From the NCBI GenBank assembly GCA_030704615.1, contig CM060731.1, positions 4,154,001 to 4,218,000 of the forward strand: a stretch of 64,000 nucleotides of DNA, written 5' to 3'. Positions 1 to 64,000 of the stretch are shown in pieces (position 1 is the stretch's first letter; every line of letters starts with the position of its first letter). Under the pieces are notes generated by a model that was not told where the DNA came from, ran no database searches, and worked only from the letters and a program-made list of their open reading frames with translations. The DNA comes from Takakia lepidozioides (lineage: Eukaryota; Plantae; Bryophyta). Both the position numbers and the translations under genes were made by a program.

Positions 1-72
1 CACAATCAAAAGACACATACTTGTTGTGTTTCATGCCGGGGGATGTAACCCTGTAATGGTTACCATACGCTG

Positions 73-3000
73 TCATACTCTTGAATGACAGGGCAGTAAA
101 TGATGGAGGCCTTGAAAGATCCAGTAATTCCTCACGTGTTGTAGGATCAAGCCCATCTGATTGAATTGAGAGATGATCCCGTTTCCAAAATGGAGGACAA
201 GATGCAAATCAGGAGGGTACTGAATTGCCGTGGGATTGCTCATGCCTTCCAGCCCTTGCTCCTCACGAAACAAGCGTCGTCTGGCTTCTATCCGTGTGGA
301 CTCTGCTTCATATATCCTGTCACAATCCGAGGGTCAGCCAGGAGATTGACAGAGGTGGCGTGGGAGATTTGAAAACGCCCATATGCCAACTAATGATAAA
401 TGACTAAAACTTGGAAATCTGAATGTCAATGAAGTAGATTTCTTACCCCAACATGACTGATAGACGAGGATGGTTCTGAATGATGTACTCATGTACAATA
501 TCACACAGGTCATTCAATTTTCGGGCTTTAGAACTTCCTTCCAACTTCACGTTCCACAGATTCTGCCTCATCTGCATCCCACACCCTTCGTACACTTCCA
601 TCAAATCCTGCCATATACTTGTGCAAAAACCCAATGCTTCTTCAAATTGGTATCCTTCTGCCATGCTCCCCTCGGGCCTTGCCATGTTTCTTACGTAGCC
701 CTTCATATCTTTCATTGCCCGCTCCATGGGGTACATCCACGAGATGCTACGGGCCCGCATAAGTACAACTCATCCACTAGGTGAACAACCAGATGTGTCA
801 TCACATCAAAAAATGATGGTGGGAACTCCTTCTCTATAAGACACAGAGTGAGAACTGCTTCAGTTCTCAATTCCTCATACTCTACAGGATTCACCACTTT
901 TGCACACAACTTCTTAAATACACGACATACTCGCAAAATGGCCCTTCGAGGACCACTTGGCATGAGCCCACGGATAGCAAGCGGTATAATTTGCTGCATG
1001 AGCACATGATAGTCATGTGATTTCATGCCTGACAACTTCTTCTTCACCACATGCTTTTTGAAAGCTGATGCGTAGCCTGTTGGCACTTTCAAGTTCTGCA
1101 CAATCTCCAGAAAGACTTGTAACTCAGCCTCAGTGAGGACATAAGGGGCAGGAGGCATAATTAACGTATCTGCTTCTGTCAGGATCACGTTGTAGCCACA
1201 ATTCCGGGCGCATCCCAAGTAGCTCCAAATCACGGCGAACTTTCAATGTGTCTTTCTCACCAAAGATAGTTTTAATAATATTTTCAGCCAAGTTCTTCTC
1301 GCAATGCATTGCGTCAAACGTGTGGCGGATGAGGAGACCCTACAAAATGAACACATAAGCAATTGAGCATTTACTCATCACAATTTAAACAGAAAACGCA
1401 AAAATGTACACAGCCAATTTAAAGGCCATGAAGGAATTACCTCCAATAAGGTAAGACATATAAAATTGACAATCGCTTAACTCCATGAGTTTTTTGCTGG
1501 GTCTGTCCTGCTATCTGGCGTCCCTCCGTTTTCCACCCATGCAGTGCGAGCTGTTGCAAGGTCCTTGATTTGTGTTCAGTCTGCGTTTTGGAGGAGTTCC
1601 ATGCTCAGTAGCGCCATTGAACATTCTTGACCTTCTATATGGATGATTGCGGGCCAAAAATCTTCGGTGGCCTAGGAAAACAATTTTTCCACATGTGTGT
1701 AACTGCTGTGAAGTCACCCCGGGTCCACAAGCTGGACAACCAGCATAACCTTTCGTCACTTGACCTGAGAGCAAGCCATATGCAGGGTAGTCATGGATTG
1801 ACCACATCAACACTGCCCTCAGTGTGAATTCGCGTTGACCACGAGGACGGGAAACATCATGAGCTGCAATCCCTCTCCATAGTTCCAGTAGCTCTTCCAC
1901 TAGGGGCATCAGGTAAACATCTACGTTGTCCGAGGTAACAGACTCCTTACAGGAATCAGTAGCGCTAACATGACAAAGAACTTTTTGGTCATTAACCACG
2001 AGCAGATTGTAATTGACCAAGAGAACGGGCCATGTGCTCCAACTTGTGGATTGAGCTCCGTAGGATTTACACCGTCTGAAGGCCAATCCAAATCGCAGAG
2101 ATCGTGCTCTGCAGCAAAATCCGCAAATTGTGGTGTCAATGTGTCTCTCCATGCTTTGCTATCAGCTAGATGTCGAACCAACCAATCCTGGCTCTTATGT
2201 CTGTCGTGCCATGTCATAGAGGTTAGCGATCGATTTACATCAGTACAATACGTTTCAACCTTGGAATGACAGGGAAGTGTCGCAATTACTTTCTTGGGCA
2301 CACTTCCACGACCTGGAATGTAACGGGAACTGCGGCACACTGGGCAAATGTCTACATTCTCATACTCCCACGGAAGAGTACACAACCACGCTCACAGGTA
2401 TGAATCATCGTGTATTTGGCAATCCCATCTTGGCAATCATGGTTTTTGCTTCACTAAGTGAGTTTTCGGCAATGAATTCTCTTTAGGCAAAAAACTCTTA
2501 CGCAAGAATCCCAGAAGCTCATCCACAAATGCATTGGTGCACTTGTGGGTAGTGCATGCGTTCAGCAACGTCAAAGTTGCTTGCAGGCTGATGGAGCACC
2601 TTCAAAAAGTGGACATTGCGACGTGTCGGAAGAGTTTATCATACTCGGGATCAACGTGCAGGTGAGCATTCTCATCAAATTCATTGTCTCCGGAATCGTC
2701 GAGAATCATCGTCAATGATCGGCAAATGTGTGATCGGTTCCACCATGAATGGGGTCCTCTCTGTTTGCATCTGCAAAGAGAAACGCTTCCTGCCAATGCA
2801 CGCTGCATTTCTACCTCCAATCCACCACTCTCATCTGCGTTCTTCTGTGACATTGGGCTCCCGCTGTTGCCGCAGGGCCTTCGTCTTCATCATCTGAATA
2901 TTCACATCCCTGCATCCCAATAGTCATCTTGTGAGTGGACCAACAACGATGTGACACTTGTTCATATTATGACATAGGAGGCACGGTGACGTTGCAGTGA

Positions 3001-3493
3001 TTGCAGTCATATTTACGTATGTATCTTATGAAATATACACCAATCAAAACACGACATTTGTAACCATTGAAGTCATAGTTGCAGTCATTTACTTACTCAT
3101 ATATGACTACATGACTACACATGACCAATGAAAACACGACATGTGCATTAATTAAAGTGATAACGGAAGTGGCGTAGTCATAGTCACGTCTGTATCTTAT
3201 GACTTCTTGACTACGTGGAGAAGATGATCGTTGCATTCAAAATTCAAACTAAAGTGCTGAAGGGAAAGTAGCGATCTTACCGGAAGAGAACAGCGTTGGA
3301 GAAGAGGATCCCTCCCGTGTATCATGTAATGATTCCTCACTGTTTCCAACAACAGTACTTTTCCTCCATGACACTCATCGCAGTTGCATAGCATTTTTGT
3401 ATGCCCATTCCTTATGGCATAAGCTTCTTCCATTCGCCATAGACGGTCATCTATTCTACGCCTACGCATCCGTTCGCCACCTGCACTGTACAT
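73..3493 (-). pseudogene. CACTA TnpD-like transposase (transposase-associated, Transposase_21 and DUF4218-like segments), spliced and frameshifted
   Basis: Motifs MLCNCDEC..VRNHYMIHG, CPVCRSSRY, HLADSKAW, DVYLMPLVEELLELW, WSIHDYPAYGLLSG..GYAGCPAC, GMKSHDYHVLMQQIIP, FPPSFFDVMTHLVVHLVDE, WMYPMER..VRNMARPEGSMAEGY, spread over several frames. Confidence 0.9.
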
Positions 3494-3618
3494 GCTTTGA
3501 ACGTCACTCCTTCCCTCTTTGCATGCTACGCACAGTGCATTGTCTCTAGTTTTGCACCAGCTGCCAATGTGCTATTTCTATATCTATAGTATACTATAAG
3601 TATCATTTCTAAGTGTCC

Positions 3619-6600
3619 ATGGTGAAGCGGAAGGTCTTCGAAGTGACAGTCCCTCTCACTGAGTACGAGAAGTTCCGAGAGCGCCGGATTGCTGCCATAA
3701 AGGAGGTGGAAGTCGATAGATGGGTGAGTTTAGTTCCTGACTTTAGATACCCACCCACTAAACTTGCGATTCGCCTTATCCTCTAACCTTCCTACAACGA
3801 TCATATCATAGCACAAATGGGGGCGAGTAGCTGCGACTTGTGCAAACAGAGAGGCAAACAACATGCAGTGAGTGACGATTAGGTTTGAGGAGGGTGTGTC
3901 ATTAGGCGGGAGATGTCCGCCGTCATTCGTGGGCAGCCATTACGTCCTGGTAGGGTGCGGTTGTGGTTCAGCGTAGGCTTAAGAGTATTAGGGTATGTAT
4001 GCTTGCATTTATTTGTGATTGTTTGAGAGGGAGGTCATGGAGGTGTTTGTGCAGGCTTGCGGGAGCGAATCGCCCTCGCAAGCCATGCGCTCCGAAGGAA
4101 AAAGCTAGGGATCAAGGTCCTGCAAGGCAAAGTGCCAGACTGAAGACGATGAAGACTACGATTCTGTGTGAGGGCTCTTCTGAGGACGATGAGGACGATC
4201 CACTCCTCCCACGCCAGTGCGAGGCGAGTGCGTCGTCGGCGGATGCCACGGCAAGCCGAGGAAAACATGCCCATGCTCATGTCGTAGGACAAAAACGCCC
4301 ATCATCTACACTACGAACACCTTCTCCGTCTGTGAGTTATAGTTCTTCACAATGACCATGATTCAAATTATGTATGTTTTTGGTAAAATCACGAAGAGAT
4401 AGGGTATGGTAAGATCATGAAGAGATAGGGTATGTCTGTCAAGACAGGGAAGTTGGACAATACAGGGCTCAGCCAAGGCACAATCACAAATGATTTCCAC
4501 TAGACAAGTTGAAGTGCCAAAGGCATGATGTCAGGCCAATGTAGACTTCAGGTGTGTTCAAATTCTTTGCCCCATGAAACCAATGTCCTGGTACTAAGCT
4601 CCAATGGCTACTTATAGAGATACTTGGGTTACTTATGCACCCAGAATATCAGTAAAACTTGGAGGGATACTTCTCATGGACCCATCAGGTTTGTCCATTT
4701 GAATTCTTGCTATGGATTTCAGGAACACCCCATACCTAAGAGGGCTCAAAAATGTACTGGGAGGACATCATTGGGGCCAATCATGGCCAGTATCCTCCTC
4801 CACCATATTTGCCACCCCCTAATAGCTATGGGGGTGGTAGGCCACCGGAATATCCTCCTGCTTATGGACAGTATGGCCAGTATGGTCCTCGGCCTTCTGG
4901 CCAACAGCCATGGCCACCAGTCCCTACTTGGTAGGATCCTGTTTTGAATTCTCCTGAGCGCACGGAGGTCTCTGAAGGAGGGGAGGGTGCCGTTTCAAAG
5001 AATGATAGAACCAATGCTTTAAGGAGGGCTAATAGCTCAGCCAAAATTGAAGCTGCCAAGGTGAAGGAAGAGAGAATAGCTGCAGGTCTTCCTCCCACGG
5101 TGATTTTGACGAACCTCAAAGGAGCCCCGTATGGTCAGACCCGGAATGTATGGCACGCTGCCCTTAAAGGTCAGGCTTATCGCAAGCTAGATTGTTCCCA
5201 TGCCATCAACAACCAACCTGATGAAGTTGTATACGAAATCAGAGATCACCTGGCTAAGCTATTTTCATATACGCCACACGAGTTAAAAGACTTCCACCTA
5301 AAACAAACAATTGGCAGAATAATGAAGAGCCAGCGTTATGAAGCACACACTGCGTGGTTGGGTGGTAAGGGGAAACCCATTACTGTATCTGACGAGGTAT
5401 GGAACAAGCTTGTAAGTTACTGGCAGACAGAGGTGTTCCACAAAGTGTCGGGCAACATGAAGAAGGCAAATGGTGCAATTCTGAATCCTACCAAGACTGG
5501 CCGTGGTGGGAAGGCAATGGTGGAAGCACGCTTGGTAAGTGACATCATCACGACTCTGTATTTTGTTCCTCATTGAATTGCTATGTGTATATAGTCAGCC
5601 CTCACATTGCTTACTGACTTGTGGCATGGGTTTGTTTGTGGCATGGATTAATTTGTAGGAAACACTATCAGGGTGCCCTCCTACATTATATGACATTCAA
5701 GAGGGTTCAGTGTCACGGTTGTCAGCTGGGAGTGACAGGCGGGTAAGTGTGTTTTCCACGTTTGCTAGAGTGGTTGCTGCATCATAGGTTGCTAGGGTTT
5801 TTTTGACGGCTTTTGGCCTGGGTTTCTTTCCAATGGTTGTTCATGCTAGGTTTTTTTTGGTTTGATTCATACTTGGGCAAGTTTTCATGGATTGGCAGGA
5901 GGGAAGTCTCGCATATTCTACAGTAGTTGGCAGGATGGATGGCTTGGACAAATTGGTGGAATCACAAGGACGTGACATGGCAGAATTAAAATTACAGATG
6001 CAGAGTATGATTGAGTACCAGAAAGCCATTATGACCAGATTGGGGATTAATCTACCAGGCGCAGGACCAGTGACATCTACGATGGATACGTCTGCTGTGA
6101 CAGTATCAAAATGTTTGGAATCCCAATTTCAGACGGTAACTGGTGCTCACTCTAAGCCCTTATGTCTTCCTGTCACTGATGATCTTTTGAATTTGACCGA
6201 GCAGCAGCAGGATACAGGGAAGGCCAGCTGTGAGGTACACGTGGAAATTCAGCCCTTGCCACGTACAAAGGCAGTAGCAGTCCAGGGGGCAATGGTGACA
6301 GAGCCGCCGGGCACACCGGATTTTGGTATGCAGGTATGTGGGAGTTTAAATGGGGAGGAAGATGCAGACGGGGACAAAACAAACAAGCAGGTTGCTTTAA
6401 TTTCTCCTGCTCACATGTTGAAGCCAAATGTCAGTTTACTTCCTGAACCAACGAGGAAGCATTTACTAATTCTGGACTTAAATGGTCTGTTATGTGAATC
6501 TTTTCATTCTGCTAATGGGCCTGCATCCCTTCCCAAAGGTTTTGTGGGGAAGATGTGTGGCAAGAAGATGGTAGTTTTGAGACCACGCTGTTATGACTTT

Positions 6601-7817
6601 TTGCAAAAGTGTTTTGAACACTTTGAGGTGGCGGTGTGGTCTTGTTGCCAAGCTCGCAACTTCTTCCCAATGGTGGACTATATTTTTGCAGCCCACACTA
6701 ACCTGGTTTTCCAGTGGGATGCCCTTCACTGTGACGAGGATCCAGTCCTCCCATGCCGTAAGGGGTCTGATTCAAAGCCATTATATTTCAAGAACTTGTC
6801 TACAGTGTGGGCAGACTGGCCAGAATGGACTTATGAGGACACTGTTCTTGTTGACGACACACCAAGAAAGGCAGCAAACAATCCTCCCTTCAGTGGGATT
6901 TTTCCAGAGCCATGGAAGGTGCAACCAGATTCACCAACTGATGAGTATCTAACAGAAGTGTTGTGGCCTTTCTTGTGGAAGGCATCGAAAGCTGCCAGTA
7001 TTCCCAAGTTTTTGGAGTCTCAGCCTGTTTTCGGACAACAACCATACAACACTGCTACTGTGAAGGTACAAACATTCTGACAGTGCTCCAGAGGCTACAT
7101 TTTTGTGGGTTCATTCATTGCATTGCTTTCCTGGATGCTTCTCCTCGGTTGCTTGATTAATGCTAGGTTTTCTTTGCAGCTTTTCATGTTGGCTTTTTTT
7201 GTTTGATTCATACTTGGATTTTGTTTCTATTCACTATTCTTGTTTGCTCATTGCTTTCCTGGTTGTTCTCTGGTCTGTGACACATGAACTTGTGACAAAC
7301 AAATGTGATATTGTCGACAAGCTGGTACAGACGAGGGGCAAGAGTGTCGACCCAGCGAGTAGCCCCCCAAAAGAGGTCTCACCACCACTGGAGACTGCAA
7401 ATGGAGTAAGTCCAGGCCGTTGTCTTGTTTGTTTTATTTTTTCCAACCTTGGGGCTCTTTTTAACTCGCAAATGTTGAGTGTCCTAGTCGTGTGTATGTC
7501 ATGGGTTTTCACATCGTGTTCTTTTTTGTGTGGAGTTGGGATCACAGTTCAGGGTGGGTGACGAGGTTCGGCTGTTGGATGTGAACTCCAAACGCAAGAA
7601 ATGTGGAGTAGGGCTGATTGTTGCTCTTCAAGGTGCTGTGGTGGGTTACGGGTACCTTGATTATGCCTGTGTGTACATCAAAAAGGCATGTGTCAGTAAC
7701 ACCCCTCTACCATATGTGAATGGTGTTAGGAAACAGACCGAGTTGGGGCAGGTGGTTGGCCAGACAACACTTTGGAGTCTAAAGTTACTGAAACTTATGG
7801 AGCTGCGGAAGAGATAG
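3619..7817 (+). CDS. CACTA second gene (TnpA/Ptta-like segment followed by an FCP1/NIF-like HAD phosphatase domain); multi-exon, boundaries approximate
   Basis: ATG at 3619 and GTGAG donor at about 3724. ORF 4944-5576 has VSDEVWNKLVSYW..S.NMKKA..KTGRGG (Ptta/En-Spm type). ORF 5887-7080 has LLILDLNGLL, LRPRC.DFL..CFEHFEVAVWS, YFKNLSTVW and TVLVDDTPRKAANNP. Exon joining is inferred; the gene may be decayed. Confidence 0.65.
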
Positions 7818-10079
7818 TCAGTATTGCACTGTTTAACAAAGTTCTTGATTATAATAGCACTAGAACATACTAGCTACAACAATTCAGCCCATGTGTGGGC
7901 TTGCTTGTTTTTGGCTGGGCCTTTTGAGGCATGGATTTTTTGACCTTGTGGCTTTTGAGGTGTCCATTGGGACATTGGTCTCATTTGGATTTTTGTAATG
8001 TGATTTATAGGGCTTGTATTGCCCTGTAGTTGACTATTTTCATTCTCCTTGTGGTTGATAGTATGCAGGAGGGATCCATTCTGTTTTCATGTTGGAATTT
8101 CACCATGTAATGAAGATTTTAAATCATTTAATTCACTTCATTTTAAATAATAATATTAAAAATAATACCATTAAAAAAAATCCAAGGCTGCAATCTCCCT
8201 GTTCTTTTAAATATTAAATGAAAACTAAAAATTAAAATATGAACATTAAAAATATAAACTATTTCGGAAAACAATCTTGATGATACGTGGCATCACTCTT
8301 GCTCAAACCAGAACACGTGGCAGTATATGACACGACATTCTTTATCCATATTTTCACCACGTGTAAAGATCCGTAGTCATATATGCTAGTCATATATTTT
8401 GTCTGTGTGCCACATGTCACATCTCAAGTGCAACAGGTGTCCCGCTAATATCTCTCCATGTAGACATCCCTGTAGTCATATGAGCGAGTCATGTAGTCAC
8501 CACGTGTGAAATCTGCCATAGCACACGTGTCTCGCTAGCGCCTCTCCATGTAGGCATCACTATGCAGACATGTAGTCATATGATCATGGCAAGAAGTCGT
8601 GACATGTCAAATTCGTAGTGGCGCACGTGTCCATCCGTCGCCTCTCCATGTAGGCATCATTTTGCAGACATATAGTCATATGATCCCCTGACGAATGCAT
8701 GACGTGTCACTTGCGCAGTGGCGCACGTGTCCCGCTGAAGCCTCTCCATGTAGGCAGCGCTCAACAGACAATGTAGTCATATAGTTGCGACTGCAACCCT
8801 CTCTGCAGCAGGACTCCAGGTGCCACGCAAGCAGTCACGGATATGACTTGCAAAACGCAGTCCTAAAGACTAGTGCTATGACATGGCTTTTTTCACTACA
8901 GAGTGATGTAGTCATGATCGCATATAAGACTGAAAAAATAGTCATATGTGAAGTCATAAAAACGCTCATCTGTTGTAGTGTAGCCCTAGGCGAAGGCCCA
9001 AAAATCCAGGAATGCCCCACACGACACAAAGGGGGCTTTCCCTACTAGCCTACCTCATGCTGCAACGTGTAAGAATTTCCAAGTTGGGTATATCTTACAC
9101 ACATGCCTAAGAGTCCACGCCAGCCTTGTCCTCGGCAAGACCTTTATGTGGTGTAAAGAACCCACGCTAATGTTATGTGTAGGTGTAGGGCACTGAGCTG
9201 ATTTGGCCCTTCTGCCTTTTCTCGGATGCGTGAACTCCGCCTTTTTGCCTTCCCCCACCCACGAATTTCGTATTAGAGAGCGAGCACGTGGCATAACCAT
9301 AGTGAGCCATACCCGGCACCACGTGCCCGCTCCCTGGCGTAAAGGGACATAGTTATGTATTCTGACCGTGTATATATCATATGTAGGGTACGATGATTTG
9401 GGGTTTATACGTCGTCTTCTCCAAGTCTAATGTTCACTGTTTATTTCCGCTCGCGCTCCTGCGTATGCCGTGCAAGCGCTCCCTTTTCACTCCTCCTGGT
9501 TTTTCTTTGTTGTTTTTTCCGTCAATTGCAGAATTCTAGGTTTTGTTGTCGATTTCAAGCTTTGGTTCTCGATGTCAAGATCATCTCAGGGTTCTCGAGG
9601 AGATAGGTAGTAGTCACTGCTTCTCGTCCAACAATTTACAGAAGAAGCGGCGTACGAGTTTAGAGAATTTGTTCGATCTTGGATTAAGTCTCTCGCCGAT
9701 TAGTCATGATGACTCTCCGCCCATTTTGAGTGACTCTTGCAAGCCATTGTTTTCATGAAGATGCTCCTATCGCTTCCATTATGTCAAAAGATTCAAAAGT
9801 TGCACTAATCAATAGCTGTCAGATGTAATTCTTCCTACTGTGTGTTACATCATCCTCAGATTCTATGGTCTCTTCTAGTGTTGTTGCTAGAGATTCAGTT
9901 ATTATGTCAGATCTTGAGTGCGATGAGTGGATCAACGATATGTATAGAGAGCAGATTAAAGACCTTTTGTTACAGAATGATATTGAGAATATTTCGCCTT
10001 CAAACGAGTCGCCTTCTACTTTTTCATCGGTAAGTTCAGTTGAGTTGGAAATTCTTAGTAAAGGTTTTTGAATACTTGA

Positions 10080-10530
10080 CGAGAATGAGTTATTAGAGGT
10101 TTCAAAAGGTGGCGCTCAGAAGAGCCTTAAGATGGACAAGTGGGCAAAGAATCGCTTCAATTCATGGTGGAAACTCAAGAACCTTCCTCAAGAACAACTG
10201 TAGAAGATACGTTCGAAACAAACGTTACCCACCTTACAAATCTTCTGAAGGATTTTTTCTCCAGGTGCAAATAAAGGATGCCAAGGTATATCCTGATGAG
10301 ACGTAAGAACTCTACATTATCTGATTGTCCACTTCTTTGATTTAATTTCCTCCTTTGATTTTGTTGATTTTTTAACTTATAATTCATACTAACTGGTAAT
10401 ACGTTTACATGAACTTGTATAGTGTTGTGTGTATACTTCGAGGTATTGGAAGAGCCATACGGGCCAAACTTGAAGAAAGATCCATGGCATCTGGATTGCC
10501 AACATAAGCATTCAACTGCAAATTTAAGGT
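10080..10530 (+). pseudogene. Degenerate Crypton/DUF3504-associated (ZMYM/KCTD1-like) N-terminal fragment
   Basis: DKWAKNRFNSW, then FFLQVQIKDAKVYPDET, an apparent GT-AG intron, then LRGIGRAIR. Resembles the W-A-x3-F-N-x-W and FFxxVRKxDGxxYPPxT signature. Frameshifted. Confidence 0.5.
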
Positions 10531-11094
10531 CTTGTGTTCAAATACTGTGGGTAACACTGATATATGATTCAATCAGTTTTTTTGAATTAGATGACTTCAC
10601 TTAGCGGATGGTGTCATATGTCAATCTTGGTATCAATTGGACCGGTCACCGTAAGATTGTACATGTATATATATAGCGACCAAATCTGTCGCAAGAATTA
10701 TGACGTGCAAATGGGCGGGGATGGGGATGGGGATGGGTGGGGGGTCGTAGAGAAGGTTTTGATACGCCTTGAGCTCGCCTTTACGTGGATATGAAGGCAA
10801 ACTGAAGGCAAGTGCATGAATTCTTTTATGTGGGTATTATGAGTCAATTTCTCTATTGCTCCTGATCATAAGTTAGGAACTATACAGTAATCAAAAGTCC
10901 ATTAATTCGTCACTCAAACAATAGATTGCGACTAGAATTCGACGTTATAATTAATTGCTCAAACAAGTCCACAATTTGGGATCTCTCCAATAGCCCAATC
11001 GAGGCTTAAAATAAGACGTTTGATATTTTCAAAAAAATCAATCGAGGTTGTATAGTTGTAAACAATAATTTGATTAGTTTTTTAAGACTCTGCA

Positions 11095-13073
11095 AGATTG
11101 CAACCCCATATTTGTCGCACTTCCTATACAACCATTTTTTCAAATATGAAATAGTTTTGAAGTCTGTGGCGTCCTAATTAAAAAACAATATTTTGGTTGT
11201 GACATCCAAGGATTGCAACTCCGTTGCTACCCCCAAGGTATCACAATAATTTTTCCAGTTTTAAGCATGTGTAACCTCTTGGGTGTTGCAACCAAAAAAA
11301 AAAAAAAAAAAAAAAACTATGCCTTGGGGATCATTACCGTACCTGCCTACGCTGTCCGATAATAATTAAATCCAAAAAGAGGCTGCCGGAAATTTGAAAT
11401 TATAGCCCTTCCAGTGTCGAAAGTCATGCATATTCGACCCCAAGACTTGCCCTATCATAATCTCGTGTGATACCATTACACTAGGCATATACACATGCAA
11501 GTGTGTCGCTTTTTGGTCATTTATCATGATCTCTGCCGGATCTGTAGAAATTCCAGAGACCCCTTCTTAAAGAAAAATTAATTAGTCTGGCAGGGTCCTA
11601 ACGATTAGCGTAGGCAAGTACGGTAATGCTTAAAATATCGCAAGATATTTTTTTGCGACCCCAGGGTCGCAAACTGAAGTTGCGACCTTTGGGCGTTGCA
11701 ACTTTGAAGTTAGATATTTTTATGAAAAGTGTGTTGAGATAATTTTGTGATGAAAAACCGTTGCAGTTATCTACTCAAAATTTTGCAATAACTGATGACA
11801 GTTCATCACCAGAGATAAGTCCCACTGAAAGATTTCAAAAACAGTATTCGAGAGTGTCAACTTTCGATGGAAAAGTATCACTGCAAGCTGACCTCTAAGA
11901 AAATTAGTAATAATAATAAGGAGGGGGTTTTCGACGCCGCGGCGTCATAAAACAGCCATTTTGGGGCAGGGGAGAAGAACCAAATTTGGGACGTTCGGGC
12001 GTCGCAAAAAAACGTCGTAAAAAGGCGACCAAAGGGGGTCACAAAGAAGGCAAAACCATGATTTGCAACGCCGACGCGATTTGTGACGCCAAAAAAAGAA
12101 AAAAAAACCTACTCTAGAATGCAGAATTAGCACCGTCCGGGGGTCGCAAAGGGCGACGCCTGGACGTCGCAATTTAAGGGGGTACATTTGAATTTAGGTA
12201 GGAAAATTTGAATTTGAATTTTGAATTCAAAAACTTGTGGACCATTGACTCCGGTTCTGTCTTTTGGCGATATATTCATTGTTATATATATATCATGCAA
12301 TGTATACTTGAACCTAAGACCTCCACGTTATAACATTTCTAAGACATTTCAGACTAACCAACACACTTATGCTACATCTATGTATCACTAAAGTAATCTA
12401 TATATATACATATGAAGATTTCCTTCAAGTTCCTTCTAAAGGGGTCTCTCTTGTGTCGCCGGGGAGTTGCAACCTTCACAGCCTTAATGCCCAGCCCCAG
12501 CCCCAGCCTCAGCGTCGACGCCGTTATTGCACCCTCCCACCGCTAGGCACCCCAAGCAACGTCCTTGTAATGACCTAAGCTGACTACAATACCATTGCGA
12601 CCCCATGTGGCGACGCCGTTGCGACCCCCTGGCGTCGCCACGTTGGGTGTCCCAGCGCGGGGCGCCCCCAATGATGCTTTTGTGAAGTTAAGGGCCACAA
12701 AGCCCTAAAAAATAGAAATAAAAAATAAACAAATTGTCATTGTGGTGATGCTGTTGCGACGCTTTGGCGTCGTAGAGGCGCCCTCAGTGACACTTTTGCA
12801 TGTCCAATTTTTTTTTTAATTTTTTAATTTTTTTGGATTTGCGACGCCGGGGCGTTGCAAAAAAAAAAATCCGTCGCAGCGAGGGCCCTTTTTTCCCCTT
12901 CATGCCACCTTGCGACGGCTGGGCGTCGCAATGGTGTTGTAGCGGAGGATTGCGACGTCAGGGCGTCGCAAAAAAACACCGCGGGCTCGGCGTTGCGGGC
13001 TTGGCGTCGTGCGGGGCGTGGGGGCGCGGTTGGCGTCGCAAACCCACTCCCCCCCCCCCCATTTGCTATAGTG
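11095..13073. mobile_element. Non-autonomous CACTA-like element or remnant with GCGAC/GTCGC subterminal repeats
   Basis: Right end TGCTATAGTG (13064-13073) is the reverse complement of CACTATAGCA. Many TTGCGACCCC and GGCGTCGCAA motifs in both orientations. Left terminus not identified. Confidence 0.5.
11332..11628. mobile_element. MITE-like element with 22-bp terminal inverted repeats
   Basis: CATTACCGTACCTGCCTACGCT ... AGCGTAGGCAAGTACGGTAATG (1 mismatch). No TSD visible. Confidence 0.6.
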
Positions 13074-14649
13074 GATGCACCTGTGACAAAACTTATACAA
13101 ACTGGTTGGTAAACATAAAGGTACTCAAACAAAATACAAAGAAGACAAGGTGACAAAGAGAGTAGTAACATCTAGCAGAGCTGGGATTAGTAGATCACTG
13201 CAGGACGTTCTGGGGAAGTACTAGCTAGGGTCATTATGTCAACAAAGCTCTTACATACAATCTCCCTGCCTTATTCATCTTTGGAGACTTTGCTAGAAAT
13301 TGAGGGAGAGATAATTATAGTGGTTGCAAATAAACTGTTTTGATAGATTTTTTGCATTTCCAGGTCTGTAATTGATACAAAGATTTTCTGAGTTGTAGCA
13401 TGCCTAAGCCTCTCTATTTTGAGTGCAGTATTGCGGCATACCGCCCTAGAATTTGGACATGGAGGTGGTAACCAAGTACTTGTTAGAGCGTATGGAGAGG
13501 GTATTGTCCAGTTTAAGAAATTAGACTGATTGAGAGAATTGTCTGATTGGTGTTCATGACTGGAGTGATCAATGGGATTGTTCGATGTTTTGCGATCCGC
13601 CACTGTTTCATTGTCATTGCCTTGTGGGAGTGCGTCCAAACATTTGGTAGAGTGTAGATTTGTGAATATGTATGCTTGCAAATCTTGTAGTTGCTGACAT
13701 AATATGTTGGCATCATATGCAAGCAAGGCTTTGACCATAAGGTTCTTCCTCATTTCCATGAGTAGCAGATCTGCAGATCTGATGGCGCGACTTAGTGTTG
13801 TTATCTATATCCACTTCAGCTAGGAGACATTCACGGATTGCTCTTGAGCTTGTGTTATTTTGTATATTTGCAAATATTTCATAAAGTTTTTATTCTCTTC
13901 CCTTCCCTCTCCACCTTTGTCTGTTCCAATCATTTTATGATGTATATTTGGGAAACTTTTGCTACATTCTTTCTTCATTAATAAAAACTTAGTGAATTTA
14001 TTTCCCTCACCCCTTCTAATAGCAATTAAATCGGCTCTGATATACGCTATGTTAAAATCATAAATCTTATAACTCTTCTGTTTTATCTCTCTCCTCCATT
14101 CAGCACTCAGTTACCATTCATCATTGGTAGTGCGGAGCATCGCGAAGCCCTAGTTAGTAGACGCGGGTTAGCAAGGCTCAGCAGACCAAAAAATCTCTCA
14201 TTTGCGATGGAAAAGTGTTGCACATGGCACTCGATGGCTCCCTCGCAACATTTAGGCCGCGGGAGTGCCACACCGCAAACCCTCCCTACACCCTGTACTA
14301 GTGGAGGCAAATAAACTATCACTATCCCTGCCATGTGGGAATTGAAAGGAAGTTGTTGAAGAACCTAGTCTTGAAAGGTTAAGTCGAACCTATGGAGGTG
14401 CCCAATATGAGTTCTATCCGTATGTTACGTAAGTTGTGGCATGCTTCAGTTTTTGCAGGGTACTATTTCTATAACTATCAAACAACTTCGATAACAATAT
14501 CATTGGAAAATTTGAACTTTGATAAACGGTGTCACTGAAAAAGCTCGGGACTTCTCGTCTTTCAATTTTGAGTAGCATGTCATGGAAAAACTTTGTTTCT
14601 TTGAGTCTGTGCTTCACTTCCATTATAGTTCATCCTTGTGAGTAAATAT

Positions 14650-15000
14650 ACCATTTATACATGTGGGTTCAGATTAAGTTGGACCCCTCATGACCATGAT
14701 AAAATCATATGGATTTTTCGAGTGACGAACTACTTATGCAAGTGGGTCGAGGTTCAATCATTGGCTGCTAATGTATCAGCTGCAATAGCACAATTTTTCT
14801 TCAATGAAATAATTTTTGAGACATGGGTAATGTTCGAAAGAAATATTGATTGATTAAAAATGACAAATTTGTGTAATATTAAGTTAATGCGGATGATATG
14901 TTTCAACTTACGGGGTCAAGCATCGTACATTAGCCGCATATCATCCTCAATATAATGGGTTGACAAAAAGATTCAGCAAAACTATGTATATTATGCTGAC
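14650..15000 (+). pseudogene. Highly decayed Ty3/gypsy integrase fragment
   Basis: TNYLCKWVEVQSL..AAIAQFFFNEII and HRTLAAYHPQYNGLTKRFSKT (rve core motifs). Confidence 0.65.
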
Positions 15001-16688
15001 ATGATATCATGAATTGCATTGAATATAATCAATAATGTTGAGAAAGATTTTTCATGCTGTATTTCCAACTTCAATATTTACCTATATCAACTGTCAAATT
15101 GTCAATAAAATAAAATGTCCAAGAGGTATGGACTTTTGAACACGACAACTGTGGATTGTCACCGCTGCAAATGGAAATATATGGACTCAAAATAAGCCAT
15201 TGTGCTTTTGGTGTATTGCTTTGTTCTTTTGAGATAAGGGGGCCAATTTAGAGAACACTCTAGATTTCAATTTAAAATGACAATATCAACTGTCATTTAC
15301 TACCTATGGACTAAAATGAGTGTTATATATAGGTGAATTTGCTCTAGTTTAGTACATCTTGTGTTTTGGGGTTTTGTGGTGTCATATTTTACTGCAAATG
15401 ATACAAAATACATTGGCTTGTATATATATAAATCGATGTAAATTCTAATTTTTGATATATCAAAATTTATTCAAATTGAATACTAAAATTTATAGTAAAA
15501 ATTATCTTTGATGTTTGGGGTAAGACCCTTTATTAAAAATATCAAATATATCATTGTCTATCATCATTTGAAATTATCTGGGGAAATATCGTGAATTTAA
15601 ATTTGGTCATGGATTTCCATGGAAGGCAGCATCTGCCGTTATTGGTCCACCTTACCCTGCAACTACCCGGGTCGGCAATATCTTTTGTTGTCGCGACATC
15701 ACACTCCTCTTTGTCTGCATCACACTATGCATGTGGATTCACTTGTGCATTGTAAGTTGGCCCTTTTCATTTCACTTGTGTCAATGATTTAATATCCCTT
15801 ACGTCCTTACGCGTAAGCTACGCGTTCTTGAGTGCAAGTGATGATCTTATCAATGTGTTGGTGTTTTGGGCCATGACCGTGGCATGCTTTTCGGCAAGTG
15901 AAACTTGCCATTGTTTGGATGATAATTGTACTAGGCTAATATTATGAGTTTGGATTTGTTTTATGCCAACAGTAACCTAATAAGCTTAGCTGGAGCTAAT
16001 GTATGACTATGGTGGGTTGCAATTACGGCACCCTATGTAAGTTTCTCAGCTCCTGGTTGGTTGGATTAGCTTGGCTCTACCTACTTAATCCATGGGAGCT
16101 TGCGCTTTAGCTTGGAGATGATACTTTGTATGAACTCCTGTGGCTTTGCTGTGGATGAATGTAACCATCTAGATGAAACAAAAATTCTAGTTTGTATGTG
16201 TTGATATGCCCCACTTCTAGCTTTGTCAGCTCTATTCCATTGTACAGTTGTAGGTATATTGGGTGCTTGCAATGTAACAGAAGATGCGGCCATGTGTTTA
16301 CTTGGGAACACACTAGATATATGATGATAGGAGTTTCAGCATGGTATACTTACCTGTTGTGTGGTTGGGGTGGTTGTCAAGGGGAGTCGCCTCTAATGGA
16401 TGTGCTGTCAAATCCCCATCCCTTGCTCCTTGTCGGTGCTATCCGCATACATTGTTTGTAAATTAAAAAATGAAAAGGAGTGGTTAAGAATGGCAATAAA
16501 GTGACAAGTAGCTTGATGGATGGATACATACATTGTTAGTATTGATGTAGAAAGTTCAAATCTTGTATGCACCTCGGGGATCATGAACATGGAGAGCAAT
16601 CCCCATTCCAAAGGATGAGGAGGGGATCAAGGACCGGGACTAGGGGAGCAAAGACAAGGATAGGGGAGCGGGACTGGGAACGAGGAAA

Positions 16689-16735
16689 GGAGCAGGGGAG
16701 CGGAGCAGGGGAGCGGAGCAGGGGAGCGGAGCTGG
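16689..16735 (+). repeat. 13-bp minisatellite (GGAGCAGGGGAGC), about 3.5 copies
   Basis: Visible tandem repeat. Confidence 0.8.
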
Positions 16736-18929
16736 GATCTTGGACTTACAATTATTTTGGAGATGAAAAATACATTAACTAGTTGAAAATGCAACCAATC
16801 ATTCAATATGCTTTGACTACCACAAATTGAGCCTCAAACCTCACCATTATAATGCATATCATCTCACCATCATGCTATTTTCCACTCCTAGCCAACTCTT
16901 GATTTTTTATTGTTTTATTCTGGGCTCGCAGGTGAGAGGGGAGTAGGGGGGGAGGGGGTGGGTATTTGACATCCCCGGCGATCATATCGGCAAGGCCCCC
17001 ACGCTTTCAACTCGTTGGGTAAGCGTAGTCTTCTCCCATGTGGAGACTATGTTTTGAATGTGCACATTTAAATTAAAAAAAGACAACTTGAAATCTTTGT
17101 GGGAATTGAAAGCATAAATATGCGGATCTATGCGTCATTCTATTGGGTATCCTTGACTCATCATTGCATAACTTGTCCGCCCCGGGCCAGTAAATATAAA
17201 TTAAATATATATCACAATGATTTACTATCATTATTTAAAAATGGATGAAATATAGTTATTTATTATGACTTTATTACTTAAATGTGGCTATGTTTGAGGA
17301 TTTCATCCCATTTGCATTTAACTTTGTTATGTTATTTTATTTTATTTGCATTTTCTTACTTGCCTTAACCCTTAAACTAACTCCTCTTCCGCTTCCCCTA
17401 AGTTTGAAAAGTTCGATATTAACTGGAAGCATGTTAGAACGAATACCAAAACGAAGCTCTTCCACCACATATAGAGCGTTCTCAATGCATCCTTGGTGTC
17501 TCTCTTCCTCTCATGCCCTCTCTCTTACCCTACCATGCTCACTTTGACTTTCAAGTATCATAGTTCTGTTACTTGGTTTATCAACATTGTTGGCCTGTGG
17601 TCATGGCCTTGCCTTTCTCCATGGGTCCTTACCTCCGTGGTGTTTACTAGTTCTCATAGTTATACTGGTCTCTAGTTAGCATAGTTACACTACATTGTTA
17701 ATGATTACACTTCTTTGGGTTATCCGTCACGGTTCGCCGTGTGTTTGGTTATGCCGGCCAATGGCCTTTAAGGGTTTTTATTTGTTTTCCCTTCAATAAT
17801 CTGAATAAAGTTTACCCAGGGCCACCGTCCCCTGTTCACTTATATATATATATATATATGAGCACCTTTTTTGTGGGCCCACTAAAAAAGAGTTCATACC
17901 CTCATCGATGAGGATGTGACTTTTTGTGACCCCAAATCATATCAACTCTCATTCTCACACATCTCGTATGACTCAACAACTTGGAAGTGTTGGGAGAGTG
18001 ACGCTTGGCTTGAGCCCGCTGCTTCAGACATTTGACTGTCTGTATCTGGCCAGATATGTTCTCTCAACGCTGAGTTCACCTCCTCACTAAATCCAGTGGG
18101 GTCTCCCTCTTCTCTTCTCTTCTCTCCTTCCAACCCAAGATAAAAGTGACTGACGTCTGAATAGAAACCTAAAGTTGTGCGATTTTCATCAGGTGTCTAG
18201 GCCATCACAAAGTAGGGGGTGAGGGCAAAGACAACAAGACAAGCAGCCAAGAATGAGTTGCAACTAACCCTTAGTACATGCTGCTCAACAAGACCCCAAT
18301 GTGTAAGTATGGTTGCGGCCTCTTTATGCTCTACGGCAGGGGATTTTGGGAGATTATAACAAAATAATCTGCCCCAAATTTTAAAATGTACTCCAAAATT
18401 GCATGGCAAAAAAGGTTTGACCACAAAATTCAAGTATTAAGTTAAGTTTTCTCAAACAGAGGCCCTCCATAATCCGATTATATGACACCTAAAGGACTGT
18501 CTACCCCAAAAAAATCAGACCAAAATTCCAAAACTTGAGATAGGCTGCTTTGTAAGTGAAATTTGGGGGATAAATTGTCATGTTTTGGCTTGAGTCTTTC
18601 CCAAGTAACCCCATGAGGTGATATTGTTTTCTAATTCCTCTGGTAAATAAGTGCACAATAACATTACATAGTGTTTAGTCAAAGATTTTTTGGCATTATG
18701 ATAAATTTTCAGCTCTAGATGCTACTTACAAGATGGCTTATTGGGCATGCCACGTGGGCAGGTCGGTGGAACACTGGACTTCCATGCCCTTTTATATATA
18801 TATTTTTATATATTTTTAGGGGAAAAGGGAGGAAAACCCTTATAGGCCCGAAGGCTGGCCTATAAGGTCCCTTGGCACTTTGGAGAATTTTAAGTAGAGA
18901 GCATAGTGTTTATTGGCTCTGACCCTTAA

Positions 18930-19778
18930 CCCCTAATGGACGAGGTGACCCGTTTCGGGTTGCGTCAGGGTCGCGTCAGAAATCATCCACGATGGCAAAT
19001 CGTTGGATGACCTTGGATGAAAAAACTTTCTGAACGAAAGTTGTGCGCCTTGATGTCATGCACCTGCCTGTCTTTATGGCACCCTAAAATAATAAAAGCC
19101 TTGCCGTCAGTAATTTTTTAGTGTGCACGGGTGCCCAAAATTGGTCGTCCGACAGCTTTGACTTAGCGACGTGGCAGGCTCAAGGGGTGACAACAAGGCA
19201 AGAGTACAAATGGAAACAAATGCAAATCTCTGCCTAAATTTTTGTTAGAATTCTGAATTTCTTTTTGGAGGTAGTAGTTCATCATTCAAGGAACACTTTC
19301 ACCGCAGCAATTGTGATTCCAAGGAAATTTGGACCCCCCTAGAAGCCTGAATTACATGTCATTTGAGCTTCATGGTGTGTTTTGACCCCCCTGTTTTTCC
19401 ATACAAAGCAACCTTATCAAGATTTTGGAATTATGCTTTGAAATTTTGGGGCAACATGCTTTAAGTGCCACATAATTGGAATCTGGATGGGGTCTTGTGA
19501 GGAAAAAATATTTTGTCGATCCAATTTCCTGGTCAAACCATTTTTCCACTCTAAATTTGGAGTGTACCCCAAATTTTGGGCTTGCAAATTTCTTATATTC
19601 TTCCAAACGACACGGTGGAATGAGCTGAAATTTTCACAGAAGCTGGATGAAGTAGGTAGCCTCCCATTCATACGGTTCATCCCTGTGGATGTTAGTTTTT
19701 TGAGAGATAGACCCTCATCCATGAGGGTATGTCCTGTTTTGGAGGGGGCCCACCAAAAACTACCTCGTCCATTAGGGG
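18930..19778. mobile_element. piggyBac-like non-autonomous element
   Basis: TTAA|CCCCTAATGGACGAGGT ... ACCTCGTCCATTAGGGG|TTAA: perfect 17-bp TIR with TTAA on both sides (18926-18929, 19779-19782). Confidence 0.7.
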
Positions 19779-20329
19779 TTAAGGGTAGCGACTTTGCATC
19801 ATGTTGAAGTGAATGGAGAAAATGTGGTCAACGGACCTTACACCGTGTCTAGAGTATGATTGGTCTAAAAAGCTCTTAAGTACAAACCACGTGGGAGCTT
19901 GTCAAAGGACAGAGCCTGTTGCGGTTTGCGGCTTGTTAATACGCTGTGAATTCCCACATGTGCTCCTCCCTAACCTAAATAATTTATCCTTCAGGGTTCA
20001 CTACCATCCACTCTCATCCATGAAGCTGGATAGTGGCAAAAATCTGACGCGCATTGTCCTTTAGCCTAGGGATTAACTTAGCAAGGTTATTTTATTTTAT
20101 TTCATGTTTTGTGAGAAAAAGGACAATGCCCAAAATTGATTTAAAACGGCTATAAAAAACCTTTGTACTTGCAGGGACGTTATCTTACAGAATATCACGT
20201 CAACAGCTGTTTGGGACCTTACGGCGTAAGATCCCGTCTTGGGGATCCTACGCATAAGACCTTACGCCCTGTAATTGTTTCTTTTTTAAATTCATTTCTT
20301 TTATCTTAGTTCTAGGGACCTGAGCCATC

Positions 20330-23300
20330 TGTTGGAAATCAACTCCTGACCAAGTGACTACTACCTAGAGTTACTGTGACGACAAGTTAGGCTTCCATAA
20401 TAGCAGTGCTAACAAGTCACAGTTAACAATAGAGATAAGCCTCAGTTAGCTAAAAGATAACTAAAAATTAGCTTCAGTTATTAGTGACTCAAGTCATTGT
20501 ACCAGAATAGCAGGTGGAGATAACTTAAGTAAAAGCATGGAGTTATGCTATAGCTATCTCAGCTATTTATGGATTAGACTTTGAGTATAAATAGGGAGAG
20601 CTCGGAGGGTGGACACAGCTTATTGTGGTCTTATGGTTGGGTGGAGAGTTATCAGTAATCAGTTCATCTTTTACCTCTATTCTCTGTCGAATTCCAACAT
20701 GGTATCAGAGCTTGGTTCTGTCTGAGAGATAGAGGGAGATGAGTATTTGATTTACAACCAATAGGGTTGAGTGCTTGGAGTCAGATCTGAAAAGCTTGAG
20801 TGCTTTGGAGTTGAGTGTTTTGAGTTAGATCTGAAAGTTTGAGGGTGACATTTTATAGTTGGCAAAACATCAAACTAGCATCATGGCACCTTTTGCTGAT
20901 CATATCCGAGTGGAGAAGTTAGATGGTCACAATTTTCATACATGGAAGATTAAGATGGAGTTCATTCTTCATGAGAAAGATCTGTGGGAGATCACATCAG
21001 GAGAAGCGGTTGCACCAGTTCAACTGTAGCCTGAAGATGGAGAGATCATAGCCGCAGGGTTGACTCCTGAGCAACAACTTTTTGCGAAGAAAGATAAGTT
21101 GGCTCGAGGAACCATGTTGTTGAATGTGGCAGATTCTTTACTTCATCATGTTGCACATGCAAAACCGCTAGAGAAGCATGGAATATCTCTGTGTCAATTT
21201 TGAGAGGAAGCATGTTGTCAATCGGCTATATCTTAACCAGGAGTTATATAGCTTAAAGATGGAGGAAGGAAACTCAGTGCAAGATCACATTGATAAGGTC
21301 CAAATCATTAGTGATCATTTGTCTAGCATTGGTCATCCAGTTTCAGATGAAGATCTGGCATTTATTCTTCTCTTCATATCAGACATTGGTAGTATCTCTT
21401 GGTACACATAGTAGTGGTCTGACTATGGACCTAGTTATAGGACAATTATTGCAAGAAGAGATGCGTTGCAAACGAGAGAATCATGTCTTTAGTAGAAGTC
21501 AGGCTACAATGACATTGAATGTCAAGACTTCAGGAAGTTCAAAGTCTCAGAAGGCAATGGTTAATTTTGCAAAGAAAGGGACTGAGATCAAGAAGAAGAA
21601 ACATGAAGCCTGTTTCTTTTGTGACATGAGAGGTCACTATGCACGTGATTGCTTCAAGAGAAAACTAGACAATGAGAAGAAGAAGAGGTTTCAAAATGAG
21701 GTTTCAGCATTGGCTGAAAGAACTGAATTTCTTGTTGTAGCTTTGTCAATCTCTACGAGTTGCAGAGATGCATGGTTCATTGATTCAGGGGCATCTCAGC
21801 ACATGACGTTCCAGAATGAAGCATTCTCAACCTTCAAAGAACTCTCTGTGGGACACAAAGTGTATCTTGGAGACAACAGTACTAGTCTTGATATCCATGG
21901 AAAAGGTATTGTTGTGTTTCAATTATCATCTGGAGTGTCGAAGGAGATCGGAGGAGTTCTCTTTGTTCCTGGATTGACAAAGAACCTATTGTCAGTTAGT
22001 TAGCTAACTGAGCAAAGTTTTACGGTTGAATTTTCTACCAATCATTGTTGGGTGAAGTTTGACAGTGAAGTGATAGCTGAGGCAGTGAAAGATGCAAGAT
22101 TGTATAAGCTAGTGGGGGTTGTCCAGGCTTTACATGCGGAGTGTACTACTACGCTCAAGCAGAGTGACCTCTGGCATCAGAGACTTGGACATGTCTCAAT
22201 GCAAAGTTTGGCATGCATGTCAGCTAACAATCTGGTTAAGGGCATGGATCTTACAGGAGATCGGATCTTGAGTTTTTGTGACGGATGTGTATACGATAAA
22301 CACCATCGTAACTCATTTCCAAATGATGGAGGTTCTCGAACAAATAAGGTTCTTGAGCTGGTTCATACAGATCTATGCGGTCCTATGTCAACTGAATCTC
22401 ATGGAGGTGCAAAGTATTTCTTGACCTTCATTGATGATTTTTCCAGGAAAACATTTCTCTACACGATGCAAAACAAGTTTGGAGTTCTTGATAGGTTTAA
22501 GGCATTCAAAGCTTTGGTGGAGAATCAAACTGGAGAAAATATCAAAGCTCTTCGGTGTGATGGTGGTAGTGAGTACATCTCAAAGAACTTTAACCAATTC
22601 TGTAGGGAGAATGATATTGTGAAACAATCAACCAGACCATATACGCCAGAACAGAATGGAGTTGCAGAGAGGAAGAATCGAACACTTGTTGAGAGTGTGA
22701 GGTGTATGTTGCAACACATGAGGTTGGACCACCGTTTCTGGGCAGAAGCAGTGGCGACTGCAGCATACCTCCAGAATCGACTTCCTACTAAGGCAATCTC
22801 TACAAAGACACCTGAAGAGGTTTGGAAGGGTGAGAAACCTTCAGTTGAACATTTGTGCGTCTTTGGGTGTGTTGCATTTGCCCATGTTCCAAAAGAAGTA
22901 AAGAAGAAATTGGATGCAAAAGCAATCAAGTGTATCTTCATTGGTTATTGTGAAGAAACCAAAGGGTATAAGTTGTATAACCCTGAGAGCAAGTATGTGT
23001 TCATCAGTCATGATGTGATATTCAACGAGTCCAAGAACTTTCATCACAAAACAGTAGTTCCAAGTTTGGACCATGAAAAAGAGAACTTGGCTCTAACACA
23101 TGAAGATAAAATGGAAGAGAAGATTGTTGAAGAGACAGTTGAGGTTCAAATGGAGGAGGTACAATCTACTATGATTGAAAAACCCTCAAATGTATCTTCT
23201 GTCTATTTGTGATGAACCTCAAAGTGTGTCAGATGCAATGAGGAGTGTGAACTCTTTACACTGGAAGGAAGCTATGGCATCTGAGTTTAAGTCTCTTCAG

Positions 23301-25193
23301 AATAATAAGACTTGGAGTCTTGTTCAACTTCCATCTGGACGGTAGTCTGTTGGCTACAAATGGATTTTCAAGGTTAAGTACAATGCAGATGGTTCTGTAG
23401 CAAGGTACAAATCGCGCTTGGTTGCAAAGGGTTTTTCGCAAATTGAAGGTAGTGATTACAATGAAACCTTCTCCTCTGTTGCACGGATGGAGTCAATTCG
23501 AGTGATTCTAGCGCTTGCTATTGTTAAAAATCTTGAGGTACATCAGATGGATGTATGTACAGTCTTTCTCAATGGAGATCTTATGGAAGAAATATGGACC
23601 AGCCGGAGGGATTTGCTGAAAAAGGGAAGGAGATGATGGTGTGTAAGCTCCTCAAGTCCTTGTATGGTTTGAAGCAATCCCCTAGGGCATAGAATGCTAA
23701 GATTGATGCATATTTCATGGCTGAAGAGTTTGAGAGGAGCTCTACTGATTATAGACTATAAGAGGGCTCATGGAAACTCTTTTGTGATCATAACACTGTA
23801 CGTTGATGATCTGATTTTGGTCTCTAATGACTTGGCTCTGTTGAAAAAGACAAAGAACGATATCTCAATGAAGTTTGAGATGGTGGATCTGAACGAGATC
23901 CAGTACTGCTTGGGGGTATCGGTAACTCGTGTTCGACAAGACCGAACGATTTACCTGAACCAACGTAAGTATCTTGAAGATATCTTAAGACGTTTTGGTA
24001 TGGCTGAAAGTATGCCGGTAAATATCCCGTTGTCCCAAATTGCAAACTCTCAAAGGAGATGAGTCCTAAGAGTGCTGCAGACTTGGAGACAATGAGAGAT
24101 GTTCCCTATCAGAGTGTTGTGGGAAGTCTCATGTATGCAATGGTCTATACTAGGCCAAATATTGCACAAGTAGTGGGGGTTGTAAGCCAATTTGTGGCTA
24201 ACCCTGGGCAACTCCATTGGGTTGCAGTAAAACGAATTTTTCGTTATCTAAGAGGCACACTAGACTATGGTTTGTGCTTGAGAAAGAACAATGATAATGT
24301 TCAGTTGGATCAAGTGGGTTCATATGGTATCTCAGATAGTGCTTGTAAAAGCACAGAACTATACGGCTATCGTGATGCAGATTGGGCTGGTAATGTTGAT
24401 GACCGTCACTCTACATCTAGCAAATGGAGCTGTAAGCTGGAGCAGCAAGAAGCAATCTACAATTGCTATGTCCTCGACTGAGGCAGAATATATGGGTGCA
24501 TATCAAGCTACAAGACAAGCTATGGTTATCATCATTTCTATCAAGTATTGGTCGTCCGTAGAGGGATACCATGGTCATACATGATGACAACCAATGGTAT
24601 ATTGCTTCTAAAAGAATCCAATGTTTCATGCTCGCACAAAGCATATTGAGATTCATCATCATTTGGTACGAGAGAAGACTGAAGTTGAAGTTTTCAAGCT
24701 TGTATATTGCAACACCAACAACATGGTTGCAGACATACTGACAAAATGGGCTTAGTGCTGAAAAGCTTGAACGCTTTCGAGGCTTGATGGGAGTAGTTAA
24801 GTGCTTCACTTGGTAACTTGTTGAGTGGGAGTGTTGGAAATCAACTCCTGATCAAGTTATTACTACCTAGAGTTACTGTGACGACAAGTCAGGCTTCCAT
24901 AATAGCAGTGCTGACAAGTCACAGTTAACAATAGAGATAAACCTCAGTTAGCTAAAAGATAGCTAAAAGTTAGCTTCAGTTATTAGTGACTAAGTCATTG
25001 TACCAGAATAACAGGTGGAGATAACTTAAGTAAAAACATGGAGTTATGCTATAGTTATCTCAGCTATTTCTGGATTAGACTTTGAGTATAGGGAGAGCTT
25101 GGAGGGTCGACACCTTGTTGTGGTCTTATGGTTGGGTGGAGAGTTCTCAGTAATTAGTTCATCTTTTACCTCTATTCTCTGTCGAATCCAACA
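20330..25193 (+). mobile_element. Full-length, decayed Ty1/copia LTR retrotransposon
   Basis: LTRs at 20330-20699 and 24832-25193 (TGTTGG...CCAACA). 5-bp TSD CCATC (20325-20329, 25194-25198). PBS TGGTATCAGAGC (tRNA-iMet type) at 20700. Purine tract GAGTGGGAG just before the 3' LTR. Confidence 0.97.
20883..24815 (+). pseudogene. Copia gag-pol (gag, CCHC knuckle, protease, GAG-pre-integrase, integrase, RT, RNase H) with stops and frameshifts
   Basis: CFFCDMRGHYARDC, WFIDSGASQHM, LWHQRLGH, LVHTDLCGP, TPEQNGVAERKNRTL, HQMDV, LYVDD, DADWAG, SSTEAEY, in copia order PR-IN-RT-RH. Confidence 0.95.
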
Positions 25194-26495
25194 CCATCCA
25201 CCTAGATCTTCAAGAGATCTCATCCATCCACCGTGGGAAAGAACGAAGAACAAAGAACCCTCTCTTATAGAGAGAGCAAGTCCCCCGGGCCCACCTTGGT
25301 GCTCGAGTCCTAGAGTGCATGGGGCTACGCCCTCGGACTACTCCCTACGCCCCTACGCCTATGAGGGGGGTTTTCCGTTTTTCCCTATGTAGGTATACGT
25401 ATACAGAATAAAGGCCATATTTTTTCCTTTCTATTTAAGGGGGAAAATAGAAATTCTCGGAGAAAAGGATCCGAGTCCCTTACGTGTGGCAAGAAGCAAG
25501 TGGATGAAGGAAGCGGACTCCTGGGTCCAGTGTGCAAAACACCGAAATCCCGGCAGCGCGAAGCGATGATTGGACGATCGGACGACAGCAAGAAGGGCGG
25601 CATCATTCCCCGAGGAAGCGCGATGGAGGCGTCCGCTTTGACTGCCCGCGCCTGTGGTGGCGCCACGCGCCCAGCAGTGCGCGGCCTGCACTGCTTGCCA
25701 CCGTCGTCGTCCTCCCTTTTTTGGGGTGGCTTTTGCATGTTGCGCGGGCAGAGGCTTTGGCGCTTGGTTTCATTGAGAAGCTTCCTGTCGAGTGTTCTAT
25801 TCCGACATTTTTGGGAATATGATTAGGCAGGCTGAATAGAATAAGAGGGAAGAGGTGATGCAGAGTCACGCTGGGGATATCCTTTCCCACGAGTAGCAGG
25901 AGTCTAATGTTCTGCTCTCGAGTCCGTGTCCTGCCTCTGTCCTAAAGGGATGCCTTGCTTTCATCGCTGAACTGCGTGAATTTTGGTGTCAAGAAGGGTA
26001 AGATACAGTTATGGATCGCTCGCAGGTCACGCATATCTTGCTTCGAATAATGTTTAGTACAGAAGATCCTTACGGTTTTTATCAAGTTGTTGTGAAAGGT
26101 CTGTTGAGGAAAAAGGTTATTCTCTGATTCTTACTCTGTGGTCACTCCTGCAAGCGGATCTGTATTCCGTTGCCTCAATTCTCTGTTCGACTGTTGGGGA
26201 TCCAATTTGCATTCGGAGTTTGGGCGGGAAGTTCTTCCTGAGAACATCTTCACTTGAAGAAGATTCTTGAGTGGTCATAATGAAGAAGATTGGTTGTTTT
26301 TATAACGTCCACTTTTCCCCTCCTACCGTTCCAATTCTCTAGAGTGAAAATCAAAGAGTGACTAGCGTGCGTGCCCCTTACTGGAAAATTATTCTGAAGA
26401 ATTGGGGAGGTTTCGAGTTTGGATACAAATCTTTCTCAAATTGGTTTTGGCGGTTTTCCGGAACGTACCGCACACAGAGGAGGGAAACCAAGCAG

Positions 26496-29400
26496 ATGGC
26501 ACACCATTCCTGCTGCGGTGTAACATTTTGGCTCTATCTTCTCATAATATTGGGATTGGTGCTATTTGCGGGCTTGATGTCGGGGCTCACATTGGGCCTC
26601 ATGTCTTTGGGACTCGTGGACCTTGAAGTTCTTCGAAAATCAGGCACTGTTTCGGACCGCAAGCATGCTGGTTTGCCTCCTTTTCCAGTCTACTTCTATC
26701 TTATATGCACACCTGCCACTGTTCTTCTTCCACGCTCTTTCTTTGTCTTTTGGCTATGAACAAATATAGCGTGATATAGTGGAGAAAGTTGTTTACGTCA
26801 CTAATTTACCCTTCAAAAAACATTCACTAGGTACCTTAAACCCCAAGAGGCTAGCTGTTCTGCCCCACTTTCTGTCTCTCTTTCGTCATGTCATAGGCAC
26901 ATTATAACGAGGTAATGTGCATGTTGTCTCTTAGTTATAGGAAAGATGAGAAAAACTGGCGGGTTGGTGGGAGTCACTGACTGCATCTTGCATCTTACAG
27001 CTAATTTTACAGGACTTGAATTCCTACTTGACTGGTTGGGGTTGAATTTGTCCAGAAAAAATATTACCCGTGGTGAAGAACCAGCATTTGCTGCTGTGTA
27101 CCCTGTTGATAGGGAATTCGCTCGCCATGGAGGTATGCTGAGCATGAAATTCTAATTGATTTTCGCCTACAAGGGCAGAGAGTAAATTTAACTACAACCT
27201 TGTGTTCTTTATTGCTGCTGAAGTTTCTGTAGAGCATTGTGTACAGTGTGCACAATCAAATTTTGCATGGAAGATCCACATAGATTTAATGGAGTGTAAT
27301 TACTTTTTAGCACCCCTGCACTTGTCGGCAAGTTTGTATTTGAAGCATTTACGCCTTGTGCATAAAGGTTCTTGGTTATTAGCTTTGATCACTTGATGTG
27401 CAGGCACTTCCCATATTTTTGGATTCATTGGTTAATGCTTGGAGTGCTGTCCTCATCTCAGTTACCTTGATTCTCTTGTTTGGAGAGGTAAGTAATGGTC
27501 TCGTTGCTCACAAGTGCTCTTATCATATGAGGCAATATACATTGAAAGCTTGAGAGATAAAGATAACTAAATGAGGGGAATAATAAGTATATAGAGTGTG
27601 TGGTGACTCGATACTGGCTTTTAGTCCGTATACACATCGTCCATGCAAAGAGGTTATGAATGTAAATTTCATTAAAGTTGTTGGCTAAGGTTCGAGATCC
27701 TACTCCTTGGTTGATAGCTTGAACAACCATCCTAATCAGATGGATTAAAAAATATAGCCCTAATTACAATGCACAGTTTAGCCCGTGAAGGGCTTATGCA
27801 GACCTGGGAGAGGGTGGGGAGTCATTGAGGCACAGTAAGTGCCTTAATGATGATATCAGAATTTTGATCTAAGTATGTGTCTAAAGCCTGCAGAATACCG
27901 AAGGTTACATTCCAAGCAGACGACAAGTTTCTATTTTCTAGGAGACACATAGTTGTCTGGCAGTCACTGTGGCAGGACCGTGCTACAGTCCTGAATTAAG
28001 TTTCATCAAATGTCAGTCATCTAGTATGATGCTGCTCTGGACAGGCAACAATGTCTGTCTATTGTTTTGTTGCATAGGTGCTCATTGGTGCGGTAGTATT
28101 CTTGCCTGGTCTAACAAAGCACTTGTGTATGAGTTCAGATCATCCCTCAGGCAGTTTGTTCTCGATATGGCTTGGCTGTTGGGGCAGCCATGACACCAGT
28201 GGTTCGTGTGCTTGTTATACTTTTCTCACCAGTTGCCTATCCTATTAGCATGGTATGACACTTTTACTTTCCGTTCCTATTCCTGCCATTGCAACCCGAT
28301 TTTTTTGCAGTCCAGGGGTTCATTTGTAGTATAGATATTCTTGGAAGTTACTCCATATGCATGCAAACTGCCTGCTTAAGGGATTTGCAAAATGCATCAA
28401 TGCTTGGCTGCAGGTGTAGAAGCATGGTCCTTCCCAATGAAGTACATGCCTCTACAAGCATATTGCATAGTAAACTTTCAGGTAAACTTAGGTCAAAGTT
28501 GCTGATCTGCCTCCAGGCCTCCCTCAAATAAATAGTCCATGATTCATTGAAACTGCACTGAGCAATTGATCTGGATCCCAAAGGGCCTTGTATGCATAGA
28601 CACACATGCCTCTCCACCACTTTACCTTCCAAGCTCTTCTTTTCCATTCTGTCTTTGTTTCTTTATTCCAACATTTTGCTATTGATGGTGCAGCTACTGG
28701 ACAAGATTCTAGGAAGAGGCCATGTGGCACTTTTCCGCCGGGCTGAACTCAAGACACTCGTAAACATGCATGGGAATGAGGTGAGCTCTCTTTCTTGGTG
28801 AGTTGGCTATAATCTGGAAGGTGTCCCTCCTCCAGTGTTTATGAATTCAAAAGTTAGGATGACAATCAACATTACCCAAATCTACACATACCTGTGCTTG
28901 ACTTCAAATCAAACATCAGGGAAAGGAGCGTGGAAAGAGTATTTAGTAAATGACAAAGATAAGGCTGTTAATATTCTCCACTGCAGGGCAGGCTATGAAG
29001 GTTGCTTACATTTCTAAAGTATATTTCTTCATGGTCTTCATCTTGACTGAATGGTAGTCTACAAGAAGCTTCTAGATGTCTAGTGTATCTATAGGTGTGT
29101 AGCAACAAGACTCGTGATGAGGCAATTGAGTGGCTGGTGAAAATTGTAAACGAGGTTACATTTACTAGTCCCACCATGTATCCATTTATGCAGGCTGGTA
29201 AAGGTGGGGAGTTGACGCACGATGAGACGACAATTATTGCTGGGGCTCTGGAGCTGACAGAGAAAACAGCAGCCCAAGCAATGACTCCCATCAGCTCTGT
29301 TTTTTCGTTAGATGTGAATGCGAAACTGGACCTGTATGTACTATGTTCATGTTTCTTGAAGGGTTTGGTTGTCTATAACTGAAGGTCAGGAGATGTTGGG

Positions 29401-32400
29401 TTAAGTTTCATTGTGTTTCCCTGCCCCATTTATTAGTTTATTTCCTCACTGAGTTTAAGCTTTGGAGATGCCATTGGGAACCTTCCCCTTACAGAAGTGT
29501 AGATTTCCATATCCAGAACCAGCCAATTTCGCCCCGGACACAGAATATTTAGTAGCTTGAAATTTTGGCAATGACAACATCACTAGTTTTGCAGTTATCT
29601 AAGTCAGGCCTTTCCAACATATTGTGAAGAATCAAAACTGCACATGTAGGGTAGTATTTAGAGTCTTCCAGTTTTTCCAGCTTGGTGAAAGTGGCCAACT
29701 ATTGTATCAGGGAACCCAAAGGAATGCGGGACCAAAAATCACTCTTCAACAGACATGGAACATTTACATCCAAAAGTTGTGGTGGTCCAAGTCAGCTCCT
29801 TCATCCTGTGACTTTAAAGTGCAAGATGTCATTGTCCATGATCAATGGATCAAGAACACAAGGCTGGAGATCAATAGGTTATCAGTTTTGTTCATGGAAA
29901 GAGTAAACCAATGTGTCACAAGTGTGTGCACAGTTACCTCCATTCTGTTTCCTAATGCGTCTGGATAATTGACATGCCCCATCTTTACCGAAGCTTTCAT
30001 GACCTTGTTGTTCGGGGCATCCCTGTCAGGGCCTCTAGGGTCACAAATGGCATGGCATGTCTGGGAGCTACACAAGTTCCTAGCTGGTGGATAGCAAGGG
30101 ATGAAGCAAGAAGGATCTAATTAGTTCCCCTATTTTGATAAATTCCATATCTGCCACAAACTTGATTTGTGACAGGTTTTCAGCAAACTCATCATATAGG
30201 TACACTGATATCTCTCAATTTATTAGGTCTTACATGGAAGAATCCATCACTTGTGCTTGGCTTCATGCTGGCTTGTAGCTTGTCTTATCTGTGGTCTGTG
30301 TCTCATACCAAACCTATAGGTGTATTATTGTCTGCATGGATAGGTTGGTTTTTGACTCCTGGTGGCGCATGTTTCAGTGAAACCATGAATTTGATAATGG
30401 CGATAGGACACAGCCGGATTCCGGTCTATTCAGAATCTCCAACTAATATAATTGGTCTCGTTCTGGTCAGTGCCTTCTACTCAGCTTTCTTGCAAGTTTT
30501 CAAGTAGATGTAAAACCTGGGTAAGTCTCTTATGGTGGATTGACAGCTTGCAATAGAGATGACGAGCAGTGAGAGTAGAAATTTACCAAATTTGGCAATG
30601 AACAGTTACTACGCACCATAAATGATATTGCAGTTTTCGGCCCATGAAGTTGATGTGATAGCCATTTGCTTAGCAGGATTTTAAAGATGGGAAAATCCTA
30701 CTCCTTGCAAGCTTGTAGAGATAAATATAGTGCTGGTTGCCTTCTGCTGATGGTTGTTAATTTGCCAGGTTGTTGTGTGGTCACTACATTAGGCAAGATT
30801 CAGCTAATTGGTCTGCGCTTATCAGTGGCCTTTCATCTAAGTAAATATCTCAGGGTTTTACCATGTGACAGGTGAAGAATTTACTGACTTTGCGTCCTCA
30901 AGACGAGACACCTGTCAAAAATTGCACAATTCGAAAAATTCCTAGGTATCCATCTCTGGACCCTCCAACTAACTTCAAGCACGTTGAGCATGATGTGGTA
31001 GTATTCCTCCACATTTAATCATCTTACACATTTGCTATTTTCATAATCACCAAGTTGTGTTGGCGACTGGTGGACAGGGTAGCAGAAGCAATGCCTCTCT
31101 ATGACATTTTGAATGATTTTCAGAAGGGGCATAGCCATATGGCTGTGGTTGTCAAGTACAGCAAAGAGAAGGCCGATTCCTTATACGGCAATGGTGATAC
31201 CAAAGGGGATCAAAGACTAAGCTCTAGAAGGCAATCGGCATCCAAGTCCTTGCGTGGTACAAACTCTCTCTGTGCCCAACAGACCTGAATGGACACCAAA
31301 CAGATCAAACCCGGATGTCACTAGGCTGGGGGGCAGGGACTTGACGAGATTGTCAGAGCGTTTATTTTGGTTTTTAGAGCTCGTTAGGAACTTCCTTTTG
31401 GGCCCATGAGGCCCTCCGGGCCATGCTCCAGTGGATGTGCCATTTCTCTTCCTCCATTTCCTTTCCTCCTCTTCTCACAATTGGACATATTACATTTTGC
31501 TCACATTCTGCATACCTCTTTTTGGCTACAGCTGTTGGTGCCTACAAATTCTTGGCACTTGATATTCCAGAAGGAGACGACCGTAAAGATGGAATGACTG
31601 AAAATTATTCACCTCAGAGAAGGCTGCCAGAAATAGGTGTGTTTATTGACAATGGCGGCCCTCTGCCAACTGACATCAAGTCAGGGAAATCAACCATACC
31701 CCTGTCTGTTTCTATACCTGTTGTTCGAATAAACGAGGATGGAGAGGGTGGCTTGTTACACAGTCAGCGCAGTAAGAAGTGGGAACATACTGGAACTGGC
31801 AATGTGTTAGAAATAAGGGAGGAATCACTGCCAAGCTTTCCGAATGATGAGGAGGTTGTGGGTATAATAACCATGGAGGACCTAATCGAGGAGCTCTTAC
31901 AGGTTGGTTCTCTCCCACTGTGCTCTTTACCGGTTGTCTCTGTGAATGTGAGGAAACAAGAGTGAAGTCCTGGACTTTCATGGAGCTCTCACTATCTCCT
32001 GGAACTGGGCTCGGTTTTTGTACCCACAGCCTGCATGATTCTCTCTCTACTGATTTAATTGAAGTGGCACAATTTACCTTGACTCCAGCTGACGTTTGAC
32101 TAAACTCCCCGTGAAATTGTCAATGAATCTAAAAAGTCCCAGGGACACTAGGTCTGGTCTTCACCATGCATTTTTACAAATGTGTCCTTTCAAAATGTGG
32201 TCTTTTCTTCACCATGCATTTTACAAATGTGTCATTTCAAAATAGAAGTTAGTTGAGGACTGCAGGGTTCATGTGAGTGCATGATTGATGGCTTCTCTGT
32301 TTTTTGTAGGCATCTTGTCCAGTGGAAGTGTTTGGTGCATGTTTGCTTCTCAAATTTATGCTGTGAATTATCAAATAGGGATAATACCAGAGTTGGTCAA

Positions 32401-34353
32401 GACCCTAATTGGCCACGTGTGCTTGGTTACCTTTTTTTAATTTTCACCTATTTGCTTACAATACTTTTATCCTCCATGCTAGGAATTCTACTTATGGTTG
32501 CTTGTATCAGGAGGAAATTTTGGATGAGACGGATGAGTACATTGATGTTCACAACAAGTAAGTTTCAAGTCCTCTTTTTAAGATCGTCAGTCCAATCACT
32601 TTAGGATCCTCTCTACATACAGCATATCAGAGGAAAGTAAAGTGGACCTTACTTTAAAGGAAACTTGAAGTTCTGAAGACAAACATTTTCAAGCTCTGGA
32701 ATCTAGCTCACGGAAACTTGCTACATGTAATTGATGGTATTCACATCGTCGCAAGACGAGAGAAAGTGAACACTGATGGCATCAAATTCCAGCCATACAT
32801 TACAAGTGTCATTTTGGCTTTGGTGTAGATCAAATCATAGAGGAAGGCACCACCAAAACAGAATTTAAGAAAGTATTTGTTTCTACATCAGTATGTTGGT
32901 GTTTGATTTGCTTACATACCGGATAATGTACATGCTAATCAAGTTCAGCATTTGACATTAGGTGGCGGCATTTCCACAAGTCATTTTCAGCTGTTGGATA
33001 TCTACCAGCCTTAGCACTTGTAGTCTCGTCGGTCTTTTTGTCTTCCCCACCTTCGTTGGTCTATAAGAAAGCCCTAGAACCTAACTGTCCTGTAATCTTA
33101 ACCATCTGTAGTTGTTGCTCCCGTCAAAATTGGGAGGTAATAATAGTGTTAATCATTGTTCAGTCAGTCTTGATCAATTCGTCCGATGATGTGAAAATCC
33201 GCATTCCTGTTAACTTTGATATCTGTTGGCATACTAACAGGATTAGGGTGAATTTGTTACCACCTGGGGGAAGGTCACCATTGTCTCCGAGAAAACATCC
33301 TCTTTCACCAGCAGCTGCATCGCCACTGAGATTGAATGTCCTAGCACCTCTACAAGAATCACCATCCGCTTCTCCCCACCTCACCTCTTCAGGTTCTACC
33401 GGGACTTCCGTGCCCTCTACCTCATCACCCTCCTTAACTGGGCCTTCAGACGCCCACAGCCAGCCACATCAAAATATTTCTCAGAATGTAAGTGATGCTT
33501 TATGCCGACAACACCTTCCTTAACATCAAAAGCTGTAGTACTCTGTGTGTATAGTTTTGGTCGGACGGAAGGGAGGTTGGAGGGGTGGGTACACAGTCAG
33601 TTGAATGAAGTTCTAGATTTGACCTTATTGGCTCTATTATGTAAGTATTTGAGAATTCTAGACGTGACACTCTTTAAGTTGATACCCGTTTAAATCTCTG
33701 CTCATAAACTATGGGCATTTGCTTGTGTCATTGAAACTGATGTTAAGAATGTGGAAAGCAATGCATAGATTTGCAAAAGCTAGGGAAAGGAATGGTATTT
33801 TGAGAGATGTTGCTAACCAAAGACTAAGTTGAAGAAATCCTTCTAAATTTGCTAAAGATAGAAACAACTTGACAAACCCTTGTGGATATTTAGGTTCCTG
33901 CTTTACCACCTCTCTTCGATGTGGGCATGACTCTGTGTATGATTTGACAGGCAGGATTTGGAGGTGAGAGTGGGAGTATAGGATATAGTTGAAATATGCT
34001 GGTAGTGGGAGGCCTAACATTTCCCTGCTTGTGATGTGTATGATAACTGCAGGGCATTGTCCTGAAGCATACTGATTTGAAGGAGCCTCCGGATAGATAA
34101 CACATACACACCATACAGATGTTGCATTCATAATCCTTGAAATAGCTTAGAAATACTCATACTGTTCCAAGTACTGTTGTTCCAACAAGGCCAGGCAAGG
34201 TTGATGATGTGAATAACATATAAACTATGGACGAATTGAATATGGTTAACTCGTTTTGCTATCCAGAAGTTTTTCAATAGTAAGAAGCCCTTTGAGTTGA
34301 AGAGGCTCAATATGTTGCAGATGCTATGTCTTGTCTTTCATGGTCCTACCTGA
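26496..34353 (+). CDS. DUF21 + CBS-domain (CNNM/CorC-like, plant MGR/CBSDUF-type) membrane protein, 12-13 exons
   Basis: Exons with GT-AG borders at about 26496-26670, 27056-27132, 27404-27487, 28139-28252, 28694-28780, 29194-29333, 30378-30465, 30872-30945, 31078-31256, 31532-31902, 32511-32557 and 33241-33487. Possible last exon 34321-34353; otherwise the stop is at 33523. Motifs [90 protein letters not shown]. Confidence 0.93.
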
Positions 34354-35101
34354 CGCAGGGGCATGAGATTCCAACTCAGCTATGATTCTGGGGATGTGCC
34401 AAGACCTAGATTTGGTCGTTGTTTTCTCTTAGCATTGACGTAGATGGCTGTTGAAGGTGGTGGTTTTGTTCGAGATTTCTCAGGAGATCCGAAACATAGC
34501 CAAGCGGAGGCAAAGGGGAGTCCACTAGCCCTATTGACGAACCACCCAATACCAACGGTTATTTGATGATAACCACCAGTTATTTAAGTTTTTCCCTAGT
34601 AGCTGAAACCATAGGTTATATCTAGTGATAAAAAATAAATCTTGCACGAGGTTGTCCTGAAGGTCGACAAGATAAAGGCGATTGGATTGGCCAATGAGAA
34701 GGGCGGGCTGGGCTGCTGAAATGCGTGAATATTGAGGACACGTGTAGCGGGTACCATAGAAACAGCAAGGGGGTTCTAGAGCCTTCAAGAAAGAAAGACG
34801 ACGAGGCGGCTCGCTCTACAACATTCCAAAAGGACGATCTCGAAAGGTCGTGACGACGCTGCAGGAGTTGTGCCAGGAGGGTGGTGGGGCGAGTGACTTG
34901 CTGAGCGTAGATTGTGGTGGGCCAGCAACTTGCTGCTGTAACGTACGATGGTGGGGCCCACTGAATGAGTTGCGGCTGCTGGATCAGGAGGCTAGTGCCG
35001 GCTAGGGTGGGGTCGAGTGAGTTGCTTGGGGCACAGGTGTGGAAGCATGGCTGCATAGGTCGGAGCAAATGAGATCCAACGTGATACGGTATAACTAAAA
35101 A

Positions 35102-35862
35102 ATGCCGCAGATGAAAGTAGTGGCTAGGGAGAGAACAAAAGAAAAATGCAAGACCAATGAGAAATATCTGGAAGCTAGTGTTTGTTACCATTGGTGTCGG
35201 TGCAGCAGATATAGACATCCCATGCTTACAGAAGATGGAAAATTTCCGTGTCGGCATCTCCGGATTGTTTGCATTGGATTGTTTGCATTGGAGAAGGATG
35301 ACACTTTCACCTTCACTTGCAAATGGTTTGCACGGTATATGTTTCCAGCTTGTTGATGTTAAACAAGCTCATCAAAAAACAACTTGGATGGGACAGTGAT
35401 CTCAAAGTTGTGTTTCCGGGACATGTAGTACATTGCAAAGCGCTTCGTGGAAAAGGTCTTTACACTTTTATTGGGATGGTTGGTTACTGTTTGAAGAATA
35501 TCGACAAACCTGGTTTCAAATTTGTGCATCGCAATGTTAGTTCCGAACAGATGAAGAGTGGGCTTGATGAGTATGTCAAGTAACACGCATCATCAATTAA
35601 AAACCAAATGTGTCTCACACATCAAAATTTACTGGAGCGCGCACAAATGTGGTCAAAGCACAAAATGGGAAGGCAATTTGGTACCGCCTTGCCCAGTGTT
35701 CTCTTCAACATGTTGAAATCAGGTCAATTTTATCCTACATCATCTTGGGTTGTTTCGTTTAAAAATACCGGCATGGATTTAAATAGAGCTCAATCGATCT
35801 TAAAGGCAATGATCGAGCCGCATGTGTTAGAAATGGTAGACGTAGTACGGATTGTTTTTTAA
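35102..35862 (+). pseudogene. Replitron-type Rep/HUH (Y1) transposase, disrupted
   Basis: GLFALE..HLHLQMV (HUH), LNKLIKKQLGW, TFIGMVGYCLK (YxxK), HRNVS, MLKSGQFYPTSSWV, GMDLNRA. A 14-bp tandem duplication GGATTGTTTGCATT (35262-35289) and a stop at 35581-35583 break the frame. No helicase domain. Confidence 0.8.
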
Positions 35863-36092
35863 TGTGATATATCTAGTTCCCGTTTGTGGGTATTGTATTG
35901 TACTGAGCTTGCAAAGAAGGCTACTGTTGAATCGGGGCTGTCCGGTTCTACAGATTCAGTCAAGAGTCTTCCTACTCCAATGCATACTTTGGTTGCTCAA
36001 CAGCTTCCGTACATCCCCGTCTTTGGTAGAACTCATCGAGACTTGTCGGAATGAGCATGCATTTAAAATCTGTACATTTGCTTCCTTCTGTG

Positions 36093-36181
36093 TGTCGTGC
36101 GCATACATATCGCTACACAACTACATCGCTGTCCAAACCACACCACGCATATATGCACAATAAAGTAGTCTGCCACAATCG
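36093..36181. repeat. Repeat Y, terminal copy (89 bp)
   Basis: Matches 36535-36623 with 1 mismatch. Confidence 0.95.
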
Positions 36182-36532
36182 ATAAGAAAGAACTAAACTC
36201 AAATAACAAGATAAACACAAAACACAACACCATCACTCTTTAAAATAATAGTCGAGCCACCAGAGGCACCCCAAGCTATAGGGACTCCACCCCACAACAA
36301 CCTATCATCCCTTCATAAGCACACTCAGGTTCTGAACGGTGAAGGAGCTCGGTCGTGCAGGCTCAACTCGAGAGAGATGAGCCGCACGACTGACGCTCTC
36401 GTGAAGATAAGACGGTTCAGGTGTCAAACTAAACTTGACACCTGACTTAACACTAGAACTAAATCCAAGTGTTAAATACAAATAACTAGTTTTATTCTAG
36501 TTAGTTTCACACTGTGTTTATTTAACTTGACA
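36181..36532. repeat. Repeat X (LTR-like, about 350 bp), 3' copy
   Basis: Matches 48175-48523 with about 7 substitutions and one 3-bp indel. Confidence 0.95.
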
Positions 36533-36534
36533 GC

Positions 36535-36623
36535 TGTCGTGCGCATACATATCGCTACACAACTACATCGCTGTTCAAACCACACCACGCATATATGCAC
36601 AATAAAGTAGTCTGCCACAATCG
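36535..36623. repeat. Repeat Y, internal copy, preceded on the minus strand by purine tract AGGGGGG (36624-36630)
   Basis: Joined to X through the palindrome GACAGCTGTC (36529-36538). Confidence 0.95.
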
Positions 36624-36879
36624 CCCCCCTAGCTGGTGGATAGGTCCCTCTAACTCCAGATAGCTACAAGATGTAATAGCCACAGCCGTACTAAGTCATC
36701 TATCACTGTCCCTATTGTACTCAAACTCTATAGACCAAGAGGCCGGGTACAAGAGTAGCCCCATCGTTAGTCGCCGTCTTGCAATCTGTGAACTTGAGCC
36801 AGGATCTCGTGTGTTCAAGGTCTCCTAGTAGCTTGGCCTTGCGTTTCTTGTTAGCCTTCCATGGTTGTATCCACTCCCA

Positions 36880-38200
36880 CTATCCAATGCAATGTGGACA
36901 TAACCAATCCCCATCCGGAACCATCTCAAGAGGTGGAGTCAAGCATCCCATATGCCAACCTCTCGAGCATCGATCACACACCAGCATGGTGGCTGCCCCT
37001 CTAGCAGACCCACACAACATGCACCTCAAACTTGCAGATACCACTGCCAGGTTTGGGTCAATCCTACCATCGACATTCGGAAGGTGACATGACGCACAAT
37101 TACGCACATGGTCCTTCCAAGTTATGCCATCCCGACCCTCCAAGATCAAGACACCTGAAGACAAGACCTCTCGAACCCTCAAAATAACACGTCCTGCAGT
37201 CACATCCAAGGTCGTAGGAACAGTCTGCTGCAGATAGACATAGTCGCCAGGGTTGAATCTCCGAACCCCAGGACGATAACCCCCACCACGTATGGTAGCA
37301 TACCTCAACGTATCACGATGTTGTGCAATGACAAGGTTCTCGAAAAGCCATGGGCATGACTTTCTTGAACAACTCTGCATACTGCTCACATGCACGTGCC
37401 CACACGTCCGGATTGTCAAGGTTAAGAACTGTAGCAGCTTCTCTGTGAATGGATGTAGGCAAATCCGACTCTCGGCCAAAGAGAAGAAAGTATGGTGAGA
37501 AGGAGGCAAGTGATGCTTGCTTGCTGAACCTGTAGCCCATGGCTAACCAGGGTAACTGAAGGTCCCAATCTCCTAGGTATCCCTTCTGCAAGCCATACTT
37601 GCGCAAACCCCTCTTTAATGTCTGAACAACCCTCTCTGCCAAGCCATCGGCCACAGGATGATCCCGAGAAGTGGTACGGTGGTCTACCAAGGCCTTGTCA
37701 CACAAAGCCTGAAACTCCCCCAAGAACTCTCTCCCTTGGTCCGTGAGTACCTCAGCTGGAGCACCGAATCGGCTAAGCACACAATCCAAGAATGCATACG
37801 CAGCTCCCTCACTAGCCTTATCTGGCAATGGAACCAACTCGATCCACTTGGAGAAGTGTTCCACCATCACCAACACGTACTTGTTGTGGCGCATGGTCAG
37901 TGGCAACGGCCCTGCGAAGTCAAGACTTCACCTATAGCCCAATCCCATGATCGAAAGAGGGTGCAATTGTGGAGTAAGGGCGTTGAATGAAGCACGCACC
38001 CTGTCACATACCATGCACCTAGCCACAAATTGTTGCACCTCTGTGTGCATACCACGCCACCAATACTGCCCCTGCAGTAGACTATGAGTGTGTCGCACCC
38101 CAAAATGCCCCAACTCCTCATGGGCATGCCGCACTAACCGTGCCCGCTGTGTTGGGTGAGGCACAATCCTCACTCGACCATCCTCCCACACTCGGAGCAG
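36880..38200 (-). pseudogene. Integrase (H2C2 + rve core) with C-terminal PHD finger
   Basis: HAHEELGHFG..CMVC; VMVEHFSKWIELVPL, EVLTDQGREF, GLAERVVQTLK; PHD CMLC..MLVCDRCSRGWHMGCLTPPLEMVPDGDWLCPHC at about 36883-37023. Confidence 0.92.
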
Positions 38201-38549
38201 GTGTGTCCCCTCCCACTTGAACCTCTTGGCTCGTTGTAGGATCCGATCCCTCTCCTTGGTAGTCACAGTGGCTGTCGTGTCTCCAGTACGGAAATAGTCC
38301 AACACAGCTGAATCCTCATGTATATCTTTGGCGCCACCTTGCTCATTGCTGGCCTCAGGGTCCTCAGACACTTGATCTACAATCATCCCTGTTGCAGGTC
38401 GAACCTGACCTTCCGCTGCCAAGATACACAGAAATGCAGATGCATGCCATCCGGGCACCATCTCCTCATCCGTCTCACCATGCCACCGAGCTTCAGTGTC
38501 ATCCTGCTGGCTCGTGCATGGATTGCGACTCAACCCATCTGCATTGCGA

Positions 38550-39890
38550 TTGACCAAACCTGGTCGATGCACAACCTGAAAGTCATACTCTTGAAGGATG
38601 AGTGCCCACCGTGCAAGCTTCCCCGTAAGCTTGTCTGACTCCATCAACCACTTGAGTGGTTGGTGATCCGTGACAAGGGTGAAGAGATTGTTGTATAGAT
38701 AGTCACCTAAAGTGTGCCACGGCCCACACTGCAGCTAAGCATTCTCCCTCATATGAGCTATACTTAGACTCTGCAGCGTTGTTCGAGCGGCTAGCATAAG
38801 CCACTACGAACTCTCTTCCCTCATCATCCACCTGTGTGAGCACCGCCCCAAGCCCCAGCATGCTCCAATCTGTATGCAGCTGAAAAGGACGCCCCCTGAT
38901 AGGTCGTCTCAACATGGGTGCCGAGGTCAACCTCGCCTTGAGCTCTTGAAAAGCTTGTTCTTGCTCATCTTCCCACTGCCACTCCTGGTCCACCTTGGTC
39001 AGCTTGGTTAGAGCCTTTGCAATGGCACTAAATCCCTTAAAAAACCGTCTATAATAGTTTGCTAACCCCATGAAAGCTCGAACTCGGCTCACATCCATGG
39101 GGCGTGGAATCTGTGCAATGGACTCTACCTTACTCTACTGTACCCCCAATCCTCCAGGATATATCATGTGACCCAGATACTCAATCTGGTTGTGGAAAAA
39201 CTTGCACTTTCCCGGATGTAACTTCAATCCGTGCGTCCTCAAGCGCTCAAATACCACCTGAAGGTGTCTCTCATGCTCCTCCACCGTAGCACTAAAGATG
39301 ATGATGTCATCTATGTAGCACCGAGCAAACTTCACCCCTGCTAGAATCCTGTCCATGACTATTTGAAACTCTGAAGGAGCATTTTTAAGCCCAAATGGTA
39401 AGAACCGCCACTGGTATAGGCAATCCTTCCCGTGCTCATTGATCCCCCAAAATGCCGTCTTCTGCTTATCCGCCTCCTTGATCGGCAACTGGTGATATCC
39501 GGATCGTAAATCCAAAGTGCTAAAGACCTTGGCATGCCCAATGGCATCAAAGATCTCCTCTGGTGTCGGCATAGCATACCTATCGGACTTGGTCTGACGA
39601 TTTACAGGCCGGTAATCACCGCACATACGTCTCTCCGTCCAATTGTCATAGACATCATTCTTGGCTGGCATCACAGTGGCTGAAGCATACTCTCCCCCAT
39701 ATAGCTCCACCAAACCCGCCTCCCAAAGGTCCTGAGTTCTCATCTGAATCAAGGACCTCTCCATGTCACTGTATCTATAGGGTCTCCAAAAGATTGGCGT
39801 GTCAGTAGCCAATTCAATGCGAATCTCTTGACCCTTTAGTGCTCCTAAGTCCTTCAAACTGAAGGCAAAGCAGTTCGTGTAAGCCCTCAA
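38550..39890 (-). pseudogene. Reverse transcriptase and RNase H (gypsy type)
   Basis: RMCGDYRPVN, FSTLDLRSGYHQL, LPFGLKNAP, YIDDIIIFS, YLGH; FMGLANYYRRF, LHTDWSMLGLGAVL, YSSYEGECLAAVWAV, ARWALILQEYDF. Confidence 0.95.
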
Positions 39891-40289
39891 GAACCGCCGT
39901 ATACGTCGTCTCTCTCCTCCGGTGACTATAGGTCCAACATCAGGCTCCCAGTTGTCCTCCGTGACTGCAACCTTGAGTCCAGCAGGCTTAGAGGTAGAAG
40001 ACGCGTCTCGTGGTTGCTATGCTGCAACCTCTTGAGCAGTGATCATTGCCTCCTCTATCAGTGACAATGTCTCACCCTGCCCCATCATCCCATCCTTGAG
40101 GACCTCCTCAACCCGAGAAAAATCCCCAACCTGATCCATCACCGCCGCCTTGGCTGCCAACTCATTCTGAACCTCGAGCACCTCCCACGTGTGCCATGGA
40201 TGCGGCCTGCACCTCGTGGTCCTCACCTGCTCGCCCCCCACTCGCTGCCTGTACCGTCTCGGTAGGCAGGGAGACCATGAAGGGAAGTG

Positions 40290-41290
40290 TACTCCGTACT
40301 CTGCGCTGCTCAGCCATAGCCAAGCTGATAATCCAGGTCAAGCAATTGTGATCCATTGCTTGCCCCAACACCTGACGACGTGATGCCTCAGAAAGAGATG
40401 GCACCGCCGTGGTACCAGTGGTAAAACCCATCGCCCGCTCGCGCTCGTCAGCATTGGGCTCCACTAATTGTTGCAATTGGCTATCCCACAAGAGGTCAGG
40501 TCCACTATCCCGAAAAATATGGGGTCTTGGGAAGCTGAGCAATGTAGGTAATGTTGCTCGTGGTTGACCCACCCTGTTGACCAGTGCCAAAGGCAAACGG
40601 TCATCGTGTCTCACACGTTGAGACTGCCTCCCTGTGTCCAAAATGCTATCCACTGTGAGGTGTGCTGGCCGCTACACCCCATCAAATGCACGTTTGAGCA
40701 GTGCGGGTGGCATCAAGTTAGTCCACTAGCCGTGGACGATGAGTCCGTGACCCCACTGTAGCTGCATCCAGCAACACTGCTGACCCAAGCCACGACCGGA
40801 CTTGATGCACACTGGCCATCATTCTGGCCCGAGAATCACCCATCAGTGGCACATTCTCCAAGATGTATGCTGGAGATACAGCTTGAGGAAGCTGCAAGTG
40901 GCGCAAAACCCGCACCATCTCCCAAAACAGACCCGTCCTCGAGTCTCGCAATCCATTGTCATGCCCGGCTGATGAATGCCCGTGGCAGGGCCAACCTGCC
41001 ACTACCAGATCAATGGAGCCAACCTGCTCCAAATCCTGCGCCCCCAGCAACGAAATGTCTGCTAGCAAAGCTTGTTGGTATCCACGAACTGCAGACACTG
41101 GCAACAAATCAGGGTATTGCTGTACCAACTGAGCAACATGGCATAGTGAGACGCGTCGTGCACTCTCATCCCTCTCCACATACAGGTAACGTCGAACTCG
41201 TACACCTGCCTGCAGCACTGCAGTCAATCCAGTGCTGATCCCACCAAACAAGTCGAGAAGACATATGCCTTCATCCGGGCACTGCCACAC
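40290..41290 (-). pseudogene. C5-cytosine DNA methyltransferase domain within pol (one frameshift near 40720)
   Basis: Motif I LLDLFGGISTG, II YLYVERD, III ADI, IV IDLVVAGWPC.GHS.AG, GLRDSRTGLFWE, VI YILENV, VIII HRPRL, IX ERERAMGF, X RRQVLGQAMD. Same frame as the protease ORF, separated by a single TAG. Confidence 0.9.
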
Positions 41291-41317
41291 AAGAGGTGTG
41301 GTATCCAATGGCGACAA

Positions 41318-42550
41318 CTAAGGTGGTCCTGGTGCAATCACCGCACTCTCCTCTTCTCCTGACGGTACGAAGGCCTCTACCCAGGCTTGTTGCACCCGTT
41401 TATCAGCAGCATGCTGCAAATCCTTGCTCGTACCCCACAATGGAGTGTGAGCAACCATGGCAGACAACTCCGCCGTACCATGCATGTCATCCTGCTCTGC
41501 TGAAGGTGGTACATCCTCTGCATGGGCATTGCCTTCCAGCAACTCTCCAGGCCAACTAACTGCAGCTGTAAAGGCGGCTAGTGTTGGCATCTTGCCCCGC
41601 TGGGCAGCCGCAATATCCCCAATGAATGTCACAGGGAGCTGTGCACGACGACCATCCCCTGACTGCCATCCAGGCCTGTAGGATGCTGACTCTTCCCAAA
41701 AGTCCAGGGTGAAGCCCATGGGATATAACACTGCCCCACCAACGAGGACATCGTAAGAGACCGCGTCTGTCACAATGACCTTGGCTCGCATCACTGAGCC
41801 ATCTATAGGATGATCCGGCTGCAGTCTAATGGCCAACTCACGCCATGTCATGCCCCGAGCCTGCTCTGATCCTCCCAGAGATGTCTGTATCTGGAAAGGA
41901 CAAGGCTCCATATCCGCCTCCATGAGGCCCAAACCTGCAATAGCAGCTCTGCCCAACATCAGTGGCTGAGCTCCCGAGTCTAACAAGACCCGCAGTGGCT
42001 GGTGCTTTTTGCCTGCCAGTCCACTCAAAGAGAAAATGTCATCCTGGTTGTCTAACAATACAACTCCAGGTGTCACCATGGCGCGCTCAAAGGCTGGCCT
42101 AGCTGGCAGCTCCGTCAACCTGGCAGCTGCAGCTTGCCATGGCACAGCCGTGGCAGTCTTGACCCTCAAATCTGAGGATCCCTCTGCCGCTACACCTTCC
42201 AGTAACTCCGCAGAAGATGAAGTGACCTCCCCACTCTCACAGAGTGTTGCTGCTAGTCTGAACACTGCAGCTGGTCTTACCCCCGGCGTCGCAATCATGG
42301 TTGTCGAGAACAGTGGGGCTTGACACACAGAGGTGGCTACCCCCAATAACACACCGGCTGCACTAGCCTTGGTAGCAGGTGTCAGTGATGCACGTATAGC
42401 TCTCCCCAATGGCATAGTAACCTCCGCCTCGGTAACAGTCGGGCGAGAACTAGGTGCCATGGATGGCGTCGACACTGTCTCCACCAATGTGAATGACTGA
42501 GGAAGCCTCGCTTGACGGCTTGCCTCCCCACGCTGTGGATCCAATTCCAC
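41318..42550 (-). pseudogene. Retropepsin-type aspartic protease region
   Basis: RVLLDSGAQ catalytic motif and downstream YDVLVG motif. Confidence 0.85.
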
Positions 42551-42586
42551 CTCTGCACCTCATGGCTCAGGAACTCGTGCTGCTCC

Positions 42587-44813
42587 TCAAGTCACGGCTG
42601 CAGCAGACTCTACCTGCTCTAGTGATAGTGTTGCTCCGCACATGAATCCCATGCCTCCCATATCTCCTCCCTCAGGAGCAGGAGGGGGACCATCCCGCCT
42701 GGGAGCCGGTACCACCTGAGCTGTAGCCATGGCAGCGAGCCTCTGCTCTAGCTGCTGAAGCCGGTTGGCCATGCCTTGGTCAATACCCTGACCTCCGCGG
42801 TCTTGGCTATGTTGAGCTTGCCCTTGGCCTGCACCTCGTGCCTGGCCACCTCGTCCTCTCTGGGCTGGTCCACCTCGCCCCCGGCCACCATTGTTTCCTT
42901 GGAACTGGCCTGGGCGCAACTCAGGATGCAAGTCATAACACTGGGCATCTCCATGCCCATACTTGCCACAATGCCCACACTGCAACTGTGCAGGCTGTGC
43001 TTGTGCCGACCTTTTGCCACTCTCTGGGCAATCTCTCTTGACATGGGGTCATCCACATGTCCAACATATCACCCCTGGTTGCTGTTGGCTTGCAAAAGAT
43101 GCTACTGGCCTCTGCACTTGAGGTCCCCTGTAAGCTCCATGAAATTTGGGTTGGGAAACCTTGCCCCCCTGACCACGCTATTGGGCAGTCCCTTGTGCCT
43201 GTGGGCTGGCAGCTGCGCCTTGTGCAGGCATGTCTTTGCCAAATCCAATGGTAACAACTCGCTCCTCCACCATGTTGAGCTCAATCCGCTCAGCCAACAG
43301 AAACACATCTGCTAATGTGGGTTTGGCTGCTTGTAACAGGGTTGCATCCCGCACCCTTCTCCTGAGCTCCTTGTCCAAAATTCCATACCACAACTGGATT
43401 GCCTGAGCTTCAGTAACCCCTTGGGTCACACTTATCAAGCGCCTCATACGAGTGTACGCCTCTCGCAGGCTCTCACTGGGTTTGCGCTAGAAGTCTTGCA
43501 AACTTCGCAGCTTCTCTGTCCGTACACCTTGGTAGTTCCTCCACAACTCCTGGAAGAACTCTACCACCGGGCTGAATCTAGGCACATATGTTGTAGTCGT
43601 GGGATAATGAGTAGTAGGACCTTCTGCAGAAGTACCGGCACTACTAGTGCTAGCCGTGGGAGGTATTAGTGTTGATGCCGCTACTGGTCGTGTTGTTCCT
43701 CGAGTAATGGAGACGTAGTCAGGTGACCAATACATCCTCCACTCTTCAATTTTTGCTTCATGTCCTCGCCTGAACTTGTGGTAATCGTCCATAGGCGGGC
43801 CTTCCAAATGCTGGAACAATCCCAATTCATAAATGATGAATGACCAAGACCCCGATGTCACATCGTTCTGAGAAGCCACTACGCGTGCTCACAGTATACG
43901 AAGGCCTTGCCGTGTCAGGATTTCCATTCCCACGTCCCGTCATGTCCGACGCAGCACTTGCATCCTTGTCTCTGTTAGGTGGAGGCAGCACGTATTAAAA
44001 TATCTATTCCCCCAAGGCCACATTTTGTTTACCTCTTTTTGTGAAAGCCATGTCAGCAAATGTGCTGCCGAGTCATGGGTGCAATGAATGCGCAATGGTT
44101 CATGGAGTCGTTGAGTCGACTACATATTCACTTTAATGAATAAATATCTTTATACCATTAATCGAATTAGGAAAGAAAATTTGTAGTCGCATGTGCAGTA
44201 ATTACAACCACTTGTAATTTTGGCTTTTTCAAATTTTATGTATTTACGCAATTCGTAAAATAGCCCGGAATTCTGCTACGACTCCGGAGTCGTTGACCCC
44301 ACTTCTGTCCGCCGTCTGAAATGCCCCCGTGGGCCCACATTGTCTGTTTCGACTCTCCAGTAGTCCAGTTTACTACCAAGTGGTTCCCGGAGTGGTCGCG
44401 GACATGCAGTCGAATCGGAAAATACACGAATGCTTCTAGTGCTTCCACGCCATGAATGGGGTGAACAGCTGTGGATTGCGCATCTGCTGCAAATCACACC
44501 AGCTGTCGAACTCCTAGATAAAGTCATCCAACTCGATTGTGCCCACAGCTCCAGAGTACCTACGAGGCCCCTTGGTAGCTCCATACATCTCCTCCATGTC
44601 GTCCCACAACAATGGCGAATGAAACTGCACACCTGTTGATAAAGCCTCCGAGTCTGTGTCTGACTCTGCACTTGTTGAGGGTGGAGGTGAAGGTGGTCTG
44701 AAACGAACACCTCGTTTGGTGAACCCACTCTCACTGCTACTGCCTGTAGCCGTACTCCCCTCAAAACCCTTGGGTAACTCCGTGATGACACTCACAACCC
44801 GCACCTCCCCCAC
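42587..44813 (-). pseudogene. gag with CCHC zinc knuckle, interrupted by a ~620-bp insertion
   Basis: CGHCGKYGHGDAQC knuckle followed by an RGG-rich tail. Helical gag-like segments (…PFMAWK | LFQHLEGPP…) lie on either side of the insert. Confidence 0.7.
43820..44439 (+). mobile_element. Possible non-autonomous Helitron inserted in gag
   Basis: A|TC...CTAG|T borders with no TSD. A 3' hairpin is not convincing. Confidence 0.35.
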
Positions 44814-45346
44814 GTGACACTATAAGGCTCTAGTACTAATTCTAATAGTGACACGGGTGGGCACCTGTTGCAGTTTAAGGGTCATATCCCAGTGGCTCAG
44901 GGCACCTGCACCTGCATCCACCGCAAGAACTCCTATGGTTGGCTGGTCATCAACCCAGTCTCACCATAGAAGAAACACTGGTGGTCTTGCTGGTCATCAC
45001 TCCAGCCTCACCATCGACAACATACTCTAGGATTGACCGGTGATCAAATCCGGCCTAATCCCTATGAAAGCAGGCGCCCACACAAAACCAACATGGCGCA
45101 CAGTCAAGCATGCAGGTGTTGGGGGGGATCCAACCACATGAAATCAAAACATCAACACCCCCACACCAAAATCCATCTGTCGTGCCGATCCTGCAGAATA
45201 TCCCAGCCCCAAAACCCCGGACTGACTGGCCTCCACCAAGAGAGGCTTTGGCAACTACAAGTACAAAATAATGGAAATAGTAACAAGAGGGAGGGGAAGA
45301 ATACAGGCCCGACCAAGCAAGATCTAATCTTGATCTATGCTATCAA

Positions 45347-45994
45347 CTACCAGACTTCTCTCAAAGTGCATCGCTCTGCATGATAGTAAGGTGTAGGAGG
45401 TATATCTATGTCCAGAAACCTGCCACTAACCTCCCGCTCACTGAACACTAAAGGTAGGGTCTGACAGTCTCTCAACTCAAAAGCTTTGAGACAGTTGTGG
45501 GTGTCCTCATTGCGAATGACTGCATCTCCTTCAAGCAGAACAAACTTTTCATTGCTAATGAACCCCCGCTCGTGGTTGCCCCGTGTAGAACGTGTCCGGC
45601 TGCAACCATGTCTGATTGCACAAACTTGTGTAGCTCCTGCTCCTCTGCTCCAGTACACCACGGCCTTGTGGCTGAACACCTTGGTCCCCGGGGCTGTCTT
45701 TGGCTGTGTTCCAAGCCTAGCTTTCACCCACTTTGGTATTTCACCTACAGCTGCAGAACTGCTGGCTCCAACAGAGTTCTGACTGTCCAAAGCAATATTG
45801 AGGCCCTCAACGCCAACTACAGCAGTTTGTTGTCTACTGCTAATGCCTGACTCCCAGTATGCAATCAACTCGTCCAATTGCTCTCCATTCAAATTAGTCT
45901 GAGTTCCTTGGGAAACATAAATCTTGTCCCTTTGTGTGCACAGGCTAAGAGAAGAGACCCGCCCTTCAATTACGTCCTCATTTCCCCCAGCCAT
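45347..45994 (-). CDS. Extra 215-aa ORF upstream of gag, unknown function
   Basis: ATG-initiated open frame, co-oriented with pol, inside the element. No recognised motif. Confidence 0.4.
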   Translation of the reverse strand: MAGGNEDVIEGRVSSLSLCTQRDKIYVSQGTQTNLNGEQLDELIAYWESGISSRQQTAVVGVEGLNIALDSQNSVGASSSAAVGEIPKWVKARLGTQPKTAPGTKVFSHKAVVYWSRGAGATQVCAIRHGCSRTRSTRGNHERGFISNEKFVLLEGDAVIRNEDTHNCLKAFELRDCQTLPLVFSEREVSGRFLDIDIPPTPYYHAERCTLREVW

Positions 45995-46849
45995 ACAAGG
46001 AGGACATCCACAGATTTATCTCTCATGTAGACCACAACAGGTTCTAGAAACAGAATTGTGGATCTTTCATAGCACACTCACACTCAAAAAATTCCATAGA
46101 TTTTTAGCAGAGTCCAAAAAACTAAAACCTAGATAGGTAGATAGATAGATAGGTAAATTTCCCCTTTCTGTAGGTTCCTGCGCAAGTTTTGGGTCAAACG
46201 GCCTTGGTAGGCCAGAGTTATGGCCAAACAGGCTCTATCTAATTTAAATTAGATCAAAGAACGAATTTCTTTTAATTTTTCATACCCAAAACGTTCTCGC
46301 CATTAAAAATTGTTCCCACGTTTTTTGCGATTCACTGTAGGTTCCCATCACGTTCAAAATACCGTGCCCTGTGAGTGCCCGAAATGGTGGAATTGAAGTC
46401 TACCAACAGAGGTTGTTGTGCAGGGATCCTCCTTCGTAGGCACACGCTTGGCAGCTGCTGCACGTCCTGCACCCCGGGTCTGCCATGCCTCTGGCGTCAG
46501 GGCTGCTCTTTCACTCTCCAGCAGCTCGCTCCAGAAAAGGGTTGGACCCTAAGTTCTTGAGGAATCAGAGATATGCCAAGAAACATAATCGTGTGGGCGG
46601 CGACAATAGTGAAGTTGATGCTGCTGAAGAAATGGAATGAGAGATGTGTAGATGGAGCAATCGATGAGTGCCCAGGTTGCAGCGGGAGTCTCTTGCTTGT
46701 CTCTATGCAAGGTGGGGCACTGATGAAGGTCTACAGCTACGCTCTAAAACGTTTTCGATCTGCACTCCATCAGGCTCCTTGTTGGCAATCGAGGTACTGG
46801 TTGCGGTCTATGTAGGTCAGATGCTGTCAAGAGGGCCTTTGAGCTGTTG

Positions 46850-47905
46850 CAAGTCTCCACTTGTGAAGGATCCTCAATGCGCTCAACTCATTCCTGATTG
46901 CGTTCTTCACCTCTTTCATGGGGATCCTACCATGTTCGAGTCCTATTGGCTGGCCCAGCCCCAGGCAACCACTGTAATCCCAGCGTGGCAAGGCATGAGC
47001 TATTTTGCTCACAAGCACAACGCCTTCATGTTTGTGGACCACCATTTGGACCAGACAATCCGCGCCTTTCACAGCTTTGTTGAGAATGTTGTCGCCGAGA
47101 GCCGCTACATTGTACTTGGAACTGGCTCGACACACTTGTTCCAAGCTTCAATTTACGCCCTATCCTCGCCCCAGTCGTCCACTCCAACGAGCATCATCTC
47201 GGCTACCCCTTATTATTCGCCGTATCCAGACTTGACAAACTTCCTCAAATCCGGGGTATTCAAATGGGCAGGAGATGCACACCAGTTTCAACAGAACTCT
47301 TCGCAAGATGCTTACATTGAGATAGTGACATCACCCAATAATCCAGATGGAACCATCCGGCATGCTGTGGTCAATGGCAGTGGATCAACAGCTCATGATC
47401 TCGCCTACTACTGGCCACATTACACTCCAATCACCTCCGCTGCTGACTTTCCCGTGATGCTCTTCACTTTCTCCAAAATCACAGGCCATGCTAACACTCG
47501 ACTCGGTTGGGCGGTTGTGGAAGATGAGCGCGATGCCATCAAATGGCGGAGTTTGTTTGATTGAACACACTCGGTGTATCCCAGGATGCACAAGCCTGGG
47601 CAACCACCTTACTCCGGACAATCATGACTGGCTACGCGCAACCGGCTGTCAAATACGGGGGACTGATGGACGCGGCGAAGCAGCCCTTCTTCCATTATGG
47701 CCACGCGGTGATGGAGGAGAGATGGAAGAAGCTGCAGCAGAAGTTGGAGGGCAGCACGCGCTTCGCTTTGCCTGATTATGACCCCTTACACTGTTCCTTC
47801 TTGGGAAAGATGTTTCGGCCCAACCTAGCTTTTGTATGGCTGCGTTGTAAGGAGGAAGAAGACTGTCAGGAATTGCTTCGCCAACACCGCATTGTATCCC
47901 GTGCA
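46850..47905 (+). pseudogene. TAR: Intronless tryptophan aminotransferase-related (TAA1/TAR, alliinase family) copy captured in the retrotransposon; frameshifted and C-terminally truncated
   Basis: HGDPTMFESYW, YIVLGTGSTHLFQA, PYYSPY, IEIVTSPNNPDG, HDLAYYWPHYTPIT, MLFTFSKITGHANTRLGWA (PLP lysine), NTLGVSQDAQ, AFVWLRC. Similarity ends after RIVSR. Confidence 0.9.
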
Positions 47906-48157
47906 AACCCAGATTCCAGTGAGCTCAAGTCACCCTTAATTTTGATGGCATTGCTCCCCTCTGGCAGGCGCATAGATTACAAAACTGCTACACCTGCTTA
48001 CTCATCCCCTGCCTTCATTGCTTGCTGCATCAGTATTGATCCCCTGCACATCTTTCTAACTAATGATTACCTGAACACAGATAATCATTTCTCTCACTTT
48101 CAAAACAAAAACCACAAGTGCTAAAACTAAACTCACCTCTGGCACTCACATATGCAA

Positions 48158-48173
48158 GCTCATCTCTCTCGAG
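48158..48173 (-). promoter_or_regulatory. Self-complementary primer-binding site next to the 5' X repeat
   Basis: 48158-48174 (GCTCATCTCTCTCGAGT) is the perfect reverse complement of 48357-48373 inside X. No TGG-type tRNA PBS is present. Confidence 0.7.
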
Positions 48174-48523
48174 TGATAAGAAAGAACTAAACTCAAATAA
48201 CAAGAGAAACACAAAACACAACACCATCACTCTTTAAAATAATAGTCGAGCCAGGGGCACCCCAAGCTATGGGGACTCCACCCCACAACAACCTATCCTC
48301 CCTTCATAAGCACACTCAGGTTCTGAACGGTGAAGGAGCTCGGTCGTGCAGGCTCAACTCGAGAGAGATGAGCCGCACGACTGACGCTCTCGTGAAGATA
48401 AGACGGTTCAGGTGTCAAACTAAACTTGACACCTGACTTAACACTTGAACTAAATCCAAGTGTTAAATACAAATAACTAGCTTTATTCTAGTTAGTTTCA
48501 CACTGAGTTTATTTAACTTGACA
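48174..48523 (-). repeat. Repeat X (LTR-like), 5' copy; reads TGTCAAG...CTTATCA on the minus strand
   Basis: Direct repeat of 36181-36532 with TG...CA ends. Confidence 0.95.
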
Positions 48524-48616
48524 CGTGCTTTTATGCTATTGTAACTTTCGAATATCTATATTTGTAAATAAAGTTTCGACCCATCAAGGATTAGATCAAA
48601 GTGTCAATAAATGCAT

Positions 48617-49107
48617 ATATGTAGCCCAAGTTTCATTCGAGAAAATATCAGCCGGTAAGAAGATGGCACAATGAAGTGGGGGCGAGTGGTAAAGGAGGGG
48701 AAGGACACACAGCCCCGGGAGAAAAAATGGGGATGTTGAGTAGAGAGGTGGGCCCGGGCTGTAGGGACACCTAGAAAGAGGGGAAAGAGAATGTTTAATT
48801 TATGAGAGATAAGAAAATAGGCGCACCATTGGAGCAGCCATAGTGGGCTCAGATTAGAGTTTTTGGTGGGTGCAATTATTGAAAACGTGTCAAATAGTGG
48901 GGTGGTTTATATAGTGGAGAGGACACGTGGGGGGTCATCTTCTGGAAGTCAACCTCTACTCAACAACCCCCTTTTCTCCCGCGGCTGCATGTCCTTCCCC
49001 TCCTCTACCACTCGCCCCCCCCCCCCCCCCCTCGCCCCCCCAACCCACTTCATCGTGTCATCTTCTTACCGGCTGACAATTTCTGGTATGAAACTTGGGC
49101 TACATAT
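48617..49107. mobile_element. Foldback/MITE with ~130-bp imperfect inverted arms
   Basis: ATATGTAGCCCAAGTTTCAT..CAGCCGGTAAGAAGATG..GTTGAGTAGAG is mirrored by CTCTACTCAAC..CATCTTCTTACCGGCTG..ATGAAACTTGGGCTACATAT. Confidence 0.75.
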
Positions 49108-51435
49108 TAACATCTAAACACCTTATGTTGCTAAATCACCTAGGTTATATCTAGTGATAAAAAATTTAATGACTGCTGTAACCACAGGTTATTAGTTTCA
49201 TATCATTTGAAGCAACCAGAACCGAAAGTTTGAAAAATACACTGGTGTCCACCTTACAAACGGAAGGCAGCCATTCCATCCCGAAATGTCACCATATGTT
49301 CCCGCATGCTTCAGCAAGAGCCTTTCTTCTTAGTCAATCCATACATTTTCTTAGGCACTTCAAATAGAGCTACTGATGAATAATCATTGGGAGATCCAGC
49401 AGTTGTAAAAACAGAAAAGTAATGTCTCAGTAATTTATATGGTTTTATAGTCATTCCAAAAATCATCTAAGGTGCATAACAAAAGAAAAAAAAGAACAAC
49501 TATCGACCAGCATTGCTCTTGAGCAACTTTCAGCGCTCATATGTGCTACCCAAGTCCAAGCACACGAGTGACTCTAGTCAGATTGCCTTGCAACTAAAAC
49601 ATGTTGTAGCAAACAGAGGAATGCAGGACCCTTTAGACGAGCACATCTCTCGATAACATGCCAACTTCATAAATTCATAAATTCCTAACAGCAAACCACT
49701 CGGACCCGTTCCCTTAGAGGTCTGTGTGTTTATGATAATTTCCTTCAAAAAATTGATTATCAATCCTCACCATCGCAACTGCGCTATATCATCTAGGTAC
49801 CTCTGGCGACGCGAGCATATCGATTATTTACGTCTCAAACCTGGAAGAAGACGTAATCTGTCCACGTTCGTGGAAAAAGCATCAAGAGGACAGTGGGAGA
49901 TTCTTATTCAAACAAAACAAAAAGACAGATGACTACTCAGGATATGTCGTGTTGGAACGGTTGTGAGATCTCTTCAACGCCTTCTTGCAAAAATTAAAAG
50001 CGAGCTGGGATTATCCGGATCATCACAGCAGTCAAGCGTCCAGCGCCATTGCAACATAATTTCTATCCTCCTTCAAAATCCCCGACGACCCTCACCAGAC
50101 CCTACCTAGAAAACACAAACATCCGTCCCTAGTCCCTACACCGTGTCTCCTGCTTAGGAAAGATAGAGAATACCCTTCGCTGAGGCGACCACTTATAGGG
50201 TTTCAGGATGCAAAGGCTCTGCGTTATTAGGGTTAGAACCAAGCCCTAAACCCGAAACGGGGAGTTCCTCTAGGTGTTCTGGTTGTAGGGGAACGATTAT
50301 CGCCTTTGGAACGGTTCCCAGGTCTCTACCCATCCAAAGCACGTTTATGTGTACTAACCCTAATTTGTGATGACTCTATGTGCTTCTTCTAACTTAACTG
50401 GCCACAAACCTCACTTGTGTCACTGCAGTTTGTGACTCCTCAGACTATCCTGTGAGGCTCTTCAATACTTGAACAATCTTCATATTCTGTCTTTCATAAG
50501 GGGTTGAATTGTTATTCAAGTCTCCAATAAGGTCACTATCCCATGAACACAAGCAGGTAGGTTTGTAAGTTGCACTTCTCCAGGGCCATGCACAGAAGAG
50601 ACTAGCACCCTCAATCTCAACTTGGGCAAGAACTGCCAAGACCAACCCTCCGTCAGCTCCTCATTGGACTGGTTACTTCATTCTTTCACCTCTAACGGTT
50701 ATATGTACATATATAACACCAAACAATCTCAATCTCAATCTCAATGCTACACACTCCCACTCAATACTCCTCTCCTCGACTTCATCATCACATAACTACA
50801 GTTCATCCATTCATACTACAATCCCCTCACATCTCATCCATTCATATTATTTCAATCCTAATCGAGGCCACTACCTATTTTAGCCCCTACGAAATTGATC
50901 ATTACTTTGGCTTGTTGGGCAAGCAAGATCCTACGGGCAAGTGTAATGCTTCACCAAGGATCAGGGGAGGGTGTGCAAATCGAAGTCTTTGCCATTAGCT
51001 ACGCATGCATCCATATATGCTTCAATATCATTCTCATCCCACACAACCAGCCTGACAATAGCAATCACCCCATCCTCACAAACCCTATTGGATTCTTGAC
51101 AATGGCCACATTTGATCCGCAAATATTAATATATGATCTAACCTAGCTCTCCTACTAAAACACATGTCTTACGTAGAACCCTCCCAAGCTAAATTGGTAT
51201 GTGTCCACCACTACAATGACCCACAAATATCCGCTAATTTCCTCGTAAACCTAAGCAACATACTAAAATGCCTATTCGGCCTAGTAACTGCAACGGTGCA
51301 CACACCCACAATCCCCCCTCCCTTAATATCATCAACCCAAATAAGCGATGTGACACATCCGCAACCGCTTTGGGAAAACATCAACCCCATCACATTCCCT
51401 CCCACCATCCGAATACTACAACCTTGAACCCTTAA

Positions 51436-52456
51436 CCCCTAAAGGACTAACCCCAATTTTTGGGTCCATCCCCCAAAAATTGACCCTTCCCCACTAAATA
51501 ATTTATATCTTGAGATTTCCTCAGGCTCTGTAAAACTGGCCGTTGTAATATGTTCCTACCTACCCCAGCTATGACCACAAAAAGTCTGGTCCAAATTGAA
51601 CTGCCGGATTGCAAGATAGTAATGTTGAAAGTTGGGCCAAAAACAAATTTCCTATTTACAATGGGGTAAAAAACACAGCTTTTCTTATCGAATTTCCCAG
51701 AAGTGAATTTTTTGACATGACAGAACCCATAATCTTGTACCCTGCCAGGTAAGACACCTGCCCTGAAAATTTCATCTTTTTCTGACATGTTCTCATGTGG
51801 GCTGCTTTGTATGGCCAATTGGGGGGGTCAAATTTCCCAATTTCAAAGGGGTAAGCACAAAACCATATTAGAAAATTCGGTGAAAAGATGTGAACCGTTG
51901 AATTATCAATCGCTCCGGTTGTACTGTAGTGGGCAGGTTTGTGTAAGCACAAAAAATCTTTCGCGCCAATCGGAGCTTCCCTTCATATGATTTTTTCCCC
52001 TGCCCATAACTTCTCCATGTGCACCTATCTTTGCCTATACTTTTTGGCCGGTAGCCCTAAGGTATGTGGGTTTTGGGGGGGTGCCTTTGCCTTTGCCTGC
52101 CAATGGGGGGGGGGCTTTAGGATGGAGGGGGCGCAATAAAGGGTGTTGGGAGATGCGCCACCCTGCACAAGTGGGGGTGCCTGGAATTTCTCCCTAACCT
52201 GACCCTAGTTGACACGTAGGATGGAGGGCAGGTTAGCTGCCCAAAATGGGGCTGAAAACCACGAGTGTGGCAAACTCTAGGTGTTCCACGTGGCTGGGGC
52301 CATGCCCAATGATGAATTGGGAAATGCCACCTCATAGCTGACGCGATTACCTATCCAATGAGCCTAAACATGCCCAAATCAGGCTTAACCCCAGTGATAA
52401 CCAGACACTTTTCTAAACCGAAGCGACCGAGTTTGGGTCACTTCGTCTTTTAGGGG
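51436..52456. mobile_element. piggyBac-like non-autonomous element (second copy type)
   Basis: TTAA|CCCCTAAAGGAC ... GTCTTTTAGGGG|TTAA. The internal motif GCTTTGTATGG..GGGGGGTCAAA is shared with the 18930-19778 element. Confidence 0.65.
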
Positions 52457-52475
52457 TTAAAATTTAATCATCCAC

Positions 52476-52645
52476 GACGACCAGCATGTAGCCCAGTGGT
52501 AATGGGCACATACCACGTTGGATGTGGTTGTGGGTTCAAACCACGGTCTGGTGTGTCATGAAGGTGTCCACCTTCCTAGCGGAAGGCAGTAGCCCTCGGG
52601 GTGAAGTGACTCCATAAGTTACGCTTCCTTCGGGAGGCGTCATAC
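52476..52645 (+). mobile_element. tRNA-derived SINE
   Basis: A-box TAGCCCAGTGG and B-box GGTTCAAACC. 13-bp TSD TTTAATCATCCAC (52463-52475, 52646-52658). Confidence 0.85.
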
Positions 52646-52710
52646 TTTAATCATCCACCGCAATGCATTTACATAGACGGCTCCCTGAAAGACGGACATG
52701 GGGGATATAT

Positions 52711-52889
52711 AAAAAATATATATATATGATGCCTTCCGAAGGAAGCGTAACTTATGGTGTCTCTTCACCCCGAAGGGCTACTGCCTTCCAGCTGAAAGGT
52801 GAATACCTTCGTGACACACCAGACCGTGGTTTGAACCCACAACCACATCCAACGTGATATGTGTCCATTACCATTGGGCTACATGTTGT
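52711..52889 (-). mobile_element. Second copy of the same SINE, inverted, with a (TA)n tail
   Basis: Reverse-complement match to 52486-52644. Approximate TSD ATGGGG(G)ATAT. Confidence 0.8.
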
Positions 52890-53567
52890 ATGGGGATATG
52901 GAACATACAACACCACTAGTAATACACGAACTAGGACTTCGCGTTGCTCCGCACTACTAGCGACGAGATCTGAGAACTATGTTCAATTTTTCACAAAAAA
53001 GGGGTGGGTCATCCCCACGGTGTTACATTCAGAGATCCCGTGTTTTGTTTTTTTCTGGAAGAAAAATGGCGGATCTGCATTTCAACATTCAATTTTCACA
53101 AGCCACATCAATCAATAACAACATACCCAAATACCCTTACATTCACTGTATGAACTTTCAAGCATCCACCATGGGATTGGATCTTGGTGGGTTAAGGCTA
53201 GCTTTTGACAATATTCATGCAAGTTCATCAAGGGCTCCATCCAAAGCCACACCACGAGAAACAAACAAACATGTCCAAATTTAAGATGCTGAACAAACTT
53301 GTGCACAAGGCTGCCCCTCTCATCAAGCTCATTAAAATTCGTATTCACTTCCATCTTCAAGCTTTGGAGAAGCTCCACCACCCAAACCCAAAATTAGGAC
53401 AGCACCAGAATCAGTAAAACATCACCCCTTCAGTCAAGTGCAATTGTGGGCTGATTTCCCACCTATGCCGGGTAGACCCCACTATCAGGAAATGGTGGAT
53501 GGTCTGAGTAGCTACACAGATCAATGAATGAAGCAAGACACTAGCATCTTTCCAAGAAAACATCCTT

Positions 53568-54863
53568 TCACCAGTAATCACCACAAGAACAAATCCCATC
53601 TTCAAAGTGGTGGAAAGTAGTTAGCGTCCCATACAACAATTGCTCGGCCAACAATCTTTGAGATGAATTTGGTGGAGGTGTGGTAGTCTCCACACACTCG
53701 AAGATTCTTGATGAGTCGTGTTGATCAGCCCAAAACCGATGGCCAACTTCTCACTGTGGTGGCAAACAGAAAATTCATTTCCTCCACATCATGCAGTAAA
53801 AAACGTGTGTCAGGCATATACCCCGCCTCCATCTTCTCCCCAGACAATCTTCTCAGCTCAGACAATCTTCTCACCTTTGCAGTATCATCCCACCTGCCAG
53901 CTGCAGCATAGATATTTGATATAGCACCACATAAGTCGCGACATCCTGTTCATCCCACTTGATGATATATGTTGCCACACATTCAGCCATCTCCACATTG
54001 CCATGGATTATGCAGGCACCAAGCACAGCCTTCCACACCACAACATCTGGATTGATTGGCATTTTATTAATTAGATCCACTGCCTCATCCAGTTGTCCCG
54101 CACGTCCAGAAGGTCCACCATGCAGCCAAAGTGTTTTACTGTCAGATTGAATTGATACCATGATCTTGAATCAGGAATCGAAGTAGCGTCTACCTTCATT
54201 CAGAAGGCCAGTGTGGCGCATGCTTTTCCAGGGCTGCCAGGCTTGCACACGAACTACAAATGCACAGAAACTTGATGTGGTCGGGCTTCACCCCTTCCCC
54301 CATCATTTGATCACAGGTCTCCAAAGCCTCCCTACCACGTCCCTGCTGTGGATATGACACCACATCTCGTTCAGCCATAGTGTTGAAAACTCCCTTCGCA
54401 TCCTTAATGCACCCACGCTTGGTCAATCCTGCCAACATTATATTCCACGTGATCAAAGATTGTTGAACACTTGGTGAGCATCCATGATTCTCCTGCACTT
54501 AACATACATGTTGACAAGGGTGTTGAGTAGAAAAACATTTGGCGTGAATCCACTTTGGATAATGTGAGTGTGCACCTGTTTTCCAGCTTCAAGGCCTTTC
54601 ATCTTGATGCACTTATGCAAGAGACAGACATACGTATCTGAATCTGCTTCAAAATGCTCTGAATCTGCTGAAATGCCTCCTTGGTTTAAAGTCTGTAGAG
54701 CCTCTTTCAGTCTGCCTGCCTCACAAAGCACCTTCACATGCCCAGAGGTGCCAGAAGAGGCATTGTGGACTCCCTCTCTTGATCCTCTTCCAGAGGCTCT
54801 GGTCATGGTTGAGGCGCCTGATTTTATCAACTGTGCCCCTCTTGGATGAATCTGGACCCACAC
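53568..54863 (-). pseudogene. Fragmentary PLS-class PPR-E-DYW (RNA-editing factor) pseudogene
   Basis: [92 protein letters not shown]. Many internal deletions. Confidence 0.88.
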
Positions 54864-55693
54864 TCTATCCCTTCTCCTTCAGCTATCCATGCATCTGCAC
54901 AAAGCATGCATTCATCTTTTCCCTTGCTGCTAGCAGCTGACAAATGATAACCTAGGAAACACCCAATCACACTAGTTCCTATGCTGAATTGCGTCTGCTA
55001 CTCTCTGTCATCTAACATGGATTCAATTTTTTGCCTCGGTTGTCCCACCATTGACTGGGGTCAACAAAGTATTCATTCCACACCTTCTCTCTGTTAATTG
55101 TTTTTGGATACTTTCCTATTATCACATTGGCAGTATCATGTCAAAGTCACTCCAAACTAGATTCACTCAACCAGCTAACTTGCAGAATTCAACATGGAAA
55201 TTTAGGGCCGACTCTGACAAGAGAGAAAAACAGGATGCAATGTGTTGAAGAAGGTGCCTTCATTAACAATGCCTTGTTCTATCATTTGTGCCGCTGCCGC
55301 TGCTGTTTCCAGTTGACCATCTACCCAACAATATTTGACAGCCACAAAAGCTAATTCATCAATTGTATAGTGGGAAAATAGACTCGTGATCTTGCAAGAC
55401 CTTGTCCATGTACAAATATCATAGAGTGTCTACTGCAGCCCCCTGTTCTGAGAGACATTCTCTCCTGCGTGAAATCAGGGACTATCACACAGCGGGATGG
55501 ATCAACAAATAGGACAATTGCTTATGCCTCACAAACAACATGCATTGAAATTCCAGTGTCAACCTGATATAGATGGACCTACAGAGACAATTTGCTGCTC
55601 GCTTCATTTGTTGCTGCAAAAAGCAGTCAAGATGACAAGAGATTTTGGGAACCAGAAAACAATCTCAACAAGTCAATTGTGGTCATAACATAC

Positions 55694-55792
55694 ATTTTTC
55701 TAGTCTCTGCCATATTTCCGAAATGCTTGATAGAAGAGCTCCAGGTCCTCTTTGTTCCAGGGAGGTCCAAGCATGTCCGACAATTTGCGCTT
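55694..55792 (-). pseudogene. Captured ALWAYS EARLY (ALY/LIN-9) N-terminal SANT/Myb exon
   Basis: [31 protein letters not shown], flanked by AG acceptor and GT donor. The stop falls at the conserved Trp. Confidence 0.75.
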
Positions 55793-57036
55793 CTGATCAC
55801 CAGCCCGCCCACTCACCTCAGTCCCATAACTAGCATTCAAGCAGCATCCAAAATTGCTACAAATGACTGCAAATTTCACATCTGAGACAAAGTCCAACCC
55901 CTGTAACCCTTTGTCTCTGGAATCAAATCTGTTCACAGATGTATACCAAAAGGTCATCTTTTCTTCTTGGAGGAATGGTTCTGGAATCAAACCATGCAAG
56001 CTTCAGAATATGACAAGGTAAATTAGACAACCTGTCTAAACAATTTTTTTACTGAATAAAGGCCCTTCACTTTAACCACTTCCCTCACTACAGAATGAGG
56101 GACTAAAGGGTCCTTCAGATCCCGATCAACTAGTAAATCTCAGGGACACTAATACACAGATGGATTCCTATAACACATATGGTTATATCCAATTGCATCA
56201 TTATCACCACGTTTGATAAAACAATGGTCACAAAAATAATGGCCAAGAAGGCTGAAACATGGAAACAGAGCAACCTTCAGCTTTGAATGTCAGTCTCACA
56301 GTTGCATTTATTGTTTCCAGTGAACACGGTTATAGAGAGGTTATGGCAAACAGACAACAATTACAATCTAGTCAATGTAAGATTAGGTTTGAAACTTGGG
56401 TTTAGCTTCAAGCAGATGTGGGACTTTTGCAACCAGACACAACCTGACATACCCTTCGTGCTCATGGAAAATCAATCATGGAGACTCACTGTGCGGGTCT
56501 GAAACAAGGAAGTAAGGTGTAATCTACGCTGCACTTTTCTTCTTTCCCACCCAATCACGAGTGAAAGCTTCCGATTCCGTCTGCAAGAAACTCCTCCCCA
56601 TTTGTTGTCTTTTCGAATCATAGGTAATCTGGAGCTTGAAATCCGGCCCTTTTGGATGAATCTGGACCCACACTCGATCCCTGCTCCTTCAGCTATCCAT
56701 GCATGTGCTTGCAAGGTGAACGATGGCGGAAAACGCAGAGCTCCTGCAGTTCAAGAAGATCAAGATCCGGGCATTGTGGGCAGTTCCAAAAACGTTGGCG
56801 CGGCGATTTCTATTAGCCTATTTCGCGCGGGCCGTTCGGGCAGATTCCAAAGAAATTGACGACGACAATGACCTGGCTACGATGACATGGCGATGATGAC
56901 GTGTCTACGATGATGTGGCGGTGATGACGTGTCTACGATGACGTGGTGACAAAACGTGGCAACGATGACGTGGCACTATGGCACCCTATTCCTGCTCTAC
57001 ACTAAACTAGCTTCCGACCTTCGGTCGTCGCTAGAA

Positions 57037-60000
57037 CTAGGGCTTCGCGTTGCTCCGCACTACTAGCGACGAATTCTGATAACTACGTTCAATTTTTCAC
57101 AAAAAAAAGGTGGGTCATCCCCACGGTGTTACATGCAGAGATCCCGTGTTTTGTTTTTTTCTGGAAGAAAAATGGCGGATCTGCATTTTAATGTTCAATT
57201 TTCACAAGCCGCATCAACCAATAACAACATACCCAAATACCCTTACATTCACTGTATGAACTTTCAAGCATCCACCATGGGATTGGATCTTGGTGGGTTA
57301 AGGCTAGCTTTTGACAATATTCATGCAAGTTCGTCAAGGGCTCCATCCAAAGCCACACCACGAGAAACAAACAAACATGTCTAAATTTAAGATGCTGAAC
57401 AAACTTGTGCATAGGGCTGCCCCTCTCATCAAGCTCTTTAAAATTCGTATTCACTTCCATCTTCAAGCTTTGGAGAAGCTCCACCACCCAAACCCAAAAT
57501 TAGGACAGCACTCTGATTTCCATCCACTGTTGCCAGAATCAGTCAGAAATCACCCCTTCAGTCAAGTGCAATTGTGGGCTGACATCCCACCTATGCCGGG
57601 TAGACCCCACTACCAGGAAATGGTGGATGGTCTGAGTAGCTACACAGATCAATGAAAGCGAGACACTTGCATCTTTGCATCAACAGTACATGATGGTCAT
57701 CTCTCAAGAAGGGTGGATGGTCTGAGTAGCTACACGGATCAATGAAGAAGCAAGACACTAGCATCTTTCCAAGAAAACATCCTTTACACACCATATCACC
57801 AAAGAACCATCCCATCGTCAAAGTGGTGGAAAGTAGTTAGCGTCCCATACACAATCGTTCGGCCAACCATCTTTGATTTGGTGGAGGTGTGACAGGCGCC
57901 CACACAGTCGAAGATTCTTACGAGTCGTGCTGATACAGCCACACCAATGGCCTTGGTGGCAAAGAGAAAATTCCTTTCCTCCAATCATCAAAACGTGTGC
58001 CAAGGCACATACCCCGCCTCCTTCCTCGGCCCACAATCTTCTCACATCTTCATCTTCTCAGCTCGCATGGATTTCATTAATTCAGGATCAAGCCTGTCAT
58101 CTGCTCATTTCTAACTGCTCTGACCTTCATCATTCTTCTCACCTTTGTAGTATCATCCCACCTGCTAGCCGCAGCATAGATGTTTGAATAGCAACACATA
58201 AGTCGCGGCACGCCTGCTCATCCCACTGAGGATAAGATGTTGACCATACATTCAACCATCTCGACATTGCCATGGATTCTGCAGGCCCCAAGCAAGGCCT
58301 TCCACACCACAACAATTTGATTGGCATTTTCTTAATAATCAGGTCCACTGCCTCATGTACTTTGTCCCGCTCATCCAGAAGGTCCACCATGAACCAAAGG
58401 CTTACTGCGGGGTGACACCATGATCTTGACTCAGGGAAATCGAAGTAGCGTCTTCCTTCATTCCAGTAGGGCCAGTGTGGCTGCATAGCAAGAGAACACG
58501 CATATTTAAAGTGATACTGTCCGGCTTCAAGCCGTTCTTTTGCATTCCTTCAAATAGTTGCAGGACCTCCCTATGACAACCATGCTGGGCATATCCACGA
58601 CACCACATATCATTCAGTCACATTGTCAAATACTCCCTTTGCATCCTCAATGCACCCACATTTCGTATACCTGTTCACCAGGGCAGTGTCCAGAATGACA
58701 TTTGGTACAATTCCAGCTTTGATGATGTCACCATGCAACGCCTTTGACCCTTTTTGCCCTTTTCCAGGGCTGCCAGGCTTGCACAACATTGCAAATGCAC
58801 AGAAACGTGATGTGGTTGCACTTACATTACTACCCGTTTCCCATCATTTGCTCATAGTTCTCCAGGCCTCCCCTTCCCCAGGCCTCCATCCCACGCCCCG
58901 CTGTGCATATCCTGCAAACATGACGTTCCATGACGCCAAATCTCGGTTAGCCATATTGTTGAACACTCCCTTCGCATCCTCAATGCTCCCACATTTGGCG
59001 TACAATTCCAGCTTTGGCGATGCAACCATGCACCTCTTTGCCAGCTTGCAAACGCACAAACACGTGATGTGGTCGGGCTTCACCCCTTCCACATCATTTG
59101 CTGATAGCCACGCCCAAACAAAGAAAACTGATGATGTGGACTCTAGTGAAGAAATGGTGAGCAACCAAGTAAAAGCCAACACATAAGTTGACAAACCTGC
59201 AGCTTGTTTGACTTCTGGAACCGTCGGCCACACCTGTACTGCCATGTCACCATGGACCTCTTCGCCCTTTTTCCAGAGCTGCCAGGCTTTCACACGCATT
59301 GCAAATGCACAAAAACGTGATGTGGTTGGGCTTCACCCCTTCTCACATCATTTTCTCATAGGTCTCCAAAGCCTCCATCCTGCACCCTTGCTGTGCATAC
59401 CTGCAATCATTGCACTCCACGACACCACATCTCGTTCAGCCATACTGTCGAACACTCCCTTTGCATCCTCGATGCACCCACATTTGACATACATGTCCAC
59501 CAGGGCAGTGTTGAGCAGAATGACATCGGGTACAATTCCAGCTCTAACGATGTCACCATGGACCTCTTTGCCCTTTTCCAGGGCTGCCAGGCTTGCACGC
59601 GCATTGCAAATGCAAACAAACGTTATGTGGTTGGGCTTCACCCCTTCGCACATCATTTGCTCATAGGTCTCCAAAGCCTCCATCCCGCGCCCTTGGTGTG
59701 CATATCCTGCAATCATCACACTCCACGACACCATCATTCAGCCATACTGTCGAACACTCCCTTCATTCATGTCCACGAGGGTATTGTTCAGAATGACATT
59801 TGGTACAATTGCAGCTCTGACAATGTCGCCATGGACCTCTTTGCCCTTTTCCAGAGCTGCCAGGCTTGCACACGCATTGCAAATGCACAGAAACGTGATG
59901 TGTCGGGCTTCACCCCTTCCCCCATCATTTGATCACAGGTCTCCAAGCCTCCCTACCACGTCCCTCCTGCTGTGGATATCCTGCAAGCATCGTGTTCCAT

Positions 60001-62328
60001 GACACCACATCTCGTTCAGCCATAGTGTTGAAAACTCCCTTCGCATCCTTAATGCACCCACGTTTGGCATACATGTCCACCAGGGTAGTGTTCACAATGA
60101 CATTTGGTACAATTCCAGCTTTGACGATGTCATCATGGACCTCTTTCCCCTTTTCCAGGGGCTCCAAGCTTGCACACGCATTGCAAACACAAATGAACGT
60201 GATGTGGTTGGGCTTCACCTCTTCGCGCATCATTTGCTCACCACATCAAGGTGCCCTCACCACATTGTCCTTGACAATTCAGTATGCATCTTAGGGCTGA
60301 GTCTGATGAGAGGGAAAAACAGGCTGAAATAAGTCGAAGAAGAAGGTGCCCTCACCACATTGGCCTTGACCTTGTGGCCCATGGAGGATTTACCACCACC
60401 CACGCTTGTAAATCCTGCCAACATATATTCCACGTGATCAAAGATTGTTGAACACATGGTGAGCATCCATGATGCTCCCGCACTTAATATACATGTTGAC
60501 AAGGGTGTTGAGTAGAAAAACATTTGGTGTGAATCCACTTTGGATAATGTGAGTGTGCACTTGCTTTCCAGCTTCAAGGCCTTTCATCTTGATGCACTCT
60601 TGCAAGAGACTGACATACGTATCTGAATCGGCTTCAAAATGCTCTGAATCTGCTGAAATGCCTCCTTGGTTTAAAGTCTGTAGAGCCTCTTTCAGTCTGC
60701 TTGCCTCACAAAGCACCTTCACATGCCCAGAAGTGCCAGAAGAGGCATTGTGGACTCCCTCTCTTGATCCTCTTCCAGAGGCTGTGGTCATGGTTGAGAT
60801 GCCTGATTTTATCAACTGTGCCGCTGCGCTGCTGCCTTTAGTTGACCATCTACGCATGCAGGTTTCTTGTAGTTATTGATCCACAGGGAATCATACGTAA
60901 TCTTAGTGCTTGAAATCTGGCCCTCTTGGATGAATCTGGACCCACACTCTATTCCTTCTCCTCTGCACAAATCATGCATTCATCTTTTCCCTTGCTGCTA
61001 GCAGCTGACAATGACAACCTAGGAAACACCCAATCACACTAGTTCCTATGCTGAATTGCGTCTGCTACTCTCTGTCATCTAACATGGATTCAACTTTTTG
61101 CCTCGGTTGTCCCACCATTGACTGGGGTCAACAAAGTATTCATTCCACACCTTCTCTCTATTACCTGTTTTTGGATACTTTCCTGTTATCACATTGGCAG
61201 TATCATGTCAAAGTCACTCCAAACCAGATTCACTCAACCAGCTAACTTGCAGAATTCAACATGAAAATTTAGGGCCGACTCTGACAATAGGGAAAAACAG
61301 GGTGAAATGTTTTGAAGAAGGTGCCTTCATTAGCAGTGCCTTGTTCTATCATTTGTGCCGCTGCCGCTGCTGTTTCCAGTTGACCATCTACCCAACGACC
61401 TAACTTACAGAATTCAATATGCATCCCAGGGCCGAGTCTGATGAGAGGGCAAAACAGGCTGAAATAGGTCGAAGAAGAAGGTGCCCTCACCACATTGTCC
61501 TTGACTTCGTGGCATGACCCATGCTTGGTAAATCTTGCCAACATTATATTCCACTTGATCAAGATCGTTGAGGCATTCTATTGAATGCTTAACATATATG
61601 TTGACAAGGGTGTTGAGTAGAAAAACATTTGGCGTGAATCCACTTTGGATAATGTGCGTGTGCACCTGTTTTCCAGCTTTTAGACCTTTCATCTTGATGC
61701 ACTTAAGCAAGAGACAGACATATGTATCTGAATTTGCTGAAATGCCTTCTTGGTTTAAAGTATGTAGAGTTTCTGTTAGTCTGCCTGCCTCACTAAGCAT
61801 CTTCACATGCACAGAAGTGCCAGAAGAGGCATTGTGGACTCCTTCTCTTGATCCTCTTTCAGAAGCTGCGGTCATGGTTGAGGTGAGCAATCTAGAGCTT
61901 CTCGTCTCTGTTATATGTTTTTCGATTCTTTCCTGTTGCTACATTGGCAGTAACATGTCAAAATCACTCCAAAACCACCATAGATCCCCCAACGAGCTAA
62001 CTTGCAAAGTTCAACATCAAAATTTAGGACGACGCTGATAATAGGCATCTCAGGGCCGAGTCTGATGAGAGGCAAAACAGGCTAAAATCGGTCGAAGAAG
62101 AAGGTGCCCTCACCACATTGCGTGAAACCCCTCCGCGCTCGAGCACACGGGGGCATCCCTTCCCCGAGCTGCTTTTTGGGCATCTCGGGCAGGTTCCAAG
62201 GAAATTGACGACGATGACGATGTGTCTACGATGACGTGTCTACGATGATGTGGCGATGATGACGAGGCACTATGGCACCCTATTCCTGCTCTACGCTAAA
62301 TTAGCTTCCGACCTTCGGTTGTCGCTAG
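57037..62328 (-). mobile_element. Helitron2/Helentron-like element, tandem unit 2
   Basis: Same two termini as unit 1 (57037-57072 and 62302-62328). Junction CTAG-AA-CTAG at 57031-57040. Internal blocks are paralogous to unit 1. Confidence 0.7.
57786..61890 (-). pseudogene. Second fragmentary PLS-PPR-DYW pseudogene, with more P-L-S repeats and a duplicated N-terminus
   Basis: Repeated GVKPNHITFVCICNA.ASLAALEKGKEVH / TALVDMYVKCG.IEDAKGVF / RDVVSW triplets. DYW relic KNLRLCG near 57800-57960. N-terminal block present at 60438-60857 and 61414-61890. Confidence 0.88.
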
Positions 62329-62615
62329 AATATACAAATGTCTCCTTGGAAGACATAAGAAACCTCGAGCCATCATCACAAATACACCACTCAGATCTCC
62401 AACTCAACAAACGATCATTGACATCATGTCCTTATTCGACTTACACATACACCTTTCCACGGGTATGTTTTCCGGTCCACATTCTTGTTGATGATGTGAC
62501 GTGAGCCTAGAAGCTTGCCACGTGGCAAGCGGGAGCCTAAGTTCATGCCACATCATCAAAGCGTGAGCCTAGCTTGCAGGCTCACAACGTAACGTTGTTG
62601 GTAAGAATGACTTGA

Positions 62616-63023
62616 TGTGTCTTTATTGAATCCTCTTCGGGTCAGATGCGCATTGCAAACATCCTCGGTAGCATCACGTTTTGCTGTTGTTACCTTAGTT
62701 TCTCATTGTGATTATCCACACCTCTAGATGCAAAAATTGGAGTCGGCGTAAACTCGGTTGACTTGAGCCGGGAAGAATAAGGGGCTGGCTACATCCCCTC
62801 CATGGGCATGGGCCATTGACACAAATGTGAATCAGTTGTCAATACCGGCAAATTCGTGTGTGATATGAATAATGTGTCTTTATTGAATCCACTTTGGGTC
62901 AAATGAACATTGTACACATCCTTGGTAACGTCAAGATTTGTTGCTCTGACATGAGCTTATTGTGATTCTCCACACCTCCAAATGCAAATATTGGAGTCGA
63001 CACAAGCTCGATTGATTTGAGCC
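62616..63023. repeat. Two diverged ~155-bp direct repeats
   Basis: ATGTGTCTTTATTGAATCC...TTGAGCC at about 62616-62769 and 62872-63023. Confidence 0.7.
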
Positions 63024-64000
63024 TGAAGAGCACCTCATATGGAAGCTTATGATATACATGGGCTTACTGCCCTAATGGTCAGGAAGACGTGCCAAAGGAC
63101 AGAGGAAGAATGGGTTAATAATTTCAGGTCCTTAAAATTACATCTCTTCATTGTAAGGGTAGCATGCAGAGTACATACAGAAGATTCATCCTTCATTTTG
63201 CCAAGATGGCTGGTCCTCTTTCCAGACTGTTGTGTAAGGATGTGAAGCATCAACCTTGTCTCGCATTCTCAGAGCTGAGCTGTTCTGCAAAATTCATGAG
63301 TGGTTAGTTATTTATTTGCAAAACTGAAGTGTCAGTCTTTTGGTGTCAGTGTCTTGCTGTTGGCCTTCCAGCAGGAATCCATAAAGTAGTTCTTTTGCTT
63401 GATTTTGCAAGCAGATTGTTGCTGCACTCGTTCTGTTCCTTGTGTTCCTCGCCTACTATATCAGGAGAAGTAAATGTGATTTGACTCGGGTGAACAAAAA
63501 GTTGACTGAGGTGATAAAACAAGAACAAGAACGACAAGGAGCATAACAAGAGGAAGAAGGAAAACAAGAAGGTAGAAACCATCCACTACTAGTTACTTCG
63601 GACCATTTCCCGGCATTGGTCATGTCACCAACAAGTTCTGGAACAGAATGATAATACAAACCTGGGTGCAGGCCTGAAGATAATGCTCAAATGGCATGTT
63701 ACAAAACTCTAAAACAAGCAAGTGCATGGGAAGTACAGTCTTTGGAGGGTTTTGTACACGTGGCGTTGTGGACCTGCCACGCATTGGTGATTATATTGCC
63801 ACATTACATGTCCAGCCAATTGGCTCAAGATGGCTCATTCACGGTCTAGCCTCTTCTTGGGTTTTTGAAGGAACAATCAACAGTTGGTTTCAGCTGCTGT
63901 GCAATGTTGGTACAAGAACTCTGAGGTTAGTGACTGAACACAATTTTGTTGGCAACTGGATTCTCACCTACAATGCATTTACTTACTGCCCACATAGCTA

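Follow-up and report, generated by a model that had tools for sequence, protein, structure and literature searches.

The minus strand of the 64,000-nucleotide stretch of DNA analyzed here, referred to below as the window, carries a decayed 12.4-kb Ty3/gypsy retrotransposon that encodes a DNMT3-like cytosine methyltransferase (DNMT), and this copy is a dead member of an old and very abundant Ty3/gypsy family. We consider it reasonably probable that this family, from a likely bryophyte host, makes its methyltransferase at the level of Gag, carries it in the particle, and likely uses it to methylate newly synthesized cDNA. The features that point to this reading are a conserved stop codon between the methyltransferase and reverse transcriptase, a catalytic domain maintained between lineages, and an arrangement of terminal repeats that would permit the integrase to open a circular cDNA at an encoded junction.

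The coding region of the element follows the Ty3/gypsy order of Gag, protease (PR), reverse transcriptase (RT), RNase H (RH) and integrase (IN), with an integrase of the DDE type. All of these domains are read from the minus strand. The gag gene with its zinc-knuckle region (42560-44800, located by tblastn to the intact relative P0122) contains several stops and is split by an insertion of 619-623 bp, itself repetitive (43822-44442, no strand assigned), whose joints skip 619 or 623 bases in X1, X3 and X5. An aspartic protease (41700-42050, DSG near 41980; weak Pfam matches, E 0.02) precedes the C5 methyltransferase domain with motifs I-X (40330-41263), and this in turn is followed by reverse transcriptase and RNase H (38580-40016; RVT_1 E 6e-34, RT_RNaseH_2 E 1.5e-30; stop at 39134-39132, frameshift near 38703), the H2C2 and rve core of the integrase (37050-38200; stop at 37930-37928, frameshift near 37343), and a PHD finger at the integrase C-terminus (36883-37030; E 8e-11). 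In minus-strand translation the copy is interrupted by six stops in the gag-PR-DNMT frame, by the gag insertion, and by breaks in RT, RNase H and integrase. Pfam searches of the integrase C-terminus recover the PHD finger and no chromodomain, the latter being the chromovirus trait among the plant gypsy clades of REXdb (Tcn1, Phygy, Selgy, chromoviruses). The gag insertion ends in TTCTAGTG, with a 16-bp internal palindrome. [quoted passage not shown]

The original prediction held that the main C5 methyltransferase motifs lie between the aspartic protease and RT, and all of those it named are present there on the minus strand: LFGGISTG (~41251-41228), GWPC (40996-40985), ENV (40858), RPR (40738), ERAMGF (~40440) and RRQVLGQ (~40380). 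Its further claim, that the motifs share the protease frame apart from one TAG, is correct for motifs I-VIII, which lie behind the TAG at 41320-41318, but not for motifs IX-X, which occupy another frame after a frameshift near 40726; in relatives these two motifs are in frame. A second frameshift, near 40234, follows them. The Pfam search that had been proposed as a check matched the ORF at 40718-41317 to PF00145 with E 3.1e-13, the score being 50.3 bits where the cut-off is 22. Motifs I, IV (PC), VI (ENV), VIII (RxR), IX and X occur in the linear, unrearranged order of DNMT3-type enzymes, and the window copy retains all eight motif positions that were checked (F, E, C, E, R, R, E, G). A profile built from 59 family sequences, compared with solved proteins, matched DNMT3A at E 3e-27, DRM at 8e-16, HhaI at 6e-11 and DNMT2 at 1e-5; for a natural relative from Calypogeia fissa, DNMT3A was also the first match among solved proteins. 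Furthermore, the AlphaFold model of the natural relative P0083 (pLDDT 92.3) matched DNMT3A in Foldseek with E 1.4e-19 and a TM score of 0.83 by target length, and the top rows listed were all DNMT3. Across the 59-sequence alignment (A3), residues C140, E183 and R225 hardly vary. The profile search and the fold both place the enzyme nearer to DNMT3 than to DRM, to DNMT2 or to the bacterial enzymes, in keeping with the DNMT3-like character first proposed for it. The domain is not a chance resemblance, because homologue searches returned 81 and 39 proteins and because DNMT3A/B are the closest solved proteins by both sequence and fold.

The position of the enzyme within the coding region differs from that originally proposed, which was within the pol polyprotein. 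In intact relatives from several lineages, Gag, protease and DNMT form single ORFs of ~1,280-1,330 residues that then terminate at a stop. Of 32 proteins containing motif X, 21 lack RT and terminate 65-108 residues beyond that motif; the rest comprise four that end earlier, three distant relatives, and four that run into RT. These last four are all NCBI gene models, in which splicing has probably bypassed the stop. All 48 loci that retain the whole DNMT-RT linker (39 distinct insertions) have a stop at one and the same codon (TAG in 33, TAA in 15), while stops at other codons have a mean frequency of 1.0-1.5% and a maximum of 32%. CAA follows the stop in 45 of the 48, and in 45 the stop is in the RT frame. 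In the window this position reads TAG CAA CCA (40019-40011, minus strand), also in the RT frame and with no nearby ATG. Because the conserved stop separates Gag-PR-DNMT from RT-RH-IN-PHD, the enzyme is the C-terminal part of a Gag-PR-DNMT ORF1 rather than a component of pol. The stop context in the window agrees with CAR-YYA, described as a signal essential for readthrough in tobacco mosaic virus (TMV; PMC2754532). Most loci read CAA CCC ATG behind the stop, and the full CAR-YYA occurs in only 1 of 48; an ATG lies three codons behind the stop in 46 of 48, and reinitiation there would fit equally well. A search for a readthrough-stimulating hairpin behind the stop found no stable one (z -0.06). 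With readthrough and reinitiation alike, and by analogy with gag-pol stops, the DNMT would be made along with Gag, and RT-RH-IN-PHD less often.

Relatives of the element are numerous. Named homologues come from Marchantia polymorpha, with a large number of gene models, and from M. paleacea, Calypogeia fissa and Sphagnum. A metagenome scan yielded 110 confirmed loci, of which 80 were kept, representing 62 distinct insertions and drawn mostly from one host group; these loci were collected with DNMT patterns, so that retention of motifs II and IV among them is biased and sister elements lacking the DNMT could not appear. The order gag-CCHC-PR-DNMT-RT-RH-IN-PHD holds wherever the 80 loci extend, 24 of them reaching the PHD finger. 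From sequencing runs of the likely host organism, 86,197 contigs were aligned to the window, and their summed depth, which is not a copy number, was 0.77-0.97 million in the DNMT bins and 0.63-1.06 million in the RT bins, versus ~64 in unique flanking sequence. A single 5-kb contig from a second organism spans the interval from the polypurine tract to the DNMT. In a quick tree assembled without bootstrap or host DNMT3, the window DNMT joins the bryophyte sequences, to which it is 62-72% identical, in a clade with a support of 100, and the element-borne enzymes appear to form a clade. Within the quick tree, again without bootstrap and with few taxa, Sphagnum sequences group with those of Marchantia (91) inside the liverwort sequences; this placement, together with identities of 62-72% across bryophytes, may reflect horizontal transfer or old paralogy.

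Comparison of the window DNMT with the loci gave dN 0.275 and dS ~2.0, and the ratio of transversions at 0-fold to those at 4-fold sites was 0.22 for DNMT, 0.19 for gag, 0.25 for protease, 0.12 for RT and 0.11 for integrase. This comparison of dN/dS across copies, one of the checks first suggested, indicates that the DNMT domain is under long-term purifying selection between lineages. Among themselves, peat-moss-type copies decay neutrally in all domains, with a transversion ratio of ~1. The median pairwise dN/dS among loci is 0.63 for DNMT versus 0.39 for RT; dN/dS among peat-moss-type copies is uninformative because these copies decayed neutrally after a burst. The purifying selection and the abundance of the family weigh against the possibility that a fragment of a host DNMT3 was captured once, or neutrally, and plays no part in replication. 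The window copy itself might invite this explanation, since it is broken throughout and carries other captured host pieces, including a TAR-like gene. It is nonetheless largely refuted, and we regard it as highly improbable: the DNMT has RT-like depth in the likely host, occurs in named liverworts and a moss and in 80 loci, evolves under purifying selection between lineages, and belongs to an apparent clade of element-borne enzymes. The one-off insertion that the original prediction had specified as its own undoing is thus not what was found.

A search with the family profile extended the distribution further, returning 847 clusters at E<1e-10. The best 144 new clusters include many gypsy polyproteins in which the DNMT lies between RNase H and an integrase with PHD finger, 28 of them complete for RT-RH-MT-IN-PHD. 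Representatives of this RNase H-DNMT-integrase type include P0289, P0310 and P0359, and one cluster is named as a pol protein of the chlorophyte Scenedesmus sp. PABB004; among 10 representatives looked up, this was the one cluster named, and no named Klebsormidium sequence was present. In the DNMT tree, the RNase H-DNMT-integrase type occupies one side (SH-aLRT 92) and is separate from the PR-DNMT type, in a quick analysis without bootstrap that left out rows with <230 aligned residues or lacking a second domain. Because 847 clusters were recovered, many of which place the DNMT behind RNase H and ahead of the integrase, the DNMT module is far more widespread than published.

The ends of the element are organized as split direct repeats. 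On the minus strand, repeat A1 (48523-48174; 350 bp, TG...CA, the 5' end of the element) is followed by the coding region, the polypurine tract (36624-36633, conserved in the loci), repeat B1 (36623-36535; 89 bp, ending in GACA), the dinucleotide GC, repeat A2 (36532-36180) and repeat B2 (36181-36093), which forms the 3' end and also terminates in GACA. A1 and A2 differ at 8 of 350 aligned bases, and B1 is 98.9% identical to B2. The TG...CA ends, the polypurine tract and a target duplication within the 4-6 bp range are those of a Ty3/gypsy element; the two identical LTRs expected around the coding region are absent, and the A-coding-B-A-B arrangement is found instead. A1 and A2 were considered as ordinary LTRs and rejected, as the polypurine tract abuts B and not A. 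The same A-coding-B-A-B layout is present in five loci (L047, L067, L071, L072, L076), a 3' B-A-B in two (L016, L043), and A-coding-B without repeats in four (L024, L036, L049, L055). In the window, CACG on the element strand (48524-48527) pairs with CACA (36089-36092) as a target duplication with one transition at a CpG. A 4-bp duplication flanks 9 of the 11 elements for which both ends are available (exact in 6 and with one transition in 3, but not at L036 and L067), and the duplications show no CG preference. Because of these duplications, the element is inserted by a DDE integrase, with the start of A (TGTC) and the end of B (GACA) as its termini. A DIRS-type tyrosine recombinase (YR) element with a nested gypsy element was also considered and dismissed, the recombinase being absent and the rve integrase and 4-bp duplications present. 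At two loci (L017:6332-6564 and L018:6342-6574), an inverted B repeat with a piece of pre-polypurine sequence stands in the place of A1, directly before the 5' UTR; these two sites probably represent a single insertion that entered the assembly twice.

Where B1 joins A2, the sequence is a GACA-GC-TGTC palindrome (36528-36539), which has the form of an end-to-end att junction. Foamy-virus integrase is reported to cleave palindromic two-LTR junctions (PMC1180852), and the use of such a junction as an integrase substrate may be shared by the window element; the foamy-virus junction forms on a circle, whereas that of the window element is encoded inside the integrated element. The 5' end contains a second suggestive feature. 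The 17 bases directly behind A1 (48158-48174, the predicted primer-binding site) complement A position 151-167 (48357-48373, the predicted self-primer) without a mismatch. At 14 of 24 loci a different sequence occupies this site and pairs best at A 163-167, with 10 exceeding the control maximum of 11/15 and 3 pairing perfectly. Pairing of the predicted self-primer is thus seen for two unrelated sequences, in the same part of A. Pairing with A1 fits self-priming of the kind described for Tf1 and Tj1 (PMC4600332).

Between A1 and gag, the window copy carries passenger DNA, antisense to the element (46200-48170, plus strand; Alliinase_C E 4e-81 and 4e-22). It contains an intronless TAA1/TAR-like pseudogene with an Alliinase_C domain (46871-48124, plus strand), an inverted 5' piece of this gene (46732-46858), and a fragment at ~46530-46600 (plus strand) that reads KGLDPKFLRNQRYAKKHN and is presumably ribosomal protein L29-like. 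The passenger DNA is absent from most copies, its summed depth being 265-2,400 versus 150,000-735,000 in neighboring element bins. Contig depth over the passenger, roughly 5 times that of a single copy, points to a small non-autonomous subfamily, and the window copy probably derives from such a subfamily carrying captured host mRNA pieces. Among named matches the TAR-like sequence is nearest to that of the moss Ceratodon; in a TAR tree that has a single named moss but lacks liverworts, hornworts and ferns, it groups with Ceratodon to the exclusion of Selaginella and seed plants (99), though on a long path. A1 and A2 are just 2.3% apart, whereas breaks abound in the coding region.

Beyond the element, the window contains a decayed Replitron (35302-35862, plus strand; HUH endonuclease PF21859 E 8e-11, PF21860 E 3e-7), and the gypsy element, which starts ~230 bases behind it, was probably inserted into this Replitron. 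Decayed PPR genes, in tandem copies rich in repeats, lie at 52900-62300 (minus strand; PPR_2 E 1e-17), a CACTA-like transposon region at 700-7100 with an NIF-phosphatase-like ORF (5866-7080, E 2e-16), a copia element bearing LTR-like repeats at 20330-24991, and an intron-containing CNNM/CBS-domain host gene at 26343-32600. The PPR copies, the CNNM-type gene, the Replitron and the TAA1/TAR-like gene agree with the land-plant setting that was expected to extend the known range of retrotransposon-borne methyltransferases, and the host is likely to be a bryophyte.

These features can be combined into a proposed replication cycle. RT-RH-IN-PHD would be produced in smaller amounts, through stop-codon readthrough or, in peat-moss-type copies, through reinitiation at the ATG three codons on. 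The Gag-fused DNMT would be packed into the particle and freed there by the protease, reverse transcription would be primed by the 5' end of the RNA itself, and the freed enzyme would methylate cytosines of the cDNA, probably at CG. Standard reverse transcription would give an LTR of the form B-GC-A, and circularization would join A to B. The integrase would then open the circular cDNA at the encoded GACA-GC-TGTC (B-GC-A) junction, with a 4-bp duplication as the result; a two-LTR circle would generate A-coding-B-A-B and a one-LTR circle A-coding-B, although the latter form could stem from B1-B2 recombination instead. The mirror form A-B-A-coding-B, which a simple two-LTR-circle model predicts too, was seen at 0 of 26 5' ends. 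The PHD finger of the integrase would guide the cDNA to chromatin, and new copies would arrive already methylated.

The nearest solved relatives of the PHD finger include CHD4, PHF12, KDM5A/B, ATXR5 and PHF21A. Several of these (KDM5 PHD1, PHF21A, CHD4) read H3K4 in its unmethylated state, as does the ADD domain of animal DNMT3. A chromatin-reading integrase could mean that the DNMT acts on chromosomal DNA, at the target site or on the element's own LTRs, during or after integration, and so damps transcription of the element or its competitors. Expression at the level of Gag would supply far more enzyme than one cDNA needs, and self-limitation has been raised as a possibility for such elements (PMC5890265). 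However, the DNMT is fused to Gag-PR, across the stop from the integrase and its PHD finger, the target duplications lack a CG preference, and the Klebsormidium methylome is described in that paper as not unusual, and we judge chromosomal action to be rather unlikely. The CpG observed/expected ratio within the 64-kb window is 0.54 for the element, 0.56 for CACTA and 0.39 for copia, and thus carries no special methylation imprint. The lack of extra CpG loss would also suit a domain kept for a non-catalytic task in the particle (binding of RNA or cDNA, or scaffolding) or one that methylates RNA, as would a stoichiometry at the level of a structural protein and the inactivity in yeast of KnitGypsy-Dnmt3, the closest described enzyme, a result that its authors consider inconclusive (PMC5890265). 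We find this explanation improbable, as the catalytic PC, ENV and RxR are kept across bryophyte and algal relatives, and the fold is DNMT3A-like, with DNMT2 matched only at E 1e-5. For the preferred reading, methylation of cDNA within the particle, methylation at CG has a precedent in the related SymbioDIRS-Dnmt3 enzymes of dinoflagellates, which methylate CG in yeast, while the Klebsormidium enzyme did not (PMC5890265). CpG depletion gives no direct sign of such methylation in the window element.

A bolder and more speculative reading, which we offer tentatively, joins all of these elements. It holds that an unrecognized clade of green-lineage gypsy elements is abundant in liverworts and mosses, including Marchantia gene models; that its particle is built from Gag-PR-DNMT3, with RT and integrase rationed by a leaky stop; that it primes its own reverse transcription and opens a circle at an encoded att junction; that its copies are born methylated and its DNMT3 contributes to the bryophyte methylome; and that many algal relatives carry the DNMT3 at another place, flanked by RNase H and integrase. 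These findings broaden the range of gypsy elements that bear DNMT3 from one charophyte alga to land plants. Among the latter is the genetic model Marchantia, in which the role of transposon-encoded methyltransferases can be tested. As a caution, many bryophyte gene models annotated as DNA methyltransferases (e.g. Mp_4g09160, Mp_8g15430, Mp_8g17980) are transposon ORFs. The conserved stop predicts an enzyme at the level of Gag, with RT and integrase rarer, and the encoded att-like junction and target duplications would provide a first mechanism by which an element with a DDE integrase keeps DIRS-like split repeats.

In the literature searched, mostly papers free of subscription, we found no DNMT-bearing retrotransposon from a land plant (including the portions consulted of PMC12344493, PMC11982613, PMC6453930, PMC12885004, PMC9516144, PMC10952607 and PMC8566409), nor the conserved stop, the self-primer or the att-like junction described above. 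The main text of the REXdb paper mentions neither a methyltransferase nor a homeodomain. The survey of de Mendoza et al. 2018 (PMC5890265) included Physcomitrella and Selaginella, and its eight streptophyte rows contain no liverwort or peat moss. In the available text of a recent preprint, "streptophytes (Gypsy-DNMT3)" are cited only as previously described (bioRxiv 10.64898/2026.05.21.726589).

Several known systems share parts of this organization. The EpiLTRs/DAM-LTRs of that preprint are LTR retrotransposons with a methyltransferase and a chromatin reader; their DNMT is described as DNMT4-related and accompanied by DAM and a chromodomain, in Cymbomonas and Euglena. As far as they are described, Tf1/Sushi-type elements, plant Tcn1 and Tj1 of Schizosaccharomyces japonicus have ordinary LTRs, with a chromodomain in Tcn1 and no DNMT (PMC6317226, PMC4600332); compared by description, the stop in the Tf1/Tcn1/Tj1 set follows Gag, whereas that of the window family follows PR-DNMT. 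SymbioDIRS-Dnmt3 shares a Dnmt3-type domain within a retrotransposon and split direct repeats (PMC5890265) but integrates by a tyrosine recombinase, in contrast to the DDE integrase and target duplications of the window element; the combination of tyrosine recombinase and absent target duplication that defines DIRS/PAT elements is not found here. The closest counterpart is KnitGypsy-Dnmt3 of Klebsormidium nitens, which is described as combining gypsy domains, Dnmt3 and DIRS-like repeats (PMC5890265). Its repeats are drawn as in DIRS (Fig. 4c legend), that is, as A-coding-B-A-B (Fig. 1e). The window element has the same combination, and the link to this work that was made at the outset stands: shared are the gypsy domain set, an unrearranged DNMT3-type catalytic domain, DIRS-like repeats and purifying selection on the DNMT. 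The two differ in host, an alga in one case and a land plant in the other, and apparently in the place of the enzyme, which the paper's text assigns to "the Pol polyprotein ORF" and which in the window family ends the Gag-PR ORF. The PHD finger, 4-bp duplications, predicted self-priming and att-like junction, unmentioned in the KnitGypsy-Dnmt3 text consulted, are features of the window family.

Follow-up and report, generated by a model that had tools for sequence, protein, structure and literature searches.

The window, a 64,000-nt (64-kb) stretch of Takakia lepidozioides DNA (GCA_030704615.1, contig CM060731.1), contains a broken Ty3/gypsy element that spans positions 48523 to 36093 on the minus strand, where all of its parts lie unless stated otherwise. 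Its left end is a repeat, A1 (48175-48523, 349 nt), which begins with TGTC and holds a weak TATA-like motif, TATCTT (48395-48400), as a putative promoter, and a predicted self-primer at the presumed 5' end of the transcript (48357-48373). A probable primer-binding site (PBS; 48158-48174) adjoins the repeat and starts where the identity of the two A copies stops. The leader then carries a captured fragment of a host gene of the alliinase/TAR (tryptophan aminotransferase-related) family (46668-48124, plus strand; PF04864, profile positions 4-216 and 224-331 of 363), which is antisense to the element, frameshifted and without an intron-sized gap. An extra open frame of 222 aa (45347-46015) precedes gag (42587-43888), which is in pieces, has no Pfam match and is assigned from its position, its Cys/His motifs and its conservation in relatives. 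The protease region (41318-42559) has an LLDSGA motif and likewise no Pfam match. A C5 cytosine methyltransferase domain in pol follows (40718-41317; PF00145, E 3e-13), then reverse transcriptase (RT; 39135-40016; PF00078, E 6e-34), RNase H with the integrase zinc finger in two pieces (37928-39134; PF17919, PF17917, PF17921), the DDE integrase core (37313-37927; PF00665, E 6e-13) and the C-terminal part of the integrase, which ends in a PHD finger (36880-37542; PF00628, E 8e-11) and has no chromodomain. Beyond a polypurine tract, TAGGGGGGC (36623-36631), come repeat B1 (36535-36622, 88 nt; ends GACA), the dinucleotide GC, repeat A2 (36181-36532), in which the primer segment is again intact, and repeat B2 (36093-36180; ends GACA), the right end of the inserted element. 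The palindrome GACAGCTGTC at the B1/A2 border (36529-36538) is a putative integrase attachment site. Candidate target-site duplications flank the element, CACG on the left (48524-48527) and CACA on the right (36089-36092), and match at 3 of 4 bases. A tyrosine recombinase was absent from the 12 minus-strand frames of at least 120 aa scanned in the element, and an rve integrase was found.

This is a fairly young yet broken copy. Stops and frameshifts split gag-pol, and we call the copy fairly young because A1 and A2 differ by 7 substitutions in 349 aligned bases and B1 and B2 by 1 in 88. Contig depth reaches 1e5-1e6 over the element compared with ~60-75 for the flank contigs, a contrast that indicates a many-copy family, depth being no copy number. 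Over the alliinase/TAR fragment depth is only hundreds to thousands, compared with 1e5-1e6 over the remaining element, suggesting that few copies carry it. The 222-aa frame is at high depth in the family; it has no Pfam or Atlas match, is assigned to no family, and has no counterpart in the 13 relative loci displayed.

The window holds several other repeats. Just outside the left end of the element, at 48608-49116, is a MITE-like element with 93-nt inverted arms (80%), whose depth is high, in other runs too. Remnants of CACTA/En-Spm transposases (DUF4218, Transposase_21, Transposase_24) occupy 712-7080, together with a 404-aa frame with a NIF phosphatase domain. There is a 100-bp tandem array at 8362-8782, a long inverted repeat with 120-nt arms and a 45-nt perfect core at 52482-52888, and, over 9 kb at 52928-62268, nested repeats of 270-305 bp with duplications of 4-6 kb.

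The sequence-only reading of this DNA had claimed that the 16 nt immediately downstream of the 5' repeat, there called X, pair perfectly with a segment inside that repeat, and this is correct: minus-strand 48173-48158 (CTCGAGAGAGATGAGC) is the exact reverse complement of 48373-48358. One added Watson-Crick pair, A48174:T48357, extends the helix to 17 nt around a loop of 182 nt, and the opposite end gains one G-U pair. The limits given for X and the PBS shift slightly, since the copies of X are identical up to 48175, which allows a 17-nt PBS beginning at 48174. X itself is a real repeat, our A, but only part of the functional LTR, which is B+X. The 16-mer that partners the PBS occurs twice in the 64-kb window, in the 5' and 3' repeat copies, and the PBS 16-mer once. 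Pairing of more than 11 nt by a segment starting 0-5 nt past the repeat end arose in none of 20,000 dinucleotide shuffles of the repeat, and 17 nt was reached by none of 3,000 shuffles of the window repeat. Seven perfect inverted repeats of at least 12 nt, with arms within 400 nt, exist in the whole window, and the PBS helix is the third longest. The sequence from 48373 to 48120 forms a structure closed by this helix (z -3.25, none of 200 shuffles being equally stable), although that segment was picked for containing the helix and the z score is not independent support. The orientation of the helix suits minus-strand strong-stop synthesis.

No TGG-type tRNA site was said to be present, and TGG is indeed absent from the first 8 nt past the 5' repeat in the window element, as in 7 of 7 5' ends checked. 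The 64-kb window contains no tRNA gene, and Rfam models over 47900-48700 gave three matches, all with E >2 and far under gathering scores, and no known ribozyme. The copia element in the window (20330-25193, plus strand) served as a control; it has ordinary TG...CA LTRs, a TGGTATCAGAGC primer site and a 5-bp target duplication, CCATC. Because this neighbour has the ordinary TGGTATCAGAGC site, the missing tRNA site is specific to the Gypsy element.

An RT alignment was used to fetch relatives, as 80 metagenome, 67 viral and 60 genome loci. The viral contigs held distant RTs only (best 27-44% identity), and one close member, L148, was found among the 60 genome loci. The L148 contig is filed under a cyanobacterial genome, likely as contamination. 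Eight distinct relative 5' ends could be read, L006 being left out as the same insertion as L005; these all belong to the shallow part of the clade, the algal members being unreadable. The A and B repeats were also unreadable in short or decayed loci (L002, L012, L014, L016, L017, L019, L021, L025, L032, L033, L037). L080, taken at first for a split-repeat element, was rejected: it carries a chromodomain, has ordinary LTRs and a TGG site, and sits within a small repeat. The repeats of L037/L038 and of L023 are nested insertions and not A/B repeats. More distant loci had domain arrangements of their own. L076 (1738-5982), a distant Ty3 element, has a protein-tyrosine phosphatase domain at the end of pol (PF00102, E 9e-79), and in the Ty3-type elements L068 (1903-6546), L069 and L070 the integrase lies ahead of RT, L068 also having a SCAN domain.

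The window element and its relatives form four families whose A repeats do not align to each other (blastn across three families, with L148 left out, gave none beyond short low-complexity alignments). Within a family the PBS pairs with its own repeat, over 17 nt in the window element, 17 nt in L005 (22 with G-U pairs), 13 nt in L027 and 13 nt in L148; across families pairing is 9 nt or less in 12 of 12 pairs. The published rule for predicting self-priming asks for at least 10 nt that start 0-5 nt after the 5' repeat and are complementary to that repeat (PMC6317226), and such pairing is present in the window element (17 nt) and in 6 of the 8 relative 5' ends. The runs, with the number of 3,000 shuffles that reach them in brackets, are 10 nt in L001 (15), 17 in L005 (0), 13 in L027 (2), 12 in L047 (0), 18 in L064 (0) and 13 in L148 (0). 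Below this mark are L015 with 8 nt (60) and L008 with 6 nt (1,738), misses that we attribute to decay: L008 has a deletion through the partner in A1, and its PBS still pairs over 12 nt with sister copies, while L015 pairs over 8 nt with A1 but over 12 nt with its own A2. That four families have different PBS sequences, each pairing with its own repeat only, supports the self-priming that had been proposed from the window alone and shows that the complementarity is conserved among relatives. Compensatory change is also seen within one family. Two paired positions of L015 differ from the rest of its family, in the PBS and likewise in A1 and A2: its PBS reads ATTCGAAG and its primer end TTCGAAT, where the family has ACTCAAAG and TTTGAGT. 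A double change of this sort is what copying of the primer into the PBS, or selection for pairing, would produce; the two compensatory changes come from one copy and are CpG-type transitions.

The paired segment has a regular place in the repeat. Its 3' end falls at nt 164-186 of A and is followed by TGA(G/A) in 15 of 19 A copies, as judged by pattern matching, and at nt 195 of A in L148. A TATA-like hexamer starts 41-44 nt before the primer 3' end in 11 of 12 rows (a raw count over 12 of the 20 available A copies, from four families), in the form TATAAA or TATAAT at 42-43 nt in 7 of the 12 and as TATCTT at 44 nt in the window. The usual distance from TATA box to start site is 25-35 nt, and, combined with the position of the hexamer, this spacing points to a primer of ~10-17 nt. 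A TATA-like motif at a fixed distance, weak in the window itself, fits transcription that would start in A1 about 30 nt past the box, near 48368-48373.

These features make it quite probable, in our view, that the element primes its own reverse transcription: an RNA that starts in A1 would pair by its front with the PBS, a cut would free the primer, and ordinary LTR synthesis would follow. The first 12-17 nt of the RNA would fold onto 48174-48158, where the pairing is seen and its use presumed. The Tf1 primer is cut by RNase H, and by analogy we propose the same cut here, after 48357, which would free a 3' end pointing into the repeat. RT could then copy the 182 nt of A and jump to A2, and LTR synthesis would yield a linear cDNA that carries B+A at each end and runs from the purine-tract border to the primer-site border.

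The best surviving alternative, though an improbable one, is that the RNA terminates within A2, at the second copy of this segment (36366 in the window), and that its 3' end, rather than the 5' end, primes on the PBS. A2 keeps the primer segment whole (17 nt), sequence alone cannot tell the two copies apart, and a free 3' end would require no cut behind a capped 5' piece. However, the TATA-like box lies ~30 nt before the start of the segment in three families, as it would for a start site. Moreover, the region common to both RNA ends would shrink to the primer, which should make the first strand jump hard, and a poly(A) tail would need to be removed.

If the element does prime itself at the PBS, the repeat borders gain a meaning. 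In all four copies that have A1 and a whole A2 (window, L005, L015, L027), the start of the helix is 0-1 nt away from the position at which A1/A2 identity is lost, and past this point A2 continues into B2. In three families the first base of B2 is, within one base, the base that follows the purine tract in B1. Because both borders coincide there, the A/B junction is the primer-site border joined to the purine-tract border, and we take these borders, from their sequence, to be the two ends of an ordinary linear LTR cDNA with LTR B+A. In L148 (6938-7427) the 7 nt CACTTGA are common to the purine-tract/B border and the A/PBS border.

The inserted ends lie elsewhere. The left end, TGTC, and the right end, GACA, are the two halves of the palindrome GACA-NN-TGTC at the B/A border, which in the form GACAGCTGTC is present in the window, L001, L005, L010 and L148. 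The termini TGTC...GACA are accompanied by perfect 4-bp duplications in all three testable relatives (L005, AAGG; L027, TTTG; L008, TACA). The layout A-coding-B-A-B is seen in the window, L005, L015 and L027, and L148, a collapsed contig, does not show it. The 3' end B-A-B is clear in 9 of the 15 loci that hold a B repeat; the other 6 have a contig end, an insertion or decay there, or stop at B1. None of seven 5' ends has B upstream of A1. L008 (4733-13372) has the form A...B, flanked by a perfect 4-bp duplication and lacking a second copy of either repeat; it could stem from a one-LTR circle, from cutting of the two palindromes or from subsequent recombination between B1 and B2.

Since the primer site fixes where reverse transcription starts, the inserted ends would differ from the ends that ordinary reverse transcription makes. 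The layout suggests integration from an end-joined cDNA whose left internal palindrome is opened by the integrase, a reading to which we give about an even chance. The joining of the cDNA ends would produce the A/B junction that is seen inside every A...B-A-B copy. The DDE integrase would then use the internal GACA-NN-TGTC of the left LTR, presumably cutting so that the two central bases are dropped, and the inserted product would be A-PBS-gag-pol-PPT-B-A-B, with the termini and the 4-bp duplication as observed. Against end joining, a circle would hold two identical palindromes, yet B precedes A1 in 0 of 7 5' ends, so that end joining would need a bias towards one of them. In the L005 family, moreover, the A/B junction is in register and free of indels in all four copies, a cleaner joint than one would expect from host end joining. 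One possible explanation, which we consider rather unlikely, combines self-priming with a templated joint in which the A2/B2 junction of the RNA itself would act as a splint or bridge, as has been proposed for DIRS-type elements; this could explain both the use of a single palindrome and the in-register junction. B1 and B2 are not closer to each other within copies than between copies in the L005 family, and L031 is the one clear case of closer within-copy B repeats in the L027 family.

The same observations bear on a second alternative, slightly less probable than priming from the transcript's 3' end, in which the helix is structural (in packaging, dimerisation or as a DIRS-like internal complementary region) and reverse transcription is primed elsewhere, for instance at the RNA 3' end in B2, with the ends rebuilt from a template, a route suggested for tyrosine-recombinase elements with split repeats. 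The layout of the repeats is the PAT/Ngaro one, the in-register junction of the L005 family fits templated inheritance over sloppy end joining, and the use of one palindrome only would also be accounted for. What such a role leaves unexplained is that the repeat border lies exactly at the helix start and at the purine-tract border in three families with unrelated repeats, a coupling that priming at both sites would produce and that would not be kept if neither were used. Half-tRNA priming exists in plant copia lineages, and a host tRNA, half-tRNA or tRNA fragment could be the primer here, with the self-complementarity incidental, but this is very unlikely: the site has no TGG start, and a host primer does not explain why four unrelated PBSs each follow the repeat of their own family. 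An inverted repeat arisen by chance, or a single rearrangement in this copy, such as one linked to the captured gene that begins ~35 nt past the PBS in few copies, has next to no probability left given the 0 of 20,000 shuffles and is already largely refuted by the relatives, where three other families have the same geometry with a PBS and partner that share no sequence with those of the window.

The window element appears to belong to a clade of green-plant Gypsy elements. Those of its RT relatives that bear a species name come from Calypogeia fissa (77-79%), Marchantia polymorpha and Klebsormidium nitens (47 proteins), and many of these carry PHD and some methyltransferase domains. Among the loci, L005, L008 and L022 have the PHD finger, and the C5 methyltransferase is also in L001. 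In an RT tree of 28 rows the clade is separate from chromodomain-bearing and other Ty3 rows with support 99/98, the Pfam chromodomain being present in only three of the five rows labelled 'chromo'. The clade also stands apart from these rows in a larger tree of 130 rows, made by a quick search with 8 short rows dropped and 57 caulimovirus-like rows thinned. The AU test did not reject union with the chromoviruses (p-AU 0.065), and the trees are without a named Tf1 or Tcn1 row. From these trees, an origin of self-priming independent of Tf1/sushi is likely. The spacing between the second D and the E of the integrase core, usually 35 residues, is 34 in all 27 matched cores among proteins P0001-P0046, one fewer.

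The closest described element is KnitGypsy-Dnmt3 of Klebsormidium nitens, a Gypsy element whose pol includes a DNMT (de Mendoza et al. 2018, PMC5890265) and whose repeats are arranged as in DIRS (A-coding-B-A-B) according to the legend of Fig. 4 in that paper. Like it, the window element has a C5 methyltransferase between protease and RT and A-coding-B-A-B repeats, and in these traits it matches the KnitGypsy-Dnmt3 kind. In addition, the K. nitens protein P0045 falls inside the element's RT clade (99/98), P0045 being a partial protein without a DNMT match whose identity with KnitGypsy-Dnmt3 is assumed. Unlike KnitGypsy-Dnmt3, the window element is in the land-plant branch, with Calypogeia and Marchantia as named RT relatives. 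The term 'self-priming' is absent from the main text and three text supplements of PMC5890265, where the word 'primer' appears once, in the PCR sense, and the text takes up no primer site, no purine tract, no target duplication and no PHD finger. Within the open literature searched, neither self-priming nor an internal attachment site is reported for the KnitGypsy-Dnmt3 family.

Self-priming, demonstrated in Tf1, is a common trait of the Tf1/sushi group, which is described as having chromodomains and a three-duplex 'pretzel' (text of PMC4600332, PMC6317226 and bioRxiv 10.1101/2022.12.06.519325). As in Tf1/Tf2, Tj1, the Tf1/sushi group and Tcn1, the PBS of the window element adjoins the 5' repeat and complements the predicted 5' end of the RNA, and, as in the Tf1/sushi group, there is no tRNA site and a TATA box lies ahead of the primer. 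The window element differs from Tf1/sushi in that it has a PHD finger, and no Chromo match, in place of the chromodomain, and in that its inserted ends lie inside the LTR. In a crude check for the pretzel the central duplex was present, and side duplexes were matched by 10 or fewer of 300 shuffles in only 2 of 12 rows. Where the target duplication of Tcn1 is 5 bp in 100% (text of PMC6317226), that of the three testable relatives of the window element is 4 bp. The label 'Tf1/sushi-type' given earlier to the element therefore holds for the mechanism and not for family membership, given the absent chromodomain and the 4-bp duplication.

Among plant elements, self-priming is predicted for 83% of Tcn1, 89% of TAR and 12% of all LTR elements surveyed in the text of PMC6317226. 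TAR, a plant Ty1/copia lineage, resembles our case in being predicted to self-prime in plants by the same 10-nt rule, but it has the copia domain order, a 5-bp duplication and ordinary LTRs (PMC6317226), a separate origin. PAT, Ngaro and VIPER have split direct repeats, A1...B1-A2-B2, for which the text of PMC7192593 reports a proposed circular intermediate. The window element shares this split-direct-repeat layout (PMC7192593) yet has a DDE integrase, no recombinase match and 4-bp duplications, and its PBS and purine tract mark the A/B junction. Phygy and Selgy are described as having a tRNA-Trp or tRNA-Ala primer site and no extra pol domain; they share only the 4-bp duplication with the window element, which has no tRNA site and carries extra pol domains.

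Altogether, self-priming was known in other clades and the A-B-A-B layout had been noted once in print; a link between the primer site and the permuted layout was not found in the literature searched. What this analysis adds is a further clade that seems to self-prime, without the Tf1/sushi chromodomain and with strong covariation across families, and a fixed point for replication from which A...B-A-B can be read as joined cDNA opened at an internal palindrome. The combined proposal, that an old green-plant Gypsy clade self-primes apart from Tf1/sushi and integrates end-joined cDNA opened at an internal palindrome, is tentative, and we hold it a shade less probable than its integration step taken by itself. 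On that proposal, and with the same reserve, the end-joined form would be a two-LTR circle or a concatemer, and the ends made by reverse transcription would finish inside the copy. LTR finders that take the two A repeats as LTRs would be expected to mis-bound such elements. Two-LTR circles are normally regarded as by-products, and, if the proposal is true, this clade would provide a natural test of whether a DDE integrase takes an internal site resembling a circle junction as its normal substrate.
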